In this document: positions 1 through 64,000 of the stretch, piece by piece | How positions within the stretch are numbered: the first letter of the stretch is position 1 | Layout: each line of letters begins with the position of its first letter | IMG/VR virus record: IMGVR_UViG_3300027668_000008 | Span: 124,001 to 188,000 of that record | DNA: 64,000 nt | Reading direction: 5' to 3' (one strand) | The notes under the pieces: model-generated | What the model was told of the DNA's origin: nothing | Database searches by the model: none | The model's input: only the letters and a program-made list of their open reading frames with translations | Translations under genes and position numbers: made by a program

Positions 1-131
1 AAAATGTCAACAGGCACGTCAGGCTTATCGAGCTCAGTAGTGCAAATGTATCGTACTTCGCCTCCGGTTTCGACTCCATAATATTTCTCCACTTGATCAG
101 TATCAGTTAAAGGTTCGTGATTAATCTTCAT
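1..131 (-). CDS. Conserved phage hypothetical protein, 5' part only (runs off the window edge)
   Basis: Manual translation from ATG at 131: MKINHEPLTDTDQVEKYYGVETGGEVRYICTTELDKPDVPVDI; start overlaps the stop of the upstream ORF. Confidence 0.7.
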   Translation of the reverse strand, partial: MKINHEPLTDTDQVEKYYGVETGGEVRYICTTELDKPDVPVDI

Positions 132-318
132 TATTCTCTTTATCTATTTTATCCACTGTTTGATGTATTCTGTCATCTGTTATATCAATAACACCAGATT
201 GTTGTAATACGTCTAATGTCGTAGTAACACCGTGTTCTACTCCTGCTTTCCAATTATAATAAGCACAAGCACCTGTAAAGATTATAAACGCACTGCAATG
301 CCAAACTGTTAATACCAT
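121..318 (-). CDS. Small hypothetical protein with N-terminal hydrophobic segment
   Basis: 65-aa ORF with GAGG RBS, packed in operon. Confidence 0.7.
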   Translation of the reverse strand: MVLTVWHCSAFIIFTGACAYYNWKAGVEHGVTTTLDVLQQSGVIDITDDRIHQTVDKIDKENNED

Positions 319-329
319 AACATTACCTC

Positions 330-1358
330 TTAATTGTTAAAAGATTCAAAGAATTTTATACTTGCTAAATTCTTTGCTTTTGATTCTACCATAATATCTG
401 CAAACTCATTAAATGTGGATGCCCAAGTATTTACCGCATTATTCCACATAAAGTCACTATGTCCACGCATCTTGCCTTTTTTGTAACCTTGTTCTAATAA
501 TAATTCCTTATCAGGTAATGTGTTAACATCGTGGTCTATAAGATAGTCAAGTCTACTTACTGAATAATGCATTGCAGGACGTAAGCCACGCCAACTATCT
601 ATTACGCCTTTAAATCTATCATCGGAGGGTTGTATGTATTCACCACTTTTGACCCAGTGATGGTGTATGTCAAGTACGAGTGCGAGGTGCTTGCCAAGTT
701 CGAGACTGTCTTCGATGCCCCACGAGTTTTCGTCGTTTTCAATGGTAATAACATTTCTCGCCTCTTTAGAAAGTCTTGGGAGGACATTAATGATACCGGT
801 TGGACCTTGTCTACCTGATATATGGACATTGCATTTGAAGTCTTGGAACTCCTTGCCGTAGCCCATGAATTTGATGCAATCAACATGATATTCGAACTCC
901 TCTATACTACGTTCTACAACTTCGGGCCTATCACTTGCTAATACAACAAATTGACCAGGGTGCATACTAAGACGTACATCATGTTGTCTGGCAATGTCGC
1001 CTACTTTAATTAAGTTGTCTTCTAAATATTTTTGTACATATGCTTGTTGCCAAAAGTAACGCCAACTAGGTTCTGTGTATGCTGGTAGCAAGTCACTGCC
1101 TAGTCTAAGCATTCTTAGTTCTGGTTGTAATGTACTTACATAGGTAATAAGATTTTTGTACGATTCAATATTATGAACCATAATATCCCAAAGTCGTTGT
1201 TCAGCAACTTCTTTAGTTTGCCTATTAAGCCATGAGATTGTTGTCGACCTACTGTTGTAAGGACGTTGCAGTTCTTCTAATACTTTTTTATTTTGGGTTT
1301 GATCTGCTACCATGTACTTACAAGCGAAACCAACTCTTTTTATATCTTGATTAAACAT
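330..1358 (-). CDS. uvsE: UV DNA damage endonuclease (UvdE/UvsE family)
   Basis: Motifs RVGFACK, MLRLGSDLLP, RLSMHPGQF, TIENDE, LVLDIHHHW, RGHSD. Confidence 0.93.
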   Translation of the reverse strand: MFNQDIKRVGFACKYMVADQTQNKKVLEELQRPYNSRSTTISWLNRQTKEVAEQRLWDIMVHNIESYKNLITYVSTLQPELRMLRLGSDLLPAYTEPSWRYFWQQAYVQKYLEDNLIKVGDIARQHDVRLSMHPGQFVVLASDRPEVVERSIEEFEYHVDCIKFMGYGKEFQDFKCNVHISGRQGPTGIINVLPRLSKEARNVITIENDENSWGIEDSLELGKHLALVLDIHHHWVKSGEYIQPSDDRFKGVIDSWRGLRPAMHYSVSRLDYLIDHDVNTLPDKELLLEQGYKKGKMRGHSDFMWNNAVNTWASTFNEFADIMVESKAKNLASIKFFESFNN

Positions 1359-1407
1359 AATATCCTATACATTAAACTAAACATAACACTATGTTAGCAC
1401 AATTATA

Positions 1408-2037
1408 TTATGTTGTCAACAGTTGATTTTCTAAGTTTTCGTAAGTATCGGCATACGCATTTGGGTGATTTAAAAGACTGTCCGGTGTCCAGTCATTAAC
1501 AAATATAAACTTAACATCGTTGAAGTGTTCAATAATGTGTCCTATTTGTTGGACATCATATCCCATGTCACGTTGCTTTGCAGTTTCTTTTGGATTGTTT
1601 TGTGATCCTGAATAGATACAATTAATTGCACCAAAAGGATTTTTCATTGATCGTTCGCCAGAACCAATAAAATCATAACCAATAATAGTTACAATTTCAT
1701 TTTCTAATGCGGCAAGTAGTATTGCATAAGAACCGGATGTCCAATTCTTTTCTTCATCTTTTTCGTGTGTAATAGTGTAAGGTATTTCTGGTAATACTTG
1801 TAAGTATGGATTCTTAACAATGTTGATTAAGTCAGTTGTTGTAAACAAGTAGGACTTTTTTTGTAAATTGTGTTCCACTGCTTCTTGTAAATGATGTAAC
1901 TTATTACAAACTATATTCTCTACAACAAAGTCTCTGTGAATACTGTTACACCCATATGTAATACCTCTGCCAAAAAGTTTTCGTAAATCAAAATCTTTCC
2001 TACTATTAGCATTACCTATTGCGTAACCAACATCCAT
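1408..2037 (-). CDS. Conserved phage protein, GNxxSR..YGCN Rossmann-like family (glycan-modification associated)
   Basis: True start likely ATG 2037 (TAATG overlap with upstream stop); AIGNANSRKDFDL, TYGCNSIHRDF, IIGYDF motifs. Confidence 0.55.
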   Translation of the reverse strand: MDVGYAIGNANSRKDFDLRKLFGRGITYGCNSIHRDFVVENIVCNKLHHLQEAVEHNLQKKSYLFTTTDLINIVKNPYLQVLPEIPYTITHEKDEEKNWTSGSYAILLAALENEIVTIIGYDFIGSGERSMKNPFGAINCIYSGSQNNPKETAKQRDMGYDVQQIGHIIEHFNDVKFIFVNDWTPDSLLNHPNAYADTYENLENQLLTT

Positions 2038-2954
2038 TATTGAGCTTGTCCAATAATGGCCCAAACTGTGCCACCTAAACAAATCCAACCAACCGGTTGA
2101 CCAACTGCTGGATTACTATTCCATGCAATGTCGCCTTTTTCTCCGGAATGTCCTGGTGTTTCTGTTACTGAAGAATGTCTTGTGCCTGCAAGTACAGGGT
2201 TAGATATTTTTGTTTCACCGTCTTGTGTTAATACAATGTTGTTGTGTGTCGCTGAGCCAATTTCCATATTGCTTTTGGATCTAATCTCAACTGTATGTTG
2301 TTTGCTCTTACCTATATTAAGATTTGTTTCCTCGTCCCATAAGGTTAATGTGCTTGTTGGTTCGTCTGTATTAATGCCAACTCTTTTTGTACTCGATGCG
2401 TATAATGTGTTACCAAGTAATGTTTCACCTACTACAACCAAGTCTGATAAGTTACCAACCGACTTAAGATTACTGTTAATTATAGTTTTAGGCAAACTAT
2501 CGCCTGCTACAAAATCTTGTAATTCTGATAATCCTTGTATGCTATCAGCAGTTAATAACCCTGTTACTGTTAATTTATCTACTGTAATTTCTTGTGCATT
2601 TAAGTTGTTAGTGTTTAAATTTTCTGATGTAATGTCTGGAGAGTGTAATGCGTGTGTTACTTGCACACCATTTGCGTCAACATCTAACTCTGGAGTTGAA
2701 AGTAATTCAGTACTAAGGTGTTTAAAATCGCCAGTAATCATACCAGCGTTCATTCTAAATCCTTCCCAATTAACTGCACTATTGTTAATAGACCCAGTTG
2801 GGAATTCTAAACTATCGATTGTTTCTTGTACAGATTGTTTAACAAATTCTGCGACAGATTCCTTAAGATTTACTTTATTAAGGTTCTCTCGTATTTGTTT
2901 TTCTACAGTTTCACGTATGAATGACTGTAATGCGTTTTGTAGTTCTTGTGACAT
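2037..2954 (-). CDS. Putative virion structural / tail-fibre-like protein
   Basis: Beta-rich repeats, RVGINTDEP motif, C-terminal GDIAWNSNPAVGQPVGWICLGGTVW typical of phage fibre proteins. Confidence 0.55.
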   Translation of the reverse strand: MSQELQNALQSFIRETVEKQIRENLNKVNLKESVAEFVKQSVQETIDSLEFPTGSINNSAVNWEGFRMNAGMITGDFKHLSTELLSTPELDVDANGVQVTHALHSPDITSENLNTNNLNAQEITVDKLTVTGLLTADSIQGLSELQDFVAGDSLPKTIINSNLKSVGNLSDLVVVGETLLGNTLYASSTKRVGINTDEPTSTLTLWDEETNLNIGKSKQHTVEIRSKSNMEIGSATHNNIVLTQDGETKISNPVLAGTRHSSVTETPGHSGEKGDIAWNSNPAVGQPVGWICLGGTVWAIIGQAQ

Positions 2955-2975
2955 TGTTGCCTCTTTGATTTATTA

Positions 2976-3719
2976 TTAAATCTTGGCAACTGCAATATAC
3001 TCGTAACTTCTACTGAATAGGTTTTTGTAAAACAGGCTTTGAGATATTTTAAAATCTGAACAGCCTAAGTCGTGTATATATTTTGCAAGTTGCTTGAAAT
3101 ATAATGTTCTTTTTATTTCAGTTACCTCGGATATTAATTTACCGTTGCTTAACTGATACATTGTTTCGTTGAATTTCTGCTTGTCTGCACGATCCCATGT
3201 TCTATGGCATACAAATACATGACTTGCTTCACCACTATTAATAACCATGGGTGGATCCACTAAACGGTCCACTGACTTCATATTTTTGAAATCTTTAATA
3301 GTAGTTACTAATGCTTTTCTAGTATAACCATGTGCATCAGCAATAATTTGTTTCTGAGTATCCTCAGTTCCGTATCTCGTAAAATAACTATCCAATGCTA
3401 ATGTAACATCAAACTTTTGATCTGTAATTTCATCTTTAGTTAATACTGTAACGTGCTTTAAATCTTCATGGTTACGGATAAATTCCGATTCATGATCATC
3501 TCTACACAATACATGATACTTAAAAGCATCTACGTTGTCTTTGCATAATGCCCAAAGAATAGGATTGAAGCCCAACACCAATGCAGTGCTATATTCGTCA
3601 GTTGTAAAATCGCCCATTGTATCTCTTATGATCTGAGCTTTTAATTCTACTAACTTTAGAAATTTAGTTTTATCCTGCTTATATAGATTGTCAACAGTAT
3701 TGTACCAATACATTTTCAT
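2976..3719 (-). CDS. Hypothetical protein, possibly degenerate SAM-methyltransferase fold
   Basis: 247-aa ORF; ALVLG and FDVTLAL resemble MTase motifs but the glycine loop is degenerate. Confidence 0.4.
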   Translation of the reverse strand: MKMYWYNTVDNLYKQDKTKFLKLVELKAQIIRDTMGDFTTDEYSTALVLGFNPILWALCKDNVDAFKYHVLCRDDHESEFIRNHEDLKHVTVLTKDEITDQKFDVTLALDSYFTRYGTEDTQKQIIADAHGYTRKALVTTIKDFKNMKSVDRLVDPPMVINSGEASHVFVCHRTWDRADKQKFNETMYQLSNGKLISEVTEIKRTLYFKQLAKYIHDLGCSDFKISQSLFYKNLFSRSYEYIAVAKI

Positions 3720-3784
3720 TTTTATCCTTTTGGATTGTTTTATACAATGTATTTATCAATACTATTGCGTAGCCGTATAAGACT

Positions 3785-3967
3785 CTACTTTTCGTACTTA
3801 CTAGTGTCTTTGGCTAATAGTAAACAGTCTGCTTGGATTGTTTGTATAGCAACATCAATCTCGTCTTTAGACGATTTAATTGGACCGTACTTCATATCTC
3901 GTAACTTATCCGATTGTACCTTAATGCTGTCTATCTTTTCACAGAACTGACTTATTTTATGCAACAT
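3785..3967 (-). CDS. Small hypothetical protein downstream of tRNA cluster
   Basis: 60-aa ORF with AGGAG RBS. Confidence 0.7.
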   Translation of the reverse strand: MLHKISQFCEKIDSIKVQSDKLRDMKYGPIKSSKDEIDVAIQTIQADCLLLAKDTSKYEK

Positions 3968-3984
3968 AGCATTTCTCCTTAATT

Positions 3985-4061
3985 TGGCGCACCCTACAGG
4001 ACTCGAACCTATTACCTCTGGTTCCGCAAACCAACGCTCTATCCAGATGAGCTAAGGGTGC
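3985..4061 (-). tRNA. tRNA-Arg, anticodon GCG
   Basis: GCACCCT/AGGGTGC acceptor stem, A20, anticodon arm TTGGT-TTGCGGA-ACCAG, TTCGAGT T-loop, encoded CCA. Confidence 0.9.
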
Positions 4062-4072
4062 CTTTATAGTTT

Positions 4073-4148
4073 TGGTGGAGGATACAGGGATCGAACCTGC
4101 TACCTCCTGAATGCAAATCAGGCGCTCTCCCAGATGAGCTAATCCCCC
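4073..4148 (-). tRNA. tRNA-Ala, anticodon TGC
   Basis: GGGGGAT/ATCCTCC stem with G3:U70, arm CCTGA-TTTGCAT-TCAGG, encoded CCA. Confidence 0.95.
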
Positions 4149-4181
4149 AAAACTAAATTCTTTTTGTAACATACTAATACT

Positions 4182-4210
4182 ATAATATAACATTCAACGA
4201 GTGTTGTCAA
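4182..4210 (-). promoter_or_regulatory. sigma70-type promoter for tRNA-Ala/tRNA-Arg
   Basis: TTGACA-N17-TATTAT. Confidence 0.75.
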
Positions 4211-4222
4211 GAGCCATAAAAG

Positions 4223-4312
4223 TGGCGGAGAGACTGGGATTTGAACCCAGGAAAGAGTTGCCCCTTTGCCGGTTTAGTAAACCGGTGCTTTCAACCGCTC
4301 AGCCATCTCTCC
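4223..4312 (-). tRNA. tRNA-Ser (long variable arm), anticodon ACT
   Basis: GGAGAGA/TCTCTCC stem, G73, long variable arm AAAG-GGGCAACT-CTTT, arm CCGGT-TTACTAA-ACCGG, encoded CCA. Confidence 0.88.
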
Positions 4313-4321
4313 GGAGTATTT

Positions 4322-4525
4322 TTATTTAGGTACGATTTCAAAACACTTAACTAGTGCCTGCATATCAGTCAAACCAGCCGCTTTACATTCTGCGTATAAT
4401 TTCTTTCTAGCGCCGACTACTTCGTCTGGTGCTACTTTTATACTTTGCATCCTATTTGATTTTGCATTAGGATTCATGCCACGATATCTGGTATTATGTT
4501 TATTATTTTTGTTACGATCATTCAC
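4322..4525 (-). CDS. Small basic hypothetical protein between tRNAs
   Basis: 67-aa ORF, GTG start. Confidence 0.55.
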   Translation of the reverse strand: MNDRNKNNKHNTRYRGMNPNAKSNRMQSIKVAPDEVVGARKKLYAECKAAGLTDMQALVKCFEIVPK

Positions 4526-4541
4526 GCAATTTATTTTTCTG

Positions 4542-4617
4542 TGGTGCCGCTTCCCGGATTCGAACTGGGCACCTACTGATTACAAATCAGTTGCTCTACC
4601 AAATGAGCTAAAGCGGC
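4542..4617 (-). tRNA. tRNA-Thr, anticodon TGT
   Basis: GCCGCTT/AAGCGGC stem, arm ACTGA-TTTGTAA-TCAGT, encoded CCA. Confidence 0.95.
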
Positions 4618-4695
4618 GTTGATATTATTTACCTGTTAAAATTTTCAATGTCTTATTATTGAATACAGTACAAGTATTTGTTTCATTATAACGAA

Positions 4696-4899
4696 CTATT
4701 GCTCGATTGTCAACTCTTTTTCTGCGTCTTGCCAAAAATCTTTTAACGAGTCTAATTTCTCTGTTAAGTCTTGTATTTTAATTCTTGTTTCTGCTTCTTC
4801 TTTTACATCTTCTATTAGTGGAAGATTGTCTTTCATTTCTGCTATACGCCTGGTATATTCAGATATGAGTGTCTTGTATAGTGTCTTTGATTGTTTCAT
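4696..4899 (-). CDS. Small coiled-coil hypothetical protein
   Basis: 67-aa ORF. Confidence 0.65.
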   Translation of the reverse strand: MKQSKTLYKTLISEYTRRIAEMKDNLPLIEDVKEEAETRIKIQDLTEKLDSLKDFWQDAEKELTIEQ

Positions 4900-4920
4900 T
4901 TTGTGATTATTCTTTAAAGG

Positions 4921-5817
4921 TTATGCTAGTTTGAACATTCCGCCAAAGATGTTATCAACAAATGTACTGTGGTCAATCTGCTCGTAACTTGTGCAGTTCT
5001 CGGGTAGAAACCCTCGATGCCACATATAAACAAAACTAGCAACTACACAGGCGTTAGCATAATGCCAACTGTTAAGTGTTCTTCGTCCAGGTATCAGTAA
5101 ATGACTGTGTTTTACTAAATCTTCTGTTTGATACTCTGAACTACTTGTAACCGTAGTATGGAACAATGTTTCTGTGTGCCAATCAACTTTACTAGCATCA
5201 ACGTTGTCGGTATCTGCTATCCAGTTTGTTTGTATGTCGATATTATCATCTCCTAGCCATGAATCAATTTCACTAGCGAAAAAATATTTATTTTGTAACT
5301 TAATAAGTTTAGGTTGCCCTAATACGTTATTCATTACTTCTTGGTAATCTTCTAATGACAATCCAGGTAAAGCATTTTCACCTGTTTCACTAGTTTTAGA
5401 AATTCCTGTAAAATGTTTGATAGACTTTACATTCTCGTTTACATTAACAATACGTTTAATCCACATATCCGTTGCCGCATATTGTAAATTAATATCATCT
5501 AAAATAATGTTATTGTGCGGTGCTACGTCATCTTGTAATGCAAATGTACAAAGTAACGGTATTCCGAATTCTGAACATAAGCCTACTATATTGTCATCTT
5601 CATAGTTTGGGTTTGTACAAACTACAATGTCAGCACCTCTGACAATATCATGCATTGTTAGTGTTGATGTAAATTTTCTAACATATGCTGGGTTCAAATA
5701 ATTATCACCAAAACAAGTAACTTGAATTTCATCATCGAACTGTACTGCATTAATTTCAAGTAATGTTTTTACGGCATATAAATTTTTGCCATCGCCTACT
5801 ATGTGTATATTAATCAT
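4921..5817 (-). CDS. Rossmann-fold protein, saccharopine dehydrogenase / homospermidine synthase-like (divergent)
   Basis: N-terminal IHIVGDG, DIVRGADIVVCT and CSEFGIPLL resemble the NAD(P)-binding domain of this family. Confidence 0.4.
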   Translation of the reverse strand: MINIHIVGDGKNLYAVKTLLEINAVQFDDEIQVTCFGDNYLNPAYVRKFTSTLTMHDIVRGADIVVCTNPNYEDDNIVGLCSEFGIPLLCTFALQDDVAPHNNIILDDINLQYAATDMWIKRIVNVNENVKSIKHFTGISKTSETGENALPGLSLEDYQEVMNNVLGQPKLIKLQNKYFFASEIDSWLGDDNIDIQTNWIADTDNVDASKVDWHTETLFHTTVTSSSEYQTEDLVKHSHLLIPGRRTLNSWHYANACVVASFVYMWHRGFLPENCTSYEQIDHSTFVDNIFGGMFKLA

Positions 5818-6121
5818 TGAACCTCTCCCTAACGTGTTGATAAAAAGTGTCTAATTCTCCACCAAACTGTCCGGTTAGATGGTCTACTGCTTGTAGGCAA
5901 TATTCTGTATTATTGTTGTTCAATTCAATTACAAAGTCTTCGTGCAACTTTGTCCAGTTTTCTAACTGTGGTAAACTGTCAAGGCTTAGTTTAGCAGTAT
6001 CTACAACTGCATATAGTGTAAGGTCTGTGTTCTTTTCTTTCACAGTAACCGTGTCTAGTTCAAGCACGGTGTACCTGTCTCTTAATGCTTCTGCTTGTTT
6101 TTTACCATATACTATGTGCAT
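5810..6121 (-). CDS. Stand-alone homologue of the adenylate cyclase C-terminal region
   Basis: MHIVYGKKQAEALRDRYTVLELDTVTVKEK aligns by eye with LTLLVGESSVSDEYTFIELDKIAVKGK of the cyclase at 9030-11063; the helical tail (LHEDF..ELDTFYQHVRER vs EHDKY..ELHNYYEVMSER) also aligns; ATG at 6121. Confidence 0.65.
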   Translation of the reverse strand: MHIVYGKKQAEALRDRYTVLELDTVTVKEKNTDLTLYAVVDTAKLSLDSLPQLENWTKLHEDFVIELNNNNTEYCLQAVDHLTGQFGGELDTFYQHVRERFND

Positions 6122-6201
6122 CTTTGCCTCTCTTGAATAACTTATTATACTAGTACTTATCTTCTTCAAAGATAGGTAAATAATAATGTAAGTTAAGTAT
6201 T

Positions 6202-6230
6202 ATAATAACAGAATTATGTTGTTATGTCAA
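6202..6230 (-). promoter_or_regulatory. sigma70-type promoter for the 6121-4696 operon
   Basis: TTGACA-N17-TATTAT. Confidence 0.7.
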
Positions 6231-6239
6231 GGAGAATGT

Positions 6240-6518
6240 ATGGATATTTTTAAACTCATAGCAGAACTAGGTTTCCCTATTGCAGGTGCTTTAGCGGCTG
6301 GCTTCTTTGTCTTTACAACAGTAAAATTTATACTTGCAAGTGTAACTAGTAGTATTCAAGGGCTAAAAGGTATTGTAGGCAGTTTAGACAACCGTGTACA
6401 AACAATGAATAACGACTTGGTTAAAATGGATTCATTAATAAGTTATGCATTTGGCGTTAAACCAAATGTAGACAGAATTGCCGCTAATGAAGGCAAAGAA
6501 GACGCAAGGAGAGACTAA
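6240..6518 (+). CDS. Small membrane protein with GFPI motif, paralogue 1 (one TM plus coiled coil)
   Basis: ATG 6240 with GGAGA RBS; LGFPIAGALAAGFFVF, then LDNRVQTMNNDL. Confidence 0.8.
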   Translation: MDIFKLIAELGFPIAGALAAGFFVFTTVKFILASVTSSIQGLKGIVGSLDNRVQTMNNDLVKMDSLISYAFGVKPNVDRIAANEGKEDARRD

Positions 6519-6802
6519 TGGCAGATATAGATATTAACCAAACAGTGGAAGCACCACCCGTTGATGATGGTTGCATTACTGAATGTTTTGGCGAAGCAGA
6601 CAGAGTTGGTGTAGAGTTCACTGACGCCGGTGTAGTTAAAAATATTACAATAGATGATAGTGTTTCCGGTATAGGTGATGTACAAGCAGGTATAGAATTT
6701 ATCTATAATATGCGAGAACATATGGTAGATATTAGTGTAGCCACAGTATATGCAATAACTGTGTATGCTCTTGTTTTATGGATTAAAAGGAAGTTAAGAT
6801 AG
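6518..6802 (+). CDS. Small acidic protein with C-terminal TM helix
   Basis: TAATG coupling; C-terminal hydrophobic helix followed by KRKLR. Confidence 0.75.
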   Translation: MADIDINQTVEAPPVDDGCITECFGEADRVGVEFTDAGVVKNITIDDSVSGIGDVQAGIEFIYNMREHMVDISVATVYAITVYALVLWIKRKLR

Positions 6803-6814
6803 TGATATTTAAAC

Positions 6815-7135
6815 ATGATAGTAACAGATTTAATTAGCGATTACGGATTTCCTATTGTTGCCGCGGTGGGCATGGGATATTTCGTATATTATATATGGAA
6901 ATGGGTAACTATTGAAGTTAAACCTTTAATTGGCGCAACTAGTGGAACACTTATAGGGTTAATTGACCGTATAAGAATGCTCGATAACGACATGATAAGA
7001 TTAACACAAAAGATTAACATGGTTATAGAGTTCAAAGAAGAATACGAAAAACTAACGGGGAAGAAACTCGCAATGACTGTCGATGACATCGAATCGATTA
7101 AGAAAGAGAACTTAAAGAATGCTAAAAAGAAATAA
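6815..7135 (+). CDS. Small membrane protein with GFPI motif, paralogue 2
   Basis: YGFPIVAAVGMGYFVYYIW, then LIDRIRMLDNDMIRL; clearly similar to 6240-6518. Confidence 0.8.
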   Translation: MIVTDLISDYGFPIVAAVGMGYFVYYIWKWVTIEVKPLIGATSGTLIGLIDRIRMLDNDMIRLTQKINMVIEFKEEYEKLTGKKLAMTVDDIESIKKENLKNAKKK

Positions 7136-7268
7136 CAACTGGCTTAATAGTCAAAATACTGCTACTAAAATATATTTAAAATCACAACCTATATGGCATG
7201 ATAAAGATATGCTTATCGTAATTACTGTTGCTTTATTGTCTGGATTTCTTGTAGGACTTGCAGTTTAA
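7119..7268 (+). CDS. 49-aa membrane protein (QPIWHD motif), not in the ORF track
   Basis: Manual translation MLKRNNNWLNSQNTATKIYLKSQPIWHDKDMLIVITVALLSGFLVGLAV; overlaps the end of 6815-7135. Confidence 0.65.
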   Translation: MLKRNNNWLNSQNTATKIYLKSQPIWHDKDMLIVITVALLSGFLVGLAV

Positions 7269-8241
7269 CAATTGGTAAGAATTTCCATTGTAATACGTTA
7301 TTATCTTTACAATAGTCTTCAAACCTATGTCTAATTGCAACAACATTATCTGCACCATATTTAATTCTAGTTGGCAAGTATGTAAAGATATTAGAACGCC
7401 ATATGCTAGAACCAGGCTTTATCCAGGAAAAATCTTCTATAATATCCTTATTAAGGAATTCAACTGGAATAGATTCAAACCAATCCCAAAAATCTTCTCT
7501 GTCTATACTATCAGGTAACTGATTTAATACCGTTTCTTTATTGGTATAAATTTCTTTGTAGTACTCGATACTGTGTTTGCTTATATCATAAAACACAACT
7601 GTGTCAGGTATTACGTTATTTTTATAATATTCAGTTAATGTTATAAATGGTTTGTTACCAGCACACAATAAGTAAAGTGTTTTATCATAAGAGTAAAATT
7701 TATCGTATTGTTCTTTGCTACAATCTTTGTACACAGGTTCTGTGTTTTCCACATATAACCTATCTAAGTCTAAATTATAGTTGTGTTCGGTTTCCCAATC
7801 ATCATCAGTTTTGACAAATGTATCCAATCCAACTTCTTTAGAAAACCATTTTATTGTTGTATTAACAGGAACATCTTGTACAAACGTATCAGATCCTGAC
7901 ACAAACCAATCATGATTTAATCGTATAACAAAACAAAAACTATTCATGTTTTTAAATGCAATAATATCCGGTTCATCTTTAATTGCTTCTTTTACAAAAT
8001 CTAACATTAATTCGTTACGCAAATATGTACCTTCTCGAACGATAAGTGCGTAATCTGCCTTGTTTCTGAGGTTAGTAAGAGTACTGTCTAATGTACCAGT
8101 AATTTTAAATATATCAATATGTTCGTTATCTGCTACAGTATTATCATCTCTGATCAATCCCATATCAAATATGTTTGACCAAGTTATGTTGTGTAAGTAC
8201 TCGTCACTTGTACAATTTAATGCTACTGCTACTAAATTCAT
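7222..8241 (-). CDS. Hypothetical protein
   Basis: 339-aa ORF coupled to the upstream hydroxylase. Confidence 0.7.
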   Translation of the reverse strand: MNLVAVALNCTSDEYLHNITWSNIFDMGLIRDDNTVADNEHIDIFKITGTLDSTLTNLRNKADYALIVREGTYLRNELMLDFVKEAIKDEPDIIAFKNMNSFCFVIRLNHDWFVSGSDTFVQDVPVNTTIKWFSKEVGLDTFVKTDDDWETEHNYNLDLDRLYVENTEPVYKDCSKEQYDKFYSYDKTLYLLCAGNKPFITLTEYYKNNVIPDTVVFYDISKHSIEYYKEIYTNKETVLNQLPDSIDREDFWDWFESIPVEFLNKDIIEDFSWIKPGSSIWRSNIFTYLPTRIKYGADNVVAIRHRFEDYCKDNNVLQWKFLPIVKLQVLQEIQTIKQQ

Positions 8242-8864
8242 ATCAACTTCCTGTAGTTTTCATAAGCCTGTTTCTTAAACTCTGTAGTTTTGCCACCATG
8301 TAAAATAATATGATATCTATGTTCATTGCTATTATTACGAACACTGTGCTTGTTACTTAAATCTAACCATGCACCTTTATTTTGTTTAAATGGTACAACT
8401 CCGACATCCTCCATAACAAATTCACATCCTTCTGGATTGTTAATTGCAATGTTGATAGGACCTAATCTACTTTTATCATAATCTCTATGTGATTCAATAT
8501 AACCACCGGGTGCTACAGACATAATTCTAATTCTATCAAAGTCTATAAAATAATTTTGTTCTAACAACCATTGTTTAAGTGAAGGTATACTGTTACTTGC
8601 GTTAGTCCAATCAAAGACTGCATCTTCTTCTTGTATATCATAAAACATTGGAGCATTAGTGAATTCATCACCTTGCCCGTGCATAACTAATGATGACCAA
8701 CCTTTTGATTGGTCTTCTCTGTGATTATAAAAGTTATCTTGTGCTTGTGATATTTCTTGTAAAATATTTTCTACAGGCATATTGACATCGAACATTAAAT
8801 AAGGTAACTTACTATCTGTTCTTAATTCAATTGGATTTTTACATTCTTTGTTAAAACTTAACAT
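8238..8864 (-). CDS. Aspartyl/asparaginyl beta-hydroxylase-like 2OG-Fe(II) oxygenase
   Basis: IRIMSVAPGGYIESHRDY (HxD) and HSVRNNSNEHRYHIILHG; likely start ATG 8864 (ORF extends to 8927). Confidence 0.8.
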   Translation of the reverse strand: MLSFNKECKNPIELRTDSKLPYLMFDVNMPVENILQEISQAQDNFYNHREDQSKGWSSLVMHGQGDEFTNAPMFYDIQEEDAVFDWTNASNSIPSLKQWLLEQNYFIDFDRIRIMSVAPGGYIESHRDYDKSRLGPINIAINNPEGCEFVMEDVGVVPFKQNKGAWLDLSNKHSVRNNSNEHRYHIILHGGKTTEFKKQAYENYRKLI

Positions 8865-8883
8865 TTGTCGATTGTCTTTTCTT

Positions 8884-9021
8884 TTATTCTTGTTCGCCGT
8901 TTGCTTTACTTTTTGCGTAGGCGGCATCTGCTCTCATTTGTGTTGCTATTCGCAGTTGCATATAATCTCTTAAAGGTGGCTTAGTCTTTGGTTTATCTTT
9001 TCGTGCAGAACCCAGACTCAA
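8884..9021 (-). CDS. Possible 45-aa basic peptide (TTG start)
   Basis: Manual translation MSLGSARKDKPKTKPPLRDYMQLRIATQMRADAAYAKSKANGEQE fills the intergenic gap. Confidence 0.35.
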   Translation of the reverse strand: MSLGSARKDKPKTKPPLRDYMQLRIATQMRADAAYAKSKANGEQE

Positions 9022-9029
9022 CGAATCTT

Positions 9030-11063
9030 TTATTTGCTTGTTGCGATGAATACTCCGTCCCATTGTTTTGTACCTTTTCTTTTTAGCTCATGGGCCCGTT
9101 CAGACATTACTTCATAGTAATTATGAAGCTCTTCAGGGCATACACTTTGTAATTTGGAAATTTGATTAATCGCTAGATCCCACTTGGAATCTCTATATAA
9201 CTGCAAATATTTATCATGTTCCTTGACGTAATTAACTGCACACTCACTAAACAAAGCAGTATAAATGGTAGCCGGTACTGTCTTGCCCTTAACTGCTATT
9301 TTATCTAGTTCTATGAATGTGTATTCGTCGGATACTGAACTTTCACCAACTAACAATGTTAAACCGTACTCTTTACTTTGCCCCTCTAGTCTTGCCGCTA
9401 AATTAACACAATCACCCAAAACTGAGTAGTCAAAACGTTGATTAGACCCCATATTACCTACCACAGCACTACCTGTGTTAATACCAACACCAATTTTAAT
9501 AGGCATTAATCCTTCGGATTCTAATTCTTTATTAAGTTTTCTTAATGCAACAAACATCTCATCAGCAGTTTTAATTGCTAATTCACGTTGTTTAGGAACA
9601 TCTAAAGGTGCGTTCCAAAATGCCATAAGTGCATCACCAATATACTTGTCTACTGTGCCTTCGTTTTTCATAACAATATCTGTCATAGGTGTCATGTACC
9701 TATTAATTAAAGAAGTTAACCCTTGTGGATTTGTTTTGTATTGTTCACTAATAGGAGTAAATCCTCTAATGTCACTAAACAATAAAGTTAACTCTCTTGT
9801 ATCGCCACCTAACTTTAATAGTTCTGGATTTTGTTGTAATTTCTTAACCATAGCAGGTGCTAGATAGTGCTCAAACTGTTTTTTAATTTGTTGTTTTAAA
9901 CTAAACTCTTTTACAAATCTATTAAACACTGCATGAAAGCCTGTAAGTACAAATACTATTAATGGCATTGTTACATCGAGCAAATACAAATAGTGTTGCC
10001 ATGCATACAATGAACCATATACTAATCCTGCACTAACACTTAATATCGTAAGTCCAACAATATAATATGGTAATCTAACACTTATTAAAATAATAAGGAG
10101 ACCTAACGTAACAGAAGTTAGTAATTCAACTAGCACGGCCCAATACGGGCGTTGTATCTGGTCTCCGTCGATAACTGTTTGTAGTGTTACTGCCGAAGGT
10201 ATATAATTATATTTAGGACCAGTAGGTGTAGCAATTACTCCACCGATGCCTTCTGCTGTCGAACCTATAATAACTGTTTTGCCTGCGAATAAAGAAAAGT
10301 CGTCACTACTTGCACTAATTGTTTCAAACTCTTTATTCCAACGTAACCATATTTGTCCATTGGGATCTGTACTAATAATTGGATATCCCGGAACACGAAT
10401 TTTATCTATTCCGCCTTGGTTTGCTTTAATTTGATAACTTGGTTTACCTGTACTAACTCTAATAACTTCGATTGCTATTGATGGGTATGTGTTAGTGCCT
10501 ACTCTCATAATTAAAGGAACACGTCTTACAACACCATCTATCTCATTAGGTGTATTTAGAACACCAACGCCGTCTGCATTTAAGCCTAGTAACGGAATAG
10601 GTCCTAACATACCGGGCCATTCGAACAAATAAGGTACTGCATCACCTATTGTTGCAACTCCTCTTGTTACCGCATTTTTATTTACTTTTAAACTTCCTAC
10701 TTGTGCAATAACAATCCCATTGCCGGCTATCGATTCAACAAATGCTTGGTCACCGCCTAATCTATCATCTTCACTAAACAGTATAGGTATTACAATTACA
10801 CCTGCTCCTGCTTCACGCAACTTCCAAATAAGTTCTGCTAGAACATCACGTTTCCAGGGCCACTGTCCGTATTTTTCAATAGATGCTTCATCTATTGTTA
10901 CAATACCAATGTCGTTGGATACAACCGGAGTATCGGTTTGTTGTAGTAAATCAAACTGTTTAAGTCTCAATATTTCAACTATACTACTATTGCCGTAATG
11001 GAAGAAGGTTAGAACTGCCAATGTTACAAAGGCAGTTAACCAATGCGTTAAATATTTTTTCAT
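9030..11063 (-). CDS. CHASE2-domain class III adenylate cyclase
   Basis: N-terminal TM; CHASE2 motifs IDEASIEKYGQWPWKR and DGVVRRVPL; three TMs; catalytic LFSDIRGFT, DKYIGDALMAF, VGNMGS, DYSVLGDCVNLAARLEG, IAVKGK. Confidence 0.95.
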   Translation of the reverse strand: MKKYLTHWLTAFVTLAVLTFFHYGNSSIVEILRLKQFDLLQQTDTPVVSNDIGIVTIDEASIEKYGQWPWKRDVLAELIWKLREAGAGVIVIPILFSEDDRLGGDQAFVESIAGNGIVIAQVGSLKVNKNAVTRGVATIGDAVPYLFEWPGMLGPIPLLGLNADGVGVLNTPNEIDGVVRRVPLIMRVGTNTYPSIAIEVIRVSTGKPSYQIKANQGGIDKIRVPGYPIISTDPNGQIWLRWNKEFETISASSDDFSLFAGKTVIIGSTAEGIGGVIATPTGPKYNYIPSAVTLQTVIDGDQIQRPYWAVLVELLTSVTLGLLIILISVRLPYYIVGLTILSVSAGLVYGSLYAWQHYLYLLDVTMPLIVFVLTGFHAVFNRFVKEFSLKQQIKKQFEHYLAPAMVKKLQQNPELLKLGGDTRELTLLFSDIRGFTPISEQYKTNPQGLTSLINRYMTPMTDIVMKNEGTVDKYIGDALMAFWNAPLDVPKQRELAIKTADEMFVALRKLNKELESEGLMPIKIGVGINTGSAVVGNMGSNQRFDYSVLGDCVNLAARLEGQSKEYGLTLLVGESSVSDEYTFIELDKIAVKGKTVPATIYTALFSECAVNYVKEHDKYLQLYRDSKWDLAINQISKLQSVCPEELHNYYEVMSERAHELKRKGTKQWDGVFIATSK

Positions 11064-11068
11064 ACTAG

Positions 11069-11074
11069 TATTTA
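11069..11074 (-). promoter_or_regulatory. TAAATA late-type promoter box directly upstream of the cyclase
   Basis: TAAATA 6 nt before the ATG; the same box recurs before many genes. Confidence 0.6.
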
Positions 11075-11094
11075 TTTAAAGGAAATTTGGGGTG

Positions 11095-12549
11095 CTAATC
11101 TGATTGTGTAAAGGTCGTTGTTCCACAACCAGCGGCATTAGTGCAACTTTGTGTTAAACTATATGTCTTATCTGAACTACCATCTTGGTGTAAATCCAAT
11201 GTACTTGAATACCCAGACATATTAATTGTTGCGGCATGGTCGCCTGATCCATCTTGGTCAACTGAAACAGTTTGGTTACTTCCAACTGTAATGTCTTGAA
11301 AGTGTGTTCCTGTTCCGGCTTGGTCTAAATCTAATGTGTTAGAACTTCCGTTAATATCCACAAACATCATTTTATCGCCATCGTCATTTTGTTGTAAATT
11401 TATATTGTTACTATTTCCTGCAATGTCGACATCCATAAAATGACCCAAGTTACCAACGGCTCCGTCTTCTTCTTGAGTGAAAGTTCCTGTATTACTATTA
11501 CCAACTACATTTAATCTTAAATCATGGTCACCATCATCATCGATATTGTCACCTTGTCGTATTGTCATAGTGTTACTATTTCCGTTAATATCTAGCAAAA
11601 CAGTATTGCCATCACTAAATGATCCTGAGTTATTACCCTGTGTAATTGATAGTGTATTATCGTCGCCAGTTATTTCTGCGTTGTCGATACTGCTGGAAGT
11701 TGTTCCTAAACCTGCAACTAAATTATCATTGTCGTATTGTATAATGTCTATGTTTGCATTATTACCACTTTGTGTAATATAAATTCCGTTGCCACTGTGT
11801 GTTATTCCTCTTGTAGTTGATCTTAAATTAGTTTGTGCAGTTGTAGGTTCTGAAGTATATGATGCTGGACTGAATACGCCTTCCTCTTCAAGTGTTTCTC
11901 CTAAAAAGACATACATTCTTGCTGAACGAGTTGTGTTAGCATTATTAAATTGTGCCTGGTCTAAAGTGATAATTAATTTACCACCATTACTACCATAACC
12001 ATATACTGCCCAAGATTTCCAGCCACTAAGGCCTGATGCTGTATTTGACGCTATCGCCGTACCACCCGATTGCATTGAAAAAAGATTTCTTGTTACCCAT
12101 GAATTTGAAACGGTATATTGAGAACCATTAGCGTGAGAAGTATAGTTTGCCTCACCATTGTATATTGAGATAGCACCTACACTTAATTTACTTTCAACAA
12201 GCGATTCAATGCTCAGCGTTCTAGCGCCATCATGGTCACCATTACCAGCAATTAAAACTGTGCCACCTGCACTAATGTAAGTTTCATATGCTGTCTTACA
12301 GGTACCACCACAACTGTTATTACCTGCTATGTTAATGTGTAAATCTTTACCAGTAAAATCACTTAAAGTAACTGAACCACTATTTGTGCCTGTAACTGTA
12401 AACCCATGACCCTCTAACTCACCTTTTACTTTATTGTACATATTGGTATCAGTATAGTTTATATGAGCTGTTTCGGCAAATGCTTGTATAGGTAATACTA
12501 ATAATAAACTAATTAGACTGATTAATAGTGATCTGATTAACACCGGCAT
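11095..12549 (-). CDS. Large secreted protein: N-terminal globular domain plus C-terminal curlin-like repeats
   Basis: Signal peptide; repeats of type I-x-G-x-x-N-x-x-x-I-x-Q (ITGDDNTLSITQ, INGNSNTMTIRQ, VVGNSNTGTFTQ, IAGNSNNINLQQ, INGSSNTLDLDQ). Confidence 0.8.
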   Translation of the reverse strand: MPVLIRSLLISLISLLLVLPIQAFAETAHINYTDTNMYNKVKGELEGHGFTVTGTNSGSVTLSDFTGKDLHINIAGNNSCGGTCKTAYETYISAGGTVLIAGNGDHDGARTLSIESLVESKLSVGAISIYNGEANYTSHANGSQYTVSNSWVTRNLFSMQSGGTAIASNTASGLSGWKSWAVYGYGSNGGKLIITLDQAQFNNANTTRSARMYVFLGETLEEEGVFSPASYTSEPTTAQTNLRSTTRGITHSGNGIYITQSGNNANIDIIQYDNDNLVAGLGTTSSSIDNAEITGDDNTLSITQGNNSGSFSDGNTVLLDINGNSNTMTIRQGDNIDDDGDHDLRLNVVGNSNTGTFTQEEDGAVGNLGHFMDVDIAGNSNNINLQQNDDGDKMMFVDINGSSNTLDLDQAGTGTHFQDITVGSNQTVSVDQDGSGDHAATINMSGYSSTLDLHQDGSSDKTYSLTQSCTNAAGCGTTTFTQSD

Positions 12550-13600
12550 CTCCTAACTGTACATTATCTACACCAACAAAATTCTGCTTTAATGTTATGT
12601 TATAACTGTAATCTCTATCTAATCGTAGTTCCATAAAATTACCTGCACTATCTTCTTTAATAATAAGGTAACTAGGATCGTTTGTAAATGTTATTCCTGT
12701 TGTTTCGTCGAATCCAATTTTAAAACCATTCCTAGGATCAAATGCTTGTTTAAGTTTTTTGCTTAATTCTGCATTTAATACGACTAGTAAGTCTTGTAAA
12801 AAATCTTGTAATAAGAAGTCAATGTCTAATTCGTTTGCAAGTTCCTCATTTGATTCTTCTAATAAATCTTCATCTAAATCGTTAAATTCTAAAAAGTCAA
12901 TATCTAATGCACTTGATACATCTGATAGTTGCTCTGCTAGTTCTATTGCTTCTTGTAAATCCTTGGGCTTTTGTACGATTAACAAGTTGTTAATCATATT
13001 AGCATCTAAATCCAGTATAATAGGTTTTAAAGGTTTAGATTCAAATGTTGTAACTACTGTTGTTTGAAATGCTTGATTCATTATAACAAATCCTGCATCT
13101 GTTTCAACTTCAATTTCTCCTACATAACAGTTGCCGTTGCTATCGCAACTCGGTAGTAAAATTATAAGACTGCTTCCAATCTCATCTACTGTCATCGTGA
13201 AGTCAGTGCCTCTTACTCCAATGACTGCCGTAGGTGTTTTGATCTTTACATTTTGTTTAAACTTTTTTCCTATTTGCCCACTTGCATACCTAACTGTGCC
13301 TAAACTGGCTTTGATAGATAGTGATCCAATATCATTTGCAGGGTCATAGACAAATTCATCGATTATTACATTACTGTGTGGCGTAATTTCTAATTTAGTA
13401 TCGTCTATAAATTCTATATTTTGTTTATGCTTAAATGTTTCTATTCGGTCCATAGAGAATATATCAGAATCCACATCACCTTGTTCAGTTGTGTCTTCTC
13501 TATAAATCTTACTTGGTCCGTCCGATTTAGTAATTTTACCTATACTGGCAAATCCACTAGTCGGAAGAAAGCAGATTAGTATAACACAGAGCCACTTCAT
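12509..13600 (-). CDS. Secreted FecR-domain protein
   Basis: Signal peptide; FIDDTKLEITPHSNVIIDEF, GTVRYASG, IKTPTAVIGVRGTDF. Confidence 0.85.
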   Translation of the reverse strand: MKWLCVILICFLPTSGFASIGKITKSDGPSKIYREDTTEQGDVDSDIFSMDRIETFKHKQNIEFIDDTKLEITPHSNVIIDEFVYDPANDIGSLSIKASLGTVRYASGQIGKKFKQNVKIKTPTAVIGVRGTDFTMTVDEIGSSLIILLPSCDSNGNCYVGEIEVETDAGFVIMNQAFQTTVVTTFESKPLKPIILDLDANMINNLLIVQKPKDLQEAIELAEQLSDVSSALDIDFLEFNDLDEDLLEESNEELANELDIDFLLQDFLQDLLVVLNAELSKKLKQAFDPRNGFKIGFDETTGITFTNDPSYLIIKEDSAGNFMELRLDRDYSYNITLKQNFVGVDNVQLGDAGVNQITINQSN

Positions 13601-14292
13601 TAGTCGCTCTGCGTAATGTCTATGTCAGAATTGGTGCCAACTGTTGTTAATTGTATTTTGTTGTCATAAATTCCACTTTGTGTAATGTCCACTGTAGTAC
13701 CTTCACCTGTATGATTATGTGTTAAACTATGTCCTGCACTATCTCCTGCGCCTGACATTATATAGTTCGCCGTGTTATCTACTGAACTGCCTAATGCATC
13801 ATTATCCATATCGATGTCTGCATCTGCGTTCGCGGCATTTACTGTTAGTGTGATAGTATCTTCGTTGCTAGTTGCTAAATCTATTGTTCCTACAAAGTTA
13901 GCCGATGATGCACTGGCTCCAATAGCAACTGTTACTGTTGCGTCATCGCCGACTACATCTATGCTCATACTTACTGTTTCACAATTAGAACTTGCACAAG
14001 TTAAAGCAACTGTGTTAGAGTTACCTGTTAAATCTATATTACCTGTGTAAGTAGTACCGTTAATAACTGTAGACACAACGTTACTGTTACCAACTTGATC
14101 AATATTAAATGTCATGCTGTTACCAGTTAAGGATATCGCTGTACTGCTGTTACCTGCCACGTTGTTCTGTCCGTCCTGTGTTATATCCAAGTTTAAATTA
14201 TTACCACTTTGTGTAATATAGATATCATTAGCATACACCGAACTTATAGAACAAACCAGAAACAAGAGCACATAAACTATTTTATTTGTCAT
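13600..14292 (-). CDS. Secreted curlin-like repeat protein
   Basis: Signal peptide then NDIYITQSGNNLNLDITQDGQNN; Gly/Asn/Gln beta-solenoid repeats. Confidence 0.8.
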   Translation of the reverse strand: MTNKIVYVLLFLVCSISSVYANDIYITQSGNNLNLDITQDGQNNVAGNSSTAISLTGNSMTFNIDQVGNSNVVSTVINGTTYTGNIDLTGNSNTVALTCASSNCETVSMSIDVVGDDATVTVAIGASASSANFVGTIDLATSNEDTITLTVNAANADADIDMDNDALGSSVDNTANYIMSGAGDSAGHSLTHNHTGEGTTVDITQSGIYDNKIQLTTVGTNSDIDITQSD

Positions 14293-15355
14293 TTATTTTC
14301 TCCGTCTGTTTCTGCCCTTTTAGTTTAGTTAACGTTTCCCATAGATACATATCAGCAGTGTTTTTAAAACAGTTGCCTCCTGCATTGCAAACGTTAAAGT
14401 CATCTCCCGGTGCTCCTTTTAGCATTTCACTTTCGTGCATAGTTGGGATTGAGTTAATGTCCGGTTTAGAAATAGGCACAGATTTTAATTTAGAACTTTG
14501 GAGAGTCGTATTTTTATCATCTGTATTAATTACTTCACCGGACTTATGGATTAACTTCGTAGTTTTTTGTGTCGTTTTCTTAAACTTCCACAAGCCCTTG
14601 ATTTCGCCTTCTTTGACGATCTCGACAATAGCCTGCTCAATAGCAAGTCTAACTGCCTGATTGGTAGGTTCATTAACTGCTGAACCTATCTCAATTTCTA
14701 ATGCTCTTGTACCTAAATCTAAAAATCTAAATACATCTGAGCTATCTTTATAACTTGCAATAGTCTTATCAACTGCAACCGACAGTAGTATTTCACCAGT
14801 TGATACACTAATAATTCTCATTGCCACAGATACTCTATCTGTTCTGTATTCTTTTGATGCTCCAATACCAAAGTATCTTGCACCTACACCGCCACTTTCA
14901 ATGTTGCTATCGTAACCTATAATAGCACCATCTAATAATAGTCCAGCAAATAACATAGGTTGTAATGCTAGTGCATCTTTACCTTCAAAATTTTCTCTTG
15001 TGCTTCTTATTAATTGTCTTTCTTTTACCAACGAGTCTAAACTAACACGTTCTAATACCTTAAACCATTTACCGCCTCCGGCTTGTTGCAATGCACGAAT
15101 CACATGACTCTCTGCACCTTGCGTTACTGCGGTACTTAATTGACTAAAATTTGTTGAAGGTTTACGTTGTCCTGTTTTATCTCCAAAGCCGTATAGTGCT
15201 ATGGTAATAATAGGTCCGTCGATTGGTGGTAAGTTTAGAAGTGCATTAACCCCTATTGGTATCGAAGCAGGTGGGTCGTATCTGACTTGCTTTACAGGGT
15301 TACCTGCACAAGCACCTAGTAACAATATGATGGATAATGCTACAAATATCCTCAT
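14282..15355 (-). CDS. csgG: Curli secretion channel CsgG (lipoprotein) with C-terminal extension
   Basis: Lipobox LLLGAC; FGDKTGQRKP, STAVTQGA, WFKVLERVSLDSLVKERQLIR, GAIIGYDSN, GVGARYFGIGA, GEILLSV. Confidence 0.95.
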   Translation of the reverse strand: MRIFVALSIILLLGACAGNPVKQVRYDPPASIPIGVNALLNLPPIDGPIITIALYGFGDKTGQRKPSTNFSQLSTAVTQGAESHVIRALQQAGGGKWFKVLERVSLDSLVKERQLIRSTRENFEGKDALALQPMLFAGLLLDGAIIGYDSNIESGGVGARYFGIGASKEYRTDRVSVAMRIISVSTGEILLSVAVDKTIASYKDSSDVFRFLDLGTRALEIEIGSAVNEPTNQAVRLAIEQAIVEIVKEGEIKGLWKFKKTTQKTTKLIHKSGEVINTDDKNTTLQSSKLKSVPISKPDINSIPTMHESEMLKGAPGDDFNVCNAGGNCFKNTADMYLWETLTKLKGQKQTEKINDK

Positions 15356-15358
15356 CCA

Positions 15359-15808
15359 TTAAAACCCGAAGCCACTTAATGGCACCACTAGTTCACTAAA
15401 TGAACCATCGGCTTCAGTTATCTGTACAGTAATTGTACTCGAAGATGTATCTTTAATCCAGTATATAGTTGCACCTTCGACAGTTGCAGTACCACTATTG
15501 GCACCAGTGTCAGAAAACATACTATCAACTAAATTTTTGGATAAGTTTGCGTAAATTCTTGATTCAACGTTTGCTAAGAATTTTGAAAGAGTTTCTTGGG
15601 CGGCATCTCTAACTGCTTGTCTTTCAGCCGCTTCTTTGGCTTTCTTTATTTCAGCCGCACGTTGGAATTGGAGTTGCTCTATACTTAAGACGTGTGTACT
15701 ATAACCTTTTCCACTAAAGGAAGGATTTTTAAATTCATGTGTTAAGTCGCTGGCGTATGCAGGCGTCATAACGAACATAGTCAAGGCTATAGTGATAAAA
15801 AATTTCAT
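15359..15808 (-). CDS. csgF: Curli assembly component CsgF
   Basis: Signal peptide then SDLTHEFKNPSFSG; ITVQITEADGSFSELVVP; directly upstream of csgG. Confidence 0.88.
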   Translation of the reverse strand: MKFFITIALTMFVMTPAYASDLTHEFKNPSFSGKGYSTHVLSIEQLQFQRAAEIKKAKEAAERQAVRDAAQETLSKFLANVESRIYANLSKNLVDSMFSDTGANSGTATVEGATIYWIKDTSSSTITVQITEADGSFSELVVPLSGFGF

Positions 15809-15828
15809 AATAATACGATCTCCATTAG

Positions 15829-15836
15829 TATTTATA
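15829..15836 (-). promoter_or_regulatory. TATAAATA late promoter of the csgF-csgG operon
   Basis: Exact T4 late consensus about 20 nt upstream of csgF. Confidence 0.7.
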
Positions 15837-15906
15837 ATTTATTCGATTAAATAAACCGACATTATTAAGGAAATCGTAAATATTTTTACACCTACATAAA
15901 TACTAA

Positions 15907-15968
15907 GGTATAGTAAGACGTTATTATACTGGACGGTAGTTTATAGCCCTTTACTACCGTCCTTTTAT
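15907..15968 (+). ncRNA. Candidate small RNA (hairpin plus terminator hairpin)
   Basis: TAAATA at 15897; hairpin GTATAGTAA-GACG-TTATTATAC; hairpin GGACGGTAGT/ACTACCGTCC followed by TTTT; no plus-strand ORF. Confidence 0.45.
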
Positions 15969-16205
15969 TTCTAAAACTTTCATTCTAGCAATGAGACGTG
16001 TTCTTCCCACACCCAAATATCTACTCGCGGCGGCAACTGACTTGTGCATTGTTAACGCCTCAGTTATCTCACTGGTTTCAATTTGTTTAAGTTTGTCTGG
16101 GAGGGTAGTGTCAAGGGATTCAATAGCAGAGCCTGGTGCTCCCCATATGTCGTCCATCATTTCGAACAGTACTGTCTGTTCATTTGTGAAAACGCCCTTG
16201 TTCAT
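15954..16205 (-). CDS. Stand-alone Fis-type HTH protein
   Basis: ITEALTMHKSVAAASRYLGVGRTRLIARMK matches the Fis/NtrC C-terminal HTH; ATG 16205 below TATAAATA 16211-16218. Confidence 0.75.
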   Translation of the reverse strand: MNKGVFTNEQTVLFEMMDDIWGAPGSAIESLDTTLPDKLKQIETSEITEALTMHKSVAAASRYLGVGRTRLIARMKVLEIKGR

Positions 16206-16253
16206 ACTAGTATTTATATACCGCATAAACAAAGGCGTTTCTAAGTGGTTCTG

Positions 16254-16304
16254 TTATCTTTTACCAGATAACCAATCTGATTCTTCTTCTGTGTAGGGCC
16301 ACAT
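16254..16304 (-). CDS. 16-aa peptide MWPYTEEESDWLSGKR
   Basis: ATG immediately after the DUF1127 stop, with GGAGA RBS inside the upstream gene. Confidence 0.55.
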   Translation of the reverse strand: MWPYTEEESDWLSGKR

Positions 16305-16523
16305 TTAGTTATGTTCTCCACGATAAATTTTACCGCCTTTAGAAACATAAGGAATGTCTCCACGACAAATACCTATGTCATGTAATTCTGCATCTGATAA
16401 CCTAGAAAGAGTTCTTAAAGTTGTTGCGTTTGCTCGGCGCTTTTTGTAAGCATCTTGTATTCCTAAAACATACTCTTTAATTGTGTTGCAAATTGCACAA
16501 ACATTTAGTGTTATAGTAGACAT
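16305..16523 (-). CDS. DUF1127 (YjiS-like) small protein
   Basis: RRANATTLRTLSRLSDAELHDIGICRGDI. Confidence 0.88.
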   Translation of the reverse strand: MSTITLNVCAICNTIKEYVLGIQDAYKKRRANATTLRTLSRLSDAELHDIGICRGDIPYVSKGGKIYRGEHN

Positions 16524-16705
16524 TATTTTAATTCCTTATTCTTTAGTGCCATCATAAGTGCTTTTGCTTCTTTATGATATCCCATTTGTGATAGTTGTGA
16601 CGCGGCTCTAATAGTACCTGCATTTTCGCCTAGATGTATTATTGCTGATAAAAACTTTCTTACTGCTTCGCAAAACGAACAGTAATATACTGATAATGTA
16701 TTCAT
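16523..16705 (-). CDS. Small protein, possibly divergent DUF1127-like
   Basis: Likely start ATG 16705; GTIRAASQLSQMGY; coupled to its neighbours. Confidence 0.6.
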   Translation of the reverse strand: MNTLSVYYCSFCEAVRKFLSAIIHLGENAGTIRAASQLSQMGYHKEAKALMMALKNKELK

Positions 16706-16706
16706 G

Positions 16707-16907
16707 TTATTGTGTGATCCCTGTTTCAAATTTATGTTTGTATCTGGGACCATTACCTGTCTGTTGCATAACTTCGTAAGCATATCTCCAGTCGTTTCCG
16801 TATTCTGTCTTTGCCCATAAGAGTAACTGATCGTCTTTCGCACCACGTGTAGGGGTGAATCGGACGTCAAGCCAACTCAAGATGGACGTATATAGCATTT
16901 GTGCCAT
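16707..16907 (-). CDS. Small conserved hypothetical protein (WAKTEY motif)
   Basis: 66 aa, AGGAG RBS, first gene after the structured leader. Confidence 0.75.
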   Translation of the reverse strand: MAQMLYTSILSWLDVRFTPTRGAKDDQLLLWAKTEYGNDWRYAYEVMQQTGNGPRYKHKFETGITQ

Positions 16908-16924
16908 TTGTCAATCTCCTAAGT

Positions 16925-17112
16925 ATAAAATATATATGATGCTTGAGGAAAGCAATACCCCGGAACTTCCCCGGCGGTGCGTGAACCTTTGGTTCCCGTC
17001 AGTCTTTTTAAAGCATAGCCAATGCTCTAGTCTTTCCTAGTGCCACTCTTTTTTTCTGAGCCGAGGTCGCTCTTGAATAAAAACAAACGAATGTTTGTGA
17101 TTTTTTTATTCA
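16925..17112 (-). ncRNA. Structured leader RNA with 3' pseudoknot (possibly manA-motif-like)
   Basis: Multiple hairpins and an H-type pseudoknot GGGG-TATTGCTT-TCC-TC-AAGCA, downstream of TATAAATA at 17117-17124. Confidence 0.6.
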
Positions 17113-17155
17113 ATGTTATTTATACAATAGGTCAGGATTACTGCCCTATTAGGAT

Positions 17156-17172
17156 TGCATACTCGTTATGCA
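17156..17172. promoter_or_regulatory. Palindrome TGCAT-N7-ATGCA, LysR-type (T-N11-A) box candidate
   Basis: Perfect inverted repeat upstream of the promoter of the DUF1127 operon. Confidence 0.4.
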
Positions 17173-17188
17173 TTTTTGTTATAATGGA

Positions 17189-18328
17189 TTACTCGCCTAT
17201 AGTTGAATTTTCATAGACTGTATTTAATTGATTTGCTACTTGAATAAATGTAGCACACTTCGAAAGTCGCTTTAACTTATTTGCTCCAACGTAAGTGCAG
17301 GCACTTCTGATGCCTCCTAGAATGTCTTGAATAGTTATGTCTACATCTCCGCGATAAGGTACTAGTGCAGTACGTCCTTCGCTACTACGGTAGTCTTTTA
17401 AGCCACTAAAGTGTTTTTCGTTGGCTGTTTTAGAACTCATACCGTAGAATTGCACAAACTTCTTTTCTTCTATCTTTCTAGTTGTACCAGTTGACATTTC
17501 ATTAGTCATATATTTTTTAGTAATTACTTCGCCACCGCCTTCATTATGTCCTGCTAACATACCGCCAAGCATAACAAAATCTGCTCCTCCGGCAAAAGCC
17601 TTAGCAACATCACCCGGGCAAGTACAGCCACCATCAGCAATGATATGTCCACCTAATCCGTGGGCCGCATCAGCACATTCCATAACTGCTGAAAGTTGAG
17701 GATATCCAACACCAGTTTTAAGTCTAGTAGTACAAACACTGCCAGGACCAATACCAACTTTAACAATATCGGCTCCATTTAATATCAATTCCTGTGTTTG
17801 GTCTGCCGTAACTACGTTACCGGCAATAATAACAATTTCTGGATAACTTTTCCTAAACGCACTAATAAAGTCTAAAAAGCGTTCACTATACCCGTTTGCT
17901 ACATCAATACAAACATATTTTAATTTGTTACCTGTTTGCTCGTATACATCACGAAACTTTTGTTGGTCGTGGTCTAAAATTCCTATGCTCATTGCTACAT
18001 TATTACTACGTTCGTTACCTTCTACGTCAAAGTAACTTACTAGTTCTGTAACTGTGTAAGTTTTAACTAGACAGGTAAAAATTCTTTGTTTTGCTAACTT
18101 ATCAGCCATAGCAAGTGTGCCAACACCGTCCATGTTTGAAGCCATAAGTGGTATGCCTTTAAAGTCGCCATGCTCTGAACGTCTATTTAATCCTGGTTCG
18201 CTTGGCTTATAATGACGATAAGTAAACCTACGGTGTAAATCTACTTCTTTCCGTGAACCCAATGTACTACGTTTAGGTCTCATTAATACACTAGCATAAT
18301 CTAGTTTGATATCTGATTCTATTCTCAT
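17189..18328 (-). CDS. guaC: GMP reductase
   Basis: PLMASNMDGVGT, CIDVANGYSE, IIAGNVVT, VKVGIGPGSVCTTR, ADGGCTCPGDVAKAF, FYGMSS, YRSSEG. Confidence 0.95.
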   Translation of the reverse strand: MRIESDIKLDYASVLMRPKRSTLGSRKEVDLHRRFTYRHYKPSEPGLNRRSEHGDFKGIPLMASNMDGVGTLAMADKLAKQRIFTCLVKTYTVTELVSYFDVEGNERSNNVAMSIGILDHDQQKFRDVYEQTGNKLKYVCIDVANGYSERFLDFISAFRKSYPEIVIIAGNVVTADQTQELILNGADIVKVGIGPGSVCTTRLKTGVGYPQLSAVMECADAAHGLGGHIIADGGCTCPGDVAKAFAGGADFVMLGGMLAGHNEGGGEVITKKYMTNEMSTGTTRKIEEKKFVQFYGMSSKTANEKHFSGLKDYRSSEGRTALVPYRGDVDITIQDILGGIRSACTYVGANKLKRLSKCATFIQVANQLNTVYENSTIGE

Positions 18329-19041
18329 TTTATTATCTCAATCCTTGGTGATAAATGTTTAGGTTGAAAACCTAATTTCTTCATATATGTAATGTCGGCT
18401 AATGTGTGTTGTCTTTCATGTGGCGTGTGTAATTTAATTGGTAAGTCGGGTGCATAATCTCTAACTTGCACACTATTACCCGATCCAATATCAATACACC
18501 CTATAACATCGGGATTAGTAACTAGTATCCAAATTGCATCTAAACAATCATCCATGTGTATAAAATCTCTAGTATGATTTGTTACATATTCTAATGTTTT
18601 ATTTTTTAACTTATCAAAAAACATTCCTTCTCTTGGTACATCCGAATATACAGTATGAAATCGCATACCAACTGTAAAAGGATAAGATGCTCCTAAGAAT
18701 TCCAAACAATGTTTGGAAGCCGCATACGGATTTAAATGTGGTTCATATTGTGAGCTCGAACTTGCATAAAGAATTCGTTTGCCTTTATACTTGTCAAATA
18801 AGCGTCTACTGGCTTCAATGTTATTCAACCAATAACTTGTTGGGTCTGCTAAACTTTGTCTTACTCCACTTTTACCTGCTAAATGTATAACAATGTCTAC
18901 AGTATGAGGTTCAGGCAGTTCACAATCCAGTAAATCGTTACCATCTTGTTTGTCGATACCTATTACATTATGAAAATCTCCAAGACGTTTTGTTAACTGA
19001 GATCCAATAAAACCTTTGTGTCCTGTTATTAGAATATTCAT
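18325..19041 (-). CDS. NAD-dependent epimerase/dehydratase (short SDR)
   Basis: ILITGHKGFIGS, IHLAG, YASSSS, YAASK, RDFIHMDD. Confidence 0.9.
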   Translation of the reverse strand: MNILITGHKGFIGSQLTKRLGDFHNVIGIDKQDGNDLLDCELPEPHTVDIVIHLAGKSGVRQSLADPTSYWLNNIEASRRLFDKYKGKRILYASSSSQYEPHLNPYAASKHCLEFLGASYPFTVGMRFHTVYSDVPREGMFFDKLKNKTLEYVTNHTRDFIHMDDCLDAIWILVTNPDVIGCIDIGSGNSVQVRDYAPDLPIKLHTPHERQHTLADITYMKKLGFQPKHLSPRIEIIK

Positions 19042-19574
19042 CGGGTTATTCCAAAATGTTTAAAGGACTGCTGAACACACTTTGCTTGATAATAACAATC
19101 TGCCAAGGCGTTGTGAGCATCTGTTTGTATTGCTTTACGAGGATCTACAGGCATCATACTAAACAATGTTCTACTATCTCGCACTTGCCAGAAGTTCCAT
19201 GGAATAGGTTGTTTCATCTGTCTATATAAATTTTCTAATATAACCATATCGAATGCAGGACCTTGACACCAAATTTGATCACAGCCAATTAACCATTTGT
19301 TAAGTTGTGCTAATGTATCTGCAACACTTGTGCGATTTTCATCACCTAATGCTTCGTCTTGAATTTCTTTCTTTTGTTTGCCCCACCACTCGAGTGTTCC
19401 AGGATCCACACTACGATTCATAGTAGATTGTTCATCTACATCTAAACGTAAATATAAACCTTTTGCAGGTTCTTCATTATTATATGGATTAAATTTTATT
19501 CCACCCAGTGTAAGTACTGTGCAGTCTGGTTGAGTGCCTAGTGTTTCTAGGTCAATCATTGCGTGTGTTGACAT
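19038..19574 (-). CDS. DEDDh 3'-5' exonuclease (DexA/Rv2179c-like)
   Basis: MIDLETLG, WCQGPAFD, VRDSRT, HNALADC. Confidence 0.9.
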   Translation of the reverse strand: MSTHAMIDLETLGTQPDCTVLTLGGIKFNPYNNEEPAKGLYLRLDVDEQSTMNRSVDPGTLEWWGKQKKEIQDEALGDENRTSVADTLAQLNKWLIGCDQIWCQGPAFDMVILENLYRQMKQPIPWNFWQVRDSRTLFSMMPVDPRKAIQTDAHNALADCYYQAKCVQQSFKHFGITR

Positions 19575-19582
19575 AGTTGCCC

Positions 19583-19894
19583 CTATTTGTCTTCTTCGAT
19601 TCTCACTTCTAACGGGTATCCGTCGTTTCTAGCCGCTAGTGTAACTTCGATGCCTTTTTGTTCTGCCATTTCATAAGGATAAGTTGCCACTACGGCTGAA
19701 CCATCTTCGTGTATGTCTACAACAATTTTATTGGCTTGTGCATCTGTATATTCAAAGTAATCTGTTAAACAACTAACTACAAATTCCATTGTAGTTACAT
19801 CATCATTTAACATGATAACTTTCCATAAATTAGGTTCTTTTAGCTCTACTTTAGATGCCGGTTTTACTATGGTTGCATTATTTGTATCTGTCAT
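19583..19894 (-). CDS. clpS: N-degron adaptor ClpS
   Basis: WKVIMLNDDVTTMEFVV, DIHEDGSAVV, AEQK, YPLEV. Confidence 0.93.
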   Translation of the reverse strand: MTDTNNATIVKPASKVELKEPNLWKVIMLNDDVTTMEFVVSCLTDYFEYTDAQANKIVVDIHEDGSAVVATYPYEMAEQKGIEVTLAARNDGYPLEVRIEEDK

Positions 19895-19936
19895 AAGCCC
19901 TTACTTCTTTTATGTGTTTTATTCATTTACTGTTAC

Positions 19937-19965
19937 AGTATACAATATCGTGATGTACTTGTCAA
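19937..19965 (-). promoter_or_regulatory. sigma70-type promoter of the clpS operon
   Basis: TTGACA-N17-TATACT. Confidence 0.8.
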
Positions 19966-19975
19966 CCGCTAAGAT

Positions 19976-20009
19976 AAGGATAGCGACTACAGATTACTGC
20001 AATCGCTAT
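19976..20009 (-). terminator. Hairpin after hsp20
   Basis: GATAGCGA/TCGCTATC inverted repeat. Confidence 0.55.
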
Positions 20010-20023
20010 CTACAGAATTGAAA

Positions 20024-20458
20024 TTACTTAATTTCGATTGTTTTTGGCTTCTTAGACTCTGGAATAATCTTTTCCAATGATACTGTAAGTAAACCATCTT
20101 TTAGTTCTGCACCCTGTGTTACCATATCTTCTGCAAGTGTGAACTTTCTAACAAACTGACGTTTTGAAATACCTTTATGTATTACGCCAGGTTCTGGCTC
20201 TTGCCCTTCATCTGATACTACAGATTTGATGATTAGCTCGTTTTCGATAGTTTTGACTTCAATGTCGTCTTTACCGAATCCTGCTAATGCAACTTCAATA
20301 GTATATGTAAGGTCACCTGTTTTAATGATATTGTACGGTGGGTAATTCAACTGGTTACCTGAGCTCATACGTTCGAAAGAATCGAACATCTCGTCAAAGC
20401 CGATTGTCATCGGGCGTAATTGGTTGAAAAATGATAGATTTGTTTTGTATTGTGTCAT
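20024..20458 (-). CDS. ibpA: Small heat shock protein Hsp20 (IbpA-like)
   Basis: NYPPYNII, IEVALAGF, IHKGISKRQF, LKDGLLTVSL, KPKTIEIK. Confidence 0.95.
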   Translation of the reverse strand: MTQYKTNLSFFNQLRPMTIGFDEMFDSFERMSSGNQLNYPPYNIIKTGDLTYTIEVALAGFGKDDIEVKTIENELIIKSVVSDEGQEPEPGVIHKGISKRQFVRKFTLAEDMVTQGAELKDGLLTVSLEKIIPESKKPKTIEIK

Positions 20459-20520
20459 GCTATAACTCCTTTTTTAGTAAGCAAGTTTGTTGTAATGCAA
20501 CCCTATAATTAGGCATTGCG
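20459..20520 (-). promoter_or_regulatory. ROSE-like RNA thermometer in the hsp20 5'UTR
   Basis: CTTGCTT pairs with the SD AAGGAG leaving a bulged G; upstream hairpin GCAATGCCT/AGGGTTGC. Confidence 0.7.
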
Positions 20521-20688
20521 TATAATAATATGCACTAGAACTATTTCTAATACATACTGTATTATATAGTTATTTATATTCAAAAGTCAAGTCCTTTTGG
20601 TAAAAAAACTCTATAATATGGTACTTTAAACGCACACAGACGTCATATAACGGCACTTTACAGTATATATTACTGTTTACCGTATATA

Positions 20689-20979
20689 TTAACTACGTCT
20701 TTCGTTTTCTTTTTGTAGTTTTTTAGCCCGAGCAATGCCTTGTTTCTTCTTTTCTCTTTTAATTTCCGAAGGCTTTTGATAGTATTGTCTATCTCGTTGC
20801 AGTTGTAGTATACCATCATTCATAATTCGCTTTTTGAGTTTTCTCATAGCCTTAGTCAATGCTTCTGGTCCGTCACCTACTACGTGAACCATTAGTCCCT
20901 CGTCTCGTGGTCTGTCTTCCCATTTCTTCTTGTTATTGAAGTTGTTCTTAAAATTACTTTTGTTTCCTTGGTACGCCAA
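20689..20979 (-). CDS. rpsU: Ribosomal protein bS21 with N-terminal extension
   Basis: ALTKAMRKLKKRI, RDRQYYQKPSEIKREKKK; TTG start. Confidence 0.9.
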   Translation of the reverse strand: MAYQGNKSNFKNNFNNKKKWEDRPRDEGLMVHVVGDGPEALTKAMRKLKKRIMNDGILQLQRDRQYYQKPSEIKREKKKQGIARAKKLQKENERRS

Positions 20980-20980
20980 A

Positions 20981-21355
20981 TTATCCTCCGTTGTTGCTAT
21001 CTAGTTGTTTAACTAATGAAGTAAACACATCGAAACTATAGTTATTGTTTATTGTCCGATGTTCTTCACTATTGTGGTATACGTTAGGGCGTGATAGTAC
21101 CCAACCTAAGTATAACCTGTCAATCTTTGTTTGTTTATCAACAAATACAAAATTGCTTGAATTTATTGTGTTTGCAATCCAAGTAAAGTCTTTGTCGTTT
21201 TCTGTAACACAATGAACACTTACTCTACGTTCATCTTTATCCAGTATTGGTAATATGTCGTTAATTAAAGGAGAATCTCCTACTAAACATATTTTATAAT
21301 CACTATTGTGATCAAAGTCTGGACTTGTTACTATTGTAATTTTATCGTTTATCAT
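20981..21355 (-). CDS. Hypothetical protein
   Basis: 124-aa ORF in operon. Confidence 0.7.
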   Translation of the reverse strand: MINDKITIVTSPDFDHNSDYKICLVGDSPLINDILPILDKDERRVSVHCVTENDKDFTWIANTINSSNFVFVDKQTKIDRLYLGWVLSRPNVYHNSEEHRTINNNYSFDVFTSLVKQLDSNNGG

Positions 21356-23436
21356 TCTTTACCGTTGGATAAAAAGTCTGTCATTGTTCCTTTTTCAGAA
21401 TCTGTTAAATCTTCAAGTTCTATTTCGCCTTGTGCTACTTTCTCGACAAGTGTGCGAACATAATCTTCTGTTAAGTAACCGTCTGTTCCGGACTTATCAA
21501 CTTCGATCCATTTCTTTTCATTCCACTTGTACAATTTGTGTGGGAATAAATCAGTTTTTGTAAACAGTTGTCCATTAACTGCATCTACCGGAAACTTACT
21601 TCCATATGTCGCAGGTGGTACAACGTCTCCATCTTTCATACTAGCCATCATAGTAGCAATATCATTATCTACTTGTGGTTTTAAAATATCAGGTGTCATA
21701 TCTGGAGCACCGTCAACTTCTACTAGTTTATATTTTTCGTTTAATCTAGCAATCGCGGCATCTCTTGCCTTAATTTCTTTTTCCCTTGCTGACAGATTTG
21801 CTTCTACTTCTAATTTTTGTTTTTGTACTTCCAGTTTTTCTAGTAACTGCTTTTCGCTTTCCGATAGTGCCGCTTGTATCTTCGTTTCGTCTTCCACTAG
21901 TTTTTCTACTTCCACCAGTTTCTCTACGACTTCGGGCTCTTTCTCTTCTAAGAACTTTACTGTTGCTTGTAGTTCAGCAAGATTATCATCTTTATTAGAT
22001 ATCTTTTGTTTTAAGCCGTCAGTAACTTTAAGATGTTTTGCATCTGCATCTTCCATTAGTTTCATTAAACGTTGTTCAAGTGCATCTTTGTCTTTGATAG
22101 TTTTATCAATCGCTTTTTGCAGTTTAGTAATGTCTTTATCTTTTGCAGTATTACTAGCCTGCAGAGCATCCATCTTTTCTTCAAGTTGATGGAGGAACTT
22201 CGTATAGTCGTCGATCTTCATTTGTAACTCCTCAATTTTCTGTTGTTTTGCTTCGGGACGATTATGGAATTCTTTTTCCTCACGTCTCCATTTTAATTGC
22301 ATTGTTCCTGCCAACACTAACATGATTGCTAGTGGATCAAACACTATAACAATAATAATGATTACCCAACGCACTGCGTCTTCGAGCATATTTTTGTCTG
22401 CGTCATTGCCGTATATAAACTGTGCAATATATTTAATAGGCCCTACTTCTGCTTCTAGTTTACGATACTCGCCTTCTAGTGCATACTTCTCATCTACAAG
22501 ATTATCAATCTCGTTATTAGCCGTCTTAATTCTTAAATTTTGTGTATCTACTTCTGCATCAATACTTTCTGTTTTATCAGTATCGCCAAGTTGGTTACGC
22601 AACCTATTAATTAATTCATTCGATTGTGTAATTTGTGATTCAACTGTTTTACGCAATCTTTGTATTTCTAAAGCCGCCGCTTTTGCTTGTGTATTGTTAG
22701 AGGCTTGTTCAATTTGAGATAACAAAGATAAACGTTCTTTTTGTTTTAAGTCTTTCCAATCACCAATCTTTTCAGCAGTCTTTTTACCAAACACTCCATC
22801 AGCACTTGCACCGATCATTTGTTGTGCTTTTTTAGTTTCGCCACTATCTATATAACTTTGCAGTGTTGCTAGTGATTGATCTAGTCTAGTAAGTTCTGTT
22901 CTATATAACTCTGCTTGACTATTAATAATTAATTGTTGCTCGTCGATGGAAGGTTGTACCCTAGTATATGCACTATCGATACGTTTTTGTTCCTTGTCGA
23001 TTTGCGATTGTATATTAGCGTCACCGCCAACATTACTTGTTTCTAACTTTTTAATTTTGTTTTCAGCACGGAGAATGATATCCTCTTGCCTAACAATTTC
23101 CCCAGAGATACGTTCAACTTGTGCTACACTTTCTTGTCCAGCACTTGTTTGTTCAATATGTGCTTTACTTAAAAATCCAAAAATTCCCATGCTTGTAATA
23201 AACATAAGAATAATAACTGCTATAACCAAATACCAGCGGGTAAATGCAGGTGCTCTTTTCCAATAAGTGTGTAACCATACTGTAGCAGTAATTTTGCCTA
23301 CTTCCAGTACTATACCCATAAGAATAATAGGAAAAACTGCCGCCGCAAAGATGGCTGTTAATCCTACAATACTGTAGTAAGCCGCTATTGCACTTATACT
23401 TAAAGCGACTAATAATGTTATTAATGCGTAGAACAT
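21352..23436 (-). CDS. Large membrane-anchored coiled-coil protein with a peptidoglycan-binding-like motif
   Basis: Three N-terminal TMs, long coiled coil containing QQMIGASADGVFGKKT, second TM, cytoplasmic coiled coil; TATAAATA at 23441-23448. Confidence 0.7.
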   Translation of the reverse strand: MFYALITLLVALSISAIAAYYSIVGLTAIFAAAVFPIILMGIVLEVGKITATVWLHTYWKRAPAFTRWYLVIAVIILMFITSMGIFGFLSKAHIEQTSAGQESVAQVERISGEIVRQEDIILRAENKIKKLETSNVGGDANIQSQIDKEQKRIDSAYTRVQPSIDEQQLIINSQAELYRTELTRLDQSLATLQSYIDSGETKKAQQMIGASADGVFGKKTAEKIGDWKDLKQKERLSLLSQIEQASNNTQAKAAALEIQRLRKTVESQITQSNELINRLRNQLGDTDKTESIDAEVDTQNLRIKTANNEIDNLVDEKYALEGEYRKLEAEVGPIKYIAQFIYGNDADKNMLEDAVRWVIIIIVIVFDPLAIMLVLAGTMQLKWRREEKEFHNRPEAKQQKIEELQMKIDDYTKFLHQLEEKMDALQASNTAKDKDITKLQKAIDKTIKDKDALEQRLMKLMEDADAKHLKVTDGLKQKISNKDDNLAELQATVKFLEEKEPEVVEKLVEVEKLVEDETKIQAALSESEKQLLEKLEVQKQKLEVEANLSAREKEIKARDAAIARLNEKYKLVEVDGAPDMTPDILKPQVDNDIATMMASMKDGDVVPPATYGSKFPVDAVNGQLFTKTDLFPHKLYKWNEKKWIEVDKSGTDGYLTEDYVRTLVEKVAQGEIELEDLTDSEKGTMTDFLSNGKE

Positions 23437-23455
23437 ATAGTATTTATAACTTCCT

Positions 23456-24085
23456 TTATTTCATAAACGTATGGTTTCCTAGTATACCTAGGTGTTCCAT
23501 TTTGTCTGCCCAGTAAGGATAAACTAAATTATGTGCATAATAATATACTGCACCTATTGTATTATCCGAAATCGTGTACGAACCGTGTCCACTAACTATA
23601 ATTGCAATTTGCACAGATTCTCTCCACGCCCTTGCATTACCTTCGATAGTTTGTCCAGTCGATTCTTTGTTTGCCCAAATCGTATCTGCTTTTCCATCAC
23701 AATACCAACTGAATTGGCATCTATGCTTTTTTGGATAAAATATTGCATCATCTGGATCAGGTGTCTGTTTTGTTTTCCAACTTTCTCTAACCGGACCATC
23801 CATTACAACACCACATAAAGTATTGGGCCATCTTTTATCTGCAACTCTATTTTTAGTTACGTTTGCAACTGCGGCTTTACCACTATAACTTTCAGCTCTT
23901 GCTTCAAAGTAGATATTCTCTGCTAAACACTGTATCGCTGGGTGATAAGCATTTTCTACTTTTTCGTTATTAAGTTCGCCCCACAGAATGTGCTTTGCTT
24001 GTGTTGTCAACGTTGCACCAGTAGTAGCAACTGCTGAATTGGATATTGACATTAAAATACCCGTAATAATTAATAGTTTCCGCAT
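23456..24085 (-). CDS. Cell wall hydrolase, SleB/Hydrolase_2 family
   Basis: CLAENIYFEARAE, AVANVTKNRV, WPNTLCGVV, CQFSWYCDGK, YYYAH, GNHTF. Confidence 0.92.
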   Translation of the reverse strand: MRKLLIITGILMSISNSAVATTGATLTTQAKHILWGELNNEKVENAYHPAIQCLAENIYFEARAESYSGKAAVANVTKNRVADKRWPNTLCGVVMDGPVRESWKTKQTPDPDDAIFYPKKHRCQFSWYCDGKADTIWANKESTGQTIEGNARAWRESVQIAIIVSGHGSYTISDNTIGAVYYYAHNLVYPYWADKMEHLGILGNHTFMK

Positions 24086-24120
24086 ACATATCTCCTTATG
24101 TTTGTTTAACTTACTTTATA

Positions 24121-24148
24121 AGTATAACACAAACAGATATATTGTCAA
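24121..24148 (-). promoter_or_regulatory. sigma70-type promoter (extended -10) with conserved early leader
   Basis: TTGACA-N16-TATACT with TGn; followed by TAAGTTAAACAAACATAAGGAG. Confidence 0.75.
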
Positions 24149-24155
24149 CCTTTAA

Positions 24156-24989
24156 TTAGGCCCTATCTTGCACACTTTTTAAATACTTTTCTAGCATTTT
24201 TCCCCAAGTATCGTCAAAATTGTCACTTATCTTCAGTTGTGCTTCTCTTATTAGTGTAGAATCGCACCCACAGTAGTTTATATTCGCCCCTATATGTTGT
24301 AAAAACGTACTGTAAAAGTTGTGCCCTATTAAGTAGGATTTGGCTTTTACTTCGTTTTCTGCATAAAATTTGTTGAATAATTCGATATGGTTTTTTATTG
24401 AATGTGCATTGTAATCTTTTATGAAATCAGATGTTAATCCTGCATACAACCAATCGTTAGTATGTAATAATCCGTGTTTTTCATTTTGTACACCTGTAAA
24501 AACGTATGCTTTATTGTTCCATGCACTTTGTACAAAGTCTTGCAAGAAGTTTGTATTTCTAATAGCACAATCCCAACGAGCATGGAGTACAACATCTGAT
24601 TTTGCTATGTTATCTCTGTGTAAAGAAAGTATGTTATTTAACATGAATAATCTACCAAAGTAGTAGTCAAATGTGACATTGTGACCTAGATGCGATTCGT
24701 TTGAATTGTTTAAGTACTGTTTTAAAACAGGCGAGCATAGGTACTCTTTTGTAAGTACTTGTTCCGGAGATGTTGTCATAACACTACCCCAAAGTGCTTT
24801 GCCTTTAGTATAGTTTTTATGTTTGGCGTTATCCGGTAACTTGTGTAGTTTCTTTATATCGTCTGAATAGTAAGTGTTACTATAAAACGTTACATTGTAT
24901 GTTGACTTGTCAACTAGATTTTGCCACCATTCTAAACAGAAGTCCAAATGTCTTGGATCTCCTGTTAGTATAATAGCAATGCTCTTCAT
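24156..24989 (-). CDS. Hypothetical glycosyltransferase-like protein
   Basis: IAIILTGDPR, DVVLHARWD, HTNDWLYAG. Confidence 0.5.
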   Translation of the reverse strand: MKSIAIILTGDPRHLDFCLEWWQNLVDKSTYNVTFYSNTYYSDDIKKLHKLPDNAKHKNYTKGKALWGSVMTTSPEQVLTKEYLCSPVLKQYLNNSNESHLGHNVTFDYYFGRLFMLNNILSLHRDNIAKSDVVLHARWDCAIRNTNFLQDFVQSAWNNKAYVFTGVQNEKHGLLHTNDWLYAGLTSDFIKDYNAHSIKNHIELFNKFYAENEVKAKSYLIGHNFYSTFLQHIGANINYCGCDSTLIREAQLKISDNFDDTWGKMLEKYLKSVQDRA

Positions 24990-25420
24990 TAAAGCACAAC
25001 TACGCCTTCTTTAAGTAATCTTTTACGATTCTTTTCATGTTGTTTAGCAACATCTTCTTTAGCACCGCCAAAGTACGCAACTGCGTGTCCTGATTTAATC
25101 ATAATCTCTGTGGCACGTTTATCGTCAATTAGGAAGTCACCTAATATTCTACCAAATTTACCTTTTGCATCTTCACCACTTCTGTCAATTTCAGTTTTAA
25201 GTACTGACGTTGATCCCAGTGGCAACATTTCTTTAAGTTTAGCCTTTGCCGCCAAGCCAAATTTCTTTTCAACTTTGTCTCTTGTTCTAGATTCTGGTGT
25301 ATCAATACCCATCATTCTAACACGTTCTTTTTTAAGCCAGACGCCAAAGCCTAAGTCAATATCTACATCAACTGTGTCGCCGTCTACTACTTTAATAATT
25401 TTGCATTTATATTCGTACAT
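24989..25420 (-). CDS. Thermonuclease (SNase-like)
   Basis: VVDGDTVDV, RVRMMGIDTPESRT, GKFGRILG, GHAVAYFGG. Confidence 0.92.
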   Translation of the reverse strand: MYEYKCKIIKVVDGDTVDVDIDLGFGVWLKKERVRMMGIDTPESRTRDKVEKKFGLAAKAKLKEMLPLGSTSVLKTEIDRSGEDAKGKFGRILGDFLIDDKRATEIMIKSGHAVAYFGGAKEDVAKQHEKNRKRLLKEGVVVL

Positions 25421-25422
25421 TT

Positions 25423-25566
25423 TTATTTTCCTTGTCCTCGGTATTTTTTGTAACTTCGTTTTTTACTTTTGTTCATAGAACTAAACTTTGTTCTAGAGTG
25501 GTTGTTCCCAATACTTGTTTTTTTTGGGCTTGTGACATGACCTTCATGTCCTTTATGTAATTTCAT
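25423..25566 (-). CDS. 47-aa highly basic peptide, not in the ORF track
   Basis: MKLHKGHEGHVTSPKKTSIGNNHSRTKFSSMNKSKKRSYKKYRGQGK. Confidence 0.7.
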   Translation of the reverse strand: MKLHKGHEGHVTSPKKTSIGNNHSRTKFSSMNKSKKRSYKKYRGQGK

Positions 25567-25590
25567 AAAACCTTTGGGTTAATGGGTTAA

Positions 25591-26265
25591 TTATATACTA
25601 ATATTTAGTTGTTTAAGTCTAGGGTTGACTACTAGTTCAGCCCAGTCTTTATGTGCTTGTTCGCCTGGGTGATCTGCTATCCATTCATAATTGTAATCAT
25701 CTGTAAACTGCCAAAGTCCGCTTTTTTCTTCATGAAACATCCAATTATTCCAATTTACTTGATTCCATAATTGTTCTATATAATGTTTCTCATCATTTGT
25801 TTTTAGTTTTTCAAAAAATGAATTATCACGTTTATTCATATCCCAATCTGCGTAAACCATATCTCCCATATGGGAGAACAAAACAGGAATATTATTTACT
25901 TTACAAGTATTTTGTATTAATAATATATATTCTAATGTTTTTGCAAATTGATTGAAATCTGTATAAAAGTATTTTAAGTAATTTTCTTTAGGGCCTGTAT
26001 AACTAGCACCTTCTGATTTGTATGCATTATATTCAGGCATATACCAATCATAACGTTCAATAGTACTCCACATAATAACTACTGCTTCAGTACTACTATC
26101 AATGTTGTCTAACACTCTACGAGCAATTAATCTGTTACCTGCTCCACCTATTGCTACATTTTTAGAATTTGGGATAAAGTTGGGCCAGTGTTTATAATCG
26201 ACATCATTATTATTGACGTCTTTGTGTGATCCGATTGTAAAACTACAACCACTACATAATATCAT
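25591..26265 (-). CDS. SGNH/GDSL-like hydrolase-fold protein
   Basis: GCSFT, NVAIGGAGN, C-terminal DHPGEQAH. Confidence 0.65.
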   Translation of the reverse strand: MILCSGCSFTIGSHKDVNNNDVDYKHWPNFIPNSKNVAIGGAGNRLIARRVLDNIDSSTEAVVIMWSTIERYDWYMPEYNAYKSEGASYTGPKENYLKYFYTDFNQFAKTLEYILLIQNTCKVNNIPVLFSHMGDMVYADWDMNKRDNSFFEKLKTNDEKHYIEQLWNQVNWNNWMFHEEKSGLWQFTDDYNYEWIADHPGEQAHKDWAELVVNPRLKQLNISI

Positions 26266-26310
26266 TGAATACCTCTTATTGTAATATACTTATCTTATCT
26301 TATTTTAACC

Positions 26311-26340
26311 AAAAAAAATCCCCAGGCAGAGTGGGGATTT
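26311..26340 (-). terminator. Rho-independent terminator downstream of tmRNA
   Basis: AAATCCCCA-CTCTGCC-TGGGGATTT followed by a T tract. Confidence 0.85.
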
Positions 26341-26479
26341 AAAATTACTTGGTACTTTTTATATATCTGTATATAGTTCGTCACGTTCACTGAAACGTGT
26401 GCAATTAGAAAGTGTATTTCCATGTTACCAGTGTATGCTTGTAACAATCCTTTGTCACTAATGTTTCTAACTTTGGTAT

Positions 26480-26745
26480 ATGCAACGATTTCTGTTGCTA
26501 GGTACGTTGCCAACCCCCACGTGCTTATTTTACTAAGCCGCTAATGCCATTTCTGGCTGATAATTGTTATTTGCAATTATAAAGTTTCTTCGCGATAACG
26601 GTGCTTAGATCCCGAGAACTCCACTAACTCTAGTAATTACCTGTCGATCCTATTCATCCCCATATGAAAAATCTGTTGTATTTGGTGGAGATGCCGGGAT
26701 TCGCACCCGGGTCCAGTTTAACTTTTGAATTGCTTCAACGTTCTA
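26480..26745 (-). ncRNA. ssrA: Circularly permuted two-piece tmRNA (alphaproteobacterial type), tag ANNNYQPEMALAA
   Basis: Acceptor piece ends with T-arm and CATCTCCACCA at 26683; 21-nt spacer; coding piece starts GGGGATGAATAGGATCGAC at 26661 (G3:U70); tag ORF 26574-26533; CCTAGCAACAGAA near the 3' end. Confidence 0.93.
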
Positions 26746-26749
26746 AGTA

Positions 26750-26780
26750 TATTTATACACTATTCACTTGACTTTGTCAA
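26750..26780 (-). promoter_or_regulatory. Hybrid sigma70 / late promoter of tmRNA
   Basis: TTGACA-N17-TATAAA, where the -10 is part of TATAAATA. Confidence 0.8.
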
Positions 26781-26865
26781 CCAAATAATATACAAATAAA
26801 GTACTAATATTAAAAATAAAAGATAAGTATTCTATAAAAGCAAAATACATCAACTAAAGGTAATT

Positions 26866-27114
26866 ATGAAGAAATTAAGAACTTACACGTTTATTGACGG
26901 AGAAGACACAAAAACAATCGAAGCCCTATCTTATAGGAAAGCAGTAAGATCATTCCAAGGTGGATCAGAAAGCAAAGTTGTTAGAGTAGAATGGGAAGCC
27001 AAAAAAGGCGGTGAATACGAAAAGATCCAAACATTACCCTTAGGTAGAAAAATAAGACAAGCGGCAATAATACAAGCGAAAAAAGATATTGCCAAAGCAA
27101 AGATCGGAAAATAA
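26866..27114 (+). CDS. Small basic hypothetical protein
   Basis: 82-aa ORF below a TAAGTA box. Confidence 0.75.
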   Translation: MKKLRTYTFIDGEDTKTIEALSYRKAVRSFQGGSESKVVRVEWEAKKGGEYEKIQTLPLGRKIRQAAIIQAKKDIAKAKIGK

Positions 27115-27140
27115 ACGTGAGTGTAAATCATAACCCAATA

Positions 27141-27272
27141 ATGAAACAACTAGTAAAACTAATTGTGAAACTTCGTATGTCCTATGCAGATATCAGAGGA
27201 CACCACGGTAAAAAGTGGAACTATGAACCAAGTAAGAATTACATGGGCATGGCTAAACGAAGAGTCAAGTAA
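27141..27272 (+). CDS. 43-aa basic peptide, not in the ORF track
   Basis: MKQLVKLIVKLRMSYADIRGHHGKKWNYEPSKNYMGMAKRRVK. Confidence 0.6.
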   Translation: MKQLVKLIVKLRMSYADIRGHHGKKWNYEPSKNYMGMAKRRVK

Positions 27273-27279
27273 GGAATAA

Positions 27280-27474
27280 ATGGCTGGAGTCAAAGCAAGA
27301 GGCATTATCTCTGTTAATAACAAGAGAATGCGAGAAAACGCAAACGGCGAGTTAACTGAAGTAAGACCTGTAAAATATTACGGTGCAGGTTCAAATGGTA
27401 GAATGTGTGGTAGCATCGATGGTGAAATGATCGTAGATGACAATGGAAGACCCATACCTTTAAGCCAGTGTTAG
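27280..27474 (+). CDS. Small hypothetical protein
   Basis: 64 aa with AAGGA RBS. Confidence 0.75.
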   Translation: MAGVKARGIISVNNKRMRENANGELTEVRPVKYYGAGSNGRMCGSIDGEMIVDDNGRPIPLSQC

Positions 27475-27478
27475 ATTT

Positions 27479-27880
27479 ATGGAACATCTTGTACATAAAC
27501 ATATTATCATCAGAGCTGATGTAATAAATCCACCGTTAGATGCTACAAGTACATCTGACAGTGTAAAAGAATTAATTCAACAAATAGGTATGAAAATACT
27601 TATGGGACCTTACGCAACATATTGCGATATGCCAGGTAACAGAGGTCTTACAGTTGCAACAATAATAGAAACTTCACATATAGTATTACATTCATGGGAC
27701 GAATCAAGTCCTGCTAATCTACAATTAGATGTTTATACTTGCGGTGAGTTTAATCCCCAAATAGTATTCGATTGGTTAAAACAATTTAACCCTGTCAGAG
27801 TAGACTACAAATACTTAGACAGAGAACACGGTTTAACCGAAATAGATATACACCCCTCAACAGTAAATATAGCAGTTTAA
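27479..27880 (+). CDS. speD: Pyruvoyl-dependent S-adenosylmethionine decarboxylase family protein
   Basis: HKHIII, GLTVATIIETSHIVLHSWDE, QLDVYTCG. Confidence 0.85.
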   Translation: MEHLVHKHIIIRADVINPPLDATSTSDSVKELIQQIGMKILMGPYATYCDMPGNRGLTVATIIETSHIVLHSWDESSPANLQLDVYTCGEFNPQIVFDWLKQFNPVRVDYKYLDREHGLTEIDIHPSTVNIAV

Positions 27881-27889
27881 TTCAGTCAT

Positions 27890-27925
27890 AAAAAAAGGCC
27901 CTTTGCTATTATGCATTGGGCCTTT
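27890..27925. terminator. Bidirectional terminator between convergent genes
   Basis: AAAGGCCC/GGGCCTTT inverted repeat with A/T flanks. Confidence 0.75.
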
Positions 27926-27950
27926 AAATTTACTTAATTATTTAAAATAA

Positions 27951-28208
27951 TTATGCAGATACTCTACGTCTTGGAATAGAGTAAGTTGCCGCTGGTCTTC
28001 CAACAGATCCTGAATCAGATTTTGTTGCTTTTACGTTAAAGCCTGCATCTCTTAATTCAGTTAGTCTAGCACCCGGAGATGCGATACCTAGGTCTGATCT
28101 TAGGTCATCAGCAGTAAACGTTGAACCGTTACCCCAATAGTTTGCTAGAATTGTTTGATTTTGAGTTCCTTCTTTGAAGAACTTTGTTCCTATTGCTTTA
28201 GTCATCAT
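27951..28208 (-). CDS. Small winged-HTH DNA-binding protein
   Basis: TFTADDLRSDLGIASPGARLTELRDAGFNV; both sigma70 (28255-28283) and TATAAATA (28222-28229) upstream. Confidence 0.7.
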   Translation of the reverse strand: MMTKAIGTKFFKEGTQNQTILANYWGNGSTFTADDLRSDLGIASPGARLTELRDAGFNVKATKSDSGSVGRPAATYSIPRRRVSA

Positions 28209-28313
28209 ATGTTTCCTTTTCTATTTATAAATGTTAATGTTAACTAACTTCTATAATATAACAGATTGCGAGGTAAATGTCAACCTTTTATTTTACCTAT
28301 ATAAACTGCGAGT

Positions 28314-28637
28314 TTAAGTGATGATTTTAGGTGCACCTGGGGAAATAATCTTAGATGTTAACTGTTTAACTACAGTATGATATCCGTCAACCATTTCTTT
28401 CTTAGGTTCACCAGTCATTGTGATTGCACTTTTGTATATATTAATAGGTACATTTTCCCAATCAACACTAATAAACATAGGTGCCATTGCAGGGCCAGTT
28501 TTTTGCATAAGAAATGCAAATGGCTTTTCTACTACATAATGAGCGATATGCTCTTCTTTTACTTCAGTAATTACTTCTTCGCCTGTAACTAACTTGAATG
28601 TTAGTACTACGTCTTTTAGCCCTTTTTCTAATAACAT
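28314..28637 (-). CDS. Conserved phage protein, Sm-like beta fold likely
   Basis: TFKLVTGEEVI motif. Confidence 0.55.
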   Translation of the reverse strand: MLLEKGLKDVVLTFKLVTGEEVITEVKEEHIAHYVVEKPFAFLMQKTGPAMAPMFISVDWENVPINIYKSAITMTGEPKKEMVDGYHTVVKQLTSKIISPGAPKIIT

Positions 28638-28640
28638 ATT

Positions 28641-28898
28641 CTATCCTATTTTTGATCCACCTGTGCCATTATAGCCAGTGTTTTCGATGTATTCTAATAA
28701 TTGGTCGTATCCGCCGATTTTGTCTTTATATACTTTAATCTGCGGAAATGTTCTTGCTCCCGGAAACTCTTCCATTACATCTTCTCTTTGAAAGTCTGTT
28801 CCCAACTGTTTGTATACAAACTCGTATCCACGTTGCTCACATAATGCTTTTGCTTTTGTGCAACTTGGACAAGCAGGTTTGCCCCATATTTCTATCAT
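28641..28898 (-). CDS. nrdC: Glutaredoxin (NrdC-like)
   Basis: CPSC, ARTFPQI, IGGYDQL; follows nrdB. Confidence 0.93.
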   Translation of the reverse strand: MIEIWGKPACPSCTKAKALCEQRGYEFVYKQLGTDFQREDVMEEFPGARTFPQIKVYKDKIGGYDQLLEYIENTGYNGTGGSKIG

Positions 28899-30013
28899 AA
28901 ACTAAATCCCTTAAATGTATCTGTGTCAACGTCTTGTTTAGTACCGCCGGTTACATAAGAACTAATCTCTGTTTCTTGTGGTGCTACTTGTACTTCTGCT
29001 CCACTAATCCAATTTTGTGTCCAAGGTAACGGGTTACTTCCACCTTTATAAGGACTAGTCAATCCAACTGCTAACATACGTTTATGTGCAGTCCATTCAA
29101 CATAGTCTTTTAGTAATTGTGCATTAAGACCAATCATACTGCCATCTTTAAACAAATACTCGGCCCATGCACTTTCTTGTTCAACTGCTTCAACAAACAT
29201 CTTTTCACACTCTTCTTTTGTTTCTTCTGCAATCTTAATAAAGTCTTTATCATCTTTTGGAAGGATCTTTAACAATGCTTGTGTACTTGCCAAGTGTACG
29301 TTTTCATCACGGCAAATAAATTTGATAATTTTTGCATTGCCTTCCATTTTTTTAAGTTCTGCAAATGCCCAACTACAGGCAAAAGAAACATAAAAACGAA
29401 TTCCTTCTAATATGTTAACACTGTTAATTGCTAACCATAATTTTTTCTTTAGTTCATATAAGTCTACTTCAACTTTTTTACCATTAACTGTATGTGTTCC
29501 TTCACCCATTAGTTGGTATGCTAAACTTAACTGAATAAGATCATCATAGTTCTTACTAATGTCATCAGCACAATCTGTAATTTCTGAAATGTCCATCATC
29601 TCGTCAAAGATTTTACTTGGATCGCTATAGATATTACGGATAATATGTGTATAACTACGTGAGTGAATTGTTTCACTAAATGTCCAAGTTTGAACCCATG
29701 CTTCTAATTCAGGGATACTAATTAACGGACCAAATGCTTCAGTAGGTGCTCTACCTTGTACACTGTCTAGCAAGATTTGTCTTTTAAGATTACTTGTAAA
29801 GATGTGTTGTTCATGTGGTGTCAAATCTTTAAAATCTTTACTATCTTTACCAATGTCAACTTCTTCAGGTCTCCAAAAGAATCCTAGTTGTTTATCTGTA
29901 AACTTGTCAAATTGTCTATACTTAACGGCATCATACCTTTGTATATTAACACCGCCGTCTAAGAAGGCTTTGCTTTCAAGGTGATTTCGTTTCTCATTAC
30001 TGAATACTGTCAT
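28895..30013 (-). CDS. nrdB: Class Ia ribonucleotide reductase beta subunit
   Basis: FFWRPEEVD, ILLDSVQGR, ETIHSRSY, LEGIRFYVSF, RDENVH, VAPQETEISSY. Confidence 0.97.
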   Translation of the reverse strand: MTVFSNEKRNHLESKAFLDGGVNIQRYDAVKYRQFDKFTDKQLGFFWRPEEVDIGKDSKDFKDLTPHEQHIFTSNLKRQILLDSVQGRAPTEAFGPLISIPELEAWVQTWTFSETIHSRSYTHIIRNIYSDPSKIFDEMMDISEITDCADDISKNYDDLIQLSLAYQLMGEGTHTVNGKKVEVDLYELKKKLWLAINSVNILEGIRFYVSFACSWAFAELKKMEGNAKIIKFICRDENVHLASTQALLKILPKDDKDFIKIAEETKEECEKMFVEAVEQESAWAEYLFKDGSMIGLNAQLLKDYVEWTAHKRMLAVGLTSPYKGGSNPLPWTQNWISGAEVQVAPQETEISSYVTGGTKQDVDTDTFKGFSL

Positions 30014-30037
30014 TTTATTTTATCTCTCCGTATCTAT

Positions 30038-32356
30038 CTATATTGTGCAGGCTTCACAATAATCATCATACTCAGCATCGGTTTTAAATTCATCTCTGCC
30101 TAATAATTCTGCCTTATTAATGTTAAACTTATCAACATCAATTTCACCTTGTCCGTCATATGTATTAAAGTAGTAAAGTTGTTTACCACCATACTTATAG
30201 AACATAATTAAATGTTGTAACATCACACTCATTGGAATCTTTTCATCTTCGTAGTGTGTTGGATTATAACTGGTATTAACACTAATACCTTGATCAATAT
30301 ATTTTTGCATCACTGCCATAATCTTCAGATAACCCTCTGGAGATTTTTGATCCCATAACATTTCATACTTATTTTTAAGTCTTCGATATTCTGGTACAAC
30401 TTGCTTTAAAATACCATCTTTGCTTTGTTTAACACTTACAAATGCACGTGGTGGTTCAATTCCGTTGGTACTGTTACTTATCTGTGCTGACGTTTCTGCA
30501 GGCATAAGTGCCATCAAAGTACTGTTTCTGATACCTGTTTTTTGCAGTTGTTTACGCAAACTAGTCCATGCCATACGTTCTTTGTGTGGCACTAACTCGT
30601 CTACATCAGTCTTATATGTCATATTAGGCGTAATACCTGCACCATACTTTGTTTCGTCTATTCCTGGACAAGCACCTTGCTCTACTGCCAAATCCGCACT
30701 TGCTTTAATTAAGTAGTAACTCCATGCTTCTGCATATCTGTCAACTAACTCTAAGTTTGGATTTGTGTAAGTCATGTCATGTTTAGCCATCCAATATGCT
30801 AAATTAATAATACCAATACCTAAAGGACGTCTTTTGTTTGTGCTATTCTCTGCCGCTTTTACAGGATAATGTTGATACGTTAGTAACGCATCTAATCCAC
30901 GCACTGCAAGTCTGCATACACGTTCAAAGTCTGCAATGTCTTTAATGTTTCCCCAGTTGACTGCACTTAATGTACACAATGCAATTTCACCTTCTTCGTC
31001 ATTAAAGTCGTTAAGAGGTTTAGTTGGTAAGTTAATCTCACAACATAAATTACTTTGTTTAATTGGTGCTTTACTGGCAATGAATGAACTGTGGTCGTTT
31101 GCATGGTCTACATTCATTAAATAAATTCTACCTGTGTTTTTACGTTCTTCCATAAACGCACTAAACAAGTCACTAGCACGGATACTTTTCTTTCGAATTT
31201 TTGTATTACGTTCTGCACGTTCATAAAGTTCTTTAAACTTATCTTGATCTTTAAAAAATGATTCGTATAATCCAGGTACATCTTGAGGCGAGAAAAGAGT
31301 TATGTTGTCGTTTGTAAGTAAACGTTCATACATTAATTTGTTAAACTGAACTCCATAATCCATGTGCCTAACTCGATTTTCTTCTGTGCCTTTGTTATTT
31401 TTTAGCACAAGCATATCTTCAATTTCTAAATGCCATAAAGGATAATACAATGTTGCCGCTCCATTACGCACACCTCCTTGTGAACAAGAACGTGTTGCCG
31501 CTTGGAACATTTTATAAAAAGGTATAACACCTGTATGGTATGCGTCACCGTTACGAATAGGACTACCTAATGCACGAATACTTCCTGCACCAATACCAAT
31601 ACCTGCCTTTTGTGAAACATACTTAACAATAGCACTTGTTGTTGCATTAATACTGTCTAAACTATCGCCTGTTTCTACTAGTACACAACTACTAAACTGT
31701 CGTTGTGGAGTTCTAACTCCTGCCATTACTGGCGTAGGTAAACTAATGTCGAAAGTACTTGTAGCATCATAATACTCTTTAACATATTGCATTCTTGTTT
31801 CTTTTGGGTAGTTACTAAACAGTGTTGCCGCAATTAACATATATGCTACTTGTGGTGTTTCATATATTACTTTTGTTACACGATTTTGTACAAGATACTT
31901 ACCACGCCATTGTTCCATAGCCGCATAAGTCATGCTCTCGTCACGGTCGTGTTTTATGTATTTGTCAAAGTCATTAAATTCTTCTTCTGAATAAAGTTCT
32001 AAAATTTCTGCATCATAAAATCCTAGTTCAATATTCTTCTTTACAATATCTAAAATGTGTTTGGGTTTAAACGAATCATAAACCATTTTACGCAAATGGT
32101 AGTTAATAAGTCTACCTGCTACCCATTGATAATTAGGAGTGTCTTCGCTGATTAAATCAGCCGCACTCTTTATCATTGTTTCTTGTATTTCTGTTGAAGT
32201 GATTCCTGTATAAAAGGAAAGGTGGGATTTAATTTCTACTTCACTTGCACTTACACCTGTTATATTCTCACACGCATAAAATACTACTTTATGCATTTTT
32301 TCTAGGTCTAAGTCTTCTTTTGTTCCGTCTCTTTTCGTTACTTGAATTTGTGTCAT
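30038..32356 (-). CDS. nrdA: Class Ia ribonucleotide reductase alpha subunit with ATP cone
   Basis: VTKRDG ATP cone, QFSSCVL, SNLCCEI, ALMPAETSAQI, C-terminal CEAC. Confidence 0.98.
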   Translation of the reverse strand: MTQIQVTKRDGTKEDLDLEKMHKVVFYACENITGVSASEVEIKSHLSFYTGITSTEIQETMIKSAADLISEDTPNYQWVAGRLINYHLRKMVYDSFKPKHILDIVKKNIELGFYDAEILELYSEEEFNDFDKYIKHDRDESMTYAAMEQWRGKYLVQNRVTKVIYETPQVAYMLIAATLFSNYPKETRMQYVKEYYDATSTFDISLPTPVMAGVRTPQRQFSSCVLVETGDSLDSINATTSAIVKYVSQKAGIGIGAGSIRALGSPIRNGDAYHTGVIPFYKMFQAATRSCSQGGVRNGAATLYYPLWHLEIEDMLVLKNNKGTEENRVRHMDYGVQFNKLMYERLLTNDNITLFSPQDVPGLYESFFKDQDKFKELYERAERNTKIRKKSIRASDLFSAFMEERKNTGRIYLMNVDHANDHSSFIASKAPIKQSNLCCEINLPTKPLNDFNDEEGEIALCTLSAVNWGNIKDIADFERVCRLAVRGLDALLTYQHYPVKAAENSTNKRRPLGIGIINLAYWMAKHDMTYTNPNLELVDRYAEAWSYYLIKASADLAVEQGACPGIDETKYGAGITPNMTYKTDVDELVPHKERMAWTSLRKQLQKTGIRNSTLMALMPAETSAQISNSTNGIEPPRAFVSVKQSKDGILKQVVPEYRRLKNKYEMLWDQKSPEGYLKIMAVMQKYIDQGISVNTSYNPTHYEDEKIPMSVMLQHLIMFYKYGGKQLYYFNTYDGQGEIDVDKFNINKAELLGRDEFKTDAEYDDYCEACTI

Positions 32357-32375
32357 TTGATGCCTTGCTATTGTA

Positions 32376-32816
32376 TTATAGATACTTCTGTGCCTTTAGA
32401 TCCTCTACTGTGAAGACCTTCTGGATTGATAAATCTTGTGGTATCGATGTTGTATTTACTACTTGTCGATACACTATATTAAGAGCATATTTTGTTATAT
32501 GCACTGCGTTAACGAATTTGTTTTCACTCTTATATATTACTACACTTATAGTACTATTGTCAAGTATTTCCGACAAATAAATTGTATAAAAGATCCCTAG
32601 TGCTATTGCTACGTCACAATAGTGATTGTCGTTAAGTAATGTCCACGGATCTGGCCATTCTTCACAACGTGTCCAATCTAAGTAACCGTTGGTTGTAGGA
32701 GCCTTGCCCCATAAATCAACTACGGCTTGTAGAGCTTCTTCTTCAGGTAAACTCTTTAGGTCGGCACGAAATTGCCTCCAGAAATGTAGCCTGTCTTCGG
32801 GTTTTAAATCAAACAT
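32376..32816 (-). CDS. Hypothetical protein, transglutaminase-like (BTLCP) fold candidate
   Basis: WPDPWTLLNDNHYCDVAIALGIFYT resembles the W-x-T-P-x-E..G-D-C-E-D motif. Confidence 0.45.
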   Translation of the reverse strand: MFDLKPEDRLHFWRQFRADLKSLPEEEALQAVVDLWGKAPTTNGYLDWTRCEEWPDPWTLLNDNHYCDVAIALGIFYTIYLSEILDNSTISVVIYKSENKFVNAVHITKYALNIVYRQVVNTTSIPQDLSIQKVFTVEDLKAQKYL

Positions 32817-32822
32817 TCTTAA

Positions 32823-34388
32823 TTAAGAAAAATTAGTTATACGATATTTAAGTGTTGCGTCTGCACCTGTTGATGTTGTTGTGTACTGAACAGTACCATC
32901 AGAGGCTAATAGTGTTAATCCTGCACCTACGTCTGCATTTTCAGTGAAGGCTTGTTCAAAAGTATAACCAGCAGTATTACTACCAGCAACTTTCATAACA
33001 CCCATTCGTCTTGCATTACCACGTTCAATAACAAAGTCTATTTCTGCATTAATTAAAACACTTGAATCAAAGTCAATTGCAGTGCTCGTTACTGAAGTAG
33101 TGTTATCAACTAATGTAAAACTTTTTCCTGGCTCTTGAGTATGTAAACCATAAGTTAGTTTATCACCTGCAATTAAACCAAATACTGCTTTACCATTATT
33201 TTGTAGGTTTGGGTGTGTTGCCTGTTGTGATACAGTTCTGTCGAACCCATCACCGAGGCTAATATTGTTGTCTGCATCAAAGTCAATAATTGGACAAGTA
33301 GGTGTTCCACCACTAGCAATGTTTGCCACGCCACAAGTTGTAAATGTATTAAACGAACTCGTAAACTCTTGTACTGTTACAGTTTTGATTGCTTCTTTGT
33401 ATATAAGTTCAAACAAAGAATTTGTTACTTTAACACCACGTGGGCCTGATCCTGATCCAACTGCTGAAAGTAAAATACCTGCAAAGTTATCGTGTATGTA
33501 ACAATTATTTAATATTACATTTGTAGCATCGTTATTACTATATAATCCAACATCTAATTTTGCAAAGTCACAGTTTTCAAATTTAACATTTTTAGTATCT
33601 GTTGAAGCAGTTTGTGTAATAATTACACCTGCTTTACCGTTGCTTAATGATGATGGATTAGTAACGTGTCTTCCTTTAAATCTAACGTTAGTAAACGTTA
33701 CCATGTTTGCTTGGTCAACTAAAAAGTTGTGATCATCTTGTGTATGATAAAATTGTATATTCGAAATGTTTATGTTTTTAGGTTTTAATGCTCCACCTAT
33801 TCCAACATTGGCTCCTACTTGTTGCTTACTATCAGAAGTTTCGCCAACATATCCTGAAACAGATGTTCTTTTAAGTATAGTAGCACCTGGACCGTCACCA
33901 ACAATGTTTGCATTCCTAGGAAACTTAATTGAATCAGATACAAGATACACGCCTGCAGGAAAGTAAACTGTTTTTAATGTTTCTTTGTTTGTTGCTTCAC
34001 GTGAATAAATTTGATTTAACATAAAGTTAATTTTAGCAGTATGATCCGTGACACCGTCTCCTTCAATGCCAAAATCTTTAGCATTAATGAAGTCATCTAA
34101 TTTGTTTTGGAGAGAACGTTGTATACTAGCACCACTTGATGTAGTTTGTGCAGTATATCCTACTTCAGCGCCTTTATATGTATAACTGTTAATACTTCCT
34201 AATATATCACTATATTGTGTTAATATTTCTGTATTACCAATAGCCGGTGCACCCTCTGATGTGGTTCCGTTACCAATGTATAATTTACGTTCGTCAATCA
34301 CCCAGCCAATTTCTGCACTTGACAGTTGTGGCAAGTCAGCGTTCAGACCCCTGCGATGTTGAATTTTTGATATTTGAATTACTGCCAT
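32823..34388 (-). CDS. Virion fibre/spike protein with pectate-lyase-like beta-helix
   Basis: N-terminal QHRRG..LPQLSSAEIGW..LYIGNG; AKDFGIEGDGVTDHT, VYFPAGVY; TATAAATA at 34406-34413. Confidence 0.8.
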   Translation of the reverse strand: MAVIQISKIQHRRGLNADLPQLSSAEIGWVIDERKLYIGNGTTSEGAPAIGNTEILTQYSDILGSINSYTYKGAEVGYTAQTTSSGASIQRSLQNKLDDFINAKDFGIEGDGVTDHTAKINFMLNQIYSREATNKETLKTVYFPAGVYLVSDSIKFPRNANIVGDGPGATILKRTSVSGYVGETSDSKQQVGANVGIGGALKPKNINISNIQFYHTQDDHNFLVDQANMVTFTNVRFKGRHVTNPSSLSNGKAGVIITQTASTDTKNVKFENCDFAKLDVGLYSNNDATNVILNNCYIHDNFAGILLSAVGSGSGPRGVKVTNSLFELIYKEAIKTVTVQEFTSSFNTFTTCGVANIASGGTPTCPIIDFDADNNISLGDGFDRTVSQQATHPNLQNNGKAVFGLIAGDKLTYGLHTQEPGKSFTLVDNTTSVTSTAIDFDSSVLINAEIDFVIERGNARRMGVMKVAGSNTAGYTFEQAFTENADVGAGLTLLASDGTVQYTTTSTGADATLKYRITNFS

Positions 34389-34415
34389 ATTCGTCTCCTA
34401 TAACGTATTTATACT

Positions 34416-35099
34416 CTAAAAATGATTTGTATAAAAGTCTTCTACTCTTTTCCACCATTCTTTAACAGTTTTATCCCACTCGTCACCTTCAAGTACCCAA
34501 TACTGGTATTCATAGTCTTTACTACACATTAAAATAGCACCTTGATGTATATCAGTACCGTGTATTTCGTTGTGAGCAGTGGCATAGGCTGTTAACTGTA
34601 AGAAGTAATCACCTACCCATTCGGTCTTTTTAGGTTTATTAGTTTGCTTGAAATCTATAATAGAGGGTTTACCGTCATACAATCCAACACAGTCCGTTGT
34701 ACCAGCATAGATACTTGGGAAATACAACGGAACTTCTGTTCCCCATATTTCGCTTACATGAGACATACCTTTTTCAATAACAATCTCAGCCATTTTATGA
34801 CTTTGTTGGCTGAATGGGTTACTGCCTGGTGCTTTAATTTTATCTTCTATGCAATAGTCTTCTAACCATTTATGCATACGAGTTCCACGTCCAGATGCTT
34901 CAGTTACAATTTCTTGTGCCTTTGCTTCACCTACACGTTTTTTCCAGTTACGAAGTATCTGTTTTTTCTCTTCTGATTTTGTTTTGTCAAGGATTGTTGT
35001 AACACTTGGAACGGCTACACCTGATGGTGTTGTGTATAATCTTTTGCCGTCTACTTGTTTACGTTTGATTGGTGTATAATCGTACCGTTCAGTTATCAT
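34416..35099 (-). CDS. PD-(D/E)XK exonuclease (Cas4/MGME1-like)
   Basis: VPSVTTIL, RGTRMH, YAGTTDCVG, IIDFKQT, QLTAYA; sigma70 promoter at 35133-35162. Confidence 0.9.
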   Translation of the reverse strand: MITERYDYTPIKRKQVDGKRLYTTPSGVAVPSVTTILDKTKSEEKKQILRNWKKRVGEAKAQEIVTEASGRGTRMHKWLEDYCIEDKIKAPGSNPFSQQSHKMAEIVIEKGMSHVSEIWGTEVPLYFPSIYAGTTDCVGLYDGKPSIIDFKQTNKPKKTEWVGDYFLQLTAYATAHNEIHGTDIHQGAILMCSKDYEYQYWVLEGDEWDKTVKEWWKRVEDFYTNHF

Positions 35100-35165
35100 G
35101 AATAATTCTCTTATTGATTATGTATAACTTTAATTATACAGTAGTATTGCCTACAATGTCAAGTA

Positions 35166-35528
35166 TTATTTTCTTTTATTTAAGGCACGTTTAGCCATTT
35201 TGTCAACTTGCGTTGTTGGCTCTAACTCAACATCAGATGCATTTGCAATAGACTGGTCGTCCTGTCCATCTGTGTTTTTAAATATAATAAGATCTTTATT
35301 ATAATCTGTAACTAAATTTTGTATAGATTGATTATTTTGGAATAGCTCACTAAAACTATCGTAAGATAAAGGCACACCTAAACGATTTGCCATAGAAGAA
35401 AATGCTTTCATAGAGATTTGTGTTTTAGCACCCATCTGTTCAGCACGGTTTCTAAGGAACAATAACAAACTTATAAGTTTGTCTATTCCGACTGGTGCTT
35501 TTTCTGTGATGAAATCACTTGCTTTCAT
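35166..35528 (-). CDS. Hypothetical, putative internal head protein
   Basis: N-terminus MKASDFITEK. Confidence 0.6.
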   Translation of the reverse strand: MKASDFITEKAPVGIDKLISLLLFLRNRAEQMGAKTQISMKAFSSMANRLGVPLSYDSFSELFQNNQSIQNLVTDYNKDLIIFKNTDGQDDQSIANASDVELEPTTQVDKMAKRALNKRK

Positions 35529-36529
35529 TATGAACGTTCTTGTCGATCTAAATCGTCAACGCCTTCTTGTCCAGAAGCGTCTGCGTCTAAGTCTATATCT
35601 AATGTATCATCGACTGCATTTACTTCTGCGTCTGCATCAGCATCTGCTACAGGCTCTTCAAGTTCAAGGTCGTCAGCAGTAGTTAAGTCTGTTCCAGACT
35701 CGTCTGCATTTCCAGTTAAAATACGTGATGCATTATCCATGTCGCCTCTTGCAGTTGTTAACGCATCATATAGTGCATCCAACGAACCTTTAGCGGCATT
35801 TATAAATGCTTCTGCTTTTTCATTACCCATTTCATCACGGATTTGATCCGTTAATGGAAGTAAATCTTCTGCCTGCATATCACTCACATCTTCTAACATA
35901 GATTGAATTCTGTCAACTAGGTCTTTTGATGCTAGTACTAATTCAGCACTCTCAACATCACCTTCGTTAATTTGTTTAGACTCTGCAATGCCTAATTGTT
36001 TTTTAGCACGTTTGTCTACCATTTGTAAGAAACGCACATTTGCTAAATTACTAGACATAATTTCATCAATCATATCTATAATTGGCATAAGTCCTGTCAT
36101 TAAAGTCGGGGGAACTGTTTGACCTTTTTTGTACATTTCTAAAGCACGTTTGGCTTTCATATAATTTTGTGGGCCTACTAGTAGTCTTAAAGCATTTGCT
36201 TTTCTACTTTGTGCCGCTGGAGATTCTTGTTCTGGTTCTACTTTACCATCATTGGGCTCAATCTCACCTTTTTCTTTTGTAGTTGGACCTTCGTTAACAC
36301 CTAAGTTATTTTCAATTTGCCATGCTTCAACTGTTTCTAAAACAACTTTAGACATCATATACTTCTTGCCCTCAGTTTCTTCTGCCATTTCTCTTTTAGC
36401 AGTTTTTATCATTTGGTTGGCGATGTCTTCGTTCATTTTGCTTAAATCAAAACCGAATCCAAAACGAGTAGACAGTAATTTGTTTAACTTACTACTTCTC
36501 GATACTTTGTTTAAATCATTTAATTCCAT
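35528..36529 (-). CDS. Putative prohead core/scaffold-like protein with acidic tail
   Basis: Multiple [LIV]-x-E sites (VNEG, IAES, INEG); acidic C-terminus; TAAATA upstream. Confidence 0.55.
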   Translation of the reverse strand: MELNDLNKVSRSSKLNKLLSTRFGFGFDLSKMNEDIANQMIKTAKREMAEETEGKKYMMSKVVLETVEAWQIENNLGVNEGPTTKEKGEIEPNDGKVEPEQESPAAQSRKANALRLLVGPQNYMKAKRALEMYKKGQTVPPTLMTGLMPIIDMIDEIMSSNLANVRFLQMVDKRAKKQLGIAESKQINEGDVESAELVLASKDLVDRIQSMLEDVSDMQAEDLLPLTDQIRDEMGNEKAEAFINAAKGSLDALYDALTTARGDMDNASRILTGNADESGTDLTTADDLELEEPVADADADAEVNAVDDTLDIDLDADASGQEGVDDLDRQERS

Positions 36530-36559
36530 GTGAGTTCCCTAATTCTATGTTATTACTAT

Positions 36560-37000
36560 TTAGTTGATTTTAATCTTTTTAATTGTTTCATCTAACTGTC
36601 CTCTAACGTAATTCTTATGGTATTCGCTCTCTTCATACCTAATATACATCAAATCTTTGCGAAATTCGTCATTTGCAGTACGATATCTTTGATGAAATAT
36701 CATCGAATCATTAGCAAACCTACTAAACTTCAAATCCTGTGCTTCAACTAGTTGTGCTTCTGTCTGTTGCCCTTGTAATGAAGCGACAGCCCATGCTAGA
36801 GCACTGTTTCGTAGTGTAAAGGAGTTAACTAACTCTCCGTTATCATATACTTGCCATACACCATTACGTTCTAAGCAATAGTATTTACCCACTTTAACAT
36901 GAGCACCATTTATTGATACAACGGGTAAGTTATCAGATTTTTCTTCTAAGAAGTTTTTAATCTTTGTTATACTTACTTTACTTTTTATTTTCTTTGACAT
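36560..37000 (-). CDS. Hypothetical protein
   Basis: Likely start ATG 37000 (ORF extends to 37039). Confidence 0.65.
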   Translation of the reverse strand: MSKKIKSKVSITKIKNFLEEKSDNLPVVSINGAHVKVGKYYCLERNGVWQVYDNGELVNSFTLRNSALAWAVASLQGQQTEAQLVEAQDLKFSRFANDSMIFHQRYRTANDEFRKDLMYIRYEESEYHKNYVRGQLDETIKKIKIN

Positions 37001-37184
37001 AGTAGAGATCACCATTTTTCTTTTTCCTATTGAGTACACTTTTATTCACTAACATAAATGCCAACTTTAGTTGACCTGGGCTTAACTCAGTCATTATAAT
37101 TGACTGCTTAAATTCTCCTAAAAAGTCTTCTTCTTCCTTTGTCAATGAAACTCTTGCTCCATCGGAAAACTTATAGTATGTCAT
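36978..37184 (-). CDS. Small hypothetical protein
   Basis: 68 aa, coupled to the upstream stop. Confidence 0.7.
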   Translation of the reverse strand: MTYYKFSDGARVSLTKEEEDFLGEFKQSIIMTELSPGQLKLAFMLVNKSVLNRKKKNGDLYYVKENKK

Positions 37185-38091
37185 TACTTGCCTTGTTGCG
37201 TCTTAATCCATGCTTTTGCAACAGGATTAGTATGCGGTGTTTCTGTGTATGCTTTCATTCTTCTATACATACTCAGTAATACACCCTTTAGGCTTTCATT
37301 ATTTGAATTGTCTACTACGAACATATTTCTACCAAAAAAGTTGTGGAATTTTCCAATGTTTGTTTGTACACTTTTCCACATTTTAGTAACTAGTTCGTTG
37401 GGTAATCTTCTATCTCTTTTAGCATTACGTTCTAATGCCGTATCTAAGTCAGTGTTAACAAACACCATTGCACAATCGTATCCGATTTTACGCAATTCTC
37501 CACTTAGATGTTCTATTTTGTCATAATCTTTACCGGTGCCATCTATAACTACGCCTAGGCGTCCATCTAAAAAAGATTGTTGTTTTATATCAGTTAAGGC
37601 TTTAGCACGTTGTCTTGTCGCTTGTCCGTCAGTACTAGCAAGTGCATCTGGATCTGTTAAATCAATATTGCTCTTTTTTGCTAGATACTCATAAGCATCG
37701 TCGGTGTTTATTATTTTATATCCTAAAGACACAAATGCAACATTCTTAGCAATAAAGCTCTTACCACTACCAGGACCACCTGCTAGGAATACTGCTTTAA
37801 AAATTGCGGGATCGTTTACACCTTCTTCAAGGTCAGTCAGTCTTTTTTTTTGACCTCGGTAGCAATGGATACTGTTTGTCCGGGTTTAATTTTGGAGCCT
37901 TGTCCTTGGGGTTTAGCGGATTTTGGCTTAATGGTTGGAGCATTAGGATTTGAAGTATCTATATCCATTTTCTTTAGGTCAATTTTAGTCGTAACACCTG
38001 GCTTCTTTGGATCGATAATTTCAACATTATCGCCAGCAACCTTAGTTACTTTACCTTGCATAGGTTCTTCAAATAAATCACTAATTCTCAT
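37184..38091 (-). CDS. P-loop kinase (AAA_33/Pnk-like) fused to the 84-aa upstream ORF via a -1 frameshift at A9 (37843-37851)
   Basis: Walker A in AVFLAGGPGSGKSF lies upstream of the first canonical start (GTG 37732); no ATG/GTG/TTG in frame between the in-frame TAA and Walker A; VVIDGTG and ERNAKR lid downstream. Confidence 0.7.
37837..38091 (-). CDS. 84-aa unshifted product (MRISDLFEE...)
   Basis: ORF ends AAA AAA AAA GAC TGA. Confidence 0.75.
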   Translation of the reverse strand: MRISDLFEEPMQGKVTKVAGDNVEIIDPKKPGVTTKIDLKKMDIDTSNPNAPTIKPKSAKPQGQGSKIKPGQTVSIATEVKKKD

Positions 38092-38092
38092 T

Positions 38093-38410
38093 TTAACTCC
38101 GTTTATTCAATGCTTGAACACGTTTACTTGCTGGGTTGATACGTTTAGTACGTTTTGATTTCAACTTCATTCTGGATCCAAGTTTTGCTTTAGTCATTTT
38201 TAGTTTAATACGTTTTCTTATATCAGGTGCTTTAAAACACGCACCAGGACTACTTACTATTTTACCTTTTAATCTACCAATTGAGCATCTGTACTTTCGT
38301 ACAACTTTGTTACCCGAACGGCCCCAAGCCATTTTGGTTTCATCTAAAGAAGTAGGATGTACTTCTTCGATAGGTGTATTTTCGTCGCTGAATAGTTCTA
38401 ATATAAGCAT
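38093..38410 (-). CDS. Small basic putative internal head protein
   Basis: MLILELF, LDE site, basic C-terminus; TAAATA upstream. Confidence 0.65.
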   Translation of the reverse strand: MLILELFSDENTPIEEVHPTSLDETKMAWGRSGNKVVRKYRCSIGRLKGKIVSSPGACFKAPDIRKRIKLKMTKAKLGSRMKLKSKRTKRINPASKRVQALNKRS

Positions 38411-38459
38411 AACACTACTATTTAGTTAAGTTTAATCGGTTTTAATTTTTTGTGAATTA

Positions 38460-38717
38460 CTATATGAATAAGTTGTAGGATAGTATGCCTACTGCACTGA
38501 TTAAAGAACCAATGATAGTCATACCCCACATGATAAGTTGAGATTGACGTTTTTCTCTATCTTTGACAACAGTGTCTCGGATTTCCCCAAGTACAGTTTC
38601 AATGCCGATAACTCGGCCCTCTAAATTGTCTAATTTTTCTTCCAATCGTGAATACCTCGCCGCACATAATTCTACATGGGCCTCTAGGCTTTCTTTCTCA
38701 ATTTCTCTTGTACTCAT
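38460..38717 (-). CDS. Coiled coil plus C-terminal TM protein (XhlA/holin-like architecture)
   Basis: SLEAHVELCAARYSRLEEKL coiled coil, then one TM. Confidence 0.6.
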   Translation of the reverse strand: MSTREIEKESLEAHVELCAARYSRLEEKLDNLEGRVIGIETVLGEIRDTVVKDREKRQSQLIMWGMTIIGSLISAVGILSYNLFI

Positions 38718-38737
38718 TCTCTTTTAGTTCCTGTTAC

Positions 38738-38840
38738 GCCTACCTGGGGCGGGTTGATAATTTCGGAGCCTTAATGAATGCCTTTGATTTGCCTATAAAT
38801 TGTTGCCTGTATGCCTAAGTTTGTTGCCTTAATTTTGCCT
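38738..38840 (-). repeat. Leader with eight AGGC (six AGGCA) motifs
   Basis: GCCT on the plus strand at 38738, 38768, 38780, 38791, 38805, 38813, 38826, 38837; TATAAATA at 38875-38882. Confidence 0.8.
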
Positions 38841-38926
38841 ATGTAACAAACGTTTATTACGTTTCTTACTAATGTATTTATAAAAGTCAAACAGTAGTAA
38901 AACACAAATATAATGTATAGGGTGTT

Positions 38927-39679
38927 TTACGCCTTTTTAATCTTATATTTCTTATGTACGTTTTGAATGTTCTTATCTCGGATTGCTTTGTATCCTATAA
39001 CTGCACCAACTGCCACACCTGCAATAGTTTTTGCGAATGTGTTACCAGTGTACGGACTTTTAGCATTTTGTGAAACTATACCAGTAACACTTTTGTTATA
39101 CGGTCCTGCTAAATCACTGCCTCTGGCATAATGATTAAGCATAAACCCTAAACGTGTTGCTCCTGCTTTTTGTTCATTTGGTAAAGCACGAGGCCAGTCT
39201 GAAATGATTCGTCTCATTGCAGTTAGTTTTGGATCTCTAATTTGTAGTGAACGTTCAACGGCAAGCATAGTACGTCTGTCTAATTGTGTATCTACTACAC
39301 CATTTTGTACGTTCTTTAAATATCTTTTAATTTGTGCAGTCGGAATACTGTATCCGCCTTTACGTTCCAATCCTGCAATTAAGTTATGCAAGTCTGTTGC
39401 ACCGGTTCTTACTCCGTCGAAGCCGTTGTATGACATAGTTTTCCTAGCATATGTACTTGCTTGTCCAGGATCAGTATAACGCATTGCTTGTACACCCATT
39501 AAGTGTGCATACACGTTCTTTGCAATATCTTCTTTATTTGATGTAGCGAATTGTGTTGGGTTTCTAAACAATCTTGCTTCAACTAGTTCATCGTTCATAA
39601 ATCCAAACATCTTTTGTTTAGGTTCAATTGTATGACCACCGTCCATTGCCGCCCATTCACTTGCAGTATACTTGTCCAT
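38927..39679 (-). CDS. Conserved phage hypothetical, putative virion protein
   Basis: LVE site near the N-terminus; C-terminal hydrophobic GVAVGAVIGY. Confidence 0.6.
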   Translation of the reverse strand: MDKYTASEWAAMDGGHTIEPKQKMFGFMNDELVEARLFRNPTQFATSNKEDIAKNVYAHLMGVQAMRYTDPGQASTYARKTMSYNGFDGVRTGATDLHNLIAGLERKGGYSIPTAQIKRYLKNVQNGVVDTQLDRRTMLAVERSLQIRDPKLTAMRRIISDWPRALPNEQKAGATRLGFMLNHYARGSDLAGPYNKSVTGIVSQNAKSPYTGNTFAKTIAGVAVGAVIGYKAIRDKNIQNVHKKYKIKKA

Positions 39680-39683
39680 TAAC

Positions 39684-40940
39684 TTATTTGCTCCAAGTTT
39701 TAGTTGCTGAGAAATTCAATGCATTGAATTCCATTCTATCATTTAGTTTAACTGCTCCACCGTCTATACCAAATGCTACAAATCCTTCATGGTTTGTAAC
39801 TCTGTATCCATTTTCAGTTTTTACAAATGTTCCAATTTTATCTACATTACTTAATTTACTAATTAATAATAGTTTAGCACTAATTATACGACGATACACT
39901 GCTAGTGTCAAGAGCAACGTATTACTATTGTCTGCTAAAAATTTCTTTTGTTGTTCAATTTTTTCAAAACGTTTTTGTGCCGCTGGACTTTCAGCGCCGC
40001 CTTTTAATTTTTCAACTTCTTTATTCATCTTATCATTATAATAATTCATAAAGTCTTGTAGGAACTTTGTCGGTTCACCGACTTGTTCCCCTGCTCTTAC
40101 ATTATTATTAATAAAAGGTTTAATAAACTTTGCAAATTCAGCCTGTAGTACTTGATCCATTTTAGGACCTACTTTTTTAAGTGTAGTACGCCCTGTTGCA
40201 ATAGTACCGTCTATAGCCTTTTCTTCGCTAGGTGTTAGTGTTGCAATACCGGATACATCTTTATAATTTGCGTCATCATACCATACATCTGCTGTAGGTT
40301 GTAAACCTCTAACACTGTAACCAAAATTTGCAGTCATTTCTGGTAGTGTAGCACCTGTATATTCTGTATGAAATACTATTCCGATTTTTGCTTTAGCGAC
40401 ACGTTTGCCAATAGCACTATCCACAGGAACTGCGTATGTAATAGTGTTAGGGGTAAACGTATAACAGTTGTCATCACCAACGTCTTCTGTTTTAACATCA
40501 CCTGGGCCAAAAAGGAAGTCGCCTTGTACAACTGATCCTATGCCTAATTTAGGTAATAGTTTAAACGCCATTAATAATTTTGCTTCTAGTGAAGGTTGCT
40601 CGGAATACCATTCTTTAATTTGTGCTACTGATTTAGCAACTTTAGGTGTCTTTGCATTAAACACTGATTTAGTGCCTACAAAGAATTTACTATCTTCTGG
40701 ATCTATTCCGCAAATAATTGCCGGGGCACCATCCCACTTAACAGTAACTTTACCTTCTGGTTGTCCGCCTTCTAATAAACCTTTAACTGCATCTAGATAA
40801 TTAAATGCTCTTTGGGCACCTGCGTAACCTTCATTAAAGATTAAGTCTTCAATATGTTCTAAGTGTGTGTTTTTACCTTCTGCTTCGTTAAGAATATTCC
40901 AGTAATGTGTTTTAGGTTCAAAAATTTCTTTTATAATCAT
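39684..40940 (-). CDS. ATP-dependent ligase-superfamily nucleotidyltransferase (RNA-ligase-like)
   Basis: KWDG (motif I), VGTKS (Ia), VQGDFLF (III), HEGFV (IV), AVKL (V). Confidence 0.6.
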   Translation of the reverse strand: MIIKEIFEPKTHYWNILNEAEGKNTHLEHIEDLIFNEGYAGAQRAFNYLDAVKGLLEGGQPEGKVTVKWDGAPAIICGIDPEDSKFFVGTKSVFNAKTPKVAKSVAQIKEWYSEQPSLEAKLLMAFKLLPKLGIGSVVQGDFLFGPGDVKTEDVGDDNCYTFTPNTITYAVPVDSAIGKRVAKAKIGIVFHTEYTGATLPEMTANFGYSVRGLQPTADVWYDDANYKDVSGIATLTPSEEKAIDGTIATGRTTLKKVGPKMDQVLQAEFAKFIKPFINNNVRAGEQVGEPTKFLQDFMNYYNDKMNKEVEKLKGGAESPAAQKRFEKIEQQKKFLADNSNTLLLTLAVYRRIISAKLLLISKLSNVDKIGTFVKTENGYRVTNHEGFVAFGIDGGAVKLNDRMEFNALNFSATKTWSK

Positions 40941-40941
40941 G

Positions 40942-41205
40942 TTATGCCGCTCGCTTACTTCTGGCTAAGATAGCTCTTACTTCGTCGTCTAAGTCTAGTG
41001 ATTTAATAACCATTGCTAGTGCTTCTACATCAACAGTTGCTTGTGTTACTTCTGGTGCTTGTGCTGTAGGCTCTACTGTAGGCTCTACTGTAGGCTTTGC
41101 TTTAGGTATTGCGTTTGCTTTTTGCTGGCGCTTTTTTGCTTGTTGCTTTTTACGTTGTTTACGACTTTTCTTTTCAGTTAAATCGTTTAACTCATTAAGT
41201 TTCAT
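40942..41205 (-). CDS. Small putative internal head protein
   Basis: MKLNELNDLTEK, basic stretch, PTVE repeats. Confidence 0.6.
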   Translation of the reverse strand: MKLNELNDLTEKKSRKQRKKQQAKKRQQKANAIPKAKPTVEPTVEPTAQAPEVTQATVDVEALAMVIKSLDLDDEVRAILARSKRAA

Positions 41206-41747
41206 TATGCTTTGCTCCCAGCCTTATTAAGTAGAGCATCTAATTGGGCTTTTTGCTCATCTGTTAAATTTTGTAATGTTTGTGATATATCATCTGGAAG
41301 TTTTTCAGGATTCTTTTGTTCTTCGCCTCTAATAAATCTACCAAACACTTGGTCTGCTATGTTAACTAACTGCGGATCTACTATCTTAACAATTTTCATA
41401 AAAGTGTTAGCACCTTGAAACGGAGTTTTAGGTTTTAAGTAGTAATTCTGTGATGCATATGCAACTACAAGTTTTCCAACTTTTTTAATGTTAGCATCTG
41501 AAAGTTTTAATGCAGGTATATTCAATACCTTTTCAACATCATTTTTAAACATATGTTTAAACCAATTAGCAAAGGCTTGCATTGGTTCTGCGTCAAATTG
41601 CTCAGCATTTTCAATTTCGACATCTGCGAAATTTTGTTGTGCTTTTTCATACATTCCCTTAACTTTTTTACCAAGTTCTTTTAGTTCTTGTATTTTTGCT
41701 TTGCTGTCTGTGACTCGTTTTCCAAAGTCAATTTCATCTATTCTCAT
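41205..41747 (-). CDS. Hypothetical, putative internal head protein
   Basis: N-terminus MRIDEI. Confidence 0.6.
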   Translation of the reverse strand: MRIDEIDFGKRVTDSKAKIQELKELGKKVKGMYEKAQQNFADVEIENAEQFDAEPMQAFANWFKHMFKNDVEKVLNIPALKLSDANIKKVGKLVVAYASQNYYLKPKTPFQGANTFMKIVKIVDPQLVNIADQVFGRFIRGEEQKNPEKLPDDISQTLQNLTDEQKAQLDALLNKAGSKA

Positions 41748-41986
41748 TTTTTTAACTTCTTTAATCCGTTATTAAACTTGGCAGGGTCCTGCCTCTTAAT
41801 TGCTAGTAGCAATTTACGTTCCATTTCTTCTACAACTTCATCATCGTAACACTCTCTAATTAAGTTAACTAGGTTTATGGCGCCTGCAATAATATGTTGA
41901 GCCCTTGATTCGATAAGATGTACACGATCTCGAGGAATTGCTATTTTGTCTAGTTCTTCTAGTAGACTACGATGTTTGTGTTGCAT
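41744..41986 (-). CDS. Conserved small phage protein
   Basis: 80 aa; TAAATA boxes upstream. Confidence 0.75.
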   Translation of the reverse strand: MQHKHRSLLEELDKIAIPRDRVHLIESRAQHIIAGAINLVNLIRECYDDEVVEEMERKLLLAIKRQDPAKFNNGLKKLKK

Positions 41987-42074
41987 TAAAATTATCTCCG
42001 TATTATATGTTATTTATTTAAAAAATTTGGTTAAATACATATTATTAAGTTAACTAAAGAAGGAGTCTGATAAT

Positions 42075-42857
42075 ATGAACTATGATTCACACCATGCAAT
42101 GCTTTCTGCCTGTGCATACACGGATCTAAACCCATCTATTGAAGCAACTTTTAGTAAAATAGGGTATAAAACCATCCATTTTTTGAATACCGATGGGGCT
42201 CAAGCATATTTGTTGAGCAATGATGACCTTATTACGATTGCTTTTAGAGGTACTGAACCTAGTCAACCTAGCGATCTTATTGCTGATGCCAAAAGTTGGA
42301 AAAGTAAGAGTAAAGTTGCAGGTAAAGTACATGATGGATTTTATGATGAAATTGAAAAGATTTGGGATGAAATTGAAGAATTTGCAAATAACAACCCAAA
42401 AAAACAAATGACTATTACCGGTCACAGTTTAGGTGCCGCGATGGCAACACTCTGTGCCGCAAGGTTACAAGATAAGTTTGAGGATTTAGCATTATATACA
42501 TATGGTTCGCCACGTGTTGGTAATAAAGAATTCATAAACAGTTGTAAATTTAAACACTATCGTTGGGTTAATAACAATGATGCGGTAACTAGAGTTCCAC
42601 CTGCGTTTATTGGTTTTAGACATCACGGTCAAATGAAATATTTAAACCATTTTGGCAATATTAGAAACGGGTTAAGTACATGGCAACGTTTCAAAGACAG
42701 GATACGAGGAAGAATTTCTGCTTGGAAAAAGTGGCAATTATTTGATGGTGCATATGATCACAGTATTAGTGATTACCATAGAAAAATTAATAAAGCACAT
42801 TTATCTAAAACAAAAGATGGTAAAGTGATACTAGACCAATTTAAACCTAAAGACTAA
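42075..42857 (+). CDS. Lipase class 3
   Basis: IAFRGTE, VHDGFY, ITGHSLGAAMA, YGSPRVGN, NNDAVTRVPP, DHSISDY; AGGAG RBS; TAAATA at 42032. Confidence 0.92.
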   Translation: MNYDSHHAMLSACAYTDLNPSIEATFSKIGYKTIHFLNTDGAQAYLLSNDDLITIAFRGTEPSQPSDLIADAKSWKSKSKVAGKVHDGFYDEIEKIWDEIEEFANNNPKKQMTITGHSLGAAMATLCAARLQDKFEDLALYTYGSPRVGNKEFINSCKFKHYRWVNNNDAVTRVPPAFIGFRHHGQMKYLNHFGNIRNGLSTWQRFKDRIRGRISAWKKWQLFDGAYDHSISDYHRKINKAHLSKTKDGKVILDQFKPKD

Positions 42858-44251
42858 GTCTTTAAATTTTTAAGCATATCATTCAGTTTATTAGACTGTA
42901 CTTCGGCTCGGACAATCTTTTCTGGTTGTTCGGCTGATTGGTTCCCTACATTAGATTGTGCTTTAATTTTATTCATCACATCTGTACTAATAGTAGAAGA
43001 AGCCGATGCAGAATCACTATCAGATTCATCACAATCTCTAATACGCAAACTATTGTTATCAAATTCTAAGTCTACTTTTTGCCCTACTCCACTACTACTT
43101 CTAGTTTTCATAAATTGTATTTGATATCTTCCACGTTCTCTCATTGCCCTACTAGTAAATATACCAATAACGTTATCAGCAGTATTAATTTTACTAATAC
43201 CACCAGCGATATGAGAATGGTCAAATTCAATTTCTTCAACTGCCGCTCTGTTTAACTGCGAAGCAGTTACCATAATAAAGTCCATTTCTTTTGCCAAGTT
43301 ACGCAATTCTTCACTTACATATTTGTCTTTAATAAACTGATCATTTGGACTAACTTTTGCACTAACAGGCATTAACAAGTCTAAGTAATCAACACAAATA
43401 TAATCTAGTTTTTTACCTATTTTAACTTGTAATTCTTTTATGTATGACCTAATATCGTTAATGTTACTTTGTGCTGGCATATACTTAATACGCAAACTTC
43501 CTGCTTTTTTACCAGCCATGCCAATTTTCATTTCAAGTGTATCTAAATCTTTAAAGACATCTTTAGTTGGAATTTCGGAAACCATACTGTCTAAACGCAT
43601 AGCACACAATCCTTCACTTAACTCTAATGTTAAGTATACACCATTAAGTCCTGCCATTGTCCAGTTAACTGCAAGATTTTGCATAAACAAACTCTTACCA
43701 GATCCACTACCACCTGCAAAGATGTTTAGTTCGCCTCTGTTAAATCCACCAAATAATTTCTTATCTAAGTTTGCCCAGCCAGTACTTACTTGACCATTGC
43801 CGTCTTTAAGAGCCATAAGTCTTGCTCTAGGATCTTCCCAATACTCGATACCTAAGTCTTTTGTTAAACTTATTTGTACTGCATCTTTAATTAGTTTCTC
43901 TACAGGATCATACTCGCCTTTTTCAAGTAAGTCTGCACTTTTTAAAATAGCACGTTCTAATTCGTTACGTCTAGTAAATGCTTCAAACTCAGACATAAAC
44001 CAATCATAATGACCTTCGGTTAATTCTTTTACTGGTTTAAGTTTACTTCCAGTAGCCGCATTAATCTGGTCTGCCGTAGGCATAGTGCTATATTCAGAAG
44101 TATGCTTTTCGATAAACTTTGCCGGTTCTCTTAAACTTTTATCAAAGTTTTCTGCGTTAAAAATATTTTGTACTCTAACGTAAGACTCTGCATCGTTGAG
44201 CATCATCTCTAAGAATAGTCTTTGTAAGTCTATTGTATATTCAGTTGCCAA
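42854..44251 (-). CDS. Replicative DnaB-like helicase (gp41-like)
   Basis: AGGSGSGKS, TLELSE, CVDYLDL, TASQLNR, IQFMKTRSS. Confidence 0.95.
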   Translation of the reverse strand: MATEYTIDLQRLFLEMMLNDAESYVRVQNIFNAENFDKSLREPAKFIEKHTSEYSTMPTADQINAATGSKLKPVKELTEGHYDWFMSEFEAFTRRNELERAILKSADLLEKGEYDPVEKLIKDAVQISLTKDLGIEYWEDPRARLMALKDGNGQVSTGWANLDKKLFGGFNRGELNIFAGGSGSGKSLFMQNLAVNWTMAGLNGVYLTLELSEGLCAMRLDSMVSEIPTKDVFKDLDTLEMKIGMAGKKAGSLRIKYMPAQSNINDIRSYIKELQVKIGKKLDYICVDYLDLLMPVSAKVSPNDQFIKDKYVSEELRNLAKEMDFIMVTASQLNRAAVEEIEFDHSHIAGGISKINTADNVIGIFTSRAMRERGRYQIQFMKTRSSSGVGQKVDLEFDNNSLRIRDCDESDSDSASASSTISTDVMNKIKAQSNVGNQSAEQPEKIVRAEVQSNKLNDMLKNLKT

Positions 44252-45248
44252 GTTTTTTCCTCATAAGTTCGATTTTAATTTTACTAGTTTGTGCAGTGTT
44301 TATAATGCTCCACAATGTATACAGTTTACCATATGTATCTATTGCATCACTTACATCCTTAACATCTGCGTCCCAGTCTGGAAAGGCTACACTCCAACCA
44401 TATTCGATTGCAGTGTCAATTACTTTACTTCCTGCATTGTCCTGGTCTGGTACTACTATAACATCTTTTCCTAAAGAGTCAAGTAAATCCGCTTGGGTAT
44501 CGTTAATCATATTACTGTTTATTCCAACACCACCAATCTTTAGTGCATCTATTGGGCCTTCCATAACTAATACAATCTTTCTATCTTTTTGTTGTTCATC
44601 AACATTAAACACATACCCTGGTTGCATATAATTCATATACTTAGGTTGTATGTTATTGTTAATCGATCTTCCTGTATGACCAACACATTTATTCTTGTAA
44701 TAAAACGGAATAATTAATCGTTGATTCAAGTTTCCTGCTCTACTAGGTGACCATCTCAATGTGTCAAGTTTAGATTCAAGTCCTCTAGTTATGGCATACT
44801 CTGCCACCGCTGAAATTTGTTCTTCGTGATCGCCTGGATTATGTATCCAATGCATAAGTGTTTGTGATCCATCTGGGAAGTCTTTTTCTTCAAAAGTAAT
44901 TTCTTCTACTACTTCGACTTCACCTATTTCTTCTGCATACTCTTTTAATCGTAATGCTTCAATTTGCAAACCTTTTATTTGCTTATCGTCAGCACCAAAC
45001 CATTGAAATAACTTTCTTACTTTATATGTAAGATGATATCCAGGTTTCCAATGTGCTTTATAGCCACAGTTAAAACAATGGTAACTTAAAACTCCGTCAC
45101 CACCGGCTATACCTGCTCTGCCTCGTTTGTCTTGTGACTCTCCATTGTGAGTACAACACGCACCATTAAAAGATATCCAACCACTTGGGCTAGTCTTCTT
45201 TTTAGAAGGCAGTAAAGCGATAAATGTATTATAGATTATATTTTGCAT
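44241..45248 (-). CDS. DNA primase (gp61-like; Zn finger plus TOPRIM)
   Basis: CC..H..CFNC Zn site, VMEGPIDA, VPDQDNAG, KDVSDA. Confidence 0.9.
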   Translation of the reverse strand: MQNIIYNTFIALLPSKKKTSPSGWISFNGACCTHNGESQDKRGRAGIAGGDGVLSYHCFNCGYKAHWKPGYHLTYKVRKLFQWFGADDKQIKGLQIEALRLKEYAEEIGEVEVVEEITFEEKDFPDGSQTLMHWIHNPGDHEEQISAVAEYAITRGLESKLDTLRWSPSRAGNLNQRLIIPFYYKNKCVGHTGRSINNNIQPKYMNYMQPGYVFNVDEQQKDRKIVLVMEGPIDALKIGGVGINSNMINDTQADLLDSLGKDVIVVPDQDNAGSKVIDTAIEYGWSVAFPDWDADVKDVSDAIDTYGKLYTLWSIINTAQTSKIKIELMRKKLGN

Positions 45249-45270
45249 ATGCTATTATTATAGCACAGAA

Positions 45271-46053
45271 CTACGAACGATACAAGACTTTTGTTAAGGT
45301 TCCGTAAGTTTTTACGTCTTTAAATCTAACGGCAGTAAAAACTCCATTAAATTCAACGTATTCATTGCCAGTTTTTGATGTATAAGTGTTAGATTTTACA
45401 TCAATCCAGTTAGCAGATAGTAGATTTGTAACATCATCCATAGTCGCTTGGACTGTTATTGTACCGGTGTATCCACTTAGATAGTACTGAGCAGTATGAA
45501 GTGCTTTATTTTGATTTAATTCTGGGTATGAGTTTGTAGAAGAGGTAAATTTGGTTGTTTCGGTTCCTGTACCAACTACGTCACTAATAACTAGTACTGT
45601 TGCACTATCTTTAAATTGGTTATAAACACCGTCAACAATATCGATAGTTCCGCCTGCATCATAGTTATCACCGCTGAATACTACTTTTCTAGTACCATCA
45701 GCAAGTTGTTCGTGTACACTATAAGTGTACATACTAGCGTCTGTATTTCTTAAATCTGAATCAGAAAGTTCAAAGTCTACTTTGCCTAGATTCGCATTCG
45801 TTATGGTCCCGGTTTTAGAAAGGATAACTACATATGTAGAAGGATTTAAAATATTAAAAACAAAAGTTTTGCCAGTAATGACAACGGGTTTTTGGTCTGA
45901 ATCTTTCAGTTGAAGTTGTAGAGTGTTTTTAATTCCTCTATATGCTTTTAAGGGACGTGAGTACACTGTTCTATTCCTATGTTCTACAGATGTATCTGTT
46001 GAATATACAACTGTTTGTTTCTGATCTACTAAATAACCTGTTAATTTCTGCAT
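45271..46053 (-). CDS. Putative baseplate/structural Ig-like protein
   Basis: YRGIKNTLQLQLKDSDQKP..GKVDFEL, BppU-N-like pattern; TAAATA at 46080. Confidence 0.5.
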   Translation of the reverse strand: MQKLTGYLVDQKQTVVYSTDTSVEHRNRTVYSRPLKAYRGIKNTLQLQLKDSDQKPVVITGKTFVFNILNPSTYVVILSKTGTITNANLGKVDFELSDSDLRNTDASMYTYSVHEQLADGTRKVVFSGDNYDAGGTIDIVDGVYNQFKDSATVLVISDVVGTGTETTKFTSSTNSYPELNQNKALHTAQYYLSGYTGTITVQATMDDVTNLLSANWIDVKSNTYTSKTGNEYVEFNGVFTAVRFKDVKTYGTLTKVLYRS

Positions 46054-46099
46054 TATATTTTATCTTCCACATACAACTATATTTATGTAAAAAGGCGCC

Positions 46100-46474
46100 A
46101 TGGACGAGTTACTAGAAAAATTACTTAATCAATACCCATTTTTAAGCCATATTAGTTATGGGCAAAAAGAGTATATCGGGATAATTCAAAACCGAGACTC
46201 TCATTGCACTAGTTTTTATGACTACGAAAAAGTTCAAGACATAGAGCTAAAAAGGCACTATCTGTCATTAGCCGAAACTTGGTGGTGGGAATCAAATAGA
46301 ATGATTCCAATCAACATATTCCTTAAACAAGATTGGGTCTGCTTTAGACCTTACCTAACAACTTTTGTTAGTAAGGACTGTAATGTACTTGCAGGACCAC
46401 AAGTTAGTCTTAGTGAATTGTCTAAAAAGCGTACTAAAAGACGCTCTATTCAATTGGTCAAAAAAGTAAACTAA
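46100..46474 (+). CDS. Conserved hypothetical protein
   Basis: 124-aa ORF, convergent with the ferredoxin. Confidence 0.75.
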
Positions 46475-46830
46475 ACTTCCTCACCAGGATTTTCACTTAA
46501 AAATTCTGTCTTATCACCTATGTCCGGATTCAGTTTTGGATTATTAGCATCTGCATCATCCATTTCATCAATTTTTTCAGTAATGACAGGCCATAGTTCA
46601 GACATTCTAGTATTAATGTCTAACCATTTTTCTCGCTCTTCTGGTTCAAAGTCTGTATCTGCTCTAATAGCACCTGCTGGACATTCCGGTTCACACACTC
46701 CACAATCAATACATTCATCTGGATTAATTGCTATTGAATTCTCTCCTATGTAGAAACAATCTACTGGGCATACTGATACGCAATCTGTATACCTACATTT
46801 AATACATTTATCGTCTACTAGATATGTCAC
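46471..46830 (-). CDS. fdxA: 7Fe ferredoxin (FdxA type)
   Basis: [18 protein letters not shown] and [13 protein letters not shown]-terminal W..IN...S..WP. Confidence 0.93.
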
Positions 46831-47408
46831 TTATACTCCTCGCATAATAAGTTTATATGAACTGCTACTAAATGAGCATACGCAACTGCGTGAGCTTTTT
46901 TAAAATAGTAAGCACTGCCCTCAGGTTTGTTCCAAACACTTTCCGAAACTTCCTTCCAAGTCTTACCTTGTAAGTTTGCTTTACCGGGTCTTATAATGCT
47001 TAACAACATTGCCATTCTAGGTATGCTATCGGGTTTCATTTTTTTGATTAAATCGTGATAGTTTCCTATATGAATAACTTGCTCACAAAATTCTTTACTT
47101 TTCCAAAGCAATTCCCATAAAGGTTCTTGCTTTATTAATTTATCTAAATGTGCTTCATCTTTTACTTTTTGATACACTGCTACATTAAGTAAATCTAATT
47201 TAAAATATCCTCTATCTTCTGCAATCTTATAATCTAACGTACTCATGTTAGTTGCTGGATCTACAGGTATCTGTGTATAATAAACACCAGTGTTATGTTT
47301 CTTAACAACCCCGTGTTCGTTCATAGAAGCCGCTATAGCAGGCAAGGCACTTAATACTTGTTCTCTGTCTGCAAAGTCTATATCGACGTCTGGTAATCTA
47401 TGACTCAT
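46827..47408 (-). CDS. Miniature family C (DnaE-like) polymerase catalytic core
   Basis: [35 protein letters not shown] in order within 193 aa. Confidence 0.85.
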
Positions 47409-48139
47409 AATTTTGCTTCTTTTAATGCATCTTTAACTATTGCAGTTTCTGTATGAAACTTTACAAAGTTCTTACGCCAATAATCAGGATCAATATATTC
47501 ATAAATTATTCCTAATTGTTCTTGGCTTAATTTTCCTAAGAATGCAACGCCTGAATCACAGTTAAATATAATCCACGGACTTAGTCTGCCATTTACAATA
47601 TGGCTACAAATTTTGTTTGGATTTGCCGCAAAGAAATAAGTGTGTAAATGTACACCATGTTCTTTCATATGGGATTCCATTGTTTTTAAACTTCTTGTAA
47701 TAGCATCTTGCCATGTTTCAGTTCTTAAATGTGTTTCTAAATATTCCTGATAATACTTGTCATGTGTCCATTGGTCTAATTTAATATTGTTCTTAACAAC
47801 AAACTTAATAAATGCACTAGTGTTAATACAAGAAATACTAACCATATGCTTACCAAACTTTACAAATGCATTATAATACTGACTGTTAACAAAGTCGCCA
47901 TATGACTTCTTAGCCGCATCGCCTCCTTGAGTCATTTCATAAAAACGTAAGTATGCTTGTAAGCCTAACTGTACACCTTTGTCACCTTCTTGTTGCCATC
48001 TGCGTTTTTGTTCGCATACATGGGTAGTTAAAGTTTTTTCTCTACTAAACCCTCGTTCACAATATTTACATATAAACGCCTTTGTTGGCGGTTTGTAATT
48101 TTCTTTAGTTTGTTTTGCTATAGCCATTAAGTTGATCAC
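47405..48139 (-). CDS. Zn-finger-containing conserved hypothetical protein
   Basis: CKYCERGFSREKTLTTHVC (C2HC-type). Confidence 0.7.
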   Translation of the reverse strand: MINLMAIAKQTKENYKPPTKAFICKYCERGFSREKTLTTHVCEQKRRWQQEGDKGVQLGLQAYLRFYEMTQGGDAAKKSYGDFVNSQYYNAFVKFGKHMVSISCINTSAFIKFVVKNNIKLDQWTHDKYYQEYLETHLRTETWQDAITRSLKTMESHMKEHGVHLHTYFFAANPNKICSHIVNGRLSPWIIFNCDSGVAFLGKLSQEQLGIIYEYIDPDYWRKNFVKFHTETAIVKDALKEAKL

Positions 48140-48660
48140 AATTTCAAATTCTTTTCATGGTATTGAATAATACTTTTATCCCACTCTGGGAATACAGTTC
48201 GGTTAACGTAAATATCATTATAGTCGAATCTTTGTAGATTGTCAATCTTTTTTGCTACTTTATCAACAATCGCATTGTATTCATCTAAATGACGTTGCTT
48301 AACCGTCTTCTTGCCTGCGGAGCCGTATATTTTCTTTAAACGTAAATCCATAACATACTGTAGTGTTTGTAAATCGCTTATTGTTATTGCCCATGCTTGT
48401 TCACATTTAAAATTGTAGTTATCTAAATAAAAGTCACTTGGGTTATGAGCACTTATCATGTTTGCACCTTCGACACTATGTATGTCATTCATTGTGTCAA
48501 TTTGTGCTACACTAGGTAAAGGTGTGCTATCATATAAATTATTATGTATTTCACATGGTACATTTTCAATATCTTTCCAAGTATATAGACTCTGCAGGAA
48601 GTTGCCGCCTGAACCTGGTCGCCAAAGGAGAAATAATTTACAATTTATTGTCGGGGTCAT
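48136..48660 (-). CDS. Sulfotransferase-like P-loop protein
   Basis: LWRPGSGGNF motif, shared with 63319-63999. Confidence 0.4.
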   Translation of the reverse strand: MTPTINCKLFLLWRPGSGGNFLQSLYTWKDIENVPCEIHNNLYDSTPLPSVAQIDTMNDIHSVEGANMISAHNPSDFYLDNYNFKCEQAWAITISDLQTLQYVMDLRLKKIYGSAGKKTVKQRHLDEYNAIVDKVAKKIDNLQRFDYNDIYVNRTVFPEWDKSIIQYHEKNLKL

Positions 48661-49124
48661 AGCATCTCTTTTATTTGTTTGTCATCATATCCTAAATCTA
48701 TCAAATGTGCTTTCACATCTTTCTTTGTATTCAAACTTGCTAGTAATTCTAGCTCATCTTCTTTTGCTGAAGGATATAAAACTTTTAGTGTTTTCAATAT
48801 CTTGTTATTTACTGCATTCTTCTTTTTACCGCCTGCAATCCATTCGTGATATGCAGTACCCAATCCCGGACTTGCAGTTGTCATTAATAACCATTGCAGT
48901 TTAGGATGTTTTGTTAAATCAAAGAAGTTTGTATTAACACGTTTATTAGTTGCAATAAGCCACCACTCTTGTAATGCAGACTCGCCTTTCACACTACTAG
49001 CATATCTGTTCATAAGAAACGGACTAAAAGCCTTCTTTTCCTCGTCGCTTAAGGTATCAAAGAAGCCCTTGTGCTTACGATCCATTGCTCCGAGTACTTT
49101 GTTAAGTGGTAGTTTGTTTGCCAT
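48657..49124 (-). CDS. Clamp-loader small-subunit-like protein (gp62-like)
   Basis: FSPFLMNRYAS, HPKLQWLL, LYPSAKEDELELL; replication context. Confidence 0.55.
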   Translation of the reverse strand: MANKLPLNKVLGAMDRKHKGFFDTLSDEEKKAFSPFLMNRYASSVKGESALQEWWLIATNKRVNTNFFDLTKHPKLQWLLMTTASPGLGTAYHEWIAGGKKKNAVNNKILKTLKVLYPSAKEDELELLASLNTKKDVKAHLIDLGYDDKQIKEML

Positions 49125-49142
49125 GTTGTTATTATAACACCT

Positions 49143-49415
49143 TTATAAATATTCTGCAAATGTTATTTCAAATAAATTTGCATCATCGATACTTTCAAAT
49201 TTGATGTAGTACCATCTGTTGTTATCTTTGCCCCAATCGATCCGTATAGTTACACCCTTATTTACTAATTGTCTGTCATTAAAAAAGTTTATAACATTCT
49301 CTATTAAAGACCTCTGTACATTGATCCAATACTCTTCGTTTTCTGCGTTAAGTTTTAAATCATATTCGTGCGAGTTTTGTTTAACAATCAACTTACCAAA
49401 CTTGGGAGACATCAA
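49143..49415 (-). CDS. Small hypothetical protein
   Basis: 90-aa ORF. Confidence 0.6.
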   Translation of the reverse strand: MMSPKFGKLIVKQNSHEYDLKLNAENEEYWINVQRSLIENVINFFNDRQLVNKGVTIRIDWGKDNNRWYYIKFESIDDANLFEITFAEYL

Positions 49416-49893
49416 CTACTTCCGACGTTCTGCTAATTTCTTCAACAAAGTACACGCAAGGTGGATTCTCGCCCTCACACAAAGGTACTGCTAATAAATG
49501 CCCAGGTTTAAGTTTAGGGAAATACCATTTAACTTCCTGATACACATCTACTATTTCTACTGGATAAAACTCAGGTCTAAAATCACCACGTGGATTAAAC
49601 GTAAATGCATTAAACCCTCTATCGTTTAAACTTGTTAACGGAACAACTTCTAAGTCGCCTACTTCTGCTTCACCAATTAATAGTTGCCAATCACGTGGCA
49701 TTCTAATTGTATACTCTCCGATTCTTAATACTAATGCCGGAGCATTAAAACTTTGTAGGAAAATAAGTGGAATAAAGTAATAATCAGGATCTTTAGGATT
49801 ACTGTTGTCTAAAACGGCAAACCTTAAATCATCTACTTCTTCAGGCAAGTCGTTCATTACAAAAGTTTTATTTTCTAATGTAAGAATTTGCAT
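49393..49893 (-). CDS. Conserved beta-rich protein, Hint-like fold candidate
   Basis: ILTLE at the N-terminus, IRMPRDWQLL, VEIVDVYQEVKWYFP. Confidence 0.45.
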   Translation of the reverse strand: MQILTLENKTFVMNDLPEEVDDLRFAVLDNSNPKDPDYYFIPLIFLQSFNAPALVLRIGEYTIRMPRDWQLLIGEAEVGDLEVVPLTSLNDRGFNAFTFNPRGDFRPEFYPVEIVDVYQEVKWYFPKLKPGHLLAVPLCEGENPPCVYFVEEISRTSEVVDVSQVW

Positions 49894-49894
49894 A

Positions 49895-50503
49895 TTAATA
49901 TAACTCCTTAATTTTGTCTGCTATACCAAATTTGACTGCTTCTTTGGCTGATAACCAAATGTCCTGTGGTGGTAACAATACTTCTCTGATTTTCTTTTCA
50001 GATAATCCAGTACATTTTTTATAATGTTGCATCATACGTTCGCTTGATAGTTCAAACTCTCTAACACGGGCAAATAACTCATGTTCTTTACCTGTTGAAC
50101 CCCAACTGTATTGATGTGATAAAATACTTGTATTAGGCGTAATGATACGTTTGCCTTTTGCTCCACTCATAAATGTAAGTATACCACAACTTGCAATAAG
50201 TCCTAGTCCTACGGTTTTGATTGGAATACCACTTGCCTTCATTGTATCAATTAAAGCAAATGCACTATGCACATCACCGCCTGGACTATTAATAATAAGT
50301 GTTAGCTCTTTAGGGCGTTCAGTATCCGGTGCCAAGTTCTTTTCAATAATCCACTGAATTACTGGCTTTGTAGTTTCAGTTGTAAATGGATCTGCAAAGT
50401 AATAAACACCTGCCTCCCACATAAGTATTCCAGGTGGTTTAGGTTGCACTGTAGGTTTTCCTTGTTTAACGTTTTTCATTATTTGATTCTCCATATTATT
50501 CAT
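49895..50503 (-). CDS. clpP: ClpP-family protease
   Basis: INSPGGDV, GLIASCG (Ser), ILSHQY (His), DIWLSAKEAVKFGIAD. Confidence 0.92.
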   Translation of the reverse strand: MNNMENQIMKNVKQGKPTVQPKPPGILMWEAGVYYFADPFTTETTKPVIQWIIEKNLAPDTERPKELTLIINSPGGDVHSAFALIDTMKASGIPIKTVGLGLIASCGILTFMSGAKGKRIITPNTSILSHQYSWGSTGKEHELFARVREFELSSERMMQHYKKCTGLSEKKIREVLLPPQDIWLSAKEAVKFGIADKIKELY

Positions 50504-51959
50504 TCCAATCTGTCTTTTTTACAACAAATGGATAATTTGCTTCTTTATAGAAGTTTTTTCGTTTAGTTAAATGTCGCTTGGCATATTTACAAGTACTTGT
50601 AATATCCCATATTTTAACAAAATCTTTATCACTTGCTTTACGAATACCACGTCCAATACTTTGTATTACTCTTACAAAACTTTTTCCTGGTTCGATTAAT
50701 ACAAGGTTAAATATCCTTGGTATATTAATACCTACTGCCGCAACACCATATGTTGCTACAATAATCTTATTGTCAACGTCTGCAATCTCGTCATAGTGTG
50801 CTTTTCTGTCACTTGTTTTAGTGGCACCACTTACAAATACTGCTTTGTCTCCAAGTCTGCTTACTAGTTCTTTACCCGATTCTACTCTGTCTACTAATAC
50901 AAGAGTATTGCCATCTTGCCCTATTGTACCGAGCAGTTTAGCAAGATAATCCAATCTTTTTGCGTTTGTTAGCAAATACTTTAATTCACTTTGATAGTTT
51001 CCATAATCTCCATGGTCAATTAATTGCAATACATTAACTTCACAGTTAGCAAGTACACCCTGTTCTTGTAATTCACTTGCAGTTTTTCTACCAACTACTT
51101 CTCCTAAACTTACCATAATACTCATAAATTCAAAATCTTCTTTTGGCACTGTTCCTGTTAGTCCCCAACGAATTGGTATTTGACTCATAGGTCCTGTTAA
51201 CAATGTTTTCAATGCATCCGCTTTTGCCATATGCACTTCATCTACCATAACACAAACTACACCTGCAATAAATTCTTGTATAGTAATAGGTGCAACTGCG
51301 TTCTTTGTATTCTTTAAAAGAATGTTTAGACTTTGCCAAGTACAAATAGTATGCTTGTGTCCAAACTCTTTTCGGTCTCCGTAAAACACACCAACGTCTA
51401 GTCCCATGTTGACATAGTCTTCTTCTGTTTGTGTTACTAGCGACTTATTTGGCACTATTACAATGCTTCTACCGTACTGTTCGACTTTACTACTTAATGC
51501 GGCAGTTATTAATGTCTTACCTGCACCAGTGGCAATCTCCTGCATACTTTGTGGATTCTTTAAGAAATTATTAATAATCTCTACTTGGTAATCACGCAAT
51601 ACAATTGGTTCGCCTACAAGTTGATGACCTTTGGGCCACATCACATCATTAAATGCAGTTTCGTCAATTTCATCAAAATCAAATCTTGTTTGATAATCTC
51701 GTTGATCATCTAGTTCAATTTGATATTTCATTTCTTCTAACACAGGAATAATCTTTGGAAGAAGATTAATGTATGTGCTACCACCTAACTGAAAGTATGC
51801 AACTTTTCCGTCCCACCGTCCTAAACGAACTGCTGGAAGATATCGTGCATAAGGAACTTCGTACTTAAACATATTAGACAATCGACGCCTAGCGTCTAGT
51901 TCTAACCCTTTTATAGAAACGTTTACTTCGTCTCTAATCAATAATTTTGCTTGTGGCAT
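50496..51959 (-). CDS. uvsW: SF2 helicase (UvsW-like)
   Basis: LRDYQ, ATGAGKT, DEVH, GLTGT, QSIGRGIR. Confidence 0.9.
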   Translation of the reverse strand: MPQAKLLIRDEVNVSIKGLELDARRRLSNMFKYEVPYARYLPAVRLGRWDGKVAYFQLGGSTYINLLPKIIPVLEEMKYQIELDDQRDYQTRFDFDEIDETAFNDVMWPKGHQLVGEPIVLRDYQVEIINNFLKNPQSMQEIATGAGKTLITAALSSKVEQYGRSIVIVPNKSLVTQTEEDYVNMGLDVGVFYGDRKEFGHKHTICTWQSLNILLKNTKNAVAPITIQEFIAGVVCVMVDEVHMAKADALKTLLTGPMSQIPIRWGLTGTVPKEDFEFMSIMVSLGEVVGRKTASELQEQGVLANCEVNVLQLIDHGDYGNYQSELKYLLTNAKRLDYLAKLLGTIGQDGNTLVLVDRVESGKELVSRLGDKAVFVSGATKTSDRKAHYDEIADVDNKIIVATYGVAAVGINIPRIFNLVLIEPGKSFVRVIQSIGRGIRKASDKDFVKIWDITSTCKYAKRHLTKRKNFYKEANYPFVVKKTDWNE

Positions 51960-53154
51960 TTATTTTCCCTAGTGTGTAATAACAAATCCACGCATCATTA
52001 ACAAATGTCACTCCGGATTGTCCGTTGATGACATTGAAGCCATATTGTCTAAACTTGCTTATAGAATTCGTACTAATAACAAAGTCAGGCTTCCAGTCAC
52101 TTTTTACTTTAGGATTGGAATACCTTTGTATACTATCTATTATAGCAAATTTTGTGTCCGAAGTCAATGACTTATTAACGTTAAAGTAGTGGTGATTGTT
52201 CTTTAACTGCACTGTACAGACGTCTTTGCCCAACTTAGACACCAAATCTTCCAGGTTATTAGTTAGTTCGGGTGTAAGTGTTCTACCGTCTATAACGAAT
52301 GCAACTCGTTTAAAGCCAAAATCGTTAACTGCTGAATTATAAATTTCTTCTGGTTTTACTTCTGTCCAGTCGAACTTACCGCCTCTATTTTGTAACATTT
52401 CTGTTCCAACTTTAGAAAGTTTTATGTTTGTACTGTTATTAACAATGTCTAAGTTTTGATTAGCCGCAGTAACTATTTGGTTCATACGGTTCTTACTCGA
52501 CATATTAGTTGTCCACCATTCGTTTAAAGTGTCCGGTGCGTTACGCAATAAACAAGTATCGTCTTCGACTACTAATTGTATTGCATACTCGCTTCGATTA
52601 CTAGTAATCGATTTACATTTCTTGTACACGTCTTTTACTGCATCAGAATAGTCAAACTTATATTTGGCTGACCAATTATATAATGCAAGTAAGTTATATT
52701 CATTATATGTTGTTTGGTATTGTTTTGTCTCTTTTTCAAAATATGTTTTATTAGATTTTAACTTCTTTGCTAATGAATTTATTTCCCTAATCATTTCCTT
52801 GTTATAAGGAAACTTCATAATAATCTTGTCGTCTTCGATATCAATATATTTTGTTCTATCTACTTGACGTAATTCGCTTGTCCAAGTCGGAGATTGCACT
52901 AGCTCAGTAACATCGATACCTAATCGTTTATACTGGCGTTCGTATTTGCTTACAAGTTTGATTGTAAGAGCTCGTTGCCTATCGCTTAATCCTTCACCTT
53001 TGTTAATACTACGAACCGCATTATTAACAAAACCAACATCATAATTTGCTAGACTAATAGGCTTATGTATAAACTTCGGAGGTACCGGACTTGCTATCAC
53101 ACCTATTGCTATTTTTAAGCAATACTCTAGGTCTGTGGGTTTATAAAATTGCAT
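51934..53154 (-). CDS. Conserved hypothetical protein
   Basis: 406 aa; LSDRQRALTIKLVSKYERQ. Confidence 0.7.
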   Translation of the reverse strand: MQFYKPTDLEYCLKIAIGVIASPVPPKFIHKPISLANYDVGFVNNAVRSINKGEGLSDRQRALTIKLVSKYERQYKRLGIDVTELVQSPTWTSELRQVDRTKYIDIEDDKIIMKFPYNKEMIREINSLAKKLKSNKTYFEKETKQYQTTYNEYNLLALYNWSAKYKFDYSDAVKDVYKKCKSITSNRSEYAIQLVVEDDTCLLRNAPDTLNEWWTTNMSSKNRMNQIVTAANQNLDIVNNSTNIKLSKVGTEMLQNRGGKFDWTEVKPEEIYNSAVNDFGFKRVAFVIDGRTLTPELTNNLEDLVSKLGKDVCTVQLKNNHHYFNVNKSLTSDTKFAIIDSIQRYSNPKVKSDWKPDFVISTNSISKFRQYGFNVINGQSGVTFVNDAWICYYTLGKINATSKIID

Positions 53155-53172
53155 TCTTATTCCTTAAAGGTA

Positions 53173-53193
53173 AAAAGCGGTCCGAAGACCGCC
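53173..53193 (-). terminator. Rho-independent terminator
   Basis: GCGGTC-TTCG-GACCGC followed by TTTTT on the minus strand. Confidence 0.85.
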
Positions 53194-53204
53194 TTATTAA
53201 TTTG

Positions 53205-54230
53205 TTATGCTCTTCGCATACACGTTGAAGCCGCCAAGTTCTGCCAATTGCTCGGACTTAACTTTTTAAGGTCCGCAATCTTTAGTGCCATCCTTAACGA
53301 CATTTCCCTTAGGAACTTTCTTTTCTCAAACATGAATTGAAGTATTTCTTTCTCTTCATCATCTGACATCTTAAAGTTTTGAAACAAATCACCTTTTCGA
53401 GCAATTTGTTGAATTCTAAGATACTTGTCTCGTTCAGTATCAAGTGTTAAGTCAATGTAATGACAACGTGACATTAAAGCATCTAAGTGATCTTTAAGTC
53501 TTTTGCTTTTAACATTGTCAAACTTGATGTTTGTAATAAAGCAAACACTTCCTTGGAAGTCGAAACTGTTAGGAATACCTTCTGCTCTCAATTTACTTGA
53601 ATCTGCATTCCAGTAAATCTTACGTCTAGCACCACTATCAAGTGCCGCTTTAAGAATGTTAAGAGCTAAATCATCTAGCAATACACTATCACAGTCATCA
53701 AATACAACTACGTTACCACGAGCACTGTATTCATAAAGTTTAGCATAAAGACCTAGTGCCGTCATTGCACCTTTTACAAATTCAAACTTCCTATTACCAG
53801 CAAGGTCATCGAAACCCGACTGTTCTTCTAGTGTAGTTTCGACACCGTATGATTTACCAACACCTGGAGGTCCAGTAACAATCATTGCCCTAATGTCATT
53901 ATTTTTAAGAGCACCTGTCATTTCATTCAGGATCTCAAACCTATCCTGGATTTCTATGATCCTCTTTTCGTCTTTTGCATTTAACTTGGAACTTTCTTTA
54001 GGTGTATCTGCTTCAACTTGTGAAGCATATTCTGACCTATCAACGAAAGTAATTGCGGTAGGGGTTTTAATCTTTACCCTAATTTTGTCTGATCCAAAGC
54101 CCTCTGTTCCATCTACAGTAACAAACATTCCTGTTTTGCTTTCTGTAATGTTTTTCACTAATGGGAAAACTTTGTTCTTTATTGCTTGGTTTCTGTATGA
54201 ACCACTTTTAACTAAAACGTAACTATTCAT
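53205..54230 (-). CDS. AAA+ ATPase
   Basis: IVTGPPGVGKS, VVFDDCD, FITN, ALMSR; sigma70 promoter at 54276-54303. Confidence 0.9.
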   Translation of the reverse strand: MNSYVLVKSGSYRNQAIKNKVFPLVKNITESKTGMFVTVDGTEGFGSDKIRVKIKTPTAITFVDRSEYASQVEADTPKESSKLNAKDEKRIIEIQDRFEILNEMTGALKNNDIRAMIVTGPPGVGKSYGVETTLEEQSGFDDLAGNRKFEFVKGAMTALGLYAKLYEYSARGNVVVFDDCDSVLLDDLALNILKAALDSGARRKIYWNADSSKLRAEGIPNSFDFQGSVCFITNIKFDNVKSKRLKDHLDALMSRCHYIDLTLDTERDKYLRIQQIARKGDLFQNFKMSDDEEKEILQFMFEKRKFLREMSLRMALKIADLKKLSPSNWQNLAASTCMRRA

Positions 54231-54315
54231 GTATGACTCCTATTCGTCGTTTTTTGTTTAAATGTTTATATTACTATAATAACACATCTGTACTATGTGT
54301 CAACCTTTTATTTCA

Positions 54316-54753
54316 TTATGCGGCAACCTTTTGGTTAGTTGTTTCATAATTTTTGTTCCATGCACCAACGGCAATGTTGATATAATATGCAGTATGGAAA
54401 TAATCTGTTTGGCAGTCTGACTCATCAAACCAACCTTTGCCTTTATGATAACCGTTTCCGTTAATTGGAGCAGTTTTACATATTTCATATATGCTATCAA
54501 ACAATGCTTTATGTATACCATAAAAATTTGTATGATAATGATTAATTTGTGCCGAGCCTGGAAATGGTGTAATTTTCTGTGAATACCTGTCAAAGAAATC
54601 TAAAGATCCATCATAAAAGTCAACATCACCTGAAACCAATGTAACTTGTACACTTGAATGGTGATCTTTTCTTACACTAAACTTAATGTTAGGATATTGT
54701 TTTTTAAGTTCTTGTCTAATTGCTTTAACATCTTCTTTATTAACAAACGCCAT
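54316..54753 (-). CDS. LPD29-like polyvalent-protein domain
   Basis: AIRQELKKQYPNIKFSVR, DCQTDYFH; sigma70 promoter at 54790-54817. Confidence 0.7.
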   Translation of the reverse strand: MAFVNKEDVKAIRQELKKQYPNIKFSVRKDHHSSVQVTLVSGDVDFYDGSLDFFDRYSQKITPFPGSAQINHYHTNFYGIHKALFDSIYEICKTAPINGNGYHKGKGWFDESDCQTDYFHTAYYINIAVGAWNKNYETTNQKVAA

Positions 54754-54813
54754 ATTATGTATCTCCTTATTTGTTTAACTTATATTACTAGTATAGCATC
54801 TTACGTCTATCTG

Positions 54814-55134
54814 TCAACCTTTTAGACCCCATTTCTTTAATAATGGTGCAATATTAACCATTGATTTTACTGGATTTTCTGACTCAATGGAAGTTTTTAA
54901 AACTTTTTTCTTCTTTTTTAAACGTATTTGGTAAGATCCAGGACCTCTCATAGGTGTTAATACTTCGGATATACTAGGTATTGCTTCACACCATTTGTGC
55001 ATTTCGTCATATATCTTGCCCTGTCCTGTAATTACTGTAAACTTTACAACACCATTTAATTCACATAACTCAACGTGTACTTTAAATTTACGCCAAGCAT
55101 CGTGTAATGTGTATCCGTGTAAATCTAACCGCAT
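54814..55134 (-). CDS. Stand-alone Smr domain protein
   Basis: LDLHGYT, VITGQG, GPGSYQI. Confidence 0.85.
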   Translation of the reverse strand: MRLDLHGYTLHDAWRKFKVHVELCELNGVVKFTVITGQGKIYDEMHKWCEAIPSISEVLTPMRGPGSYQIRLKKKKKVLKTSIESENPVKSMVNIAPLLKKWGLKG

Positions 55135-55340
55135 TAATCAAAACTGAATGTTAATTCCATACCACTAAAATTTGCAACATATAAGTTCTTACCCTTATAT
55201 CTATTAAAGTTTAGAGGTACTCCCTCTAACATTACTTTAACTACATCATTATGTGATTGAATAACAGTCCCTTCCCATTTCCTATCGTTATCAGTACAAT
55301 GTACCATAACTTTATCTGGTTCTCCACTATCAAATTGCAT
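55134..55340 (-). CDS. Small beta-rich hypothetical protein
   Basis: 68-aa coupled ORF. Confidence 0.65.
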   Translation of the reverse strand: MQFDSGEPDKVMVHCTDNDRKWEGTVIQSHNDVVKVMLEGVPLNFNRYKGKNLYVANFSGMELTFSFD

Positions 55341-55839
55341 TGACTACTCCTTGTGCTTGTTTGTATATATCCATTAAATGTATCTTTGTCATTGCTTTTA
55401 ATAACAAGTCCATTTCAGCGATATAAGTTACTGCGAACTTTGGATCGTTAACTTTGATATCCTTACCATTGCTAATCATATCTGCCGCTTTTATTAATTG
55501 TGCCGCCGCTGATGCTTGGCTTAACCGGTCTCTATCAATGCCTTTACGCACTGTACGATTCCCGTCTCCGGGCTTTGAAGTATCAGTTAACCATTTAACC
55601 ATGTCAGCAGTAGAATTGCCAAATAAGACTCGTATTTCATCATTTGTTACGTTAGTGTCTTCTACTACATCATGTAATAAAGCCGCGGCAATCATTTCTT
55701 TACTGCCGTTGTGACTACGAACAATGTCTGCTACTTCTTCTGTGTGAGTAACATAAGGTAAGCCTGTGTATTTGCGAACTTGCCCTGTGTGTGACACACG
55801 GGCAAATTCTTTGGCTTTTTCTATAAACACTTCGTCCAT
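55330..55839 (-). CDS. RelA/SpoT-type HD hydrolase (small alarmone hydrolase, Mesh1-like)
   Basis: HTGQVRK, PYVTH, AALLHDVVEDT, VKWLTD, IKAADMISN. Confidence 0.9.
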   Translation of the reverse strand: MDEVFIEKAKEFARVSHTGQVRKYTGLPYVTHTEEVADIVRSHNGSKEMIAAALLHDVVEDTNVTNDEIRVLFGNSTADMVKWLTDTSKPGDGNRTVRKGIDRDRLSQASAAAQLIKAADMISNGKDIKVNDPKFAVTYIAEMDLLLKAMTKIHLMDIYKQAQGVVNAI

Positions 55840-55840
55840 C

Positions 55841-56209
55841 TTATTGAATCCCTGTCCAACTAATTATATTCATGTTATTGGCATCTTCATAAACGTTACC
55901 ACGTTTAAAGTTCATCGCAGGAGCATTATACCCTGCCGCTTTAAGCATATCGCCTTCTACAAATCCTTTAGTAGGAACCTTAACAATAAAGCCTTGCACA
56001 CTGCCACCTTGCATTGAACTTTTGTGGTCTTTTTTGATTAGTTTAATATACTTTTGACCATCTTTAATTTCAATGTTCCAGTTATCAACAACTTCCTTAC
56101 TGTACTCTGACATTGCTTTTTTGCCGTCTTGTGTAGACCAACGAATATAATCGTTCTTCATTGTTTCAACAACTTGCTCAACTGCTTGTTTAAGTAAAAT
56201 GTTCATCAT
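55841..56209 (-). CDS. Conserved early phage protein
   Basis: GSVQGFI..GDMLKAAGYNAPA..RGNV; sigma70 promoter at 56243-56270. Confidence 0.75.
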   Translation of the reverse strand: MMNILLKQAVEQVVETMKNDYIRWSTQDGKKAMSEYSKEVVDNWNIEIKDGQKYIKLIKKDHKSSMQGGSVQGFIVKVPTKGFVEGDMLKAAGYNAPAMNFKRGNVYEDANNMNIISWTGIQ

Positions 56210-56286
56210 ATCAATAACTCCTTTAATTAACTTACTATAACTATAATAACATCTATAGCAGATCTGTCAACCTTTTCAGTCATAAA

Positions 56287-56311
56287 AAAAGCCTTGATAA
56301 ACAAGGCTTTA
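56287..56311 (-). terminator. Rho-independent terminator
   Basis: AAAGCCTTG/CAAGGCTTT with a T tract on the minus strand. Confidence 0.8.
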
Positions 56312-56326
56312 ATTATTAATTTTTAT

Positions 56327-56533
56327 TTAACTAAAATATGTTTCTGCTTCTTTGCGTGATTCCTTTGCAGATGCTTGGTTTGTGATGCTCAAAACGTTAA
56401 TATAATCAACTATATCTAAGAACTCGTCTTCTAGTTGCTTTTTAGCATCTTGTTCATCGCCTGCTAACATAATAACTTCTTTACTTCTGGGATCGTCGTC
56501 TGTAACGTATCGTACAATATACTTGTGTGTCAT
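56327..56533 (-). CDS. Small hypothetical protein
   Basis: 68 aa with RBS and sigma70-like promoter. Confidence 0.7.
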   Translation of the reverse strand: MTHKYIVRYVTDDDPRSKEVIMLAGDEQDAKKQLEDEFLDIVDYINVLSITNQASAKESRKEAETYFS

Positions 56534-56596
56534 TTTTGCTAGTCTCCAATTTAATTACTATAGTGTTAATATACACTCAGTAATGCGTCTTGTCAA

Positions 56597-57421
56597 CTAG
56601 TATTCTAATCTTTTATACATCTTTACATAAGTATCATCAATACCTAACACCGGCTGTAATGCTTTGTTCAAAATTTCGGAGTTTTGCTTACTTCTATGTA
56701 CTGCTATAATATTCACTACACCACTATTTAAGAAGATGTTTGCTCGTTGACCTTTGAAATTTGTTGGATTGTAGTTTTTAACCGGTAACCACCATAAGCC
56801 GTAATCTTTGTTTACTAATGTATTCCACAGAAACTCTACATGGGTCTTGCTATCGTTTACTTCAATAAGCATACTTGGTTTAAACTTTTCAATAGATTTT
56901 ATAGCACCTTGTATTACTTCCTTTTCGTACCCTTCAACATCTATTTTCATAAAGTCAATTTTTACAGGGTCTAGGTCATCAACAGTTACCATTTGTGATG
57001 TATGGAAAGGTCCTGCACGTTTGTTCAATACAGTGCATTCTCCATAATTACCTGGAACGTGTGGACTATACGAACTTATAAAAACCGAACTAACCTTATT
57101 ACCCAAACAGTTGTTGTACACTGTTACATTTTTAATTTGATTGTTGTGTAAATTCTTTTGTAATAATTCTCTACTAAATTCATTTGGTTCAAATGCACTA
57201 ACAAATCCTTGAAATGCGTGTTTGGCAAACCATATAGTATGTACACCAATATTAGCACCTATGTCTAATACATAATCAGTTGGTTTAACCATATGTTGCA
57301 TAATTGTGAACTCTTGTTCACAATACTCGCCATACAGATCCAAACTTTTACCAATAATAACATCATTAGTAAAGTAAGAAAACTTACCATGTTTGCATTG
57401 TGTTGTTTTAATGCTACTCAT
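56597..57421 (-). CDS. FkbM-family methyltransferase
   Basis: LDIGANIG, AFEPN, FMKIDVEGYE. Confidence 0.92.
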   Translation of the reverse strand: MSSIKTTQCKHGKFSYFTNDVIIGKSLDLYGEYCEQEFTIMQHMVKPTDYVLDIGANIGVHTIWFAKHAFQGFVSAFEPNEFSRELLQKNLHNNQIKNVTVYNNCLGNKVSSVFISSYSPHVPGNYGECTVLNKRAGPFHTSQMVTVDDLDPVKIDFMKIDVEGYEKEVIQGAIKSIEKFKPSMLIEVNDSKTHVEFLWNTLVNKDYGLWWLPVKNYNPTNFKGQRANIFLNSGVVNIIAVHRSKQNSEILNKALQPVLGIDDTYVKMYKRLEY

Positions 57422-58187
57422 TTTTATGTTCTATGTCTTCCTCTGTACACTTATCGCCGTATTGTATTTCAATTAACTTTACGTCTTCGTTACTAGGATT
57501 ATTTAACTGATGCCATGTGCCTACTGTTATATTTGTGAATTCATGCTTATTAAAAGTTTCTGTTTTAAGTAATCTACGATCCGCCGGATGTTCTGTATTA
57601 TTAGCAAGTACACCTTTTGTTACAAACCATATTTCACTTCTAAGATTATGTCTTTGGTACGACAACGTTTCTCCAGGACGTATAACAATTTCTTTTACTT
57701 TAACGTTATCGTCTCTGTATAATACTTTGTAATGACCCCAGGATTTTTCTGTTTGTTGGTTTACCCAAGATGCTAAAAAGTCACGTGAACCGTATTTCTT
57801 TTCTTCACCTACACCATAAGCAAATGTTAATCTGTCTTTAAGTGCAAAACTTTTGTGTTCGGGTGTTGTCTCGTCTGTTCTGTCTCCACCATTTGCAAAT
57901 ACGATTTCATCTTCTGGATATTTCTCTAAAAGAACTTGTATAGCATCTTTGGCAGTTCCATCTGAATCATCGAAATGAATACATTCCGATACCATGTCTA
58001 AATGTTGTATGATTGTTGTTCGAATTTCCAATGATTGAAATTCTTTACCCTTCTTGCGTCTTAACCATTCGTCACTATTAATGCCGACAATAAGTTTGTC
58101 GCCTAGTTTCTTGGCTTCGACGAAGTAGGAGATATGTCCATCGTGAATGGGATCAAAGCCTCCTGTAACTAATACAAGTTTCTTCAT
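57414..58187 (-). CDS. Cytidylyltransferase (RfaE-like) fused to a mannose-6-phosphate isomerase cupin
   Basis: GGFDPIHDGH, FANGGDR; WGHYKVL, LSYQRH..RSEIW, LIEIQYG. Confidence 0.9.
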   Translation of the reverse strand: MKKLVLVTGGFDPIHDGHISYFVEAKKLGDKLIVGINSDEWLRRKKGKEFQSLEIRTTIIQHLDMVSECIHFDDSDGTAKDAIQVLLEKYPEDEIVFANGGDRTDETTPEHKSFALKDRLTFAYGVGEEKKYGSRDFLASWVNQQTEKSWGHYKVLYRDDNVKVKEIVIRPGETLSYQRHNLRSEIWFVTKGVLANNTEHPADRRLLKTETFNKHEFTNITVGTWHQLNNPSNEDVKLIEIQYGDKCTEEDIEHKNE

Positions 58188-58218
58188 ATATACTACTTAT
58201 CTGATTTACTGCTATAAT

Positions 58219-58971
58219 TTAGACGTTTGAATAGTCTACTATGGTGCCTGTTAACCATTTTAGGATCAATCCCTTGTTTGTTATATAACCAAACTTTTCA
58301 ATTTGTTGTGTACATACTTCGGGCATAAAGTCCAGTAACTCGTGTATTGACTTTTCGTTATAATCAAACACTTCTGCTGAATCTTTGTATACAAATGCAT
58401 TGATAACATTCGTGTTAGGTTGTTTGTAGATAAAACCATCTCTACTATTGAATCCACTTAATGCCAACATATAAATTAAACTTGGTATAGTAATTTGATG
58501 TTTTGCAGTTTCGTAAATTCTATGATCTGGTTCGCCATAAAATGTGTTTATTGTTGTAGGGAAACTTAAACACATAACTCCACCATCACTAGTGAATTCA
58601 TTCATTCTGTGTAAAAACTTTAAAGGGTTATTTGCTTCTTGTAAAACACTATGAGCCCATACTACATCAAACTTTTTATCAAATGTAATAGTGTCCCAGT
58701 CGGCTTTTACCTTGTTAACATTACTATGTTCAAAGTCTTTATTCCAATTAGGATTATTATCCAATGCAGTAACATTAATGTTTAATGGTAAAGGATTTGT
58801 CTCGTCTCCATCATCACACTCTGCCCACCAATGAGCATCATGTCCATCTCTACTTCCAACATCTAACACACTGTCGATGCTTTCTAGCATTTCAGGATAT
58901 TCGTATATTATCTTTAAAAAATTAAGACTGTGTAGTCTAGAGTTCGCTGGGTTACTTAACAGAAAATCCAT
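58219..58971 (-). CDS. SAM-dependent methyltransferase
   Basis: VLDVGSRDG, FDVVWAHSVL. Confidence 0.85.
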   Translation of the reverse strand: MDFLLSNPANSRLHSLNFLKIIYEYPEMLESIDSVLDVGSRDGHDAHWWAECDDGDETNPLPLNINVTALDNNPNWNKDFEHSNVNKVKADWDTITFDKKFDVVWAHSVLQEANNPLKFLHRMNEFTSDGGVMCLSFPTTINTFYGEPDHRIYETAKHQITIPSLIYMLALSGFNSRDGFIYKQPNTNVINAFVYKDSAEVFDYNEKSIHELLDFMPEVCTQQIEKFGYITNKGLILKWLTGTIVDYSNV

Positions 58972-59245
58972 CGTTTAACATTCCCTTCATGAACTCTACT
59001 TTAACATCTTCGAGTTTGTTTTTTGTATTAGTTATTTTCTTATTAAATACATCTGCTTTAACTCGATTAAAACTACGATTCAAGTCTTCTGCTAGTTGAT
59101 CTAACAAATATTTATTGCGTTTAAAATCTAAACTAGCCGAACTATCGTCTTTTAACGATGTAAGAAACGTGTTATAATCCTTAGTAAACTTGTTGTATTC
59201 GTACAGTATATCTACTGCACGTTTACTTGTTTTATAATGATACAT
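58952..59245 (-). CDS. Hypothetical protein
   Basis: 97-aa coupled ORF. Confidence 0.65.
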   Translation of the reverse strand: MYHYKTSKRAVDILYEYNKFTKDYNTFLTSLKDDSSASLDFKRNKYLLDQLAEDLNRSFNRVKADVFNKKITNTKNKLEDVKVEFMKGMLNDGFSVK

Positions 59246-59687
59246 CTTCCATTCCGGCTGTTCTAAGTTTTACAATATGACCTAGTTGCCATTGTTTAGC
59301 ATCTATGCCTTTAAGTATACCTAACCACTTGTTACGCAATAACGCAACTTCGTTAATTAAGGTTTCAAAGTCTATTACTTCGTCTTCTCCGTCAACATAT
59401 TTTTCTGCATCACGGCTTGTTAAAGCCCTAGCATATGTTTCTAGATATTTTTGAAAATACTTACGTCTAATTTTTCGTAATTGAATGTGTAGGTGATTAA
59501 GCACCGCCTCAACCTCTTGTAACTGGTTAAAACGATGCTCAGTAATACCTGGTAAAGACCTTAAACTTTTTTCAACAATACCATATATACCCACATCTTT
59601 TCGTGCATTTTCTAATTCTGTTTCAAAATGCATTATAAATCCAGGTAAGTTAGATAAGTCATGTGTTACTTTACCGTACCAACTCAT
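59232..59687 (-). CDS. uvsY: Recombination mediator UvsY-like
   Basis: KYLETYARALTSRDAEKYVDGE; located downstream of uvsX. Confidence 0.75.
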   Translation of the reverse strand: MSWYGKVTHDLSNLPGFIMHFETELENARKDVGIYGIVEKSLRSLPGITEHRFNQLQEVEAVLNHLHIQLRKIRRKYFQKYLETYARALTSRDAEKYVDGEDEVIDFETLINEVALLRNKWLGILKGIDAKQWQLGHIVKLRTAGMEDVSL

Positions 59688-59918
59688 TTATTCGTCTCCG
59701 TATTCATCTTCGTCATCTACTAATTCATCATCAGGAATAGCGTCTGCTACTGCACTACGGATTTGTGGATCTTCTTTCCCCAAGTCTGTTAGTGTTTCGT
59801 CTGCTACACCTAAGTCAATCAATGACGACACCCAATGATCGGCGGCTGTTTGTCTATCTTTTGCTGGAATATATTCTTTGAGAACATTCCATATTTCTGG
59901 CAAACAATCTTCGTCCAT
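59688..59918 (-). CDS. Small acidic hypothetical protein
   Basis: 76 aa. Confidence 0.75.
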   Translation of the reverse strand: MDEDCLPEIWNVLKEYIPAKDRQTAADHWVSSLIDLGVADETLTDLGKEDPQIRSAVADAIPDDELVDDEDEYGDE

Positions 59919-59927
59919 AATAACCTC

Positions 59928-60998
59928 TTATTCAGTTTCAACAGTTTCGATTTCTGTTTCTGCTTCTGTTTCTAAATCTAAGCCGACATCGCTAGATTGA
60001 ACATCATTCATAACAACTTGTAGTTTTTCACCAATCCAGTTCTTACGAAATTCTATCATCTCTGTTCCATCTTTAGCCTTATAGGCAAGTCTGTTACCTT
60101 GCTTTTTAAGTAACCCGGCTTTTTCAAATAAATCAACAAGTCCACTATAAGGATCCATTCCTGTTTCATAAGGGATCTTAACTTGTACGCCTTCGAACGG
60201 TTTTGCATAACGAGTTTTCATTACTTTACAACCTGCTCTAATACCACGTACATCACTTACTTTATTACCATCTTGATCTTCTTTAAGTTTCATCTTCTTC
60301 ATTGCAATAACAATACTTGAAGCATAGATAAAGCCTTGTCCGCCCGAAATCTTATCGTCTGGGTCAAACATATCTTGTGATTGGTAAGTGTGGTTTGTTG
60401 CTACTAGCCCTACATTATAACTACCGAACATATTAACACAGTTCATTACTAATGCCTTTAGAGCTTTTGCTTTACGACCCATATCGCCTTTCATGTCACC
60501 TGCATCGAACTGATTAAGTTCTGTCGGTGTCATCATCATGCCTAATGAGTCAATTACGAATAGTACTTTAGGTCTTTCACCCTCAGCCATATCCCTATAA
60601 TCTTTCATAAACGTACTAATAGTTTTAGCAACATCATCTAGCATTGCCATACTTAACTTTAATAGTTTACTTTCGCTTGTGTCTACGCCTAATGCTTTTA
60701 GCCACGTTTCATCTAATGCGTTCTCAGAATCAATTAATACTACAAAGATACCTTGTTCTTGTGCAGACTTAACTACATTACCTGATGCAAAATAACTTTT
60801 ACCTGCACCGGATTCTCCTGCGAATACACTTACTTTTCCTAGTGGAAGTCCTTTATTAAAGTCTCCACTTATTAGATAGTTTAGTGCATAACTGCCTGTG
60901 CTGACCCAATCTGTTGGATCATTAAAGCCTACACTTAAACCACTAATGCTTTTCGTAATATCTTTACGAAATTTACTAACGTCAAATGGTCTTACCAT
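59928..60998 (-). CDS. uvsX: RecA-like recombinase UvsX
   Basis: STGSYALN, AGESGAGKS, IDSLG, ISGGQG, KTRYAKPF. Confidence 0.95.
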   Translation of the reverse strand: MVRPFDVSKFRKDITKSISGLSVGFNDPTDWVSTGSYALNYLISGDFNKGLPLGKVSVFAGESGAGKSYFASGNVVKSAQEQGIFVVLIDSENALDETWLKALGVDTSESKLLKLSMAMLDDVAKTISTFMKDYRDMAEGERPKVLFVIDSLGMMMTPTELNQFDAGDMKGDMGRKAKALKALVMNCVNMFGSYNVGLVATNHTYQSQDMFDPDDKISGGQGFIYASSIVIAMKKMKLKEDQDGNKVSDVRGIRAGCKVMKTRYAKPFEGVQVKIPYETGMDPYSGLVDLFEKAGLLKKQGNRLAYKAKDGTEMIEFRKNWIGEKLQVVMNDVQSSDVGLDLETEAETEIETVETE

Positions 60999-61015
60999 GT
61001 TTGTTTCTCCATGTT

Positions 61016-61047
61016 AAAAATGAGAGACGACATAAAGCCGTCTCTCT
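61016..61047 (-). terminator. Terminator after ssb
   Basis: AGAGACG/CGTCTCT stem followed by a T tract on the minus strand. Confidence 0.75.
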
Positions 61048-61059
61048 ATTATTTTTAAT

Positions 61060-62085
61060 TTATGCTTGGCGTGAACGAATCATTGCTAAAATGTCTTCTG
61101 CATTTTGAGATGATCCACCAGCAGGTGCACTTGGCTCAGGTGTTGCAACAGGTGTTGCTACTGCCTCAGTTTGTACAGGTGCTGATATTGGTGCCGCCGG
61201 AGTTGGTGTTGGTTCTGCAAACGGTGCCGCAGTAGGTGTTGCCACTGGTGTTGCCACTGGTGTTGCTACTGGTGCCTTGTTAGCCGATTCCGGTAATTGT
61301 ACTCCTGAAGGACGGAAGTATTGCGAATACTTCTCGGAATCATAAGCCTTACCGTCAACACTATCTTCAAACATTTGTTTGATAATGCCTAGTTCTGCTT
61401 CGTTCGGCTTCTTTGGTAAGAAGTCGTTCAAATCATACAGACCATAAGTTTCGATTGCTTTTTGTTCTTCCTCAGTTAGAGCAGTTTCTTTCCTTGCCCA
61501 GTTAGAAGTAGAATAATCTGCATATCCGCCTTTACTAGTTTTTAGTACACGGAAGTCGATACCCTTTGTATAATCAGTAGGTAATTCTTCCATATCAGGA
61601 TCCATTAAACTTGCTTTAATAATATTAAAGAGTTGTGGTCCCATAATAAACCTACGAATTGGATTCTCAGGTGCATCTTCGTCTAATGCCGAATCGCGAA
61701 CAATACCTTGGAAAACATAAGATTTCTTTTTCCAATATTTACGACCCATGTCCTCTAAAGAACTGTCTTTAAACCACGGACGTACTTCCGCTAGTATTGG
61801 ACAAGAACCTACTGGTTCCCACATTTCCATACAAGGTACTTGTACAGTAATTGGCTTACTGTCCATTTGACCTTTAATGCCATTGAACGGTAAACGAATC
61901 ATCGCTCGCTCTGCCCAAAAGAATGTGTTTTGATTGTTGGAGTCTGGAAGGAATCGCAGTGTACTACTTGTTCCTTCTGCTATGTTCCAGTGTGGATAAA
62001 TTGCGTTGTCGCCGCCGCGGTTTCCGCCTTGTGAACGGGTATCCTGTGCTTGTAGTTTTGCACGGATTTCTGCTAATGATGCCAT
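61060..62085 (-). CDS. Single-stranded DNA-binding protein (gp32-like)
   Basis: LRFLPD, VPCMEMW..CPI, RKYWKKKSY; Pro/Ala linker; EDILAMIRSR tail. Confidence 0.92.
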   Translation of the reverse strand: MASLAEIRAKLQAQDTRSQGGNRGGDNAIYPHWNIAEGTSSTLRFLPDSNNQNTFFWAERAMIRLPFNGIKGQMDSKPITVQVPCMEMWEPVGSCPILAEVRPWFKDSSLEDMGRKYWKKKSYVFQGIVRDSALDEDAPENPIRRFIMGPQLFNIIKASLMDPDMEELPTDYTKGIDFRVLKTSKGGYADYSTSNWARKETALTEEEQKAIETYGLYDLNDFLPKKPNEAELGIIKQMFEDSVDGKAYDSEKYSQYFRPSGVQLPESANKAPVATPVATPVATPTAAPFAEPTPTPAAPISAPVQTEAVATPVATPEPSAPAGGSSQNAEDILAMIRSRQA

Positions 62086-62180
62086 GTTATGTGCCTCTCT
62101 GTTGCCTAGTTAATAGCCTAGTTATGTTGTTTTAATATTGCCTTGATAGCAATGTGTACACCTTCCTGATGTACTGCTAA
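62086..62180 (-). promoter_or_regulatory. ssb 5' leader: 5' hairpin plus four AGGC motifs
   Basis: TAGCAGTACA..TGTAC..TGCTA hairpin; GCCT at 62093, 62104, 62116, 62140; promoter TTGACT-N17-TATAAT at 62183-62211. Confidence 0.6.
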
Positions 62181-62239
62181 CAATTATACTTATCTTTAAA
62201 CCCAAAGTCAACCTTTATTTTCTGAATCTAATATAATTG

Positions 62240-62462
62240 TTACAACTAACTGTTTGGAAGGACTTGCTGTGAACTCACCTCCAACTTTCTAATAGCAGAT
62301 CACATCTAATATTGCAAGGTTTCGACGTGAAATTTACTAGAACCACCGCTTCTTAAACCAACCCACTTGGGCGCCTAAAAAGATTAAGTGTGCGTTACCC
62401 CTCTGCCGAAGAGTTATTCCGCCACAAACACAAAAGAATTATAAGCCCTTTTGTTTTAGTTG
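62240..62462 (-). ncRNA. Unassigned ~220-nt structured RNA
   Basis: Own promoter TTGACT-N17-TATATT (62471-62499); no ORF; GC-richer than its flanks; multiple helices. Confidence 0.65.
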
Positions 62463-62517
62463 TTAAGTATAATATACATTAGAATGTATCCGAAGTCAAC
62501 CATTTTTTTAAATTATT

Positions 62518-62889
62518 TTATAAATCGCCGTTTTTTCGCATATTTGCACGGATTTTAGTAGCACTAATGTCGTGTATCTCTTTACCTAAGTCATGTTCTG
62601 TAATAGTATATCCTACTCCACGCCCATAACTAATGTCTACAATATTTGGAACATTGATAATATTGTACTCTTTACGATACTCGAATCCTTCGAAACTTAA
62701 TCCATTAATGATGTTTTTACGGACTGTATCAATATCAAATGGATTATCGTCTACACCCTGTACATTACGAATCATAATGCAAACTTGCCCGGTTTGTGCT
62801 AGTGCTTTTTTAAATAATGCTGTGTGGCCATCATGCCACGGTTGCCAGCGACCCAACATCTGAACTGTTGGCTTCTTACTATCAAACAT
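62518..62889 (-). CDS. Cytidyltransferase-like nucleotidyltransferase
   Basis: LGRWQPWHDGH (HxGH), ISATKIR. Confidence 0.85.
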   Translation of the reverse strand: MFDSKKPTVQMLGRWQPWHDGHTALFKKALAQTGQVCIMIRNVQGVDDNPFDIDTVRKNIINGLSFEGFEYRKEYNIINVPNIVDISYGRGVGYTITEHDLGKEIHDISATKIRANMRKNGDL

Positions 62890-63307
62890 TGTTTCTGTTC
62901 ATATAGTTTAGTATTACTTCAGATAATTGTGCGTGTGTATCGTCAAACCATTCACGTACATGGTAATTAACCTTGTTAGGCATTTGAAACATTCTGTTAG
63001 TATCCTCGTACTTGCCAATTTTAATTGTATCCATCCAAACTGTATAATCAGCATTAAACTCTTTTCTTGCTGTTTCAGTAGGACAAATAAAATCACAAAC
63101 TGCGATTTTATCAGACATAACTACTCCATCTGCTAAATGTTTCATGCGTTGTGCTTGTCTTATTCTTCCCTCAGGACTAAAATCCCAATCGTCATATTTT
63201 TTGCGTACTACATCGGCATTGATGTGTACTGCACCAATTAAGTTAGCAAATGGTTTTGCTAGTGTTGTTTTACCACTTCCAGGTAACCCAAAGATTAAAA
63301 TTTTCAT
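62882..63307 (-). CDS. Adenylylsulfate (APS) kinase-like protein
   Basis: GLPGSGKTT, NADVVR, WDFSPEGRIRQA, DFICPT. Confidence 0.85.
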   Translation of the reverse strand: MKILIFGLPGSGKTTLAKPFANLIGAVHINADVVRKKYDDWDFSPEGRIRQAQRMKHLADGVVMSDKIAVCDFICPTETARKEFNADYTVWMDTIKIGKYEDTNRMFQMPNKVNYHVREWFDDTHAQLSEVILNYMNRNNV

Positions 63308-63318
63308 ATTGCACTCCT

Positions 63319-63999
63319 CTAAACCAAACTATCAAGTTTAGGTAAAAAATGTTGTTGTTGCTCTGTGCTTAAATATTCTTTTACAAAGTTTCTAACTAAT
63401 GTTATGTTATCGTGTGTGTATTGTTCTACTACATCTTTAGTTAAGTTATATCTTTTCATTACTTCTTCATCATATTTAAAGAATAAACTTTCATAATCAA
63501 TGATGTATGTTTTGTTTGTTGCAAAACTATTAACTTCGTTAACTCGCTGTTTGTAGTCTGATTCCAATAATTTTAAGTCGTTGTCTTCTAATGCGTTGTT
63601 TACAAACTTATTATATGTATTTGTTGTTCGGTTTTTAAGTAAAGTTAAAAAACTAATGTACCACTGTATTTCGGGCTTTGGCAAAATGTAATGTATCTCA
63701 TTTATATCCAAATATTCTTTTAGATATATTGGCACCCAATGCCACGATAAGTTTTCCTCTTTGCTTTCAACTAACTTGCGTATATTATCTTCGTAAATGT
63801 CTTGTCTTATAGTATGCCCAATTTTTAGATAATGATATGCATGAATTTTGTTAAAGAACATTGGTATCCATTTGACCGGACCTTCGACTTGAAATTCGTT
63901 GTTAGGTTTTTCTGTACCGCTTCCGTAATGGTTAACCATTACAAAATTCCCACTTGCTCCGGGTGGCCATATCCATAGTTCGTTAACTTGTTTTTTCAT
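63319..63999 (-). CDS. Sulfotransferase-like P-loop protein
   Basis: WIWPPGASGNF, IIDYESLF. Confidence 0.4.
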   Translation of the reverse strand: MKKQVNELWIWPPGASGNFVMVNHYGSGTEKPNNEFQVEGPVKWIPMFFNKIHAYHYLKIGHTIRQDIYEDNIRKLVESKEENLSWHWVPIYLKEYLDINEIHYILPKPEIQWYISFLTLLKNRTTNTYNKFVNNALEDNDLKLLESDYKQRVNEVNSFATNKTYIIDYESLFFKYDEEVMKRYNLTKDVVEQYTHDNITLVRNFVKEYLSTEQQQHFLPKLDSLV

Positions 64000-64000
64000 A

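What the first reader, a model, noticed from the sequence alone, without database searches (positions are those of the whole stretch)
38738..38882. 160-nt leader studded with AGGC(A) repeats
Six AGGCA and two further AGGC motifs, with A/U-rich spacers of 8-14 nt period, lie between a TATAAATA box and a holin/XhlA-like gene. The layout recalls CsrB-type multi-site RNAs but with GGC rather than GGA. The same motif recurs four times in the ssb leader. Inference: binding sites or a sponge for an RNA-binding regulator that couples SSB status to a lysis-type gene, or ssDNA primase/origin signals.
Basis: partly seen in the sequence, partly recalled or inferred. Interest (0 to 1): 0.6.

Follow-up and report, generated by a model that had tools for sequence, protein, structure and literature searches.

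The report
Conserved AGGCA-repeat mRNA leader in phage
A marine jumbo phage carries a run of AGGCA repeats in the untranslated leader of a late membrane-protein gene; the same motif is conserved in the leader of its single-strand-DNA-binding protein gene across many related phages, so it is probably an undescribed multi-site RNA control element that links the two genes.

Summary
On the minus strand, six AGGCA and one AGGCU lie 8-14 nt apart (38767-38840). They sit between a TATAAATA box (38875-38882) and the ATG (38717) of an 85-aa tail-anchored membrane protein. It is the only cluster of four or more in the 306-kb phage genome; simulated genomes reach at most 3.

The repeats are conserved upstream of the homologous gene in about 15 distinct viral lineages, down to 43% protein identity. 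Spacer sequence, spacer length and copy number all vary. Spacers lack G, the motif is sense-strand only, and a 4-bp hairpin before the ribosome site shows compensatory changes. This points to an RNA element.

AGGCA is also the commonest 5-mer in 62 of 63 distinct SSB-gene leaders of this phage clade. In 515 kb of related loci, every cluster of three or more but one lies in one of these two leaders; the exception is inside a coding region.

Best reading: a single-stranded multi-site operator for a shared RNA-binding translational regulator, similar in layout to the phage T4 gene 32 operator (5' structure plus UUAAA repeats). The SSB itself is the leading candidate, but this is unproven. A CsrB-type sponge, XhlA membership and origin or primase signals are not supported. 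The element appears undescribed: no Rfam match and no hit in the one phrase search of the paper library.

The parts
38875..38882 (-). TATAAATA box (T4 late-promoter type), presumed promoter of the leader
   Evidence: Read directly from the sequence. The genome has 22 TATAAATA. Fifteen lie in the 6.6% that is intergenic, and 13 of those are within 200 nt upstream of a same-strand start. An (N)ATAAATA box precedes the array in most relatives. Late timing is inferred from T4 and was not shown.
38843..38869 (-). 5'-proximal stem-loop (11-nt arms, 10 of 11 paired, 5-nt loop) just after the predicted transcript start
   Evidence: Inverted repeat I4 and the MFE fold. A different stem at the same place occurs in L017/L018, and the stem is absent in several lineages. 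It is therefore optional.
38767..38840 (-). Array of seven AGGC(A/U) units (six AGGCA and one AGGCU) with G-free A/U/C spacers, spaced 8-14 nt
   Evidence: Conserved with 2-6 exact AGGCA copies (plus AGGCU variants) in about 15 distinct lineages, with unalignable spacers. Mean predicted unpaired probability per unit is 0.42-0.80. A variant strain seen in RNA-library contigs shows no listed difference in the array.
38752..38766 (-). Conserved block UCCGAAAUUAUCAAC following the last unit
   Evidence: Nearly invariant columns in alignment A1. Function unknown.
38737..38751 (-). 4-bp hairpin (CGCC ... GGCG, 7-nt loop with a conserved AG), 19 nt before the ATG
   Evidence: All 40 cells pair across 10 lineages, with three pair types at each of the four positions. 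None of 10,000 shuffles reached this, and slid controls paired 30%. The hairpin was picked by eye, and RNAalifold on the MAFFT alignment did not find it.
38728..38732 (-). Shine-Dalgarno-like AGGAA (GAGGAAG in relatives)
   Evidence: The genome's ribosome sites are canonical: GGAG, GAGG and AGGA are enriched 9-11 fold upstream of starts.
38460..38717 (-). 85-aa gene controlled by the leader. The protein has an invariant N-terminal IEKESLEAHVELCxxRY motif, a coiled coil and a C-terminal transmembrane anchor
   Evidence: No Pfam or PHROG family above threshold. Found only in uncultured viral contigs; no match in cultured phages.
62092..62143 (-). Second copy of the element: three AGGCA and one AGGCU in the SSB gene leader
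   Evidence: AGGCA is the commonest 5-mer in 63 distinct SSB leaders of relatives: 150 copies, 62 of 63 leaders with at least one, and none on the antisense strand.
62156..62211 (-). SSB promoter TTGACT-N17-TATAAT (62183-62211) and 5' hairpin GUACA...UGUAC (62156-62174)
   Evidence: Sequence and fold. A 5' hairpin with different stems recurs in relatives' SSB leaders (read by eye).
61060..62085 (-). SSB gene, a distant gp32 homologue and the leading candidate for the trans-acting factor
   Evidence: phrog_1192 SSB at E = 7.5e-68. 25% identity to T4 gp32 over about 190 residues, E = 2e-4. The Pfam gp32 model does not match. Closest cultured relatives are PA5oct, Atu_ph07 and 121Q at 45-54% identity.

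Best explanation
The AGGCA array is a cis-acting, single-stranded, multi-site protein-binding platform in the roughly 150-nt 5'UTR of an mRNA that starts at a TATAAATA-type promoter. The same kind of element sits in the SSB gene leader of this clade of marine jumbo phages. The proposed mechanism is that a trans-acting single-strand nucleic-acid-binding protein recognises AGGC(A/U) units spaced about 10-15 nt apart in G-free, unstructured RNA. It binds several units, spreads or reaches to the ribosome site, and sets the translation (and possibly the stability) of the downstream gene. The leading candidate is the phage's own gp32-like SSB, acting as T4 gp32 does on its own mRNA.

Because the 85-aa membrane-protein gene carries the same operator as the SSB gene, both would respond to the pool of free regulator. 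That is, both would respond to how much SSB is tied up on single-stranded DNA.

Shown here:
- the motif, its uniqueness in the genome and its conservation;
- its restriction to two leader types;
- sense-strand orientation, G-free spacers and a covarying hairpin.

Inferred:
- that a protein binds;
- that it is the SSB;
- the direction of the effect (repression);
- late timing.
For: 1. The array is conserved upstream of the homologous gene in about 15 distinct lineages (43-100% protein identity). Spacers differ in sequence and length, and exact AGGCA copy number ranges from 2 to 6.
2. AGGCA is the top 5-mer in 63 distinct SSB leaders, with 150 copies in 62 of 63 leaders and 0 antisense copies. 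It concentrates at -50 to -20, and in some leaders the last unit overlaps the ribosome site.
3. In 515 kb of fetched loci, every cluster of three or more AGGCA lies in one of the two leaders, except one hit inside a coding region. In the phage's own genome only these two leaders hold intergenic pairs.
4. RNA-level signs: the position between promoter box and SD; spacers with 2-11% G, against about 19% G on the coding strand as computed; low predicted pairing; and a 4-bp hairpin with compensatory changes.
5. RNA-library contigs cover the leader.
6. Precedent: the T4 gene 32 operator is a 5' pseudoknot plus an unstructured tract with UUAAA/UAAA repeats, both needed for repression by gp32 (PMC535899; T4 sequence). 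Other phage lineages carry their own short repeats in SSB leaders: Atu_ph07 UAGCACAAU x3, HTVC008M AAUACA and Melnitz CAUACG.
7. The motif follows the phage lineage. It is absent from the leaders of PA5oct, 121Q, SCTP-2, HTVC008M, P-HM1 and Melnitz.
8. The preferred base before the motif in SSB leaders is U (AUAGGCA), which does not extend complementarity to the anti-SD.
Against: - No binding or expression experiment exists, and the factor is unidentified.
- T4 gp32 has little sequence specificity. A strictly conserved GGC core, and units spaced about 12 nt apart (not multiples of a 7-nt gp32 site), fit a sequence-specific binder better than a generic SSB.
- In the 85-aa leader the array ends about 50 nt before the ATG, so occlusion of the ribosome site needs spreading or another step.
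- No co-variation of motif variants between the two leaders was seen.
- The phage also encodes a DUF1127 protein and a cold-shock-domain protein that could be the binder.
- Contigs from RNA libraries cannot prove transcription, transcript ends or strand.
- The hairpin was chosen by eye.
Confidence: 0.5

Rival explanations
1. Translation enhancer or ribosome standby platform. The unstructured, G-poor, CA-rich tract with AGG cores recruits 30S subunits or protein S1 and boosts translation, with no dedicated regulator.
For: AGG is the core of the SD. The tract is predicted to be largely unpaired. SSB needs high expression. Unstructured A/C-rich leaders are known enhancers (general knowledge).
Against: - Only two of 71 long intergenic regions carry it.
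- The conserved C-A after AGG, and the preferred U before it, do not match the anti-SD. AGGAG or GGAG variants never replace it in the arrays.
- AGGC is only 2.3-fold enriched at ribosome sites, against about 10-fold for GGAG.
Confidence: 0.2
2. mRNA stability or processing determinant. The repeats are recognition or protection sites for a ribonuclease (for example RNase E or a phage enzyme), setting the half-life of the two mRNAs.
For: Both leaders begin with a 5' hairpin, which is typical of stabilised mRNAs. T4 gene 32 mRNA is processed and unusually stable (PMC3014915, listed but not read in detail).
Against: No known nuclease site matches AGGCA (from memory only). Multi-copy arrays with a preferred spacing fit a binding platform better than cleavage sites.
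Confidence: 0.12
3. DNA-level sites: iterons for a replication initiator, transcription-factor operators, or primase or packaging signals.
For: Direct repeats with a mean spacing of about 11-12 bp are near one helical turn. The location just downstream of promoters would also suit an operator.
Against: - Spacing is irregular (8-15 nt, with a second peak at 25-29).
- G depletion on one strand only, and 150 of 150 copies on the sense strand.
- An adjacent covarying RNA hairpin.
- A 5-nt core is short for duplex recognition.
- No GC-skew inflection.
Confidence: 0.08
4. CsrB/RsmZ-type sponge RNA that titrates host CsrA.
For: Multi-site layout only.
Against: No GGA anywhere in the array. The motifs are not in hairpin loops. 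No Rfam hit even at E <= 1. No terminator after the array, and it runs on into a coding gene. The phage has no CsrA gene.
Confidence: 0.03

Closest known systems
Phage T4 gene 32 autogenous translational operator (5' pseudoknot plus unstructured tract with UUAAA/UAAA repeats, bound cooperatively by gp32)
   Same: - It lies in the 5'UTR of an SSB gene (for the second copy, at 62092-62143).
- It has a 5' structured element followed by an unstructured tract with a short repeated motif that reaches the ribosome site.
- The motif is lineage-specific.
   Different: - The motif is AGGC(A/U), not UUAAA.
- Units are separated by about 10-15 nt rather than contiguous.
- The 5' element is a hairpin; a pseudoknot was not shown.
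- The SSB is only about 25% identical to gp32.
- The copy under study controls a different gene, a membrane protein behind a TATAAATA box. To my knowledge this is not reported for T4 gp32 (from memory, not checked here).
CsrB/RsmY/RsmZ sponge RNAs
   Same: Several copies of a short G-containing motif in one RNA.
   Different: GGC rather than GGA, a single-stranded context rather than loops, a 5'UTR rather than a stand-alone sRNA, and no Rfam match.
TRAP and HutP type multi-site RNA targets (GAG/UAG triplets with short spacers, bound by ring oligomers)
   Same: Repeated short motifs with tolerated variation in spacer length in a leader RNA, which suggests an oligomeric binder.
   Different: Different motif, longer spacers, and no homologous protein sought or found. 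The resemblance is from general knowledge only.
RB69 RegA targets (UAA repeats by SELEX) and T4 RegA
   Same: A phage translational repressor that recognises repeated short single-stranded motifs near start sites (from memory).
   Different: No RegA (PF01818) in this genome, and a different motif.

Membership tests
T4 gene 32-type SSB translational operator | Located in the 5'UTR of the SSB gene | tested here: not met
   The finding's array precedes an 85-aa membrane-protein gene. The sister array at 62092-62143 does meet this feature.
T4 gene 32-type SSB translational operator | 5' pseudoknot nucleation site | tested here: inconclusive
   A 5' stem-loop is present at 38843-38869, and at 62156-62174 in the SSB leader. 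No pseudoknot was tested, and the stem is absent in some lineages.
T4 gene 32-type SSB translational operator | Unstructured tract with a short repeated motif (UUAAA/UAAA in T4) | tested here: met
   The tract is unstructured and G-free, with 7 units. The motif itself differs (AGGCA), so this is analogy rather than sequence homology.
T4 gene 32-type SSB translational operator | Bound and repressed by the cognate SSB | not testable with these tools
   Needs EMSA or a reporter assay.
CsrB/Rsm sponge RNA | Multiple GGA motifs, mostly in hairpin loops | tested here: not met
   No GGA in 38767-38840, and the units are mostly unpaired rather than in loops.
CsrB/Rsm sponge RNA | Match to an Rfam covariance model | tested here: not met
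   No match at E <= 1 in 36000-41000.
XhlA (PF10779), for the downstream protein | Pfam model above the gathering score | tested here: not met
   No hit for the window protein at E <= 0.1. Two of 28 family members scored E = 0.003, below cut-off. The nearest named atlas cluster scored 0.92.
XhlA (PF10779), for the downstream protein | N-terminal coiled coil plus C-terminal transmembrane helix, about 70-90 aa | tested here: met
   Alignment A3. Topology alone is not diagnostic.
gp32 family (for the SSB) | Pfam PF08804 match | tested here: not met
   No match in the genome. Distant homology is supported only by BLASTP at E = 2e-4 and phrog_224 at E = 2.6e-7.

The most novel reading that the evidence does not exclude
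AGGC(A/U) repeats define a sequence-specific post-transcriptional regulon of a gp32-like SSB, or of another phage ssRNA-binding protein, in a large clade of uncultured marine jumbo phages. The SSB operator was copied in front of a late, tail-anchored membrane protein. Production of that protein (possibly a lysis-timing or membrane-remodelling factor) would then be gated by the amount of free SSB, that is, by the replication and ssDNA status of the infected cell.
Probability: 0.25. Interest if true: 0.75.

Novelty: new variant of a known kind. Interest (0 to 1): 0.6.

Why it matters
Autogenous control of gp32 is a textbook case, but it is known only for T4-type phages and only for the SSB gene itself. 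Here a different, strictly conserved motif marks SSB leaders across a whole clade of uncultured marine jumbo phages. The same motif has also been placed in front of a second, unrelated gene.

If the SSB or another phage protein reads this motif, that would show two things. First, SSB-type operators can be sequence-specific. Second, they can be used to build small regulons that couple replication status to late functions.

The element is short and easy to mutate. It also gives a recognisable marker (hairpin, AGGCA array, ribosome site) for annotating these phages.

Tried and rejected
- **Rfam.** The finding's region (E <= 1), the SSB leader (E <= 5) and the whole window (gathering scores) gave nothing for either leader.
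- **Tandem Repeats Finder.** It does not call the array because the spacers have diverged.
- **RNAalifold.** On the MAFFT alignment of the 3' leader it found no pairs, because the 3' arms are misaligned by loop-length differences. MAFFT on the hairpins alone also put them out of register. The pair counts were therefore made with my own script on hairpins chosen by eye.
- **Cultured phages.** tblastn of the 85-aa protein against cultured phages gave no match.
- **Candidate regulators in the genome.** RegA, CsrA, Hfq, KH_1 and S1 domains gave no match above cut-off (Hfq best E 0.055, 11.8 bits; none for the others). DUF1127 and CSD proteins are present.
- **DUF1127 relatives.** Their viral contigs are at most 49% identical and do not overlap the array-bearing contigs, so no co-occurrence test was possible.
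- **More distant homologues of the 85-aa protein.** At 50% identity or less (L034, L038-L042) they have short or unrelated upstream regions without an array. L044 has only AGGCU plus AGGCA.
- **Motif-variant co-variation between the two leaders.** Checked in the one contig holding both a variant-rich (AGGCU-rich) array and an SSB gene (L020/L135); none seen.
- **A 44-aa GTG ORF over the array (38771-38905).** Rejected, because spacer indels in relatives are not multiples of three and it has no ribosome site.
- **Metatranscriptome contigs.** They cover the leader but cannot give transcript ends or strand.

Full report
**Context.** The window is bases 124001-188000 of a single 306,714-bp viral contig with 35% G+C. 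CheckV estimates it as 87% complete. Nearly all genes are on the minus strand. The SSB, UvsX-type recombinase and DnaB-type helicase place it among jumbo myoviruses. Its closest cultured relatives by SSB are PA5oct, Atu_ph07, Phosso and the 121Q/RaK2 group, at 45-54% identity. Only short, weak DNA similarity to Kyanoviridae was found. The same sequence occurs in many marine metagenomes.

**Observation.** On the minus strand the 250-aa ORF ends at 38927. A TATAAATA box lies at 38875-38882, followed by an 11-bp stem-loop at 38843-38869. Then come six AGGCA and one AGGCU between 38840 and 38767, with start-to-start spacings of 11, 13, 8, 14, 11 and 12 nt. After the array come a conserved block (UCCGAAAUUAUCAAC), a 4-bp hairpin (38737-38751), AGGAA, and the ATG at 38717 of an 85-aa ORF.

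The spacers contain no G. This is the only place in the genome with four or more same-strand AGGCA in 80 nt. In 150 Markov-1 genomes the maximum was 2-3.

**Conservation.** Homologues of the 85-aa protein were found in 27 IMG/VR loci. In every lineage from 100% down to 70% identity, and in one at 43%, the upstream region carries 2-6 exact AGGCA, often with AGGCU as the last units. Spacers differ in sequence and length and cannot be aligned. An (N)ATAAATA box precedes most arrays.

More distant homologues (50% identity or less) mostly lack the array. The element is therefore a conserved feature of a sub-clade, held by selection on the motif and not on the surrounding sequence. TRF does not even recognise it as a tandem repeat.

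**Link to the SSB gene.** The SSB leader in the window has three AGGCA and one AGGCU, after a TTGACT-N17-TATAAT promoter and a 5' hairpin. In 63 distinct SSB leaders from relatives (59-84% protein identity):
- AGGCA is the most frequent 5-mer (150 copies);
- 62 of 63 leaders have at least one copy and 55 have two or more;
- no copy lies on the antisense strand.

Start-to-start spacing peaks at 10-15 nt with a second peak at 25-29. Spacer G is 2-8%. The extended consensus is A-n-A-U-AGGCA-A-(A/C)-A.

In 515 kb of fetched loci, every cluster of three or more lies in one of the two leader types, except one chance cluster inside a coding region. In the phage's own genome the other 69 long intergenic regions have 0-1 copies. 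Two contigs that carry the 85-aa array also carry AGGCA in their SSB leader.

**RNA or DNA.** Several features point to RNA:
- the element lies between a promoter box and the ribosome site;
- it is strictly sense-oriented;
- its spacers avoid G, while the coding strand has about 19% G;
- it is predicted to be largely unpaired;
- it is followed by a hairpin whose four pairs all change by compensatory substitutions across lineages (CGCC/GGCG, CGUU/AACG, CGUC/GACG, CACC/GGUG, GACC/GGUC, GGUU/AACC, ACAC/GUGU). All 40 cells pair, and none of 10,000 shuffles reached this.

One caveat applies: the hairpin was picked by eye and RNAalifold missed it. RNA-library contigs from three runs cover the leader, and a variant strain shows no listed difference in the array. 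Contigs cannot show ends or strand, and DNA carry-over is possible.

Irregular spacing and a flat GC-skew trend argue against iterons or an origin.

**Mechanism.** The closest precedent is the T4 gene 32 operator. It has a 5' pseudoknot plus an unstructured tract with UUAAA/UAAA repeats. gp32 nucleates there and spreads over the ribosome site once ssDNA is saturated (PMC535899; T4 sequence).

The SSB here is a distant gp32 homologue. SSB leaders of other lineages carry their own short repeats. The AGGCA motif follows the phage lineage: it is absent from the PA5oct, 121Q, SCTP-2, HTVC008M, P-HM1 and Melnitz leaders.

I therefore read the array as a multi-site operator for a shared ssRNA-binding regulator, with the SSB as first candidate. 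This would place the 85-aa gene under the same control as the SSB gene.

Points against the SSB as the binder are the strict GGC core and the roughly 12-nt spacing, which suggest a sequence-specific binder. The phage also encodes a DUF1127 protein and a CSD protein. It has no RegA, CsrA, KH or S1 protein, and no Hfq above cut-off.

A plain translation enhancer is the main rival. It is weakened by the restriction to two leaders and by motif positions that do not match the anti-SD.

**Downstream gene.** The 85-aa family is found only in uncultured viral contigs. It has an invariant N-terminal motif (I6, E7, L11, E12, A13, H14, V15, C18, R21), a coiled coil and a C-terminal membrane anchor. Its topology resembles XhlA, but Pfam membership is not met. 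'Lysis-type' is therefore a guess.

**Novelty.** There is no Rfam family, and a phrase search of the paper library for an AGGCA or GGCA repeat element returned no paper on bacteria or phages. It is a new variant of the SSB-operator kind of element. Its new feature is that it also serves a second gene.

Noticed in passing
window 26481-26799 (-): A permuted (two-piece) alphaproteobacterial-type tmRNA gene scores 112.7 and 107 bits in Rfam. This hints that the host is an alphaproteobacterium.
   Followed up: no
window 3988-4617 (-): A cluster of four tRNA genes (Rfam tRNA, 59-67 bits).
   Followed up: no
window 62247-62452 (-): A sub-threshold match to the manA RNA motif (22.9 bits against a gathering score of 55.2, E = 0.0012). 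It lies in the 432-nt intergenic region just upstream of the SSB promoter.
   Followed up: no
window 39684-40940 (-) and 37184-37732 (-): A DUF6267 protein (E = 8e-108) carries a KWDG sequence that resembles ligase motif I (KxDG). Nearby is an AAA_33/Zeta-toxin/polynucleotide-kinase-like protein. Together they may form an RNA repair pair. DUF6267 stays syntenic with the 85-aa gene in distant relatives (L039, L040).
   Followed up: partly
window 16305-16523 (-); genome 19808-19999 (+): The phage encodes a DUF1127 protein (49 bits) and a cold-shock-domain protein (83.5 bits). Both are possible RNA binders.
   Followed up: partly
L127 (Atu_ph07), L225 (HTVC008M), L226 (Melnitz), L129 (Phosso): the 100 nt before the SSB ATG: Other phage lineages have their own short direct repeats in the SSB leader: UAGCACAAU x3, AAUACA, CAUACG and GGCUC x2. 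Lineage-specific repeat operators may be general for phage SSB genes.
   Followed up: partly
window 62139-62160 (-) and L046, L047, L135: In the closest SSB leaders the first GGCA unit can pair with an upstream AUUGC (AUUGC-uauca-a-GGCAAU). This forms a second hairpin next to the 5' GUACA/UGUAC hairpin, and the pair might amount to a pseudoknot-like nucleation element.
   Followed up: no
window 38897-38930 (-): A perfect 9-bp inverted repeat (GUAAAACAC ... GUGUUUUAC) overlaps the stop codon of the upstream 250-aa gene and is followed by a U-rich stretch. It may be a weak terminator that separates the two transcription units.
   Followed up: no
window 38706 (variant in RNA-library contigs X15, X16): A co-occurring strain has a 6-nt insertion (two extra codons) near the N-terminus of the 85-aa gene. 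This matches the 87-aa form that is common in relatives.
   Followed up: no
window 42075-42857 (+): A 260-aa ORF sits on the opposite strand amid minus-strand genes. It contains a GHSLG serine-hydrolase motif (read by eye, lipase-like; not scanned against families).
   Followed up: no

Follow-up and report, generated by a model that had tools for sequence, protein, structure and literature searches.

A marine jumbo phage gene for the C-terminal half of a probable two-polypeptide minimal family C DNA polymerase

Bacterial chromosomes are replicated by family C DNA polymerases, of which the known examples are large and consist of a single chain. A much smaller form, in which the alpha subunit of DNA polymerase III (Pol III alpha) is divided between two genes, was described in group 2.2 jumbo phages by Iyer et al. 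in 2021 on the basis of computer analysis (PMC7824862). The same authors suggested that this mini Pol III may cooperate with a family B enzyme, either in the synthesis of one strand or in repair, and they raised the idea that it is relevant to the origin of the bacterial replicase (PMC7824862). Biochemical or genetic data on any member of the split mini Pol III were not found in the literature that we searched. Both halves are called DNA polymerase in PHROGs (phrog_11778 and phrog_11127) and in many GenBank records.

Here, we analyzed a stretch of 64,000 nucleotides from the IMG/VR virus record IMGVR_UViG_3300027668_000008 (the window, positions 124,001 to 188,000 of that record), in which a short reading frame had been picked out, from the sequence alone, as a minimal family C polymerase. 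This reading frame, which we call the C piece, very probably encodes the C-terminal half of a minimal Pol III alpha-like (family C) DNA polymerase made of two polypeptides, a form typical of the T4-like group 2.2 jumbo phages. It resembles the split Pol III of Iyer et al., with the same NTP-binding N-terminal piece (N piece) and Mg- and template-binding C piece, the same placement of the two in distant genes, apparently the same phage group, and the same gene neighborhoods (PMC7824862). Thus, the find is genuine and is a new marine member of a described system, and the novelty implied by the preliminary description falls away. The copy studied here differs from those of the cultured phages in that it comes from an uncultured marine phage, that its two pieces lie 76.7 kb apart versus 34 kb in the RaK2/BF group and 44 kb in the PA5oct-like phages, and that its C piece is immediately followed by an inserted ferredoxin gene. 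The main value of the analysis is a correction: the C piece is to be read as half an enzyme, and its partner is not the neighbor that had been proposed.

Three other systems are useful for comparison. With bacterial DnaE (E. coli 2HNH and 5FKV; Thermus aquaticus 2HPI, 3E0D, and 4IQJ; M. tuberculosis DnaE1 5LEW and 7PU7) and PolC (3F2B), the phage form shares a Pol-beta-like palm with the equivalents of D401, D403, and D555, the lysine equivalent to K553, the RPG motif, and the steric-gate histidine H760 on the fingers helix. In contrast to these enzymes, it has no PHP, beta-binding, HhH, OB, or tau-binding domain, and its active site would lie on two polypeptides with a total of ~360 amino acids, compared with ~1,160. 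The split DnaE of cyanobacteria (Npu and Ssp) is likewise a family C catalytic subunit made from two distant genes; however, its intein halves trans-splice to yield full-length DnaE, whereas the phage pieces carry no intein and are broken at a different point. The cyanobacterial split-intein halves add about 100 amino acids to the N fragment and about 35 to the C fragment. The split family B polymerase of chimalliviruses and group 1 jumbo phages also is a jumbo-phage polymerase in separately encoded subunits (Iyer et al. 2021; bioRxiv 10.64898/2026.09.30.755723), but it has an unrelated fold with an RRM palm, acts as the main replicase, and is uninformative with regard to family C.

Relation of the C piece to DnaE

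The C piece is encoded at positions 46827-47408 on the minus strand, starts with ATG, and is 193 amino acids long. Its translation contains LPDVDIDF at residues 5-12 (PDVDID at 6-11), KKHNTG at 36-41 (KKH at 36-38), FKLD at 69-72 (KLD at 70-72), IRPGK at 139-143 (RPG at 140-142), and FKKAHAVAY at 169-177, and the order of these motifs is that of DnaE. Both ends of the gene are coupled to its neighbors: the start overlaps the stop of the upstream zinc-finger ORF as ATGA (stop at 47405-47407, start at 47406-47408), and a GTGA overlap joins the stop to the GTG start of the ferredoxin ORF downstream (46471-46830). The reading frame, its length, its motifs, and the coupling at both ends had all been reported in the preliminary description and were found exactly so, with the motifs colinear with E. 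coli DnaE.

In PHROGs, the C piece belongs to phrog_11778, "DNA polymerase" (E value of 1.5e-61, residues 7-190 on profile positions 8-193 of 197), and a Pfam search of the C piece returned nothing at E values up to 1. Segments of the C piece were colinear with residues 399-415, 509-560, 596-642, and 741-767 of E. coli DnaE, both with a 28-sequence profile and with the single sequence. Comparison with the sequences in the PDB gave weak matches (E values of 0.06 to 1.8) to the Pol III alpha of E. coli and M. tuberculosis, and hhalign against DnaE gave an E value of 3e-4 over the central 103 columns. An AlphaFold model built from 35 sequences formed a compact unit with a mean pLDDT of 87, and in a Foldseek search of the PDB its best nine matches all were Pol III alpha, with probabilities of up to 0.99, followed by a match at an E value of 1.8; a structure prediction compared with DnaE had been proposed as a check on the original reading, and its outcome supports the assignment to family C. 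The single-sequence scores are weak, yet the match is above chance because the matching segments are colinear, because the nine best Foldseek hits all are Pol III alpha, and because the PF07733 match of a fused homolog (see below) spans the junction between the two pieces. At the level of sequence comparison and structural modeling, the C piece is confirmed as a part of a family C (DnaE-like) polymerase, comprising the catalytic portion of the palm and a fragment of the fingers.

In alignments of 28 and 35 C piece sequences, residues D7, D9, D11, H38, K70, D72, R140, P141, F169, K170, K171, H173, and Y177 were invariant. D7, D9, and D72 are equivalent to D401, D403, and D555 of DnaE, K70 is equivalent to K553, and the FKKxHxxxY helix corresponds to residues 756-764, with H173 in the place of H760. 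The preliminary description had made its reading depend on conserved catalytic aspartates, and D7, D9, and D72 were the same in every sequence of both alignments. In Pol III alpha, H760 has been modeled as a steric gate against ribonucleotides and is reported to be invariant (PMC8485763).

Large parts of DnaE have no counterpart in the C piece. According to the profile alignment, the thumb (DnaE 433-510) is reduced to a hairpin, with about 16 residues in place of DnaE 433-508, and DnaE 643-739 is reduced to about 10 residues; about 100 residues of the fingers are deleted relative to DnaE. The C piece does not extend beyond about residue 770 of DnaE, and the secondary structure of the model agrees with this. 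PHP, most of the thumb and fingers, and the clamp-binding, HhH, and OB domains had been listed as absent, and the alignment bears this out, since the C piece covers DnaE from ~399 to ~770 only. The accompanying statement that all catalytic motifs are retained stood in part: the C piece has the three carboxylates and the fingers helix but lacks the NTP-binding GS motif (R362-G363-S364 in E. coli). As a point against a working polymerase, the loss of the thumb and of half of the fingers may preclude normal binding of a primer-template.

The N piece and a natural fusion

The split is revealed by a natural fusion, the 375-amino-acid protein P0163, in which the C piece homology occupies residues 189-372. 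The preceding region of 188 amino acids contains LVIGVGRGSSSASLLLFLLKIHLIDPIKYKLNIKEF, the counterpart of the stretch of E. coli DnaE that lies immediately before PDFDVDF, and GVGRGSSSAS lies N-terminal of the DxD motif. The Pfam domain PF07733 (Pol III alpha NTPase domain) spans the junction as a single match (residues 97-207, E value of 4.8e-16). Such fusions are rare; among proteins of this size we found only three fused clusters, all of one lineage. The AlphaFold model of the fusion has a pLDDT of 89.7 and a pTM of 0.87, and the linker at residues 183-185 is its only stretch below 50; the alignment behind the model misplaces the first ~12 residues of the C pieces, and the model is still confident. 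Searched against the PDB, the model gave 16 significant matches, all to DnaE or PolC (E values of 6e-8 to 6e-4, TM of ~0.5 over ~350 columns), with nothing else below an E value of 4. The PHP domain (PF02811) was absent from the N piece and from the fusion in Pfam searches.

A search with the first 190 residues of P0163 identified the gene for the N piece (~170 amino acids) in 92 phage records, in the same phages that carry the C piece, and it is often annotated there as "DNA polymerase III alpha." At least 7,998 proteins of ~172 amino acids belong to the family, nearly all with a precomputed PF07733 match. In alignment with DnaE, the N profile covers residues 320-392 and the C profile begins at residue 399, and the break lies within DnaE 393-398, after the helix that follows the GS loop and before the strand with DxD. 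The N piece ends with ...YDLDVGEFLR at the equivalent of DnaE 392, and the C piece begins four residues before the equivalent of DnaE 399. Neither piece has spare residues at the break, and a split intein is therefore excluded; to judge from these sequences, which hold no intein residues, non-covalent assembly is the only kind possible for the two halves.

The N piece of this genome lies outside the window. Within the window, none was detected in six frames with a GRGS-type regular expression, with phmmer and DnaE, or with HMMs of 4, 5, and 80 N pieces, and the neighbors of the N piece in phage PAC2 also are not in the window. It was reached by walking along metagenome contigs that carry exactly the window's proteins. 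The contig jgi 3300027672 Ga0209383_1000010 (173,703 bp) is 100% identical to window positions 1-11358 and carries the N piece: going leftward from the window, the DNA ligase and MazG genes appear as in PAC2, and they are followed by the N piece and then by a 175-amino-acid ORF, Cpn10, and a gp44-like clamp loader, likewise as in PAC2 and Serratia phage BF. The N piece is located at L192:11996-12508 on the same strand as the C piece, ~29.8 to 30.4 kb beyond window position 1 and downstream of the C piece. It has 170 amino acids, contains MGLGRGSSVSS, and matches both PF07733 (E value of 2.1e-8; 34.5 bits versus a cutoff of 23.9) and phrog_11127, "DNA polymerase" (E value of 8e-40). The 20 kb rightward of the window held structural genes only and no N piece, and no IMG/VR contig was shared by the N and C loci among the best 80 of more than 500 loci each. 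The preliminary description had recommended searching the genome for other pieces of DnaE, and it is this search that yielded the N piece; among the three options put forward there (a split replicase subunit, a primer-extension or repair enzyme, and a template-independent nucleotidyltransferase), the first is the one that agrees with a GS half encoded as a separate protein.

The remainder of the window is found, at 99.99% identity, on a second contig of 170 kb, Ga0209816_1000012, and a 309-kb scaffold from another sample, SEON22-1 scaffold_2 of ENA ERZ23505104, is ~98% identical to the region of the leftward walk, including the N-piece locus. From these overlapping contigs and the 309-kb scaffold, the source is an uncultured marine jumbo phage with a genome of about 300 kb. 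The window is colinear with the PA5oct-like phage PAC2, with positions from 59 kb down to 19 kb corresponding to PAC2 125 to 158 kb. Genes for gp41-, gp61-, UvsW-, UvsX-, and UvsY-like proteins, the gp44-like clamp loader, a sheath protein, and the terminase were found in or beside the window. No PolB was found in ~114 kb of this genome (the window and its flanks) or in PAC2 from 90 to 182 kb.

Conservation, alternative explanations, and proposed activity

The C piece is widespread and remarkably constant in length. A word-indexed search restricted to similar lengths found 7,470 homologs, essentially all of 185 to 200 amino acids, and an unrestricted HMMER scan of 1.84 billion cluster representatives found 534 clusters at 50% identity, of which the best 150 contained none longer than 233 amino acids except for the fusion at 375. 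The C piece is present at about 190 amino acids in 96 records of the phage collection, all of them from jumbo phages of 285 to 490 kb or fragments thereof. The closest cultured relatives are PA5oct-like Pseudomonas phages (50% identity), the orthologs of PA5oct-like phages, Phosso, Atu_ph07, and RaK2 show 40 to 50% identity, and further carriers in the collection include the 121Q group and others. Exactly the same protein was found in 54 sample blocks, and comparison with relatives at 85%, 74%, and 73% identity gave dN/dS values of 0.08 to 0.12. These data bear directly on whether the C piece, which covers only ~17% of DnaE, is what remains of a decaying phage dnaE that once was full-length; full-length dnaE is present in some other phages (Iyer et al., PMC7824862). 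Decay is refuted by the length of ~190 amino acids kept throughout all of these proteins and clusters, by the purifying dN/dS values, by the coupling of both start and stop to flanking genes, and by synteny that is kept from Pseudomonas, Klebsiella, Agrobacterium, and Sinorhizobium phages to marine metagenomes. It is refuted also by the window itself, where phmmer with E. coli DnaE and the N piece HMMs in six frames detected no DnaE-like remnants beside the C piece in any frame. The preliminary description had argued that the C piece is not a truncated relic and had named dN/dS and length conservation as the checks to run; both came out as it anticipated, with invariant catalytic residues besides, and the relatives, in which a full-length DnaE would have spoken for decay, carry a C piece of ~190 amino acids. 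The second-best phmmer match to DnaE in the window, the ORF at 24989-25420, was a false lead and is a thermonuclease-type endonuclease (phrog_452).

Two further explanations concern what the pieces do. The C piece alone could be a minimal family C polymerase that is complete in itself, or it could be a template-independent nucleotidyltransferase, as the preliminary description had considered, and its three carboxylates and fingers helix are indeed present and invariant, in a fold that AlphaFold predicts to be compact (pLDDT of 87). However, the C piece begins at DnaE 399 and is therefore without the helix-GS-helix for the triphosphate, the element by which, to our knowledge, every Pol-beta-like nucleotidyltransferase holds its triphosphate. 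This GS element is separately encoded both here and in the 92 cultured records (compared with 96 for the C piece), and the natural fusion joins the two pieces in DnaE order. The conserved steric-gate histidine and the template-facing fingers helix argue additionally against a template-independent transferase. With the GS/NTP-binding half of the palm found as a separate protein of 170 amino acids, the idea of a self-contained enzyme had to be given up as very unlikely. It also is unlikely that the pieces do not polymerize DNA at all and serve instead to regulate the host replisome, to act as its decoy, or to make a signaling or other nucleotide product. Many small Pol-beta-fold nucleotidyltransferases do make signaling or other nucleotide products, jumbo phages encode many host-takeover proteins, and the missing thumb and DNA-binding C-terminal domains would agree with such a role. 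A decoy, however, would be expected to keep the parts of DnaE that contact the host epsilon, beta, and tau subunits (PHP, beta-binding, and C-terminal), and exactly these are missing. Moreover, the catalytic and dNTP-sugar-sensing residues are invariant in the alignments, the homologs number in the thousands, and both genes are situated in replication modules, the C piece by primase and helicase and the N piece by the clamp loader, all of which favors a polymerase.

In the two-polypeptide polymerase that we consider probable, the C piece would supply the beta-strand with D7 and D9, the strand with D72 (preceded by K70), and a shortened fingers module with the H173 helix, while the N piece would supply the helix-GRGSS-helix (DnaE 320-392) that binds the triphosphate of the incoming nucleotide. 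Aligned to the family C active site, the N piece contributes the GS loop and the C piece the three carboxylates, the lysine equivalent to K553, and the fingers helix that bears the steric-gate histidine. The halves would associate non-covalently to rebuild one Pol-beta-like active site, an association suggested by two lines of evidence, the complementarity of the folds and the rare fusion. The assembled enzyme is predicted to be a DNA-templated and dNTP-selective polymerase. Because the thumb, PHP or epsilon proofreading, and the clamp-binding and OB domains are absent, the enzyme by itself is expected to be distributive, to lack proofreading, and to need other factors, for which the zinc-finger neighbor would be the first candidate. 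It may act as an auxiliary polymerase in repair, gap filling, primer extension, or the synthesis of one strand beside the main phage replicase, a role that is suggested by the survey of Iyer et al. (PMC7824862) and not by the present genome.

A more far-reaching version, which we regard as doubtful, is a modular multi-subunit family C polymerase in which separate phage proteins replace the thumb, DNA-binding, and proofreading modules of DnaE. The zinc-finger neighbor, the 175-amino-acid protein that follows the N piece, and, in some marine lineages, an Rv2179c-like DEDD 3'-5' exonuclease beside the N piece may be such replacement modules. If it were true, the phage enzyme would join PolB as a second replisome polymerase and would serve as a living model for the piecewise assembly of the bacterial replicase. 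Even as an enzyme of ~360 amino acids, with an active site that would extend across two distantly encoded proteins, it would be the smallest known family C catalytic core. The split mini Pol III is widespread, with thousands of sequences in viromes, marine ones among them, and with nearly 100 records from cultured jumbo phages, and it could inform the origin of the bacterial replicase, as Iyer et al. 2021 had suggested, as well as provide a very small engineerable polymerase scaffold.

Gene neighborhoods of the two pieces

The C piece is part of a conserved block that is common to PAC2, Phosso, Atu_ph07, and RaK2 and has the order uvsW, phrog_11279, phrog_11758, zinc finger (phrog_11058), C piece, phrog_11637, putative virion protein, primase, and helicase. 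Neighbors were counted within 3 kb on either side in IMG/VR loci, for the best 80 of more than 500 C loci and the best 80 of more than 500 N loci. The zinc-finger protein (47405-48139, minus strand, 244 amino acids) matches phrog_11058 with an E value of 8e-57, has weak Pfam matches to zf-C2H2, and consists of one N-terminal C2HC/C2H2-type finger, with C24, C27, H40, and C42 invariant, and a phage-specific C-terminal domain. Its gene lies upstream of the C piece in 79 of the 80 C loci, abutting it in 34, and also in PA5oct-like phages, Phosso, Atu_ph07, and RaK2. The preliminary description had suggested this protein as the split partner, a suggestion that did not survive comparison: hhalign found no similarity to DnaE (probability of 0.4%), and the other half lies outside the window. 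The matches of the zinc-finger protein in the PDB were zinc fingers only, which together with the hhalign result rules it out as the missing DnaE domain, and those in the ESM Atlas were phage-specific unnamed clusters only. Because it is a nearly universal neighbor, the zinc-finger protein may nevertheless be an accessory or DNA-binding factor of the C piece.

The other members of the block also are well conserved. Upstream on the minus strand are the ORF of phrog_11758 (48657-49124, 155 amino acids), which is present in 77 of the 80 C loci and in cultured relatives, and that of phrog_11279 (49393-49893, 166 amino acids, E value of 7e-52), which follows uvsW in relatives and was found in PAC2, Atu_ph07, RaK2, and 50 of the 80 C loci, where the flank length of 3 kb restricts the count. 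A UvsW-like helicase (50496-51959, minus strand) marks the upstream end of the block and has 50 to 52% identity to the UvsW of PAC2, Atu_ph07, and RaK2. On the other side, the convergent ORF of phrog_11637 (46100-46474, plus strand, 124 amino acids, E value of 8e-36) follows the C piece on the opposite strand in 73 of the 80 C loci and in each of the four cultured phages that were checked. At the downstream end of the block, a gp61-like primase (44241-45248) and a DnaB/gp41-like helicase (42854-44251), both on the minus strand, show 34 to 52% identity to their annotated counterparts in PAC2, Phosso, Atu_ph07, and RaK2, in the same order. The ferredoxin that is GTGA-coupled to the C piece (minus strand) is of the 7Fe type (Fer4_7 and DUF3470 in Pfam); it occurs in 5 of the 80 C loci and is absent from cultured relatives, and it is a lineage-specific insertion outside the polymerase.

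Around the N piece, the 175-amino-acid ORF was present in 79 of the 80 N loci, Cpn10 in 77, and the Rv2179c-like 3'-5' exonuclease in 19. The genes for the two pieces were never adjacent, as none of the 80 C loci carried an N piece and none of the 80 N loci carried a C piece; this complete lack of adjacency (0 of 160 loci) is unusual for obligate partners. Finally, metatranscriptome mapping gave one perfect contig of 156 nucleotides inside the C piece gene, which possibly represents DNA carry-over.

Genes adjoining the polymerase piece

The stop codon of the 193-aa polymerase piece (the C-terminal half of the split mini Pol III, 46827-47408, minus strand) is overlapped by the GTG start of a gene for a 7Fe-type ferredoxin (46471-46830, minus strand; Fer4_7 and DUF3470). 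This ferredoxin gene was found in only 5 of the 80 best related IMG/VR loci for the C piece, a distribution that marks it as a recent insertion into the replication block. On the opposite strand, convergent with the polymerase piece, lies a 124-aa ORF (46100-46474, plus strand; phrog_11637), the position of which was kept in all four cultured phages compared and in 73 of the best 80 IMG/VR loci. The ClpP protease gene (49895-50503, minus strand) is inserted with uvsW on one side and conserved ORFs of the block on the other; in the colinear relative PAC2, ClpP is encoded at a different genome site (165.7 to 166.3 kb). Elsewhere on the contig, outside the window (segments L184/L192), we observed genes for Fe-S assembly, together with one 2Fe-2S ferredoxin-like and one radical SAM gene.

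One marine metatranscriptome run (X2) yielded a single perfect 156-nt contig within the polymerase piece, at 47168-47318. The remaining RNA-library contigs over the 4-kb stretch corresponded to adjoining genes or to the conserved ferredoxin motif of other organisms, and the matches are too sparse to demonstrate transcription.

Fusions and possible partners of the N piece

In three metagenome proteins of 375 to 376 aa (P0163, P0390 and P0391), the N and C pieces are naturally fused into a single chain; these proteins share 78 to 100% identity and are encoded on contigs of 2.4 to 5.9 kb, and no further such fusions were found among proteins of similar size. A 175-aa protein (L192:12540-13064, same contig but outside the window; partial match to phrog_14844) comes next after the N piece in 79 of the best 80 IMG/VR loci, before Cpn10 and a gp44-like clamp loader, and is possibly a further subunit. 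The window also encodes an Rv2179c-like DEDD 3'-5' exonuclease (19038-19574, minus strand; PF16473, E = 2e-39), approximately 49 kb from the N piece in the present genome. Homologues lie 1 to 3 kb downstream of the N piece in 19 of the best 80 IMG/VR loci, and this proximity hints at the exonuclease as a candidate proofreading partner of the mini Pol III.

Other genes in the window

The other annotated genes noted in the window all lie on the minus strand. They encode a UvdE endonuclease (330-1358), a GMP reductase/IMPDH-like enzyme (17189-18328), a thermonuclease-type endonuclease (24989-25420), the alpha and beta subunits of a class Ia ribonucleotide reductase (28895-32356), a DUF6267 protein (39684-40940) and a pectate-lyase-like, Mtd_N-domain protein (32823-34388), which is a candidate tail fibre. 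Additionally, a phage-borne gene run at 8238-15355, also on the minus strand, resembles a set for curli or secretion and signalling. Its members are CsgG (14282-15355; PF03783, E = 1e-49), a FecR-like protein (12509-13600), a protein matching curlin repeats (11095-12549), a protein that combines CHASE2 with a guanylate/adenylate cyclase (9030-11063), and finally an Asp/Arg hydroxylase (8238-8927).

What the first reader, a model, noticed from the sequence alone, without database searches (positions are those of the whole stretch)
62240..62499. Independent ~220-nt structured ncRNA upstream of ssb, with a loop-E-like motif
It has its own sigma70 promoter, while ssb has a separate one, and there is no ORF. 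Helices on the minus strand: ACAAAAG/CTTTTGT; TGTTTG/CAAACA closing; GCG-[GAATAA/GGGTAA]-CTCT-TCGGC-AGAG-CGC (S-turn/loop-E-like internal loop); CACTT/AAGTG or CCAA/TTGG alternatives; GGTT/AACC; AGAT/ATCT; TTGGAGG/CCTTCCAA enclosing GTGA/TCAC. I could not match it to tRNA, tmRNA, RNase P, SRP or a known ribozyme. It is a candidate new phage RNA class.
Basis: partly seen in the sequence, partly recalled or inferred. Interest (0 to 1): 0.72.

Follow-up and report, generated by a model that had tools for sequence, protein, structure and literature searches.

The report
Divergent manA-type RNA upstream of ssb
The flagged stretch is a real, conserved, transcribed 222-nt folded RNA in a marine jumbo phage, but it is a distant relative of the known "manA" phage RNA family, which was recently shown to self-assemble into cages, rather than a new RNA class.

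Summary
Window 62463-62242 (minus strand) encodes a 222-nt multi-helix RNA that starts at the +1 of a sigma70-type promoter and has no ORF. It is more conserved than the flanking genes in five related viral contigs. Compensatory base changes support the structure there and in about 60 more distant viral homologues.

The interpretation as a new RNA class does not hold. Rfam's manA model (RF01745) matches exactly this stretch over its full length, below threshold (22.9 bits, cut-off 55.2). Homologues found with my own covariance model score 28-41 bits against manA, with E down to 3e-7. The shared parts are the 5' hairpin, the closing helix, the GAAUAA/UAA internal-loop hairpin and the 3' hairpin with an ACAG-AA loop. 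The peripheral helices differ.

True manA RNA in cyanophage P-HM2, and a homologue in contig L240, also lie directly upstream of gp32-type ssb genes.

Metatranscriptome contigs begin exactly at the predicted +1 and run on into ssb. There is no terminator. So the RNA is probably a 5' leader domain of one of two ssb transcripts, not a fully independent gene.

New here are an end-clamping helix and an always-palindromic apical loop, which predicts self-pairing. Function remains unknown.

The parts
62471..62499 (-). Promoter P1 (-35 TTGACT 62499-62494, 17-nt spacer, -10 TATATT 62476-62471); predicted +1 at A 62464
   Evidence: Consensus scan. Conserved in L002 and L003. One of about 10 TTGACTT-N17-TATAAT-like sites, 9 of them on the minus strand. 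The metatranscriptome contig of run X16 ends exactly at 62464.
62242..62463 (-). manA-like structured RNA domain, 222 nt
   Evidence: Rfam manA 62247-62452, 22.9 bits, full model. Own model R1 scores 280 bits here and finds a single copy in the genome. Homologues.
62456..62463 (-). P0 5' strand (ACAACUAA), pairs with 62249-62242
   Evidence: 8 bp, 100% paired in 6 sequences, 3 pairs with compensatory changes (helix 1).
62242..62249 (-). P0 3' strand (UUAGUUGU)
   Evidence: The contig of runs X17/X18 ends at 62243.
62431..62453 (-). P1 hairpin (8 bp) with a 7-nt apical loop CUUAUAA (62445-62439) that holds the palindrome UUAUAA
   Evidence: All 8 pairs show double changes across 30 sequences. 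The loop is palindromic in every lineage: 6 different hexamers, Fisher p = 0.002.
62425..62429 (-). Closing helix Pc, 5' strand GUUUG (pairs with 62256-62252, CAAAC)
   Evidence: All 5 pairs show double changes, 96.6% paired (helix 2). Equivalent to the closing helix of the manA model.
62392..62422 (-). H2 hairpin with internal loop GGAAUAA / UAAC and GGCA loop (manA signature motif)
   Evidence: Aligned with high posterior to manA consensus GAAUAA...UAAgG. The inner stem covaries in relatives.
62348..62383 (-). H3, one long hairpin with tip GCCC-AAGU-GGGU. It replaces the three-hairpin H3 subdomain of canonical manA.
   Evidence: RNAalifold. The tip stem covaries across clades: GC/CG/UA.
62287..62342 (-). 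H4, an extended two-part hairpin. Its apical loop holds CCUUGC (62319-62314) and its 3' side holds UGUGA (62304-62300).
   Evidence: one compensatory change, several one-sided changes. Loop complementarity to the H5 loop.
62257..62282 (-). H5 hairpin GGAGG/CCUUC with a 16-nt loop holding UCACA and ACAGCAAG
   Evidence: Matches manA H5 and its ACAG-AA loop. The stem covaries: GGAGG, GGGGG, GUGGG, GUAGG, GCGGG.
62252..62256 (-). Closing helix Pc, 3' strand CAAAC
   Evidence: helix 2.
62183..62211 (-). Promoter P2 for ssb (TTGACT-N17-TATAAT), 31 nt downstream of the RNA
   Evidence: 11 of 12 matches. Conserved in L002 and L003.
61060..62085 (-). ssb gene (341 aa, PA5oct/Atu_ph07-type single-strand DNA-binding protein), followed by an intrinsic terminator at 61046-61022
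   Evidence: tblastn gives 46-54% identity to annotated ssDNA-binding proteins of jumbo phages. Terminator.
62518..62889 (-). Upstream 123-aa gene (HxGH-type motif, no Pfam hit). The RNA follows it in all close relatives.

Best explanation
The stretch encodes a divergent member of the manA RNA superfamily.

Transcription: the early sigma70-type promoter P1 starts transcription at about 62464 and at once produces a 222-nt domain.

Fold: helix P0 clamps the two ends. Hairpin P1 sits outside a closing helix Pc. Pc encloses a junction of four hairpins: H2 with the GGAAUAA/UAAC internal loop, H3, H4 and H5. The core (P1, Pc, H2, H5) is that of manA. H3 and H4 are remodelled and P0 is an addition.

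Fate of the transcript: there is no terminator, so polymerase runs on through a second promoter P2 into ssb. The phage would then make two ssb messages, a long one that carries the RNA as its 5' domain and a short one from P2 that lacks it.

Inferred, not shown: the domain acts as a 5'-terminal module of early DNA-metabolism messages, affecting their stability or translation, or gathering them together. Like the manA RNAs studied by cryo-EM, it may self-associate. The predicted contacts are its self-complementary P1 loop (UUAUAA) and loop-loop pairing between H4 and H5.
For: Identity:
- Rfam manA matches the full model at 62247-62452. E is 7e-4 for the region, 0.09 for the whole window against all families, and 1e-4 for this single family in the whole genome.
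- Homologues retrieved with model R1 at E 1e-8 to 1e-15 hit manA, and only manA, at the same places: 41.3, 39.8, 33.5, 30.6 and 28.2 bits, with E from 3e-7 to 3e-3.
- The L220-type homologues keep manA's three-hairpin H3.

Structure: covariation.

Context:
- True manA in P-SSM2 also starts right after a TTGACA-N17-TATAAT promoter.
- True manA in P-HM2 lies 44 nt upstream of gp32.
- The homologue in L240 lies 57 nt upstream of a gp32-family gene.
- In about 28 contigs the RNA fills the whole leader of a DUF7307 gene: promoter, then RNA, then Shine-Dalgarno sequence and ATG.

Transcription: RNA-library contigs cover the RNA. One ends exactly at the predicted +1 (62464) and is continuous with ssb down to 61819 with no mismatches. 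Depth is zero at 62496-62663 in the same runs.

Self-association:
- The P1 loop holds a Watson-Crick palindrome in all 11 loop types. Six different hexamers occur.
- Complementarity between H4 and the H5 loop is kept at a fixed offset. It shows clear compensatory changes among true manA RNAs: CUGUA/UACAG, UUAUGU/ACAUAA, GAGUA/UACUC. In the window the pair is UGUGA/UCACA.
- manA RNAs form pentamer-based decamers and a 60-mer through kissing loops (bioRxiv 10.64898/2026.07.01.735769).
Against: - The window scores far below Rfam's gathering threshold (22.9 against 55.2 bits). Four of its five closest relatives give no manA hit at E <= 1.
- Reciprocal searches of true cyanophage manA loci with my models R1 and R2 found nothing significant. 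Those models are narrow, and the fixed pattern used to collect their sequences biases them.
- The middle of the manA model (H3 subdomain, H4) is not matched in the window.
- A promoter lies between the RNA and ssb. One low-depth RNA data set (X17/X18) shows separate contigs for the RNA (62243-62517) and for ssb (61992-62162), with a gap over P2. This fits a separate or processed RNA.
- Contigs have no strand and are not transcripts. No silent control stretch could be laid.
- The loop-loop test is only suggestive (combined p = 0.024), and several lineages lack the complementarity.
- No function of any manA RNA is known.
Confidence: 0.72

Rival explanations
1. It is a stand-alone, trans-acting or architectural small RNA. 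In this reading P1 makes a discrete RNA of about 222 nt. Its ends are protected by helix P0, and it is released by processing or pausing at about 62242. It then works on its own, for example as a self-assembled multimer or cage, independently of ssb.
For: It has its own promoter, and ssb has a separate one only 31 nt downstream. P0 pairs the first and last nucleotides, as in many stable RNAs, and it covaries. The X17/X18 contig ends at 62243, and a separate ssb contig starts after P2. A third subgroup of homologues sits inside tRNA gene arrays, not in front of ORFs. manA RNAs assemble into closed particles in vitro.
Against: No terminator follows the RNA. The contigs of X15 and X16 bridge the RNA, P2 and ssb. 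In most lineages the RNA abuts a Shine-Dalgarno sequence and start codon. The X17/X18 evidence rests on a depth of about 5 and on contig ends.
Confidence: 0.3
2. It is a ligand-sensing riboswitch that controls ssb. This is the original proposal for manA.
For: The junction is complex and highly conserved, with invariant unpaired nucleotides. It lies in a 5' leader in most lineages. Weinberg et al. 2010 rated manA a likely riboswitch (PMC2864571). In the DUF7307 clade the H5 3' strand CCUCC could in principle pair with the nearby GGAGG ribosome site (seen in the sequence only).
Against: In the window there is no expression platform: no terminator, and no ribosome-binding site within 150 nt. P2 would bypass any control. 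The downstream genes are unrelated in function to any single metabolite: ssb, gp32, DUF7307, small ORFs, and in cyanophages photosynthesis and sugar genes. No ligand has been found for manA since 2010.
Confidence: 0.12
3. It is an SSB-binding operator. In this reading the RNA nucleates cooperative binding of the phage SSB to its own message for translational autoregulation, as the pseudoknot does in the T4 gene 32 leader.
For: manA-type RNAs are found upstream of ssb genes three times, in three unrelated phage lineages: the window, L240 and P-HM2. T4 gp32 autoregulation through a structured leader is established knowledge (from memory, not tested here).
Against: Most family members precede genes other than ssb. 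The RNA lies upstream of P2, so the main ssb message would lack it. No unstructured A/U-rich tract links it to the ribosome site.
Confidence: 0.08
4. The P1 element is a DNA palindrome that serves as an operator for a dimeric DNA-binding protein just downstream of the promoter. In that case the 'palindromic loop' is a by-product.
For: P1 plus its loop forms a near-perfect DNA inverted repeat of 22-26 bp at about +12 to +34 in every lineage.
Against: The stem sequence is not conserved between lineages and changes by RNA-type compensation that includes G-U pairs. The palindrome is offset by one nucleotide from the hairpin axis in 7-nt loops. P1 is part of the manA RNA model.
Confidence: 0.05

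Closest known systems
manA RNA motif (Rfam RF01745; Weinberg et al. 2010, PMC2864571; cryo-EM preprint 10.64898/2026.07.01.735769)
   Same: Same order of elements: a 5' hairpin, a 5-bp closing helix, a hairpin with a GAAUAA/UAA internal loop, two middle hairpin domains, and a 3' hairpin with a U..ACAG.AA..U loop that abuts the closing helix. Both occur in marine phages, start right after a sigma70-type promoter and lie in front of genes that include gp32/ssb. Both show complementarity between the loops of the last two hairpins.
   Different: It scores 22.9 bits (cut-off 55.2). The internal loop is 4 nt shorter. H3 is one long hairpin instead of a three-hairpin subdomain. H4 is longer, and the H5 loop is 16 nt instead of 11. 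It has an extra terminal helix P0. Its P1 loop is a 7-nt palindrome-bearing loop instead of GACG. There is a single copy per genome. The host phage is a PA5oct/Rak2-like jumbo phage, not a T4-like cyanophage.
T4 gene 32 mRNA 5' leader (pseudoknot operator and stabilising leader)
   Same: A structured RNA upstream of a phage ssDNA-binding protein gene, on an early transcript.
   Different: There is no sequence or fold relationship. The T4 element lies within the message about 40-70 nt from the start codon and is bound by gp32. Here a promoter separates the RNA from ssb. This comparison rests on memory and was not tested.
Large self-assembling bacterial and phage RNAs (ROOL, GOLLD, OLE)
   Same: These are orphan structured RNAs, some phage-borne and next to tRNA genes, that form symmetric RNA-only multimers. 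One subgroup of the present family also sits in phage tRNA arrays.
   Different: They are much larger (about 500-800 nt) and belong to unrelated Rfam families. None matched here.
HIV-1 dimerisation initiation site (palindromic kissing loop)
   Same: A hairpin whose apical loop holds a 6-nt Watson-Crick palindrome. The sequence varies between lineages but stays self-complementary.
   Different: It is an analogy only. Dimerisation of this RNA has not been shown.

Membership tests
manA RNA (RF01745) | Score at or above Rfam's curated gathering threshold (55.2 bits) | tested here: not met
   Window 22.9 bits. The best relatives score 41.3 and 39.8 bits. True cyanophage manA RNAs score 146-186 bits.
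manA RNA (RF01745) | Statistically significant full-length alignment to the family model, with no competing family | tested here: met
   Model positions 1-192 are matched. E is 1e-4 in the own genome for this single family. Relatives reach E = 2.8e-7 and 9.2e-7 after correction for 4227 families. manA was the only family hit at these places.
manA RNA (RF01745) | 5' hairpin followed within 1-2 nt by a 5-bp helix that closes the multi-helix junction | tested here: met
   P1 and Pc: all 13 pairs show compensatory changes across 30 sequences.
manA RNA (RF01745) | Hairpin with conserved internal loop GAAUAA (5' side) / UAA-G (3' side) | tested here: met
   GGAAUAA / UAAC at 62420-62414 and 62397-62394, aligned with posterior near 1. 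The loop lacks 4 nt of the consensus.
manA RNA (RF01745) | H3 subdomain: a helix enclosing three small hairpins | tested here: not met
   These positions are deleted in the window's alignment, and a single 36-nt hairpin stands there. The subdomain is present in the L220-type and L211-type homologues.
manA RNA (RF01745) | 3' hairpin with loop U-A..ACAG-AA-U directly abutting the closing helix | tested here: met
   GGAGG-UGAguucACAGCAAgU-CCUUC, then CAAAC. The stem covaries.
manA RNA (RF01745) | Complementarity between the H4 and H5 loops (the 'pseudoknot?' of Weinberg 2010; kissing loops in the cryo-EM work) | tested here: inconclusive
   Covariation is clear among true manA RNAs. The window has UGUGA/UCACA at the same offset, and also CCUUGC/GCAAG(G). 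Several lineages lack the complementarity. Combined p = 0.024.
manA RNA (RF01745) | Homo-oligomerisation (pentamer-based assemblies) | not testable with these tools
   Known only from the preprint. Here it is only predicted, from the palindromic P1 loop.
manA RNA (RF01745) | Several copies (4-5) per cyanophage genome (from memory of the family description) | tested here: not met
   One copy in the 307-kb record by Rfam manA, R1 and R2. The quick genome search also found only one copy in P-SSM2.
Riboswitch (generic) | An expression platform coupled to the aptamer (terminator, or sequestering of the ribosome-binding site) | tested here: not met
   There is no terminator-like site between 62242 and the ssb start. 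Promoter P2 and a 90-nt leader lie in between.
tRNA, tmRNA, RNase P, SRP, 6S, group I/II introns, known ribozymes | A match to the Rfam covariance model | tested here: not met
   No match at E <= 10 in 62050-62560 other than manA.

The most novel reading that the evidence does not exclude
The window RNA stands for a large, phage-restricted and so far unannotated branch of the manA superfamily. Its always-palindromic P1 loop would provide a two-fold contact. Together with H4-H5 kissing loops, this would let the RNA build closed multimers in infected cells. Because the RNA is the 5' end of early messages for ssb, gp32 and DNA-end-binding proteins, such particles would cluster or protect those messages. 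That would give the manA 'RNA cage' its first biological role.
Probability: 0.15. Interest if true: 0.8.

Novelty: new variant of a known kind. Interest (0 to 1): 0.45.

Why it matters
manA has been an orphan RNA since 2010 and has just become structurally prominent as the first natural RNA reported to form an icosahedral 60-mer. This work shows that the family reaches well beyond what Rfam's threshold captures:
- It extends into jumbo phages and at least three further groups of marine viral contigs.
- It gives natural variants with remodelled peripheral helices, an end-clamping helix and a covarying self-complementary loop. These are ready-made test cases for which contacts set the oligomeric state.
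- It shows a recurring genomic rule: the RNA starts at the +1 of a strong early promoter, often in front of ssDNA-binding or DNA-end-binding genes. That rule narrows the search for a function.

For annotation, the stretch should be labelled manA-like rather than novel.

Tried and rejected
- blastn of the region and of a divergent homologue against 50,697 phage records found nothing.
- 75 of 80 ssb relatives have only 25-200 nt upstream of ssb and no such RNA, so the RNA is not a general feature of this ssb family.
- Rfam manA on the whole records of five relatives found no hit at E <= 1. This includes L002, which carries the RNA.
- Reciprocal searches of 11 true cyanophage manA loci gave only noise, both with R1 (whole RNA) and with R2 (5' half), filters off. 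I treat this as uninformative, because both models were built from sequences collected with a fixed pattern.
- A search for further copies in the own genome found only this one.
- The same pattern in prokaryote genomes gave 120 stretches. Of the 80 listed and checked, all are chance matches except one partial local hit.
- MFE-based extraction of H4 loops was too unstable across clades to test loop-loop pairing. A fixed-offset test gave only p = 0.024.
- My first typed pattern had the wrong spacing (16 N instead of 14). By accident it found the first divergent homologues.

Full report
WHAT IS THERE

On the minus strand the window reads, in order:
- a 123-aa gene (62889-62518);
- a sigma70-type promoter P1 (TTGACT 62499-62494, 17-nt spacer, TATATT 62476-62471);
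- about 222 nt with no ORF;
- a second promoter P2 (TTGACT 62211-62206, TATAAT 62188-62183);
- a 90-nt leader;
- a 341-aa ssDNA-binding protein gene (62085-61060) with a terminator behind it.

The window is part of a 306,714-bp IMG/VR virus record with 36% G+C. Its ssb is closest to those of PA5oct-, Atu_ph07- and GAP32-type jumbo phages, at 46-54% identity. TTGACTT-N17-TATAAT-like sites occur about 10 times in the genome, 9 of them on the minus strand, so P1 and P2 fit the phage's own promoter type.

IS THE RNA REAL?

Conservation. Only the closest relatives carry the long spacer. Among 80 loci that encode related SSBs, two (L002, L003) have about 430 nt between the two genes and match the RNA. 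The others have 25-200 nt. A search through the upstream gene added L082/L083, L094 and the more distant L146. Across these the RNA stretch is 89-92% identical, while the flanking proteins are 70-84% identical.

Covariation in the close clade. The changes that do occur are compensatory:
- The terminal helix P0 reads ACAACUAA/UUAGUUGU in the window and UCAACUGC/GCAGUUGA in L146.
- The closing helix Pc reads GUUUG/CAAAC in the window and GCUUG/CAAGC in L146.
- Further compensatory changes lie in P1, H4 and H5.
- In total 10 pairs change on both sides, against 3.4 +/- 1.3 in shuffles and 0-2 in slid controls.

A much larger family. A pattern built on the H2 motif, scanned over the viral contigs, gave 119 or more stretches. 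My covariance model R1 recognised full-length homologues in about 45 of the 78 listed loci, at 37-63 bits. The 5'-half model R2 recognised 14 more. On 30 distinct sequences the core helices are 97.6% paired, and 19 of 30 pairs have double changes, against 12.8 +/- 1.3 in shuffles (0 of 500) and 8-10 in slid controls. That alignment is fitted to the model. An independent MAFFT/RNAalifold run still recovers P1, H2, the H3 tip and H5, with 14 of 27 pairs covarying. Of the first 80 pattern matches listed for prokaryote genomes, none is a full family member. On this sample the family looks virus-specific.

WHAT IS IT?

The manA match. At curated thresholds Rfam finds nothing here. At relaxed thresholds the only match is manA (RF01745): 62247-62452, minus strand, all 192 model positions, 22.9 bits against a cut-off of 55.2. 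The parts aligned with high posterior are the ones that define manA:
- the 5' hairpin;
- the closing helix;
- 'UG' followed by a 2-bp stem;
- the GAAUAA internal loop with UAA opposite;
- the 3' hairpin with an ACAG-AA loop, directly followed by the closing strand.

The middle of the model is not matched. That middle consists of a three-hairpin subdomain and H4.

Transitive support. On its own this match would be a lead only. Of the 12 R1-positive loci scanned at relaxed thresholds (11, L211), five hit manA, and only manA, at the same places:
- L211, 41.3 bits, E = 2.8e-7;
- L220, 39.8 bits, E = 9.2e-7;
- L189, 33.5 bits;
- L217, 30.6 bits;
- L240, 28.2 bits.

The L220 type still has the three small hairpins of manA's H3. 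I therefore read the window RNA as the far end of a continuum: canonical cyanophage manA, then the L220/L211 type, then the L240/L201 type, then the DUF7307-leader type, then the window type.

Limits of the evidence. True manA RNAs from eleven cyanophage loci score 146-186 bits. My own models did not find them, but those models are narrow, and their key positions were fixed by the collecting pattern. Four close relatives of the window give no manA hit at all. Membership is therefore by transitive, sub-threshold evidence.

CONTEXT AND TRANSCRIPTION

Promoters. The manA RNA of P-SSM2 starts just after TTGACA-N17-TATAAT. The same holds for the window clade, the DUF7307 clade, L201/L242/L200 and L240. 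A start at the +1 of a strong host-type promoter is thus a family trait.

Downstream genes:
- In about 28 contigs the RNA is followed within 5-20 nt by AAAGGAGG and the ATG of a 191-aa DUF7307 protein. Some homologues of that protein are annotated as DNA-end protecting.
- In L240 the downstream gene is a gp32-family gene.
- In cyanophage P-HM2 true manA lies 44 nt before gp32.
- The window is therefore the third independent case of a manA-type RNA in front of an ssb gene.

RNA libraries. Four metatranscriptome runs hold the stretch.
- In X16 a 646-nt contig (word depth 46, no mismatches) spans 61819-62464. It ends on the A that lies 7 nt after the -10 box and runs through the RNA and P2 into ssb.
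- In X15 a contig spans 61819-62373.
- Both runs have zero depth at 62496-62663, so this is not even DNA background.
- X17/X18, apparently one data set filed twice, show at a depth of about 5 a contig at 62243-62517 and a separate one at 61992-62162.
- Contigs carry no strand and do not prove single molecules. The picture fits initiation at P1, no termination, and possibly some processing near 62242.

HOW IT PROBABLY WORKS

Shown:
- the fold;
- its conservation;
- its kinship to manA;
- its presence in RNA libraries, with a 5' edge at the predicted +1;
- the absence of a terminator.

Inferred:
- The RNA is the 5' domain of the long ssb message, while P2 gives a message without it.
- No riboswitch-type expression platform exists here.

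Two observations point to self-association. First, the P1 apical loop holds a Watson-Crick palindrome in every lineage, although the sequence differs: UUAUAA, UUUAUAAA, UAAUUA, UGAUCA, UUGCAA, UAGCUA, CAGCUG, and AGCU in two further loop types. A random 7-mer holds a 6-nt palindrome with probability 0.031. Composition-preserving shuffles give Fisher p = 0.002. Second, a pentamer on the 3' side of H4, 16-18 nt before H5, is complementary to the H5 loop:
- true manA: CUGUA/UACAG, UUAUGU/ACAUAA, GAGUA/UACUC;
- L220 type: CUUGAU/AUCAAG;
- L240: AUUGG/CCAAU;
- L200: CUUGG/CCAAG;
- many DUF7307-clade members: UGUUU/AAACA;
- the window: UGUGA/UCACA.

Several lineages lack this complementarity, and the combined p is only 0.024. 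A 2026 preprint reports that manA RNAs assemble through kissing loops into pentamers, decamers and a 60-mer cage. The palindromic loop would supply a two-fold contact. This is a prediction, not a result.

VERDICT

The claim of a new class is not supported. The RNA is a new, structurally remodelled variant of a known but functionally orphan family. Interest is moderate. It is ordinary as an annotation, but it is useful for the open question of what manA RNAs do and how their assemblies are specified.

Noticed in passing
window 26481-26799 (-): A permuted (two-piece, alphaproteobacterial-type) tmRNA gene in this jumbo phage: 107-113 bits against RF01849 and RF04321. It hints at an alphaproteobacterial host.
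   Followed up: no
window 3988-4617 (-): A cluster of four tRNA genes (59-67 bits).
   Followed up: no
L204:4172-4237, L233:8534-8599, L193, L234, L184, L192, L230, L194, L243, L237, L256, L225: A third subgroup of the same RNA superfamily sits directly after tRNA genes inside large phage tRNA arrays, not in front of ORFs. Its 5' half scores 40-52 bits with R2. Its P1 loop is CAAU and not palindromic. It gives no Rfam manA hit at E <= 0.1. L237 also carries a tmRNA, and L194 a group I intron.
   Followed up: partly
L245, L205, L198 and about 25 other loci (e.g. L245:5699-5916 RNA, 5698-5123 ORF): In one abundant marine phage lineage the manA-like RNA is the entire leader of a 191-aa DUF7307 (Pam3 gp33-like) gene. 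Homologues of that gene include a 'putative DNA ends protecting protein' and the first gene of Pelagibacter phage HTVC023P. The H5 3' strand CCUCC lies about 17 nt before the GGAGG ribosome site and could in principle mask it.
   Followed up: partly
window 62518-62889 and 62882-63307 (-): The two genes upstream of the RNA overlap by 8 nt. One encodes a 123-aa protein with an HxGH-like motif (WHDGH) and no Pfam hit. The other is a 141-aa P-loop kinase-like protein (APS_kinase/AAA_33). Together they may form a small nucleotide-metabolism module. The 123-aa gene is very widespread in viral contigs (about 600 matches).
   Followed up: no
window 62086-62176 (-): The 90-nt ssb leader made from P2 holds three small hairpins of its own (GUACA.../UGUAC, AUUGC.../GCAAU, CUAG.../CUAG). 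It could be the real translational operator of ssb.
   Followed up: no
window 62373 / run X15: In run X15 the RNA-library contig (depth 86) stops at 62373, inside the RNA between H2 and H3, and nothing covers 62374-62464. In X16 the contig reaches 62464. This is unexplained. It could be an assembly break, a strain variant, or a reverse-transcription stop at the folded core.
   Followed up: no
window 20453-20522 (-): A sub-threshold match to the ROSE_3 thermoregulator (30.6 bits, cut-off 43, E = 0.024). It is probably chance.
   Followed up: no
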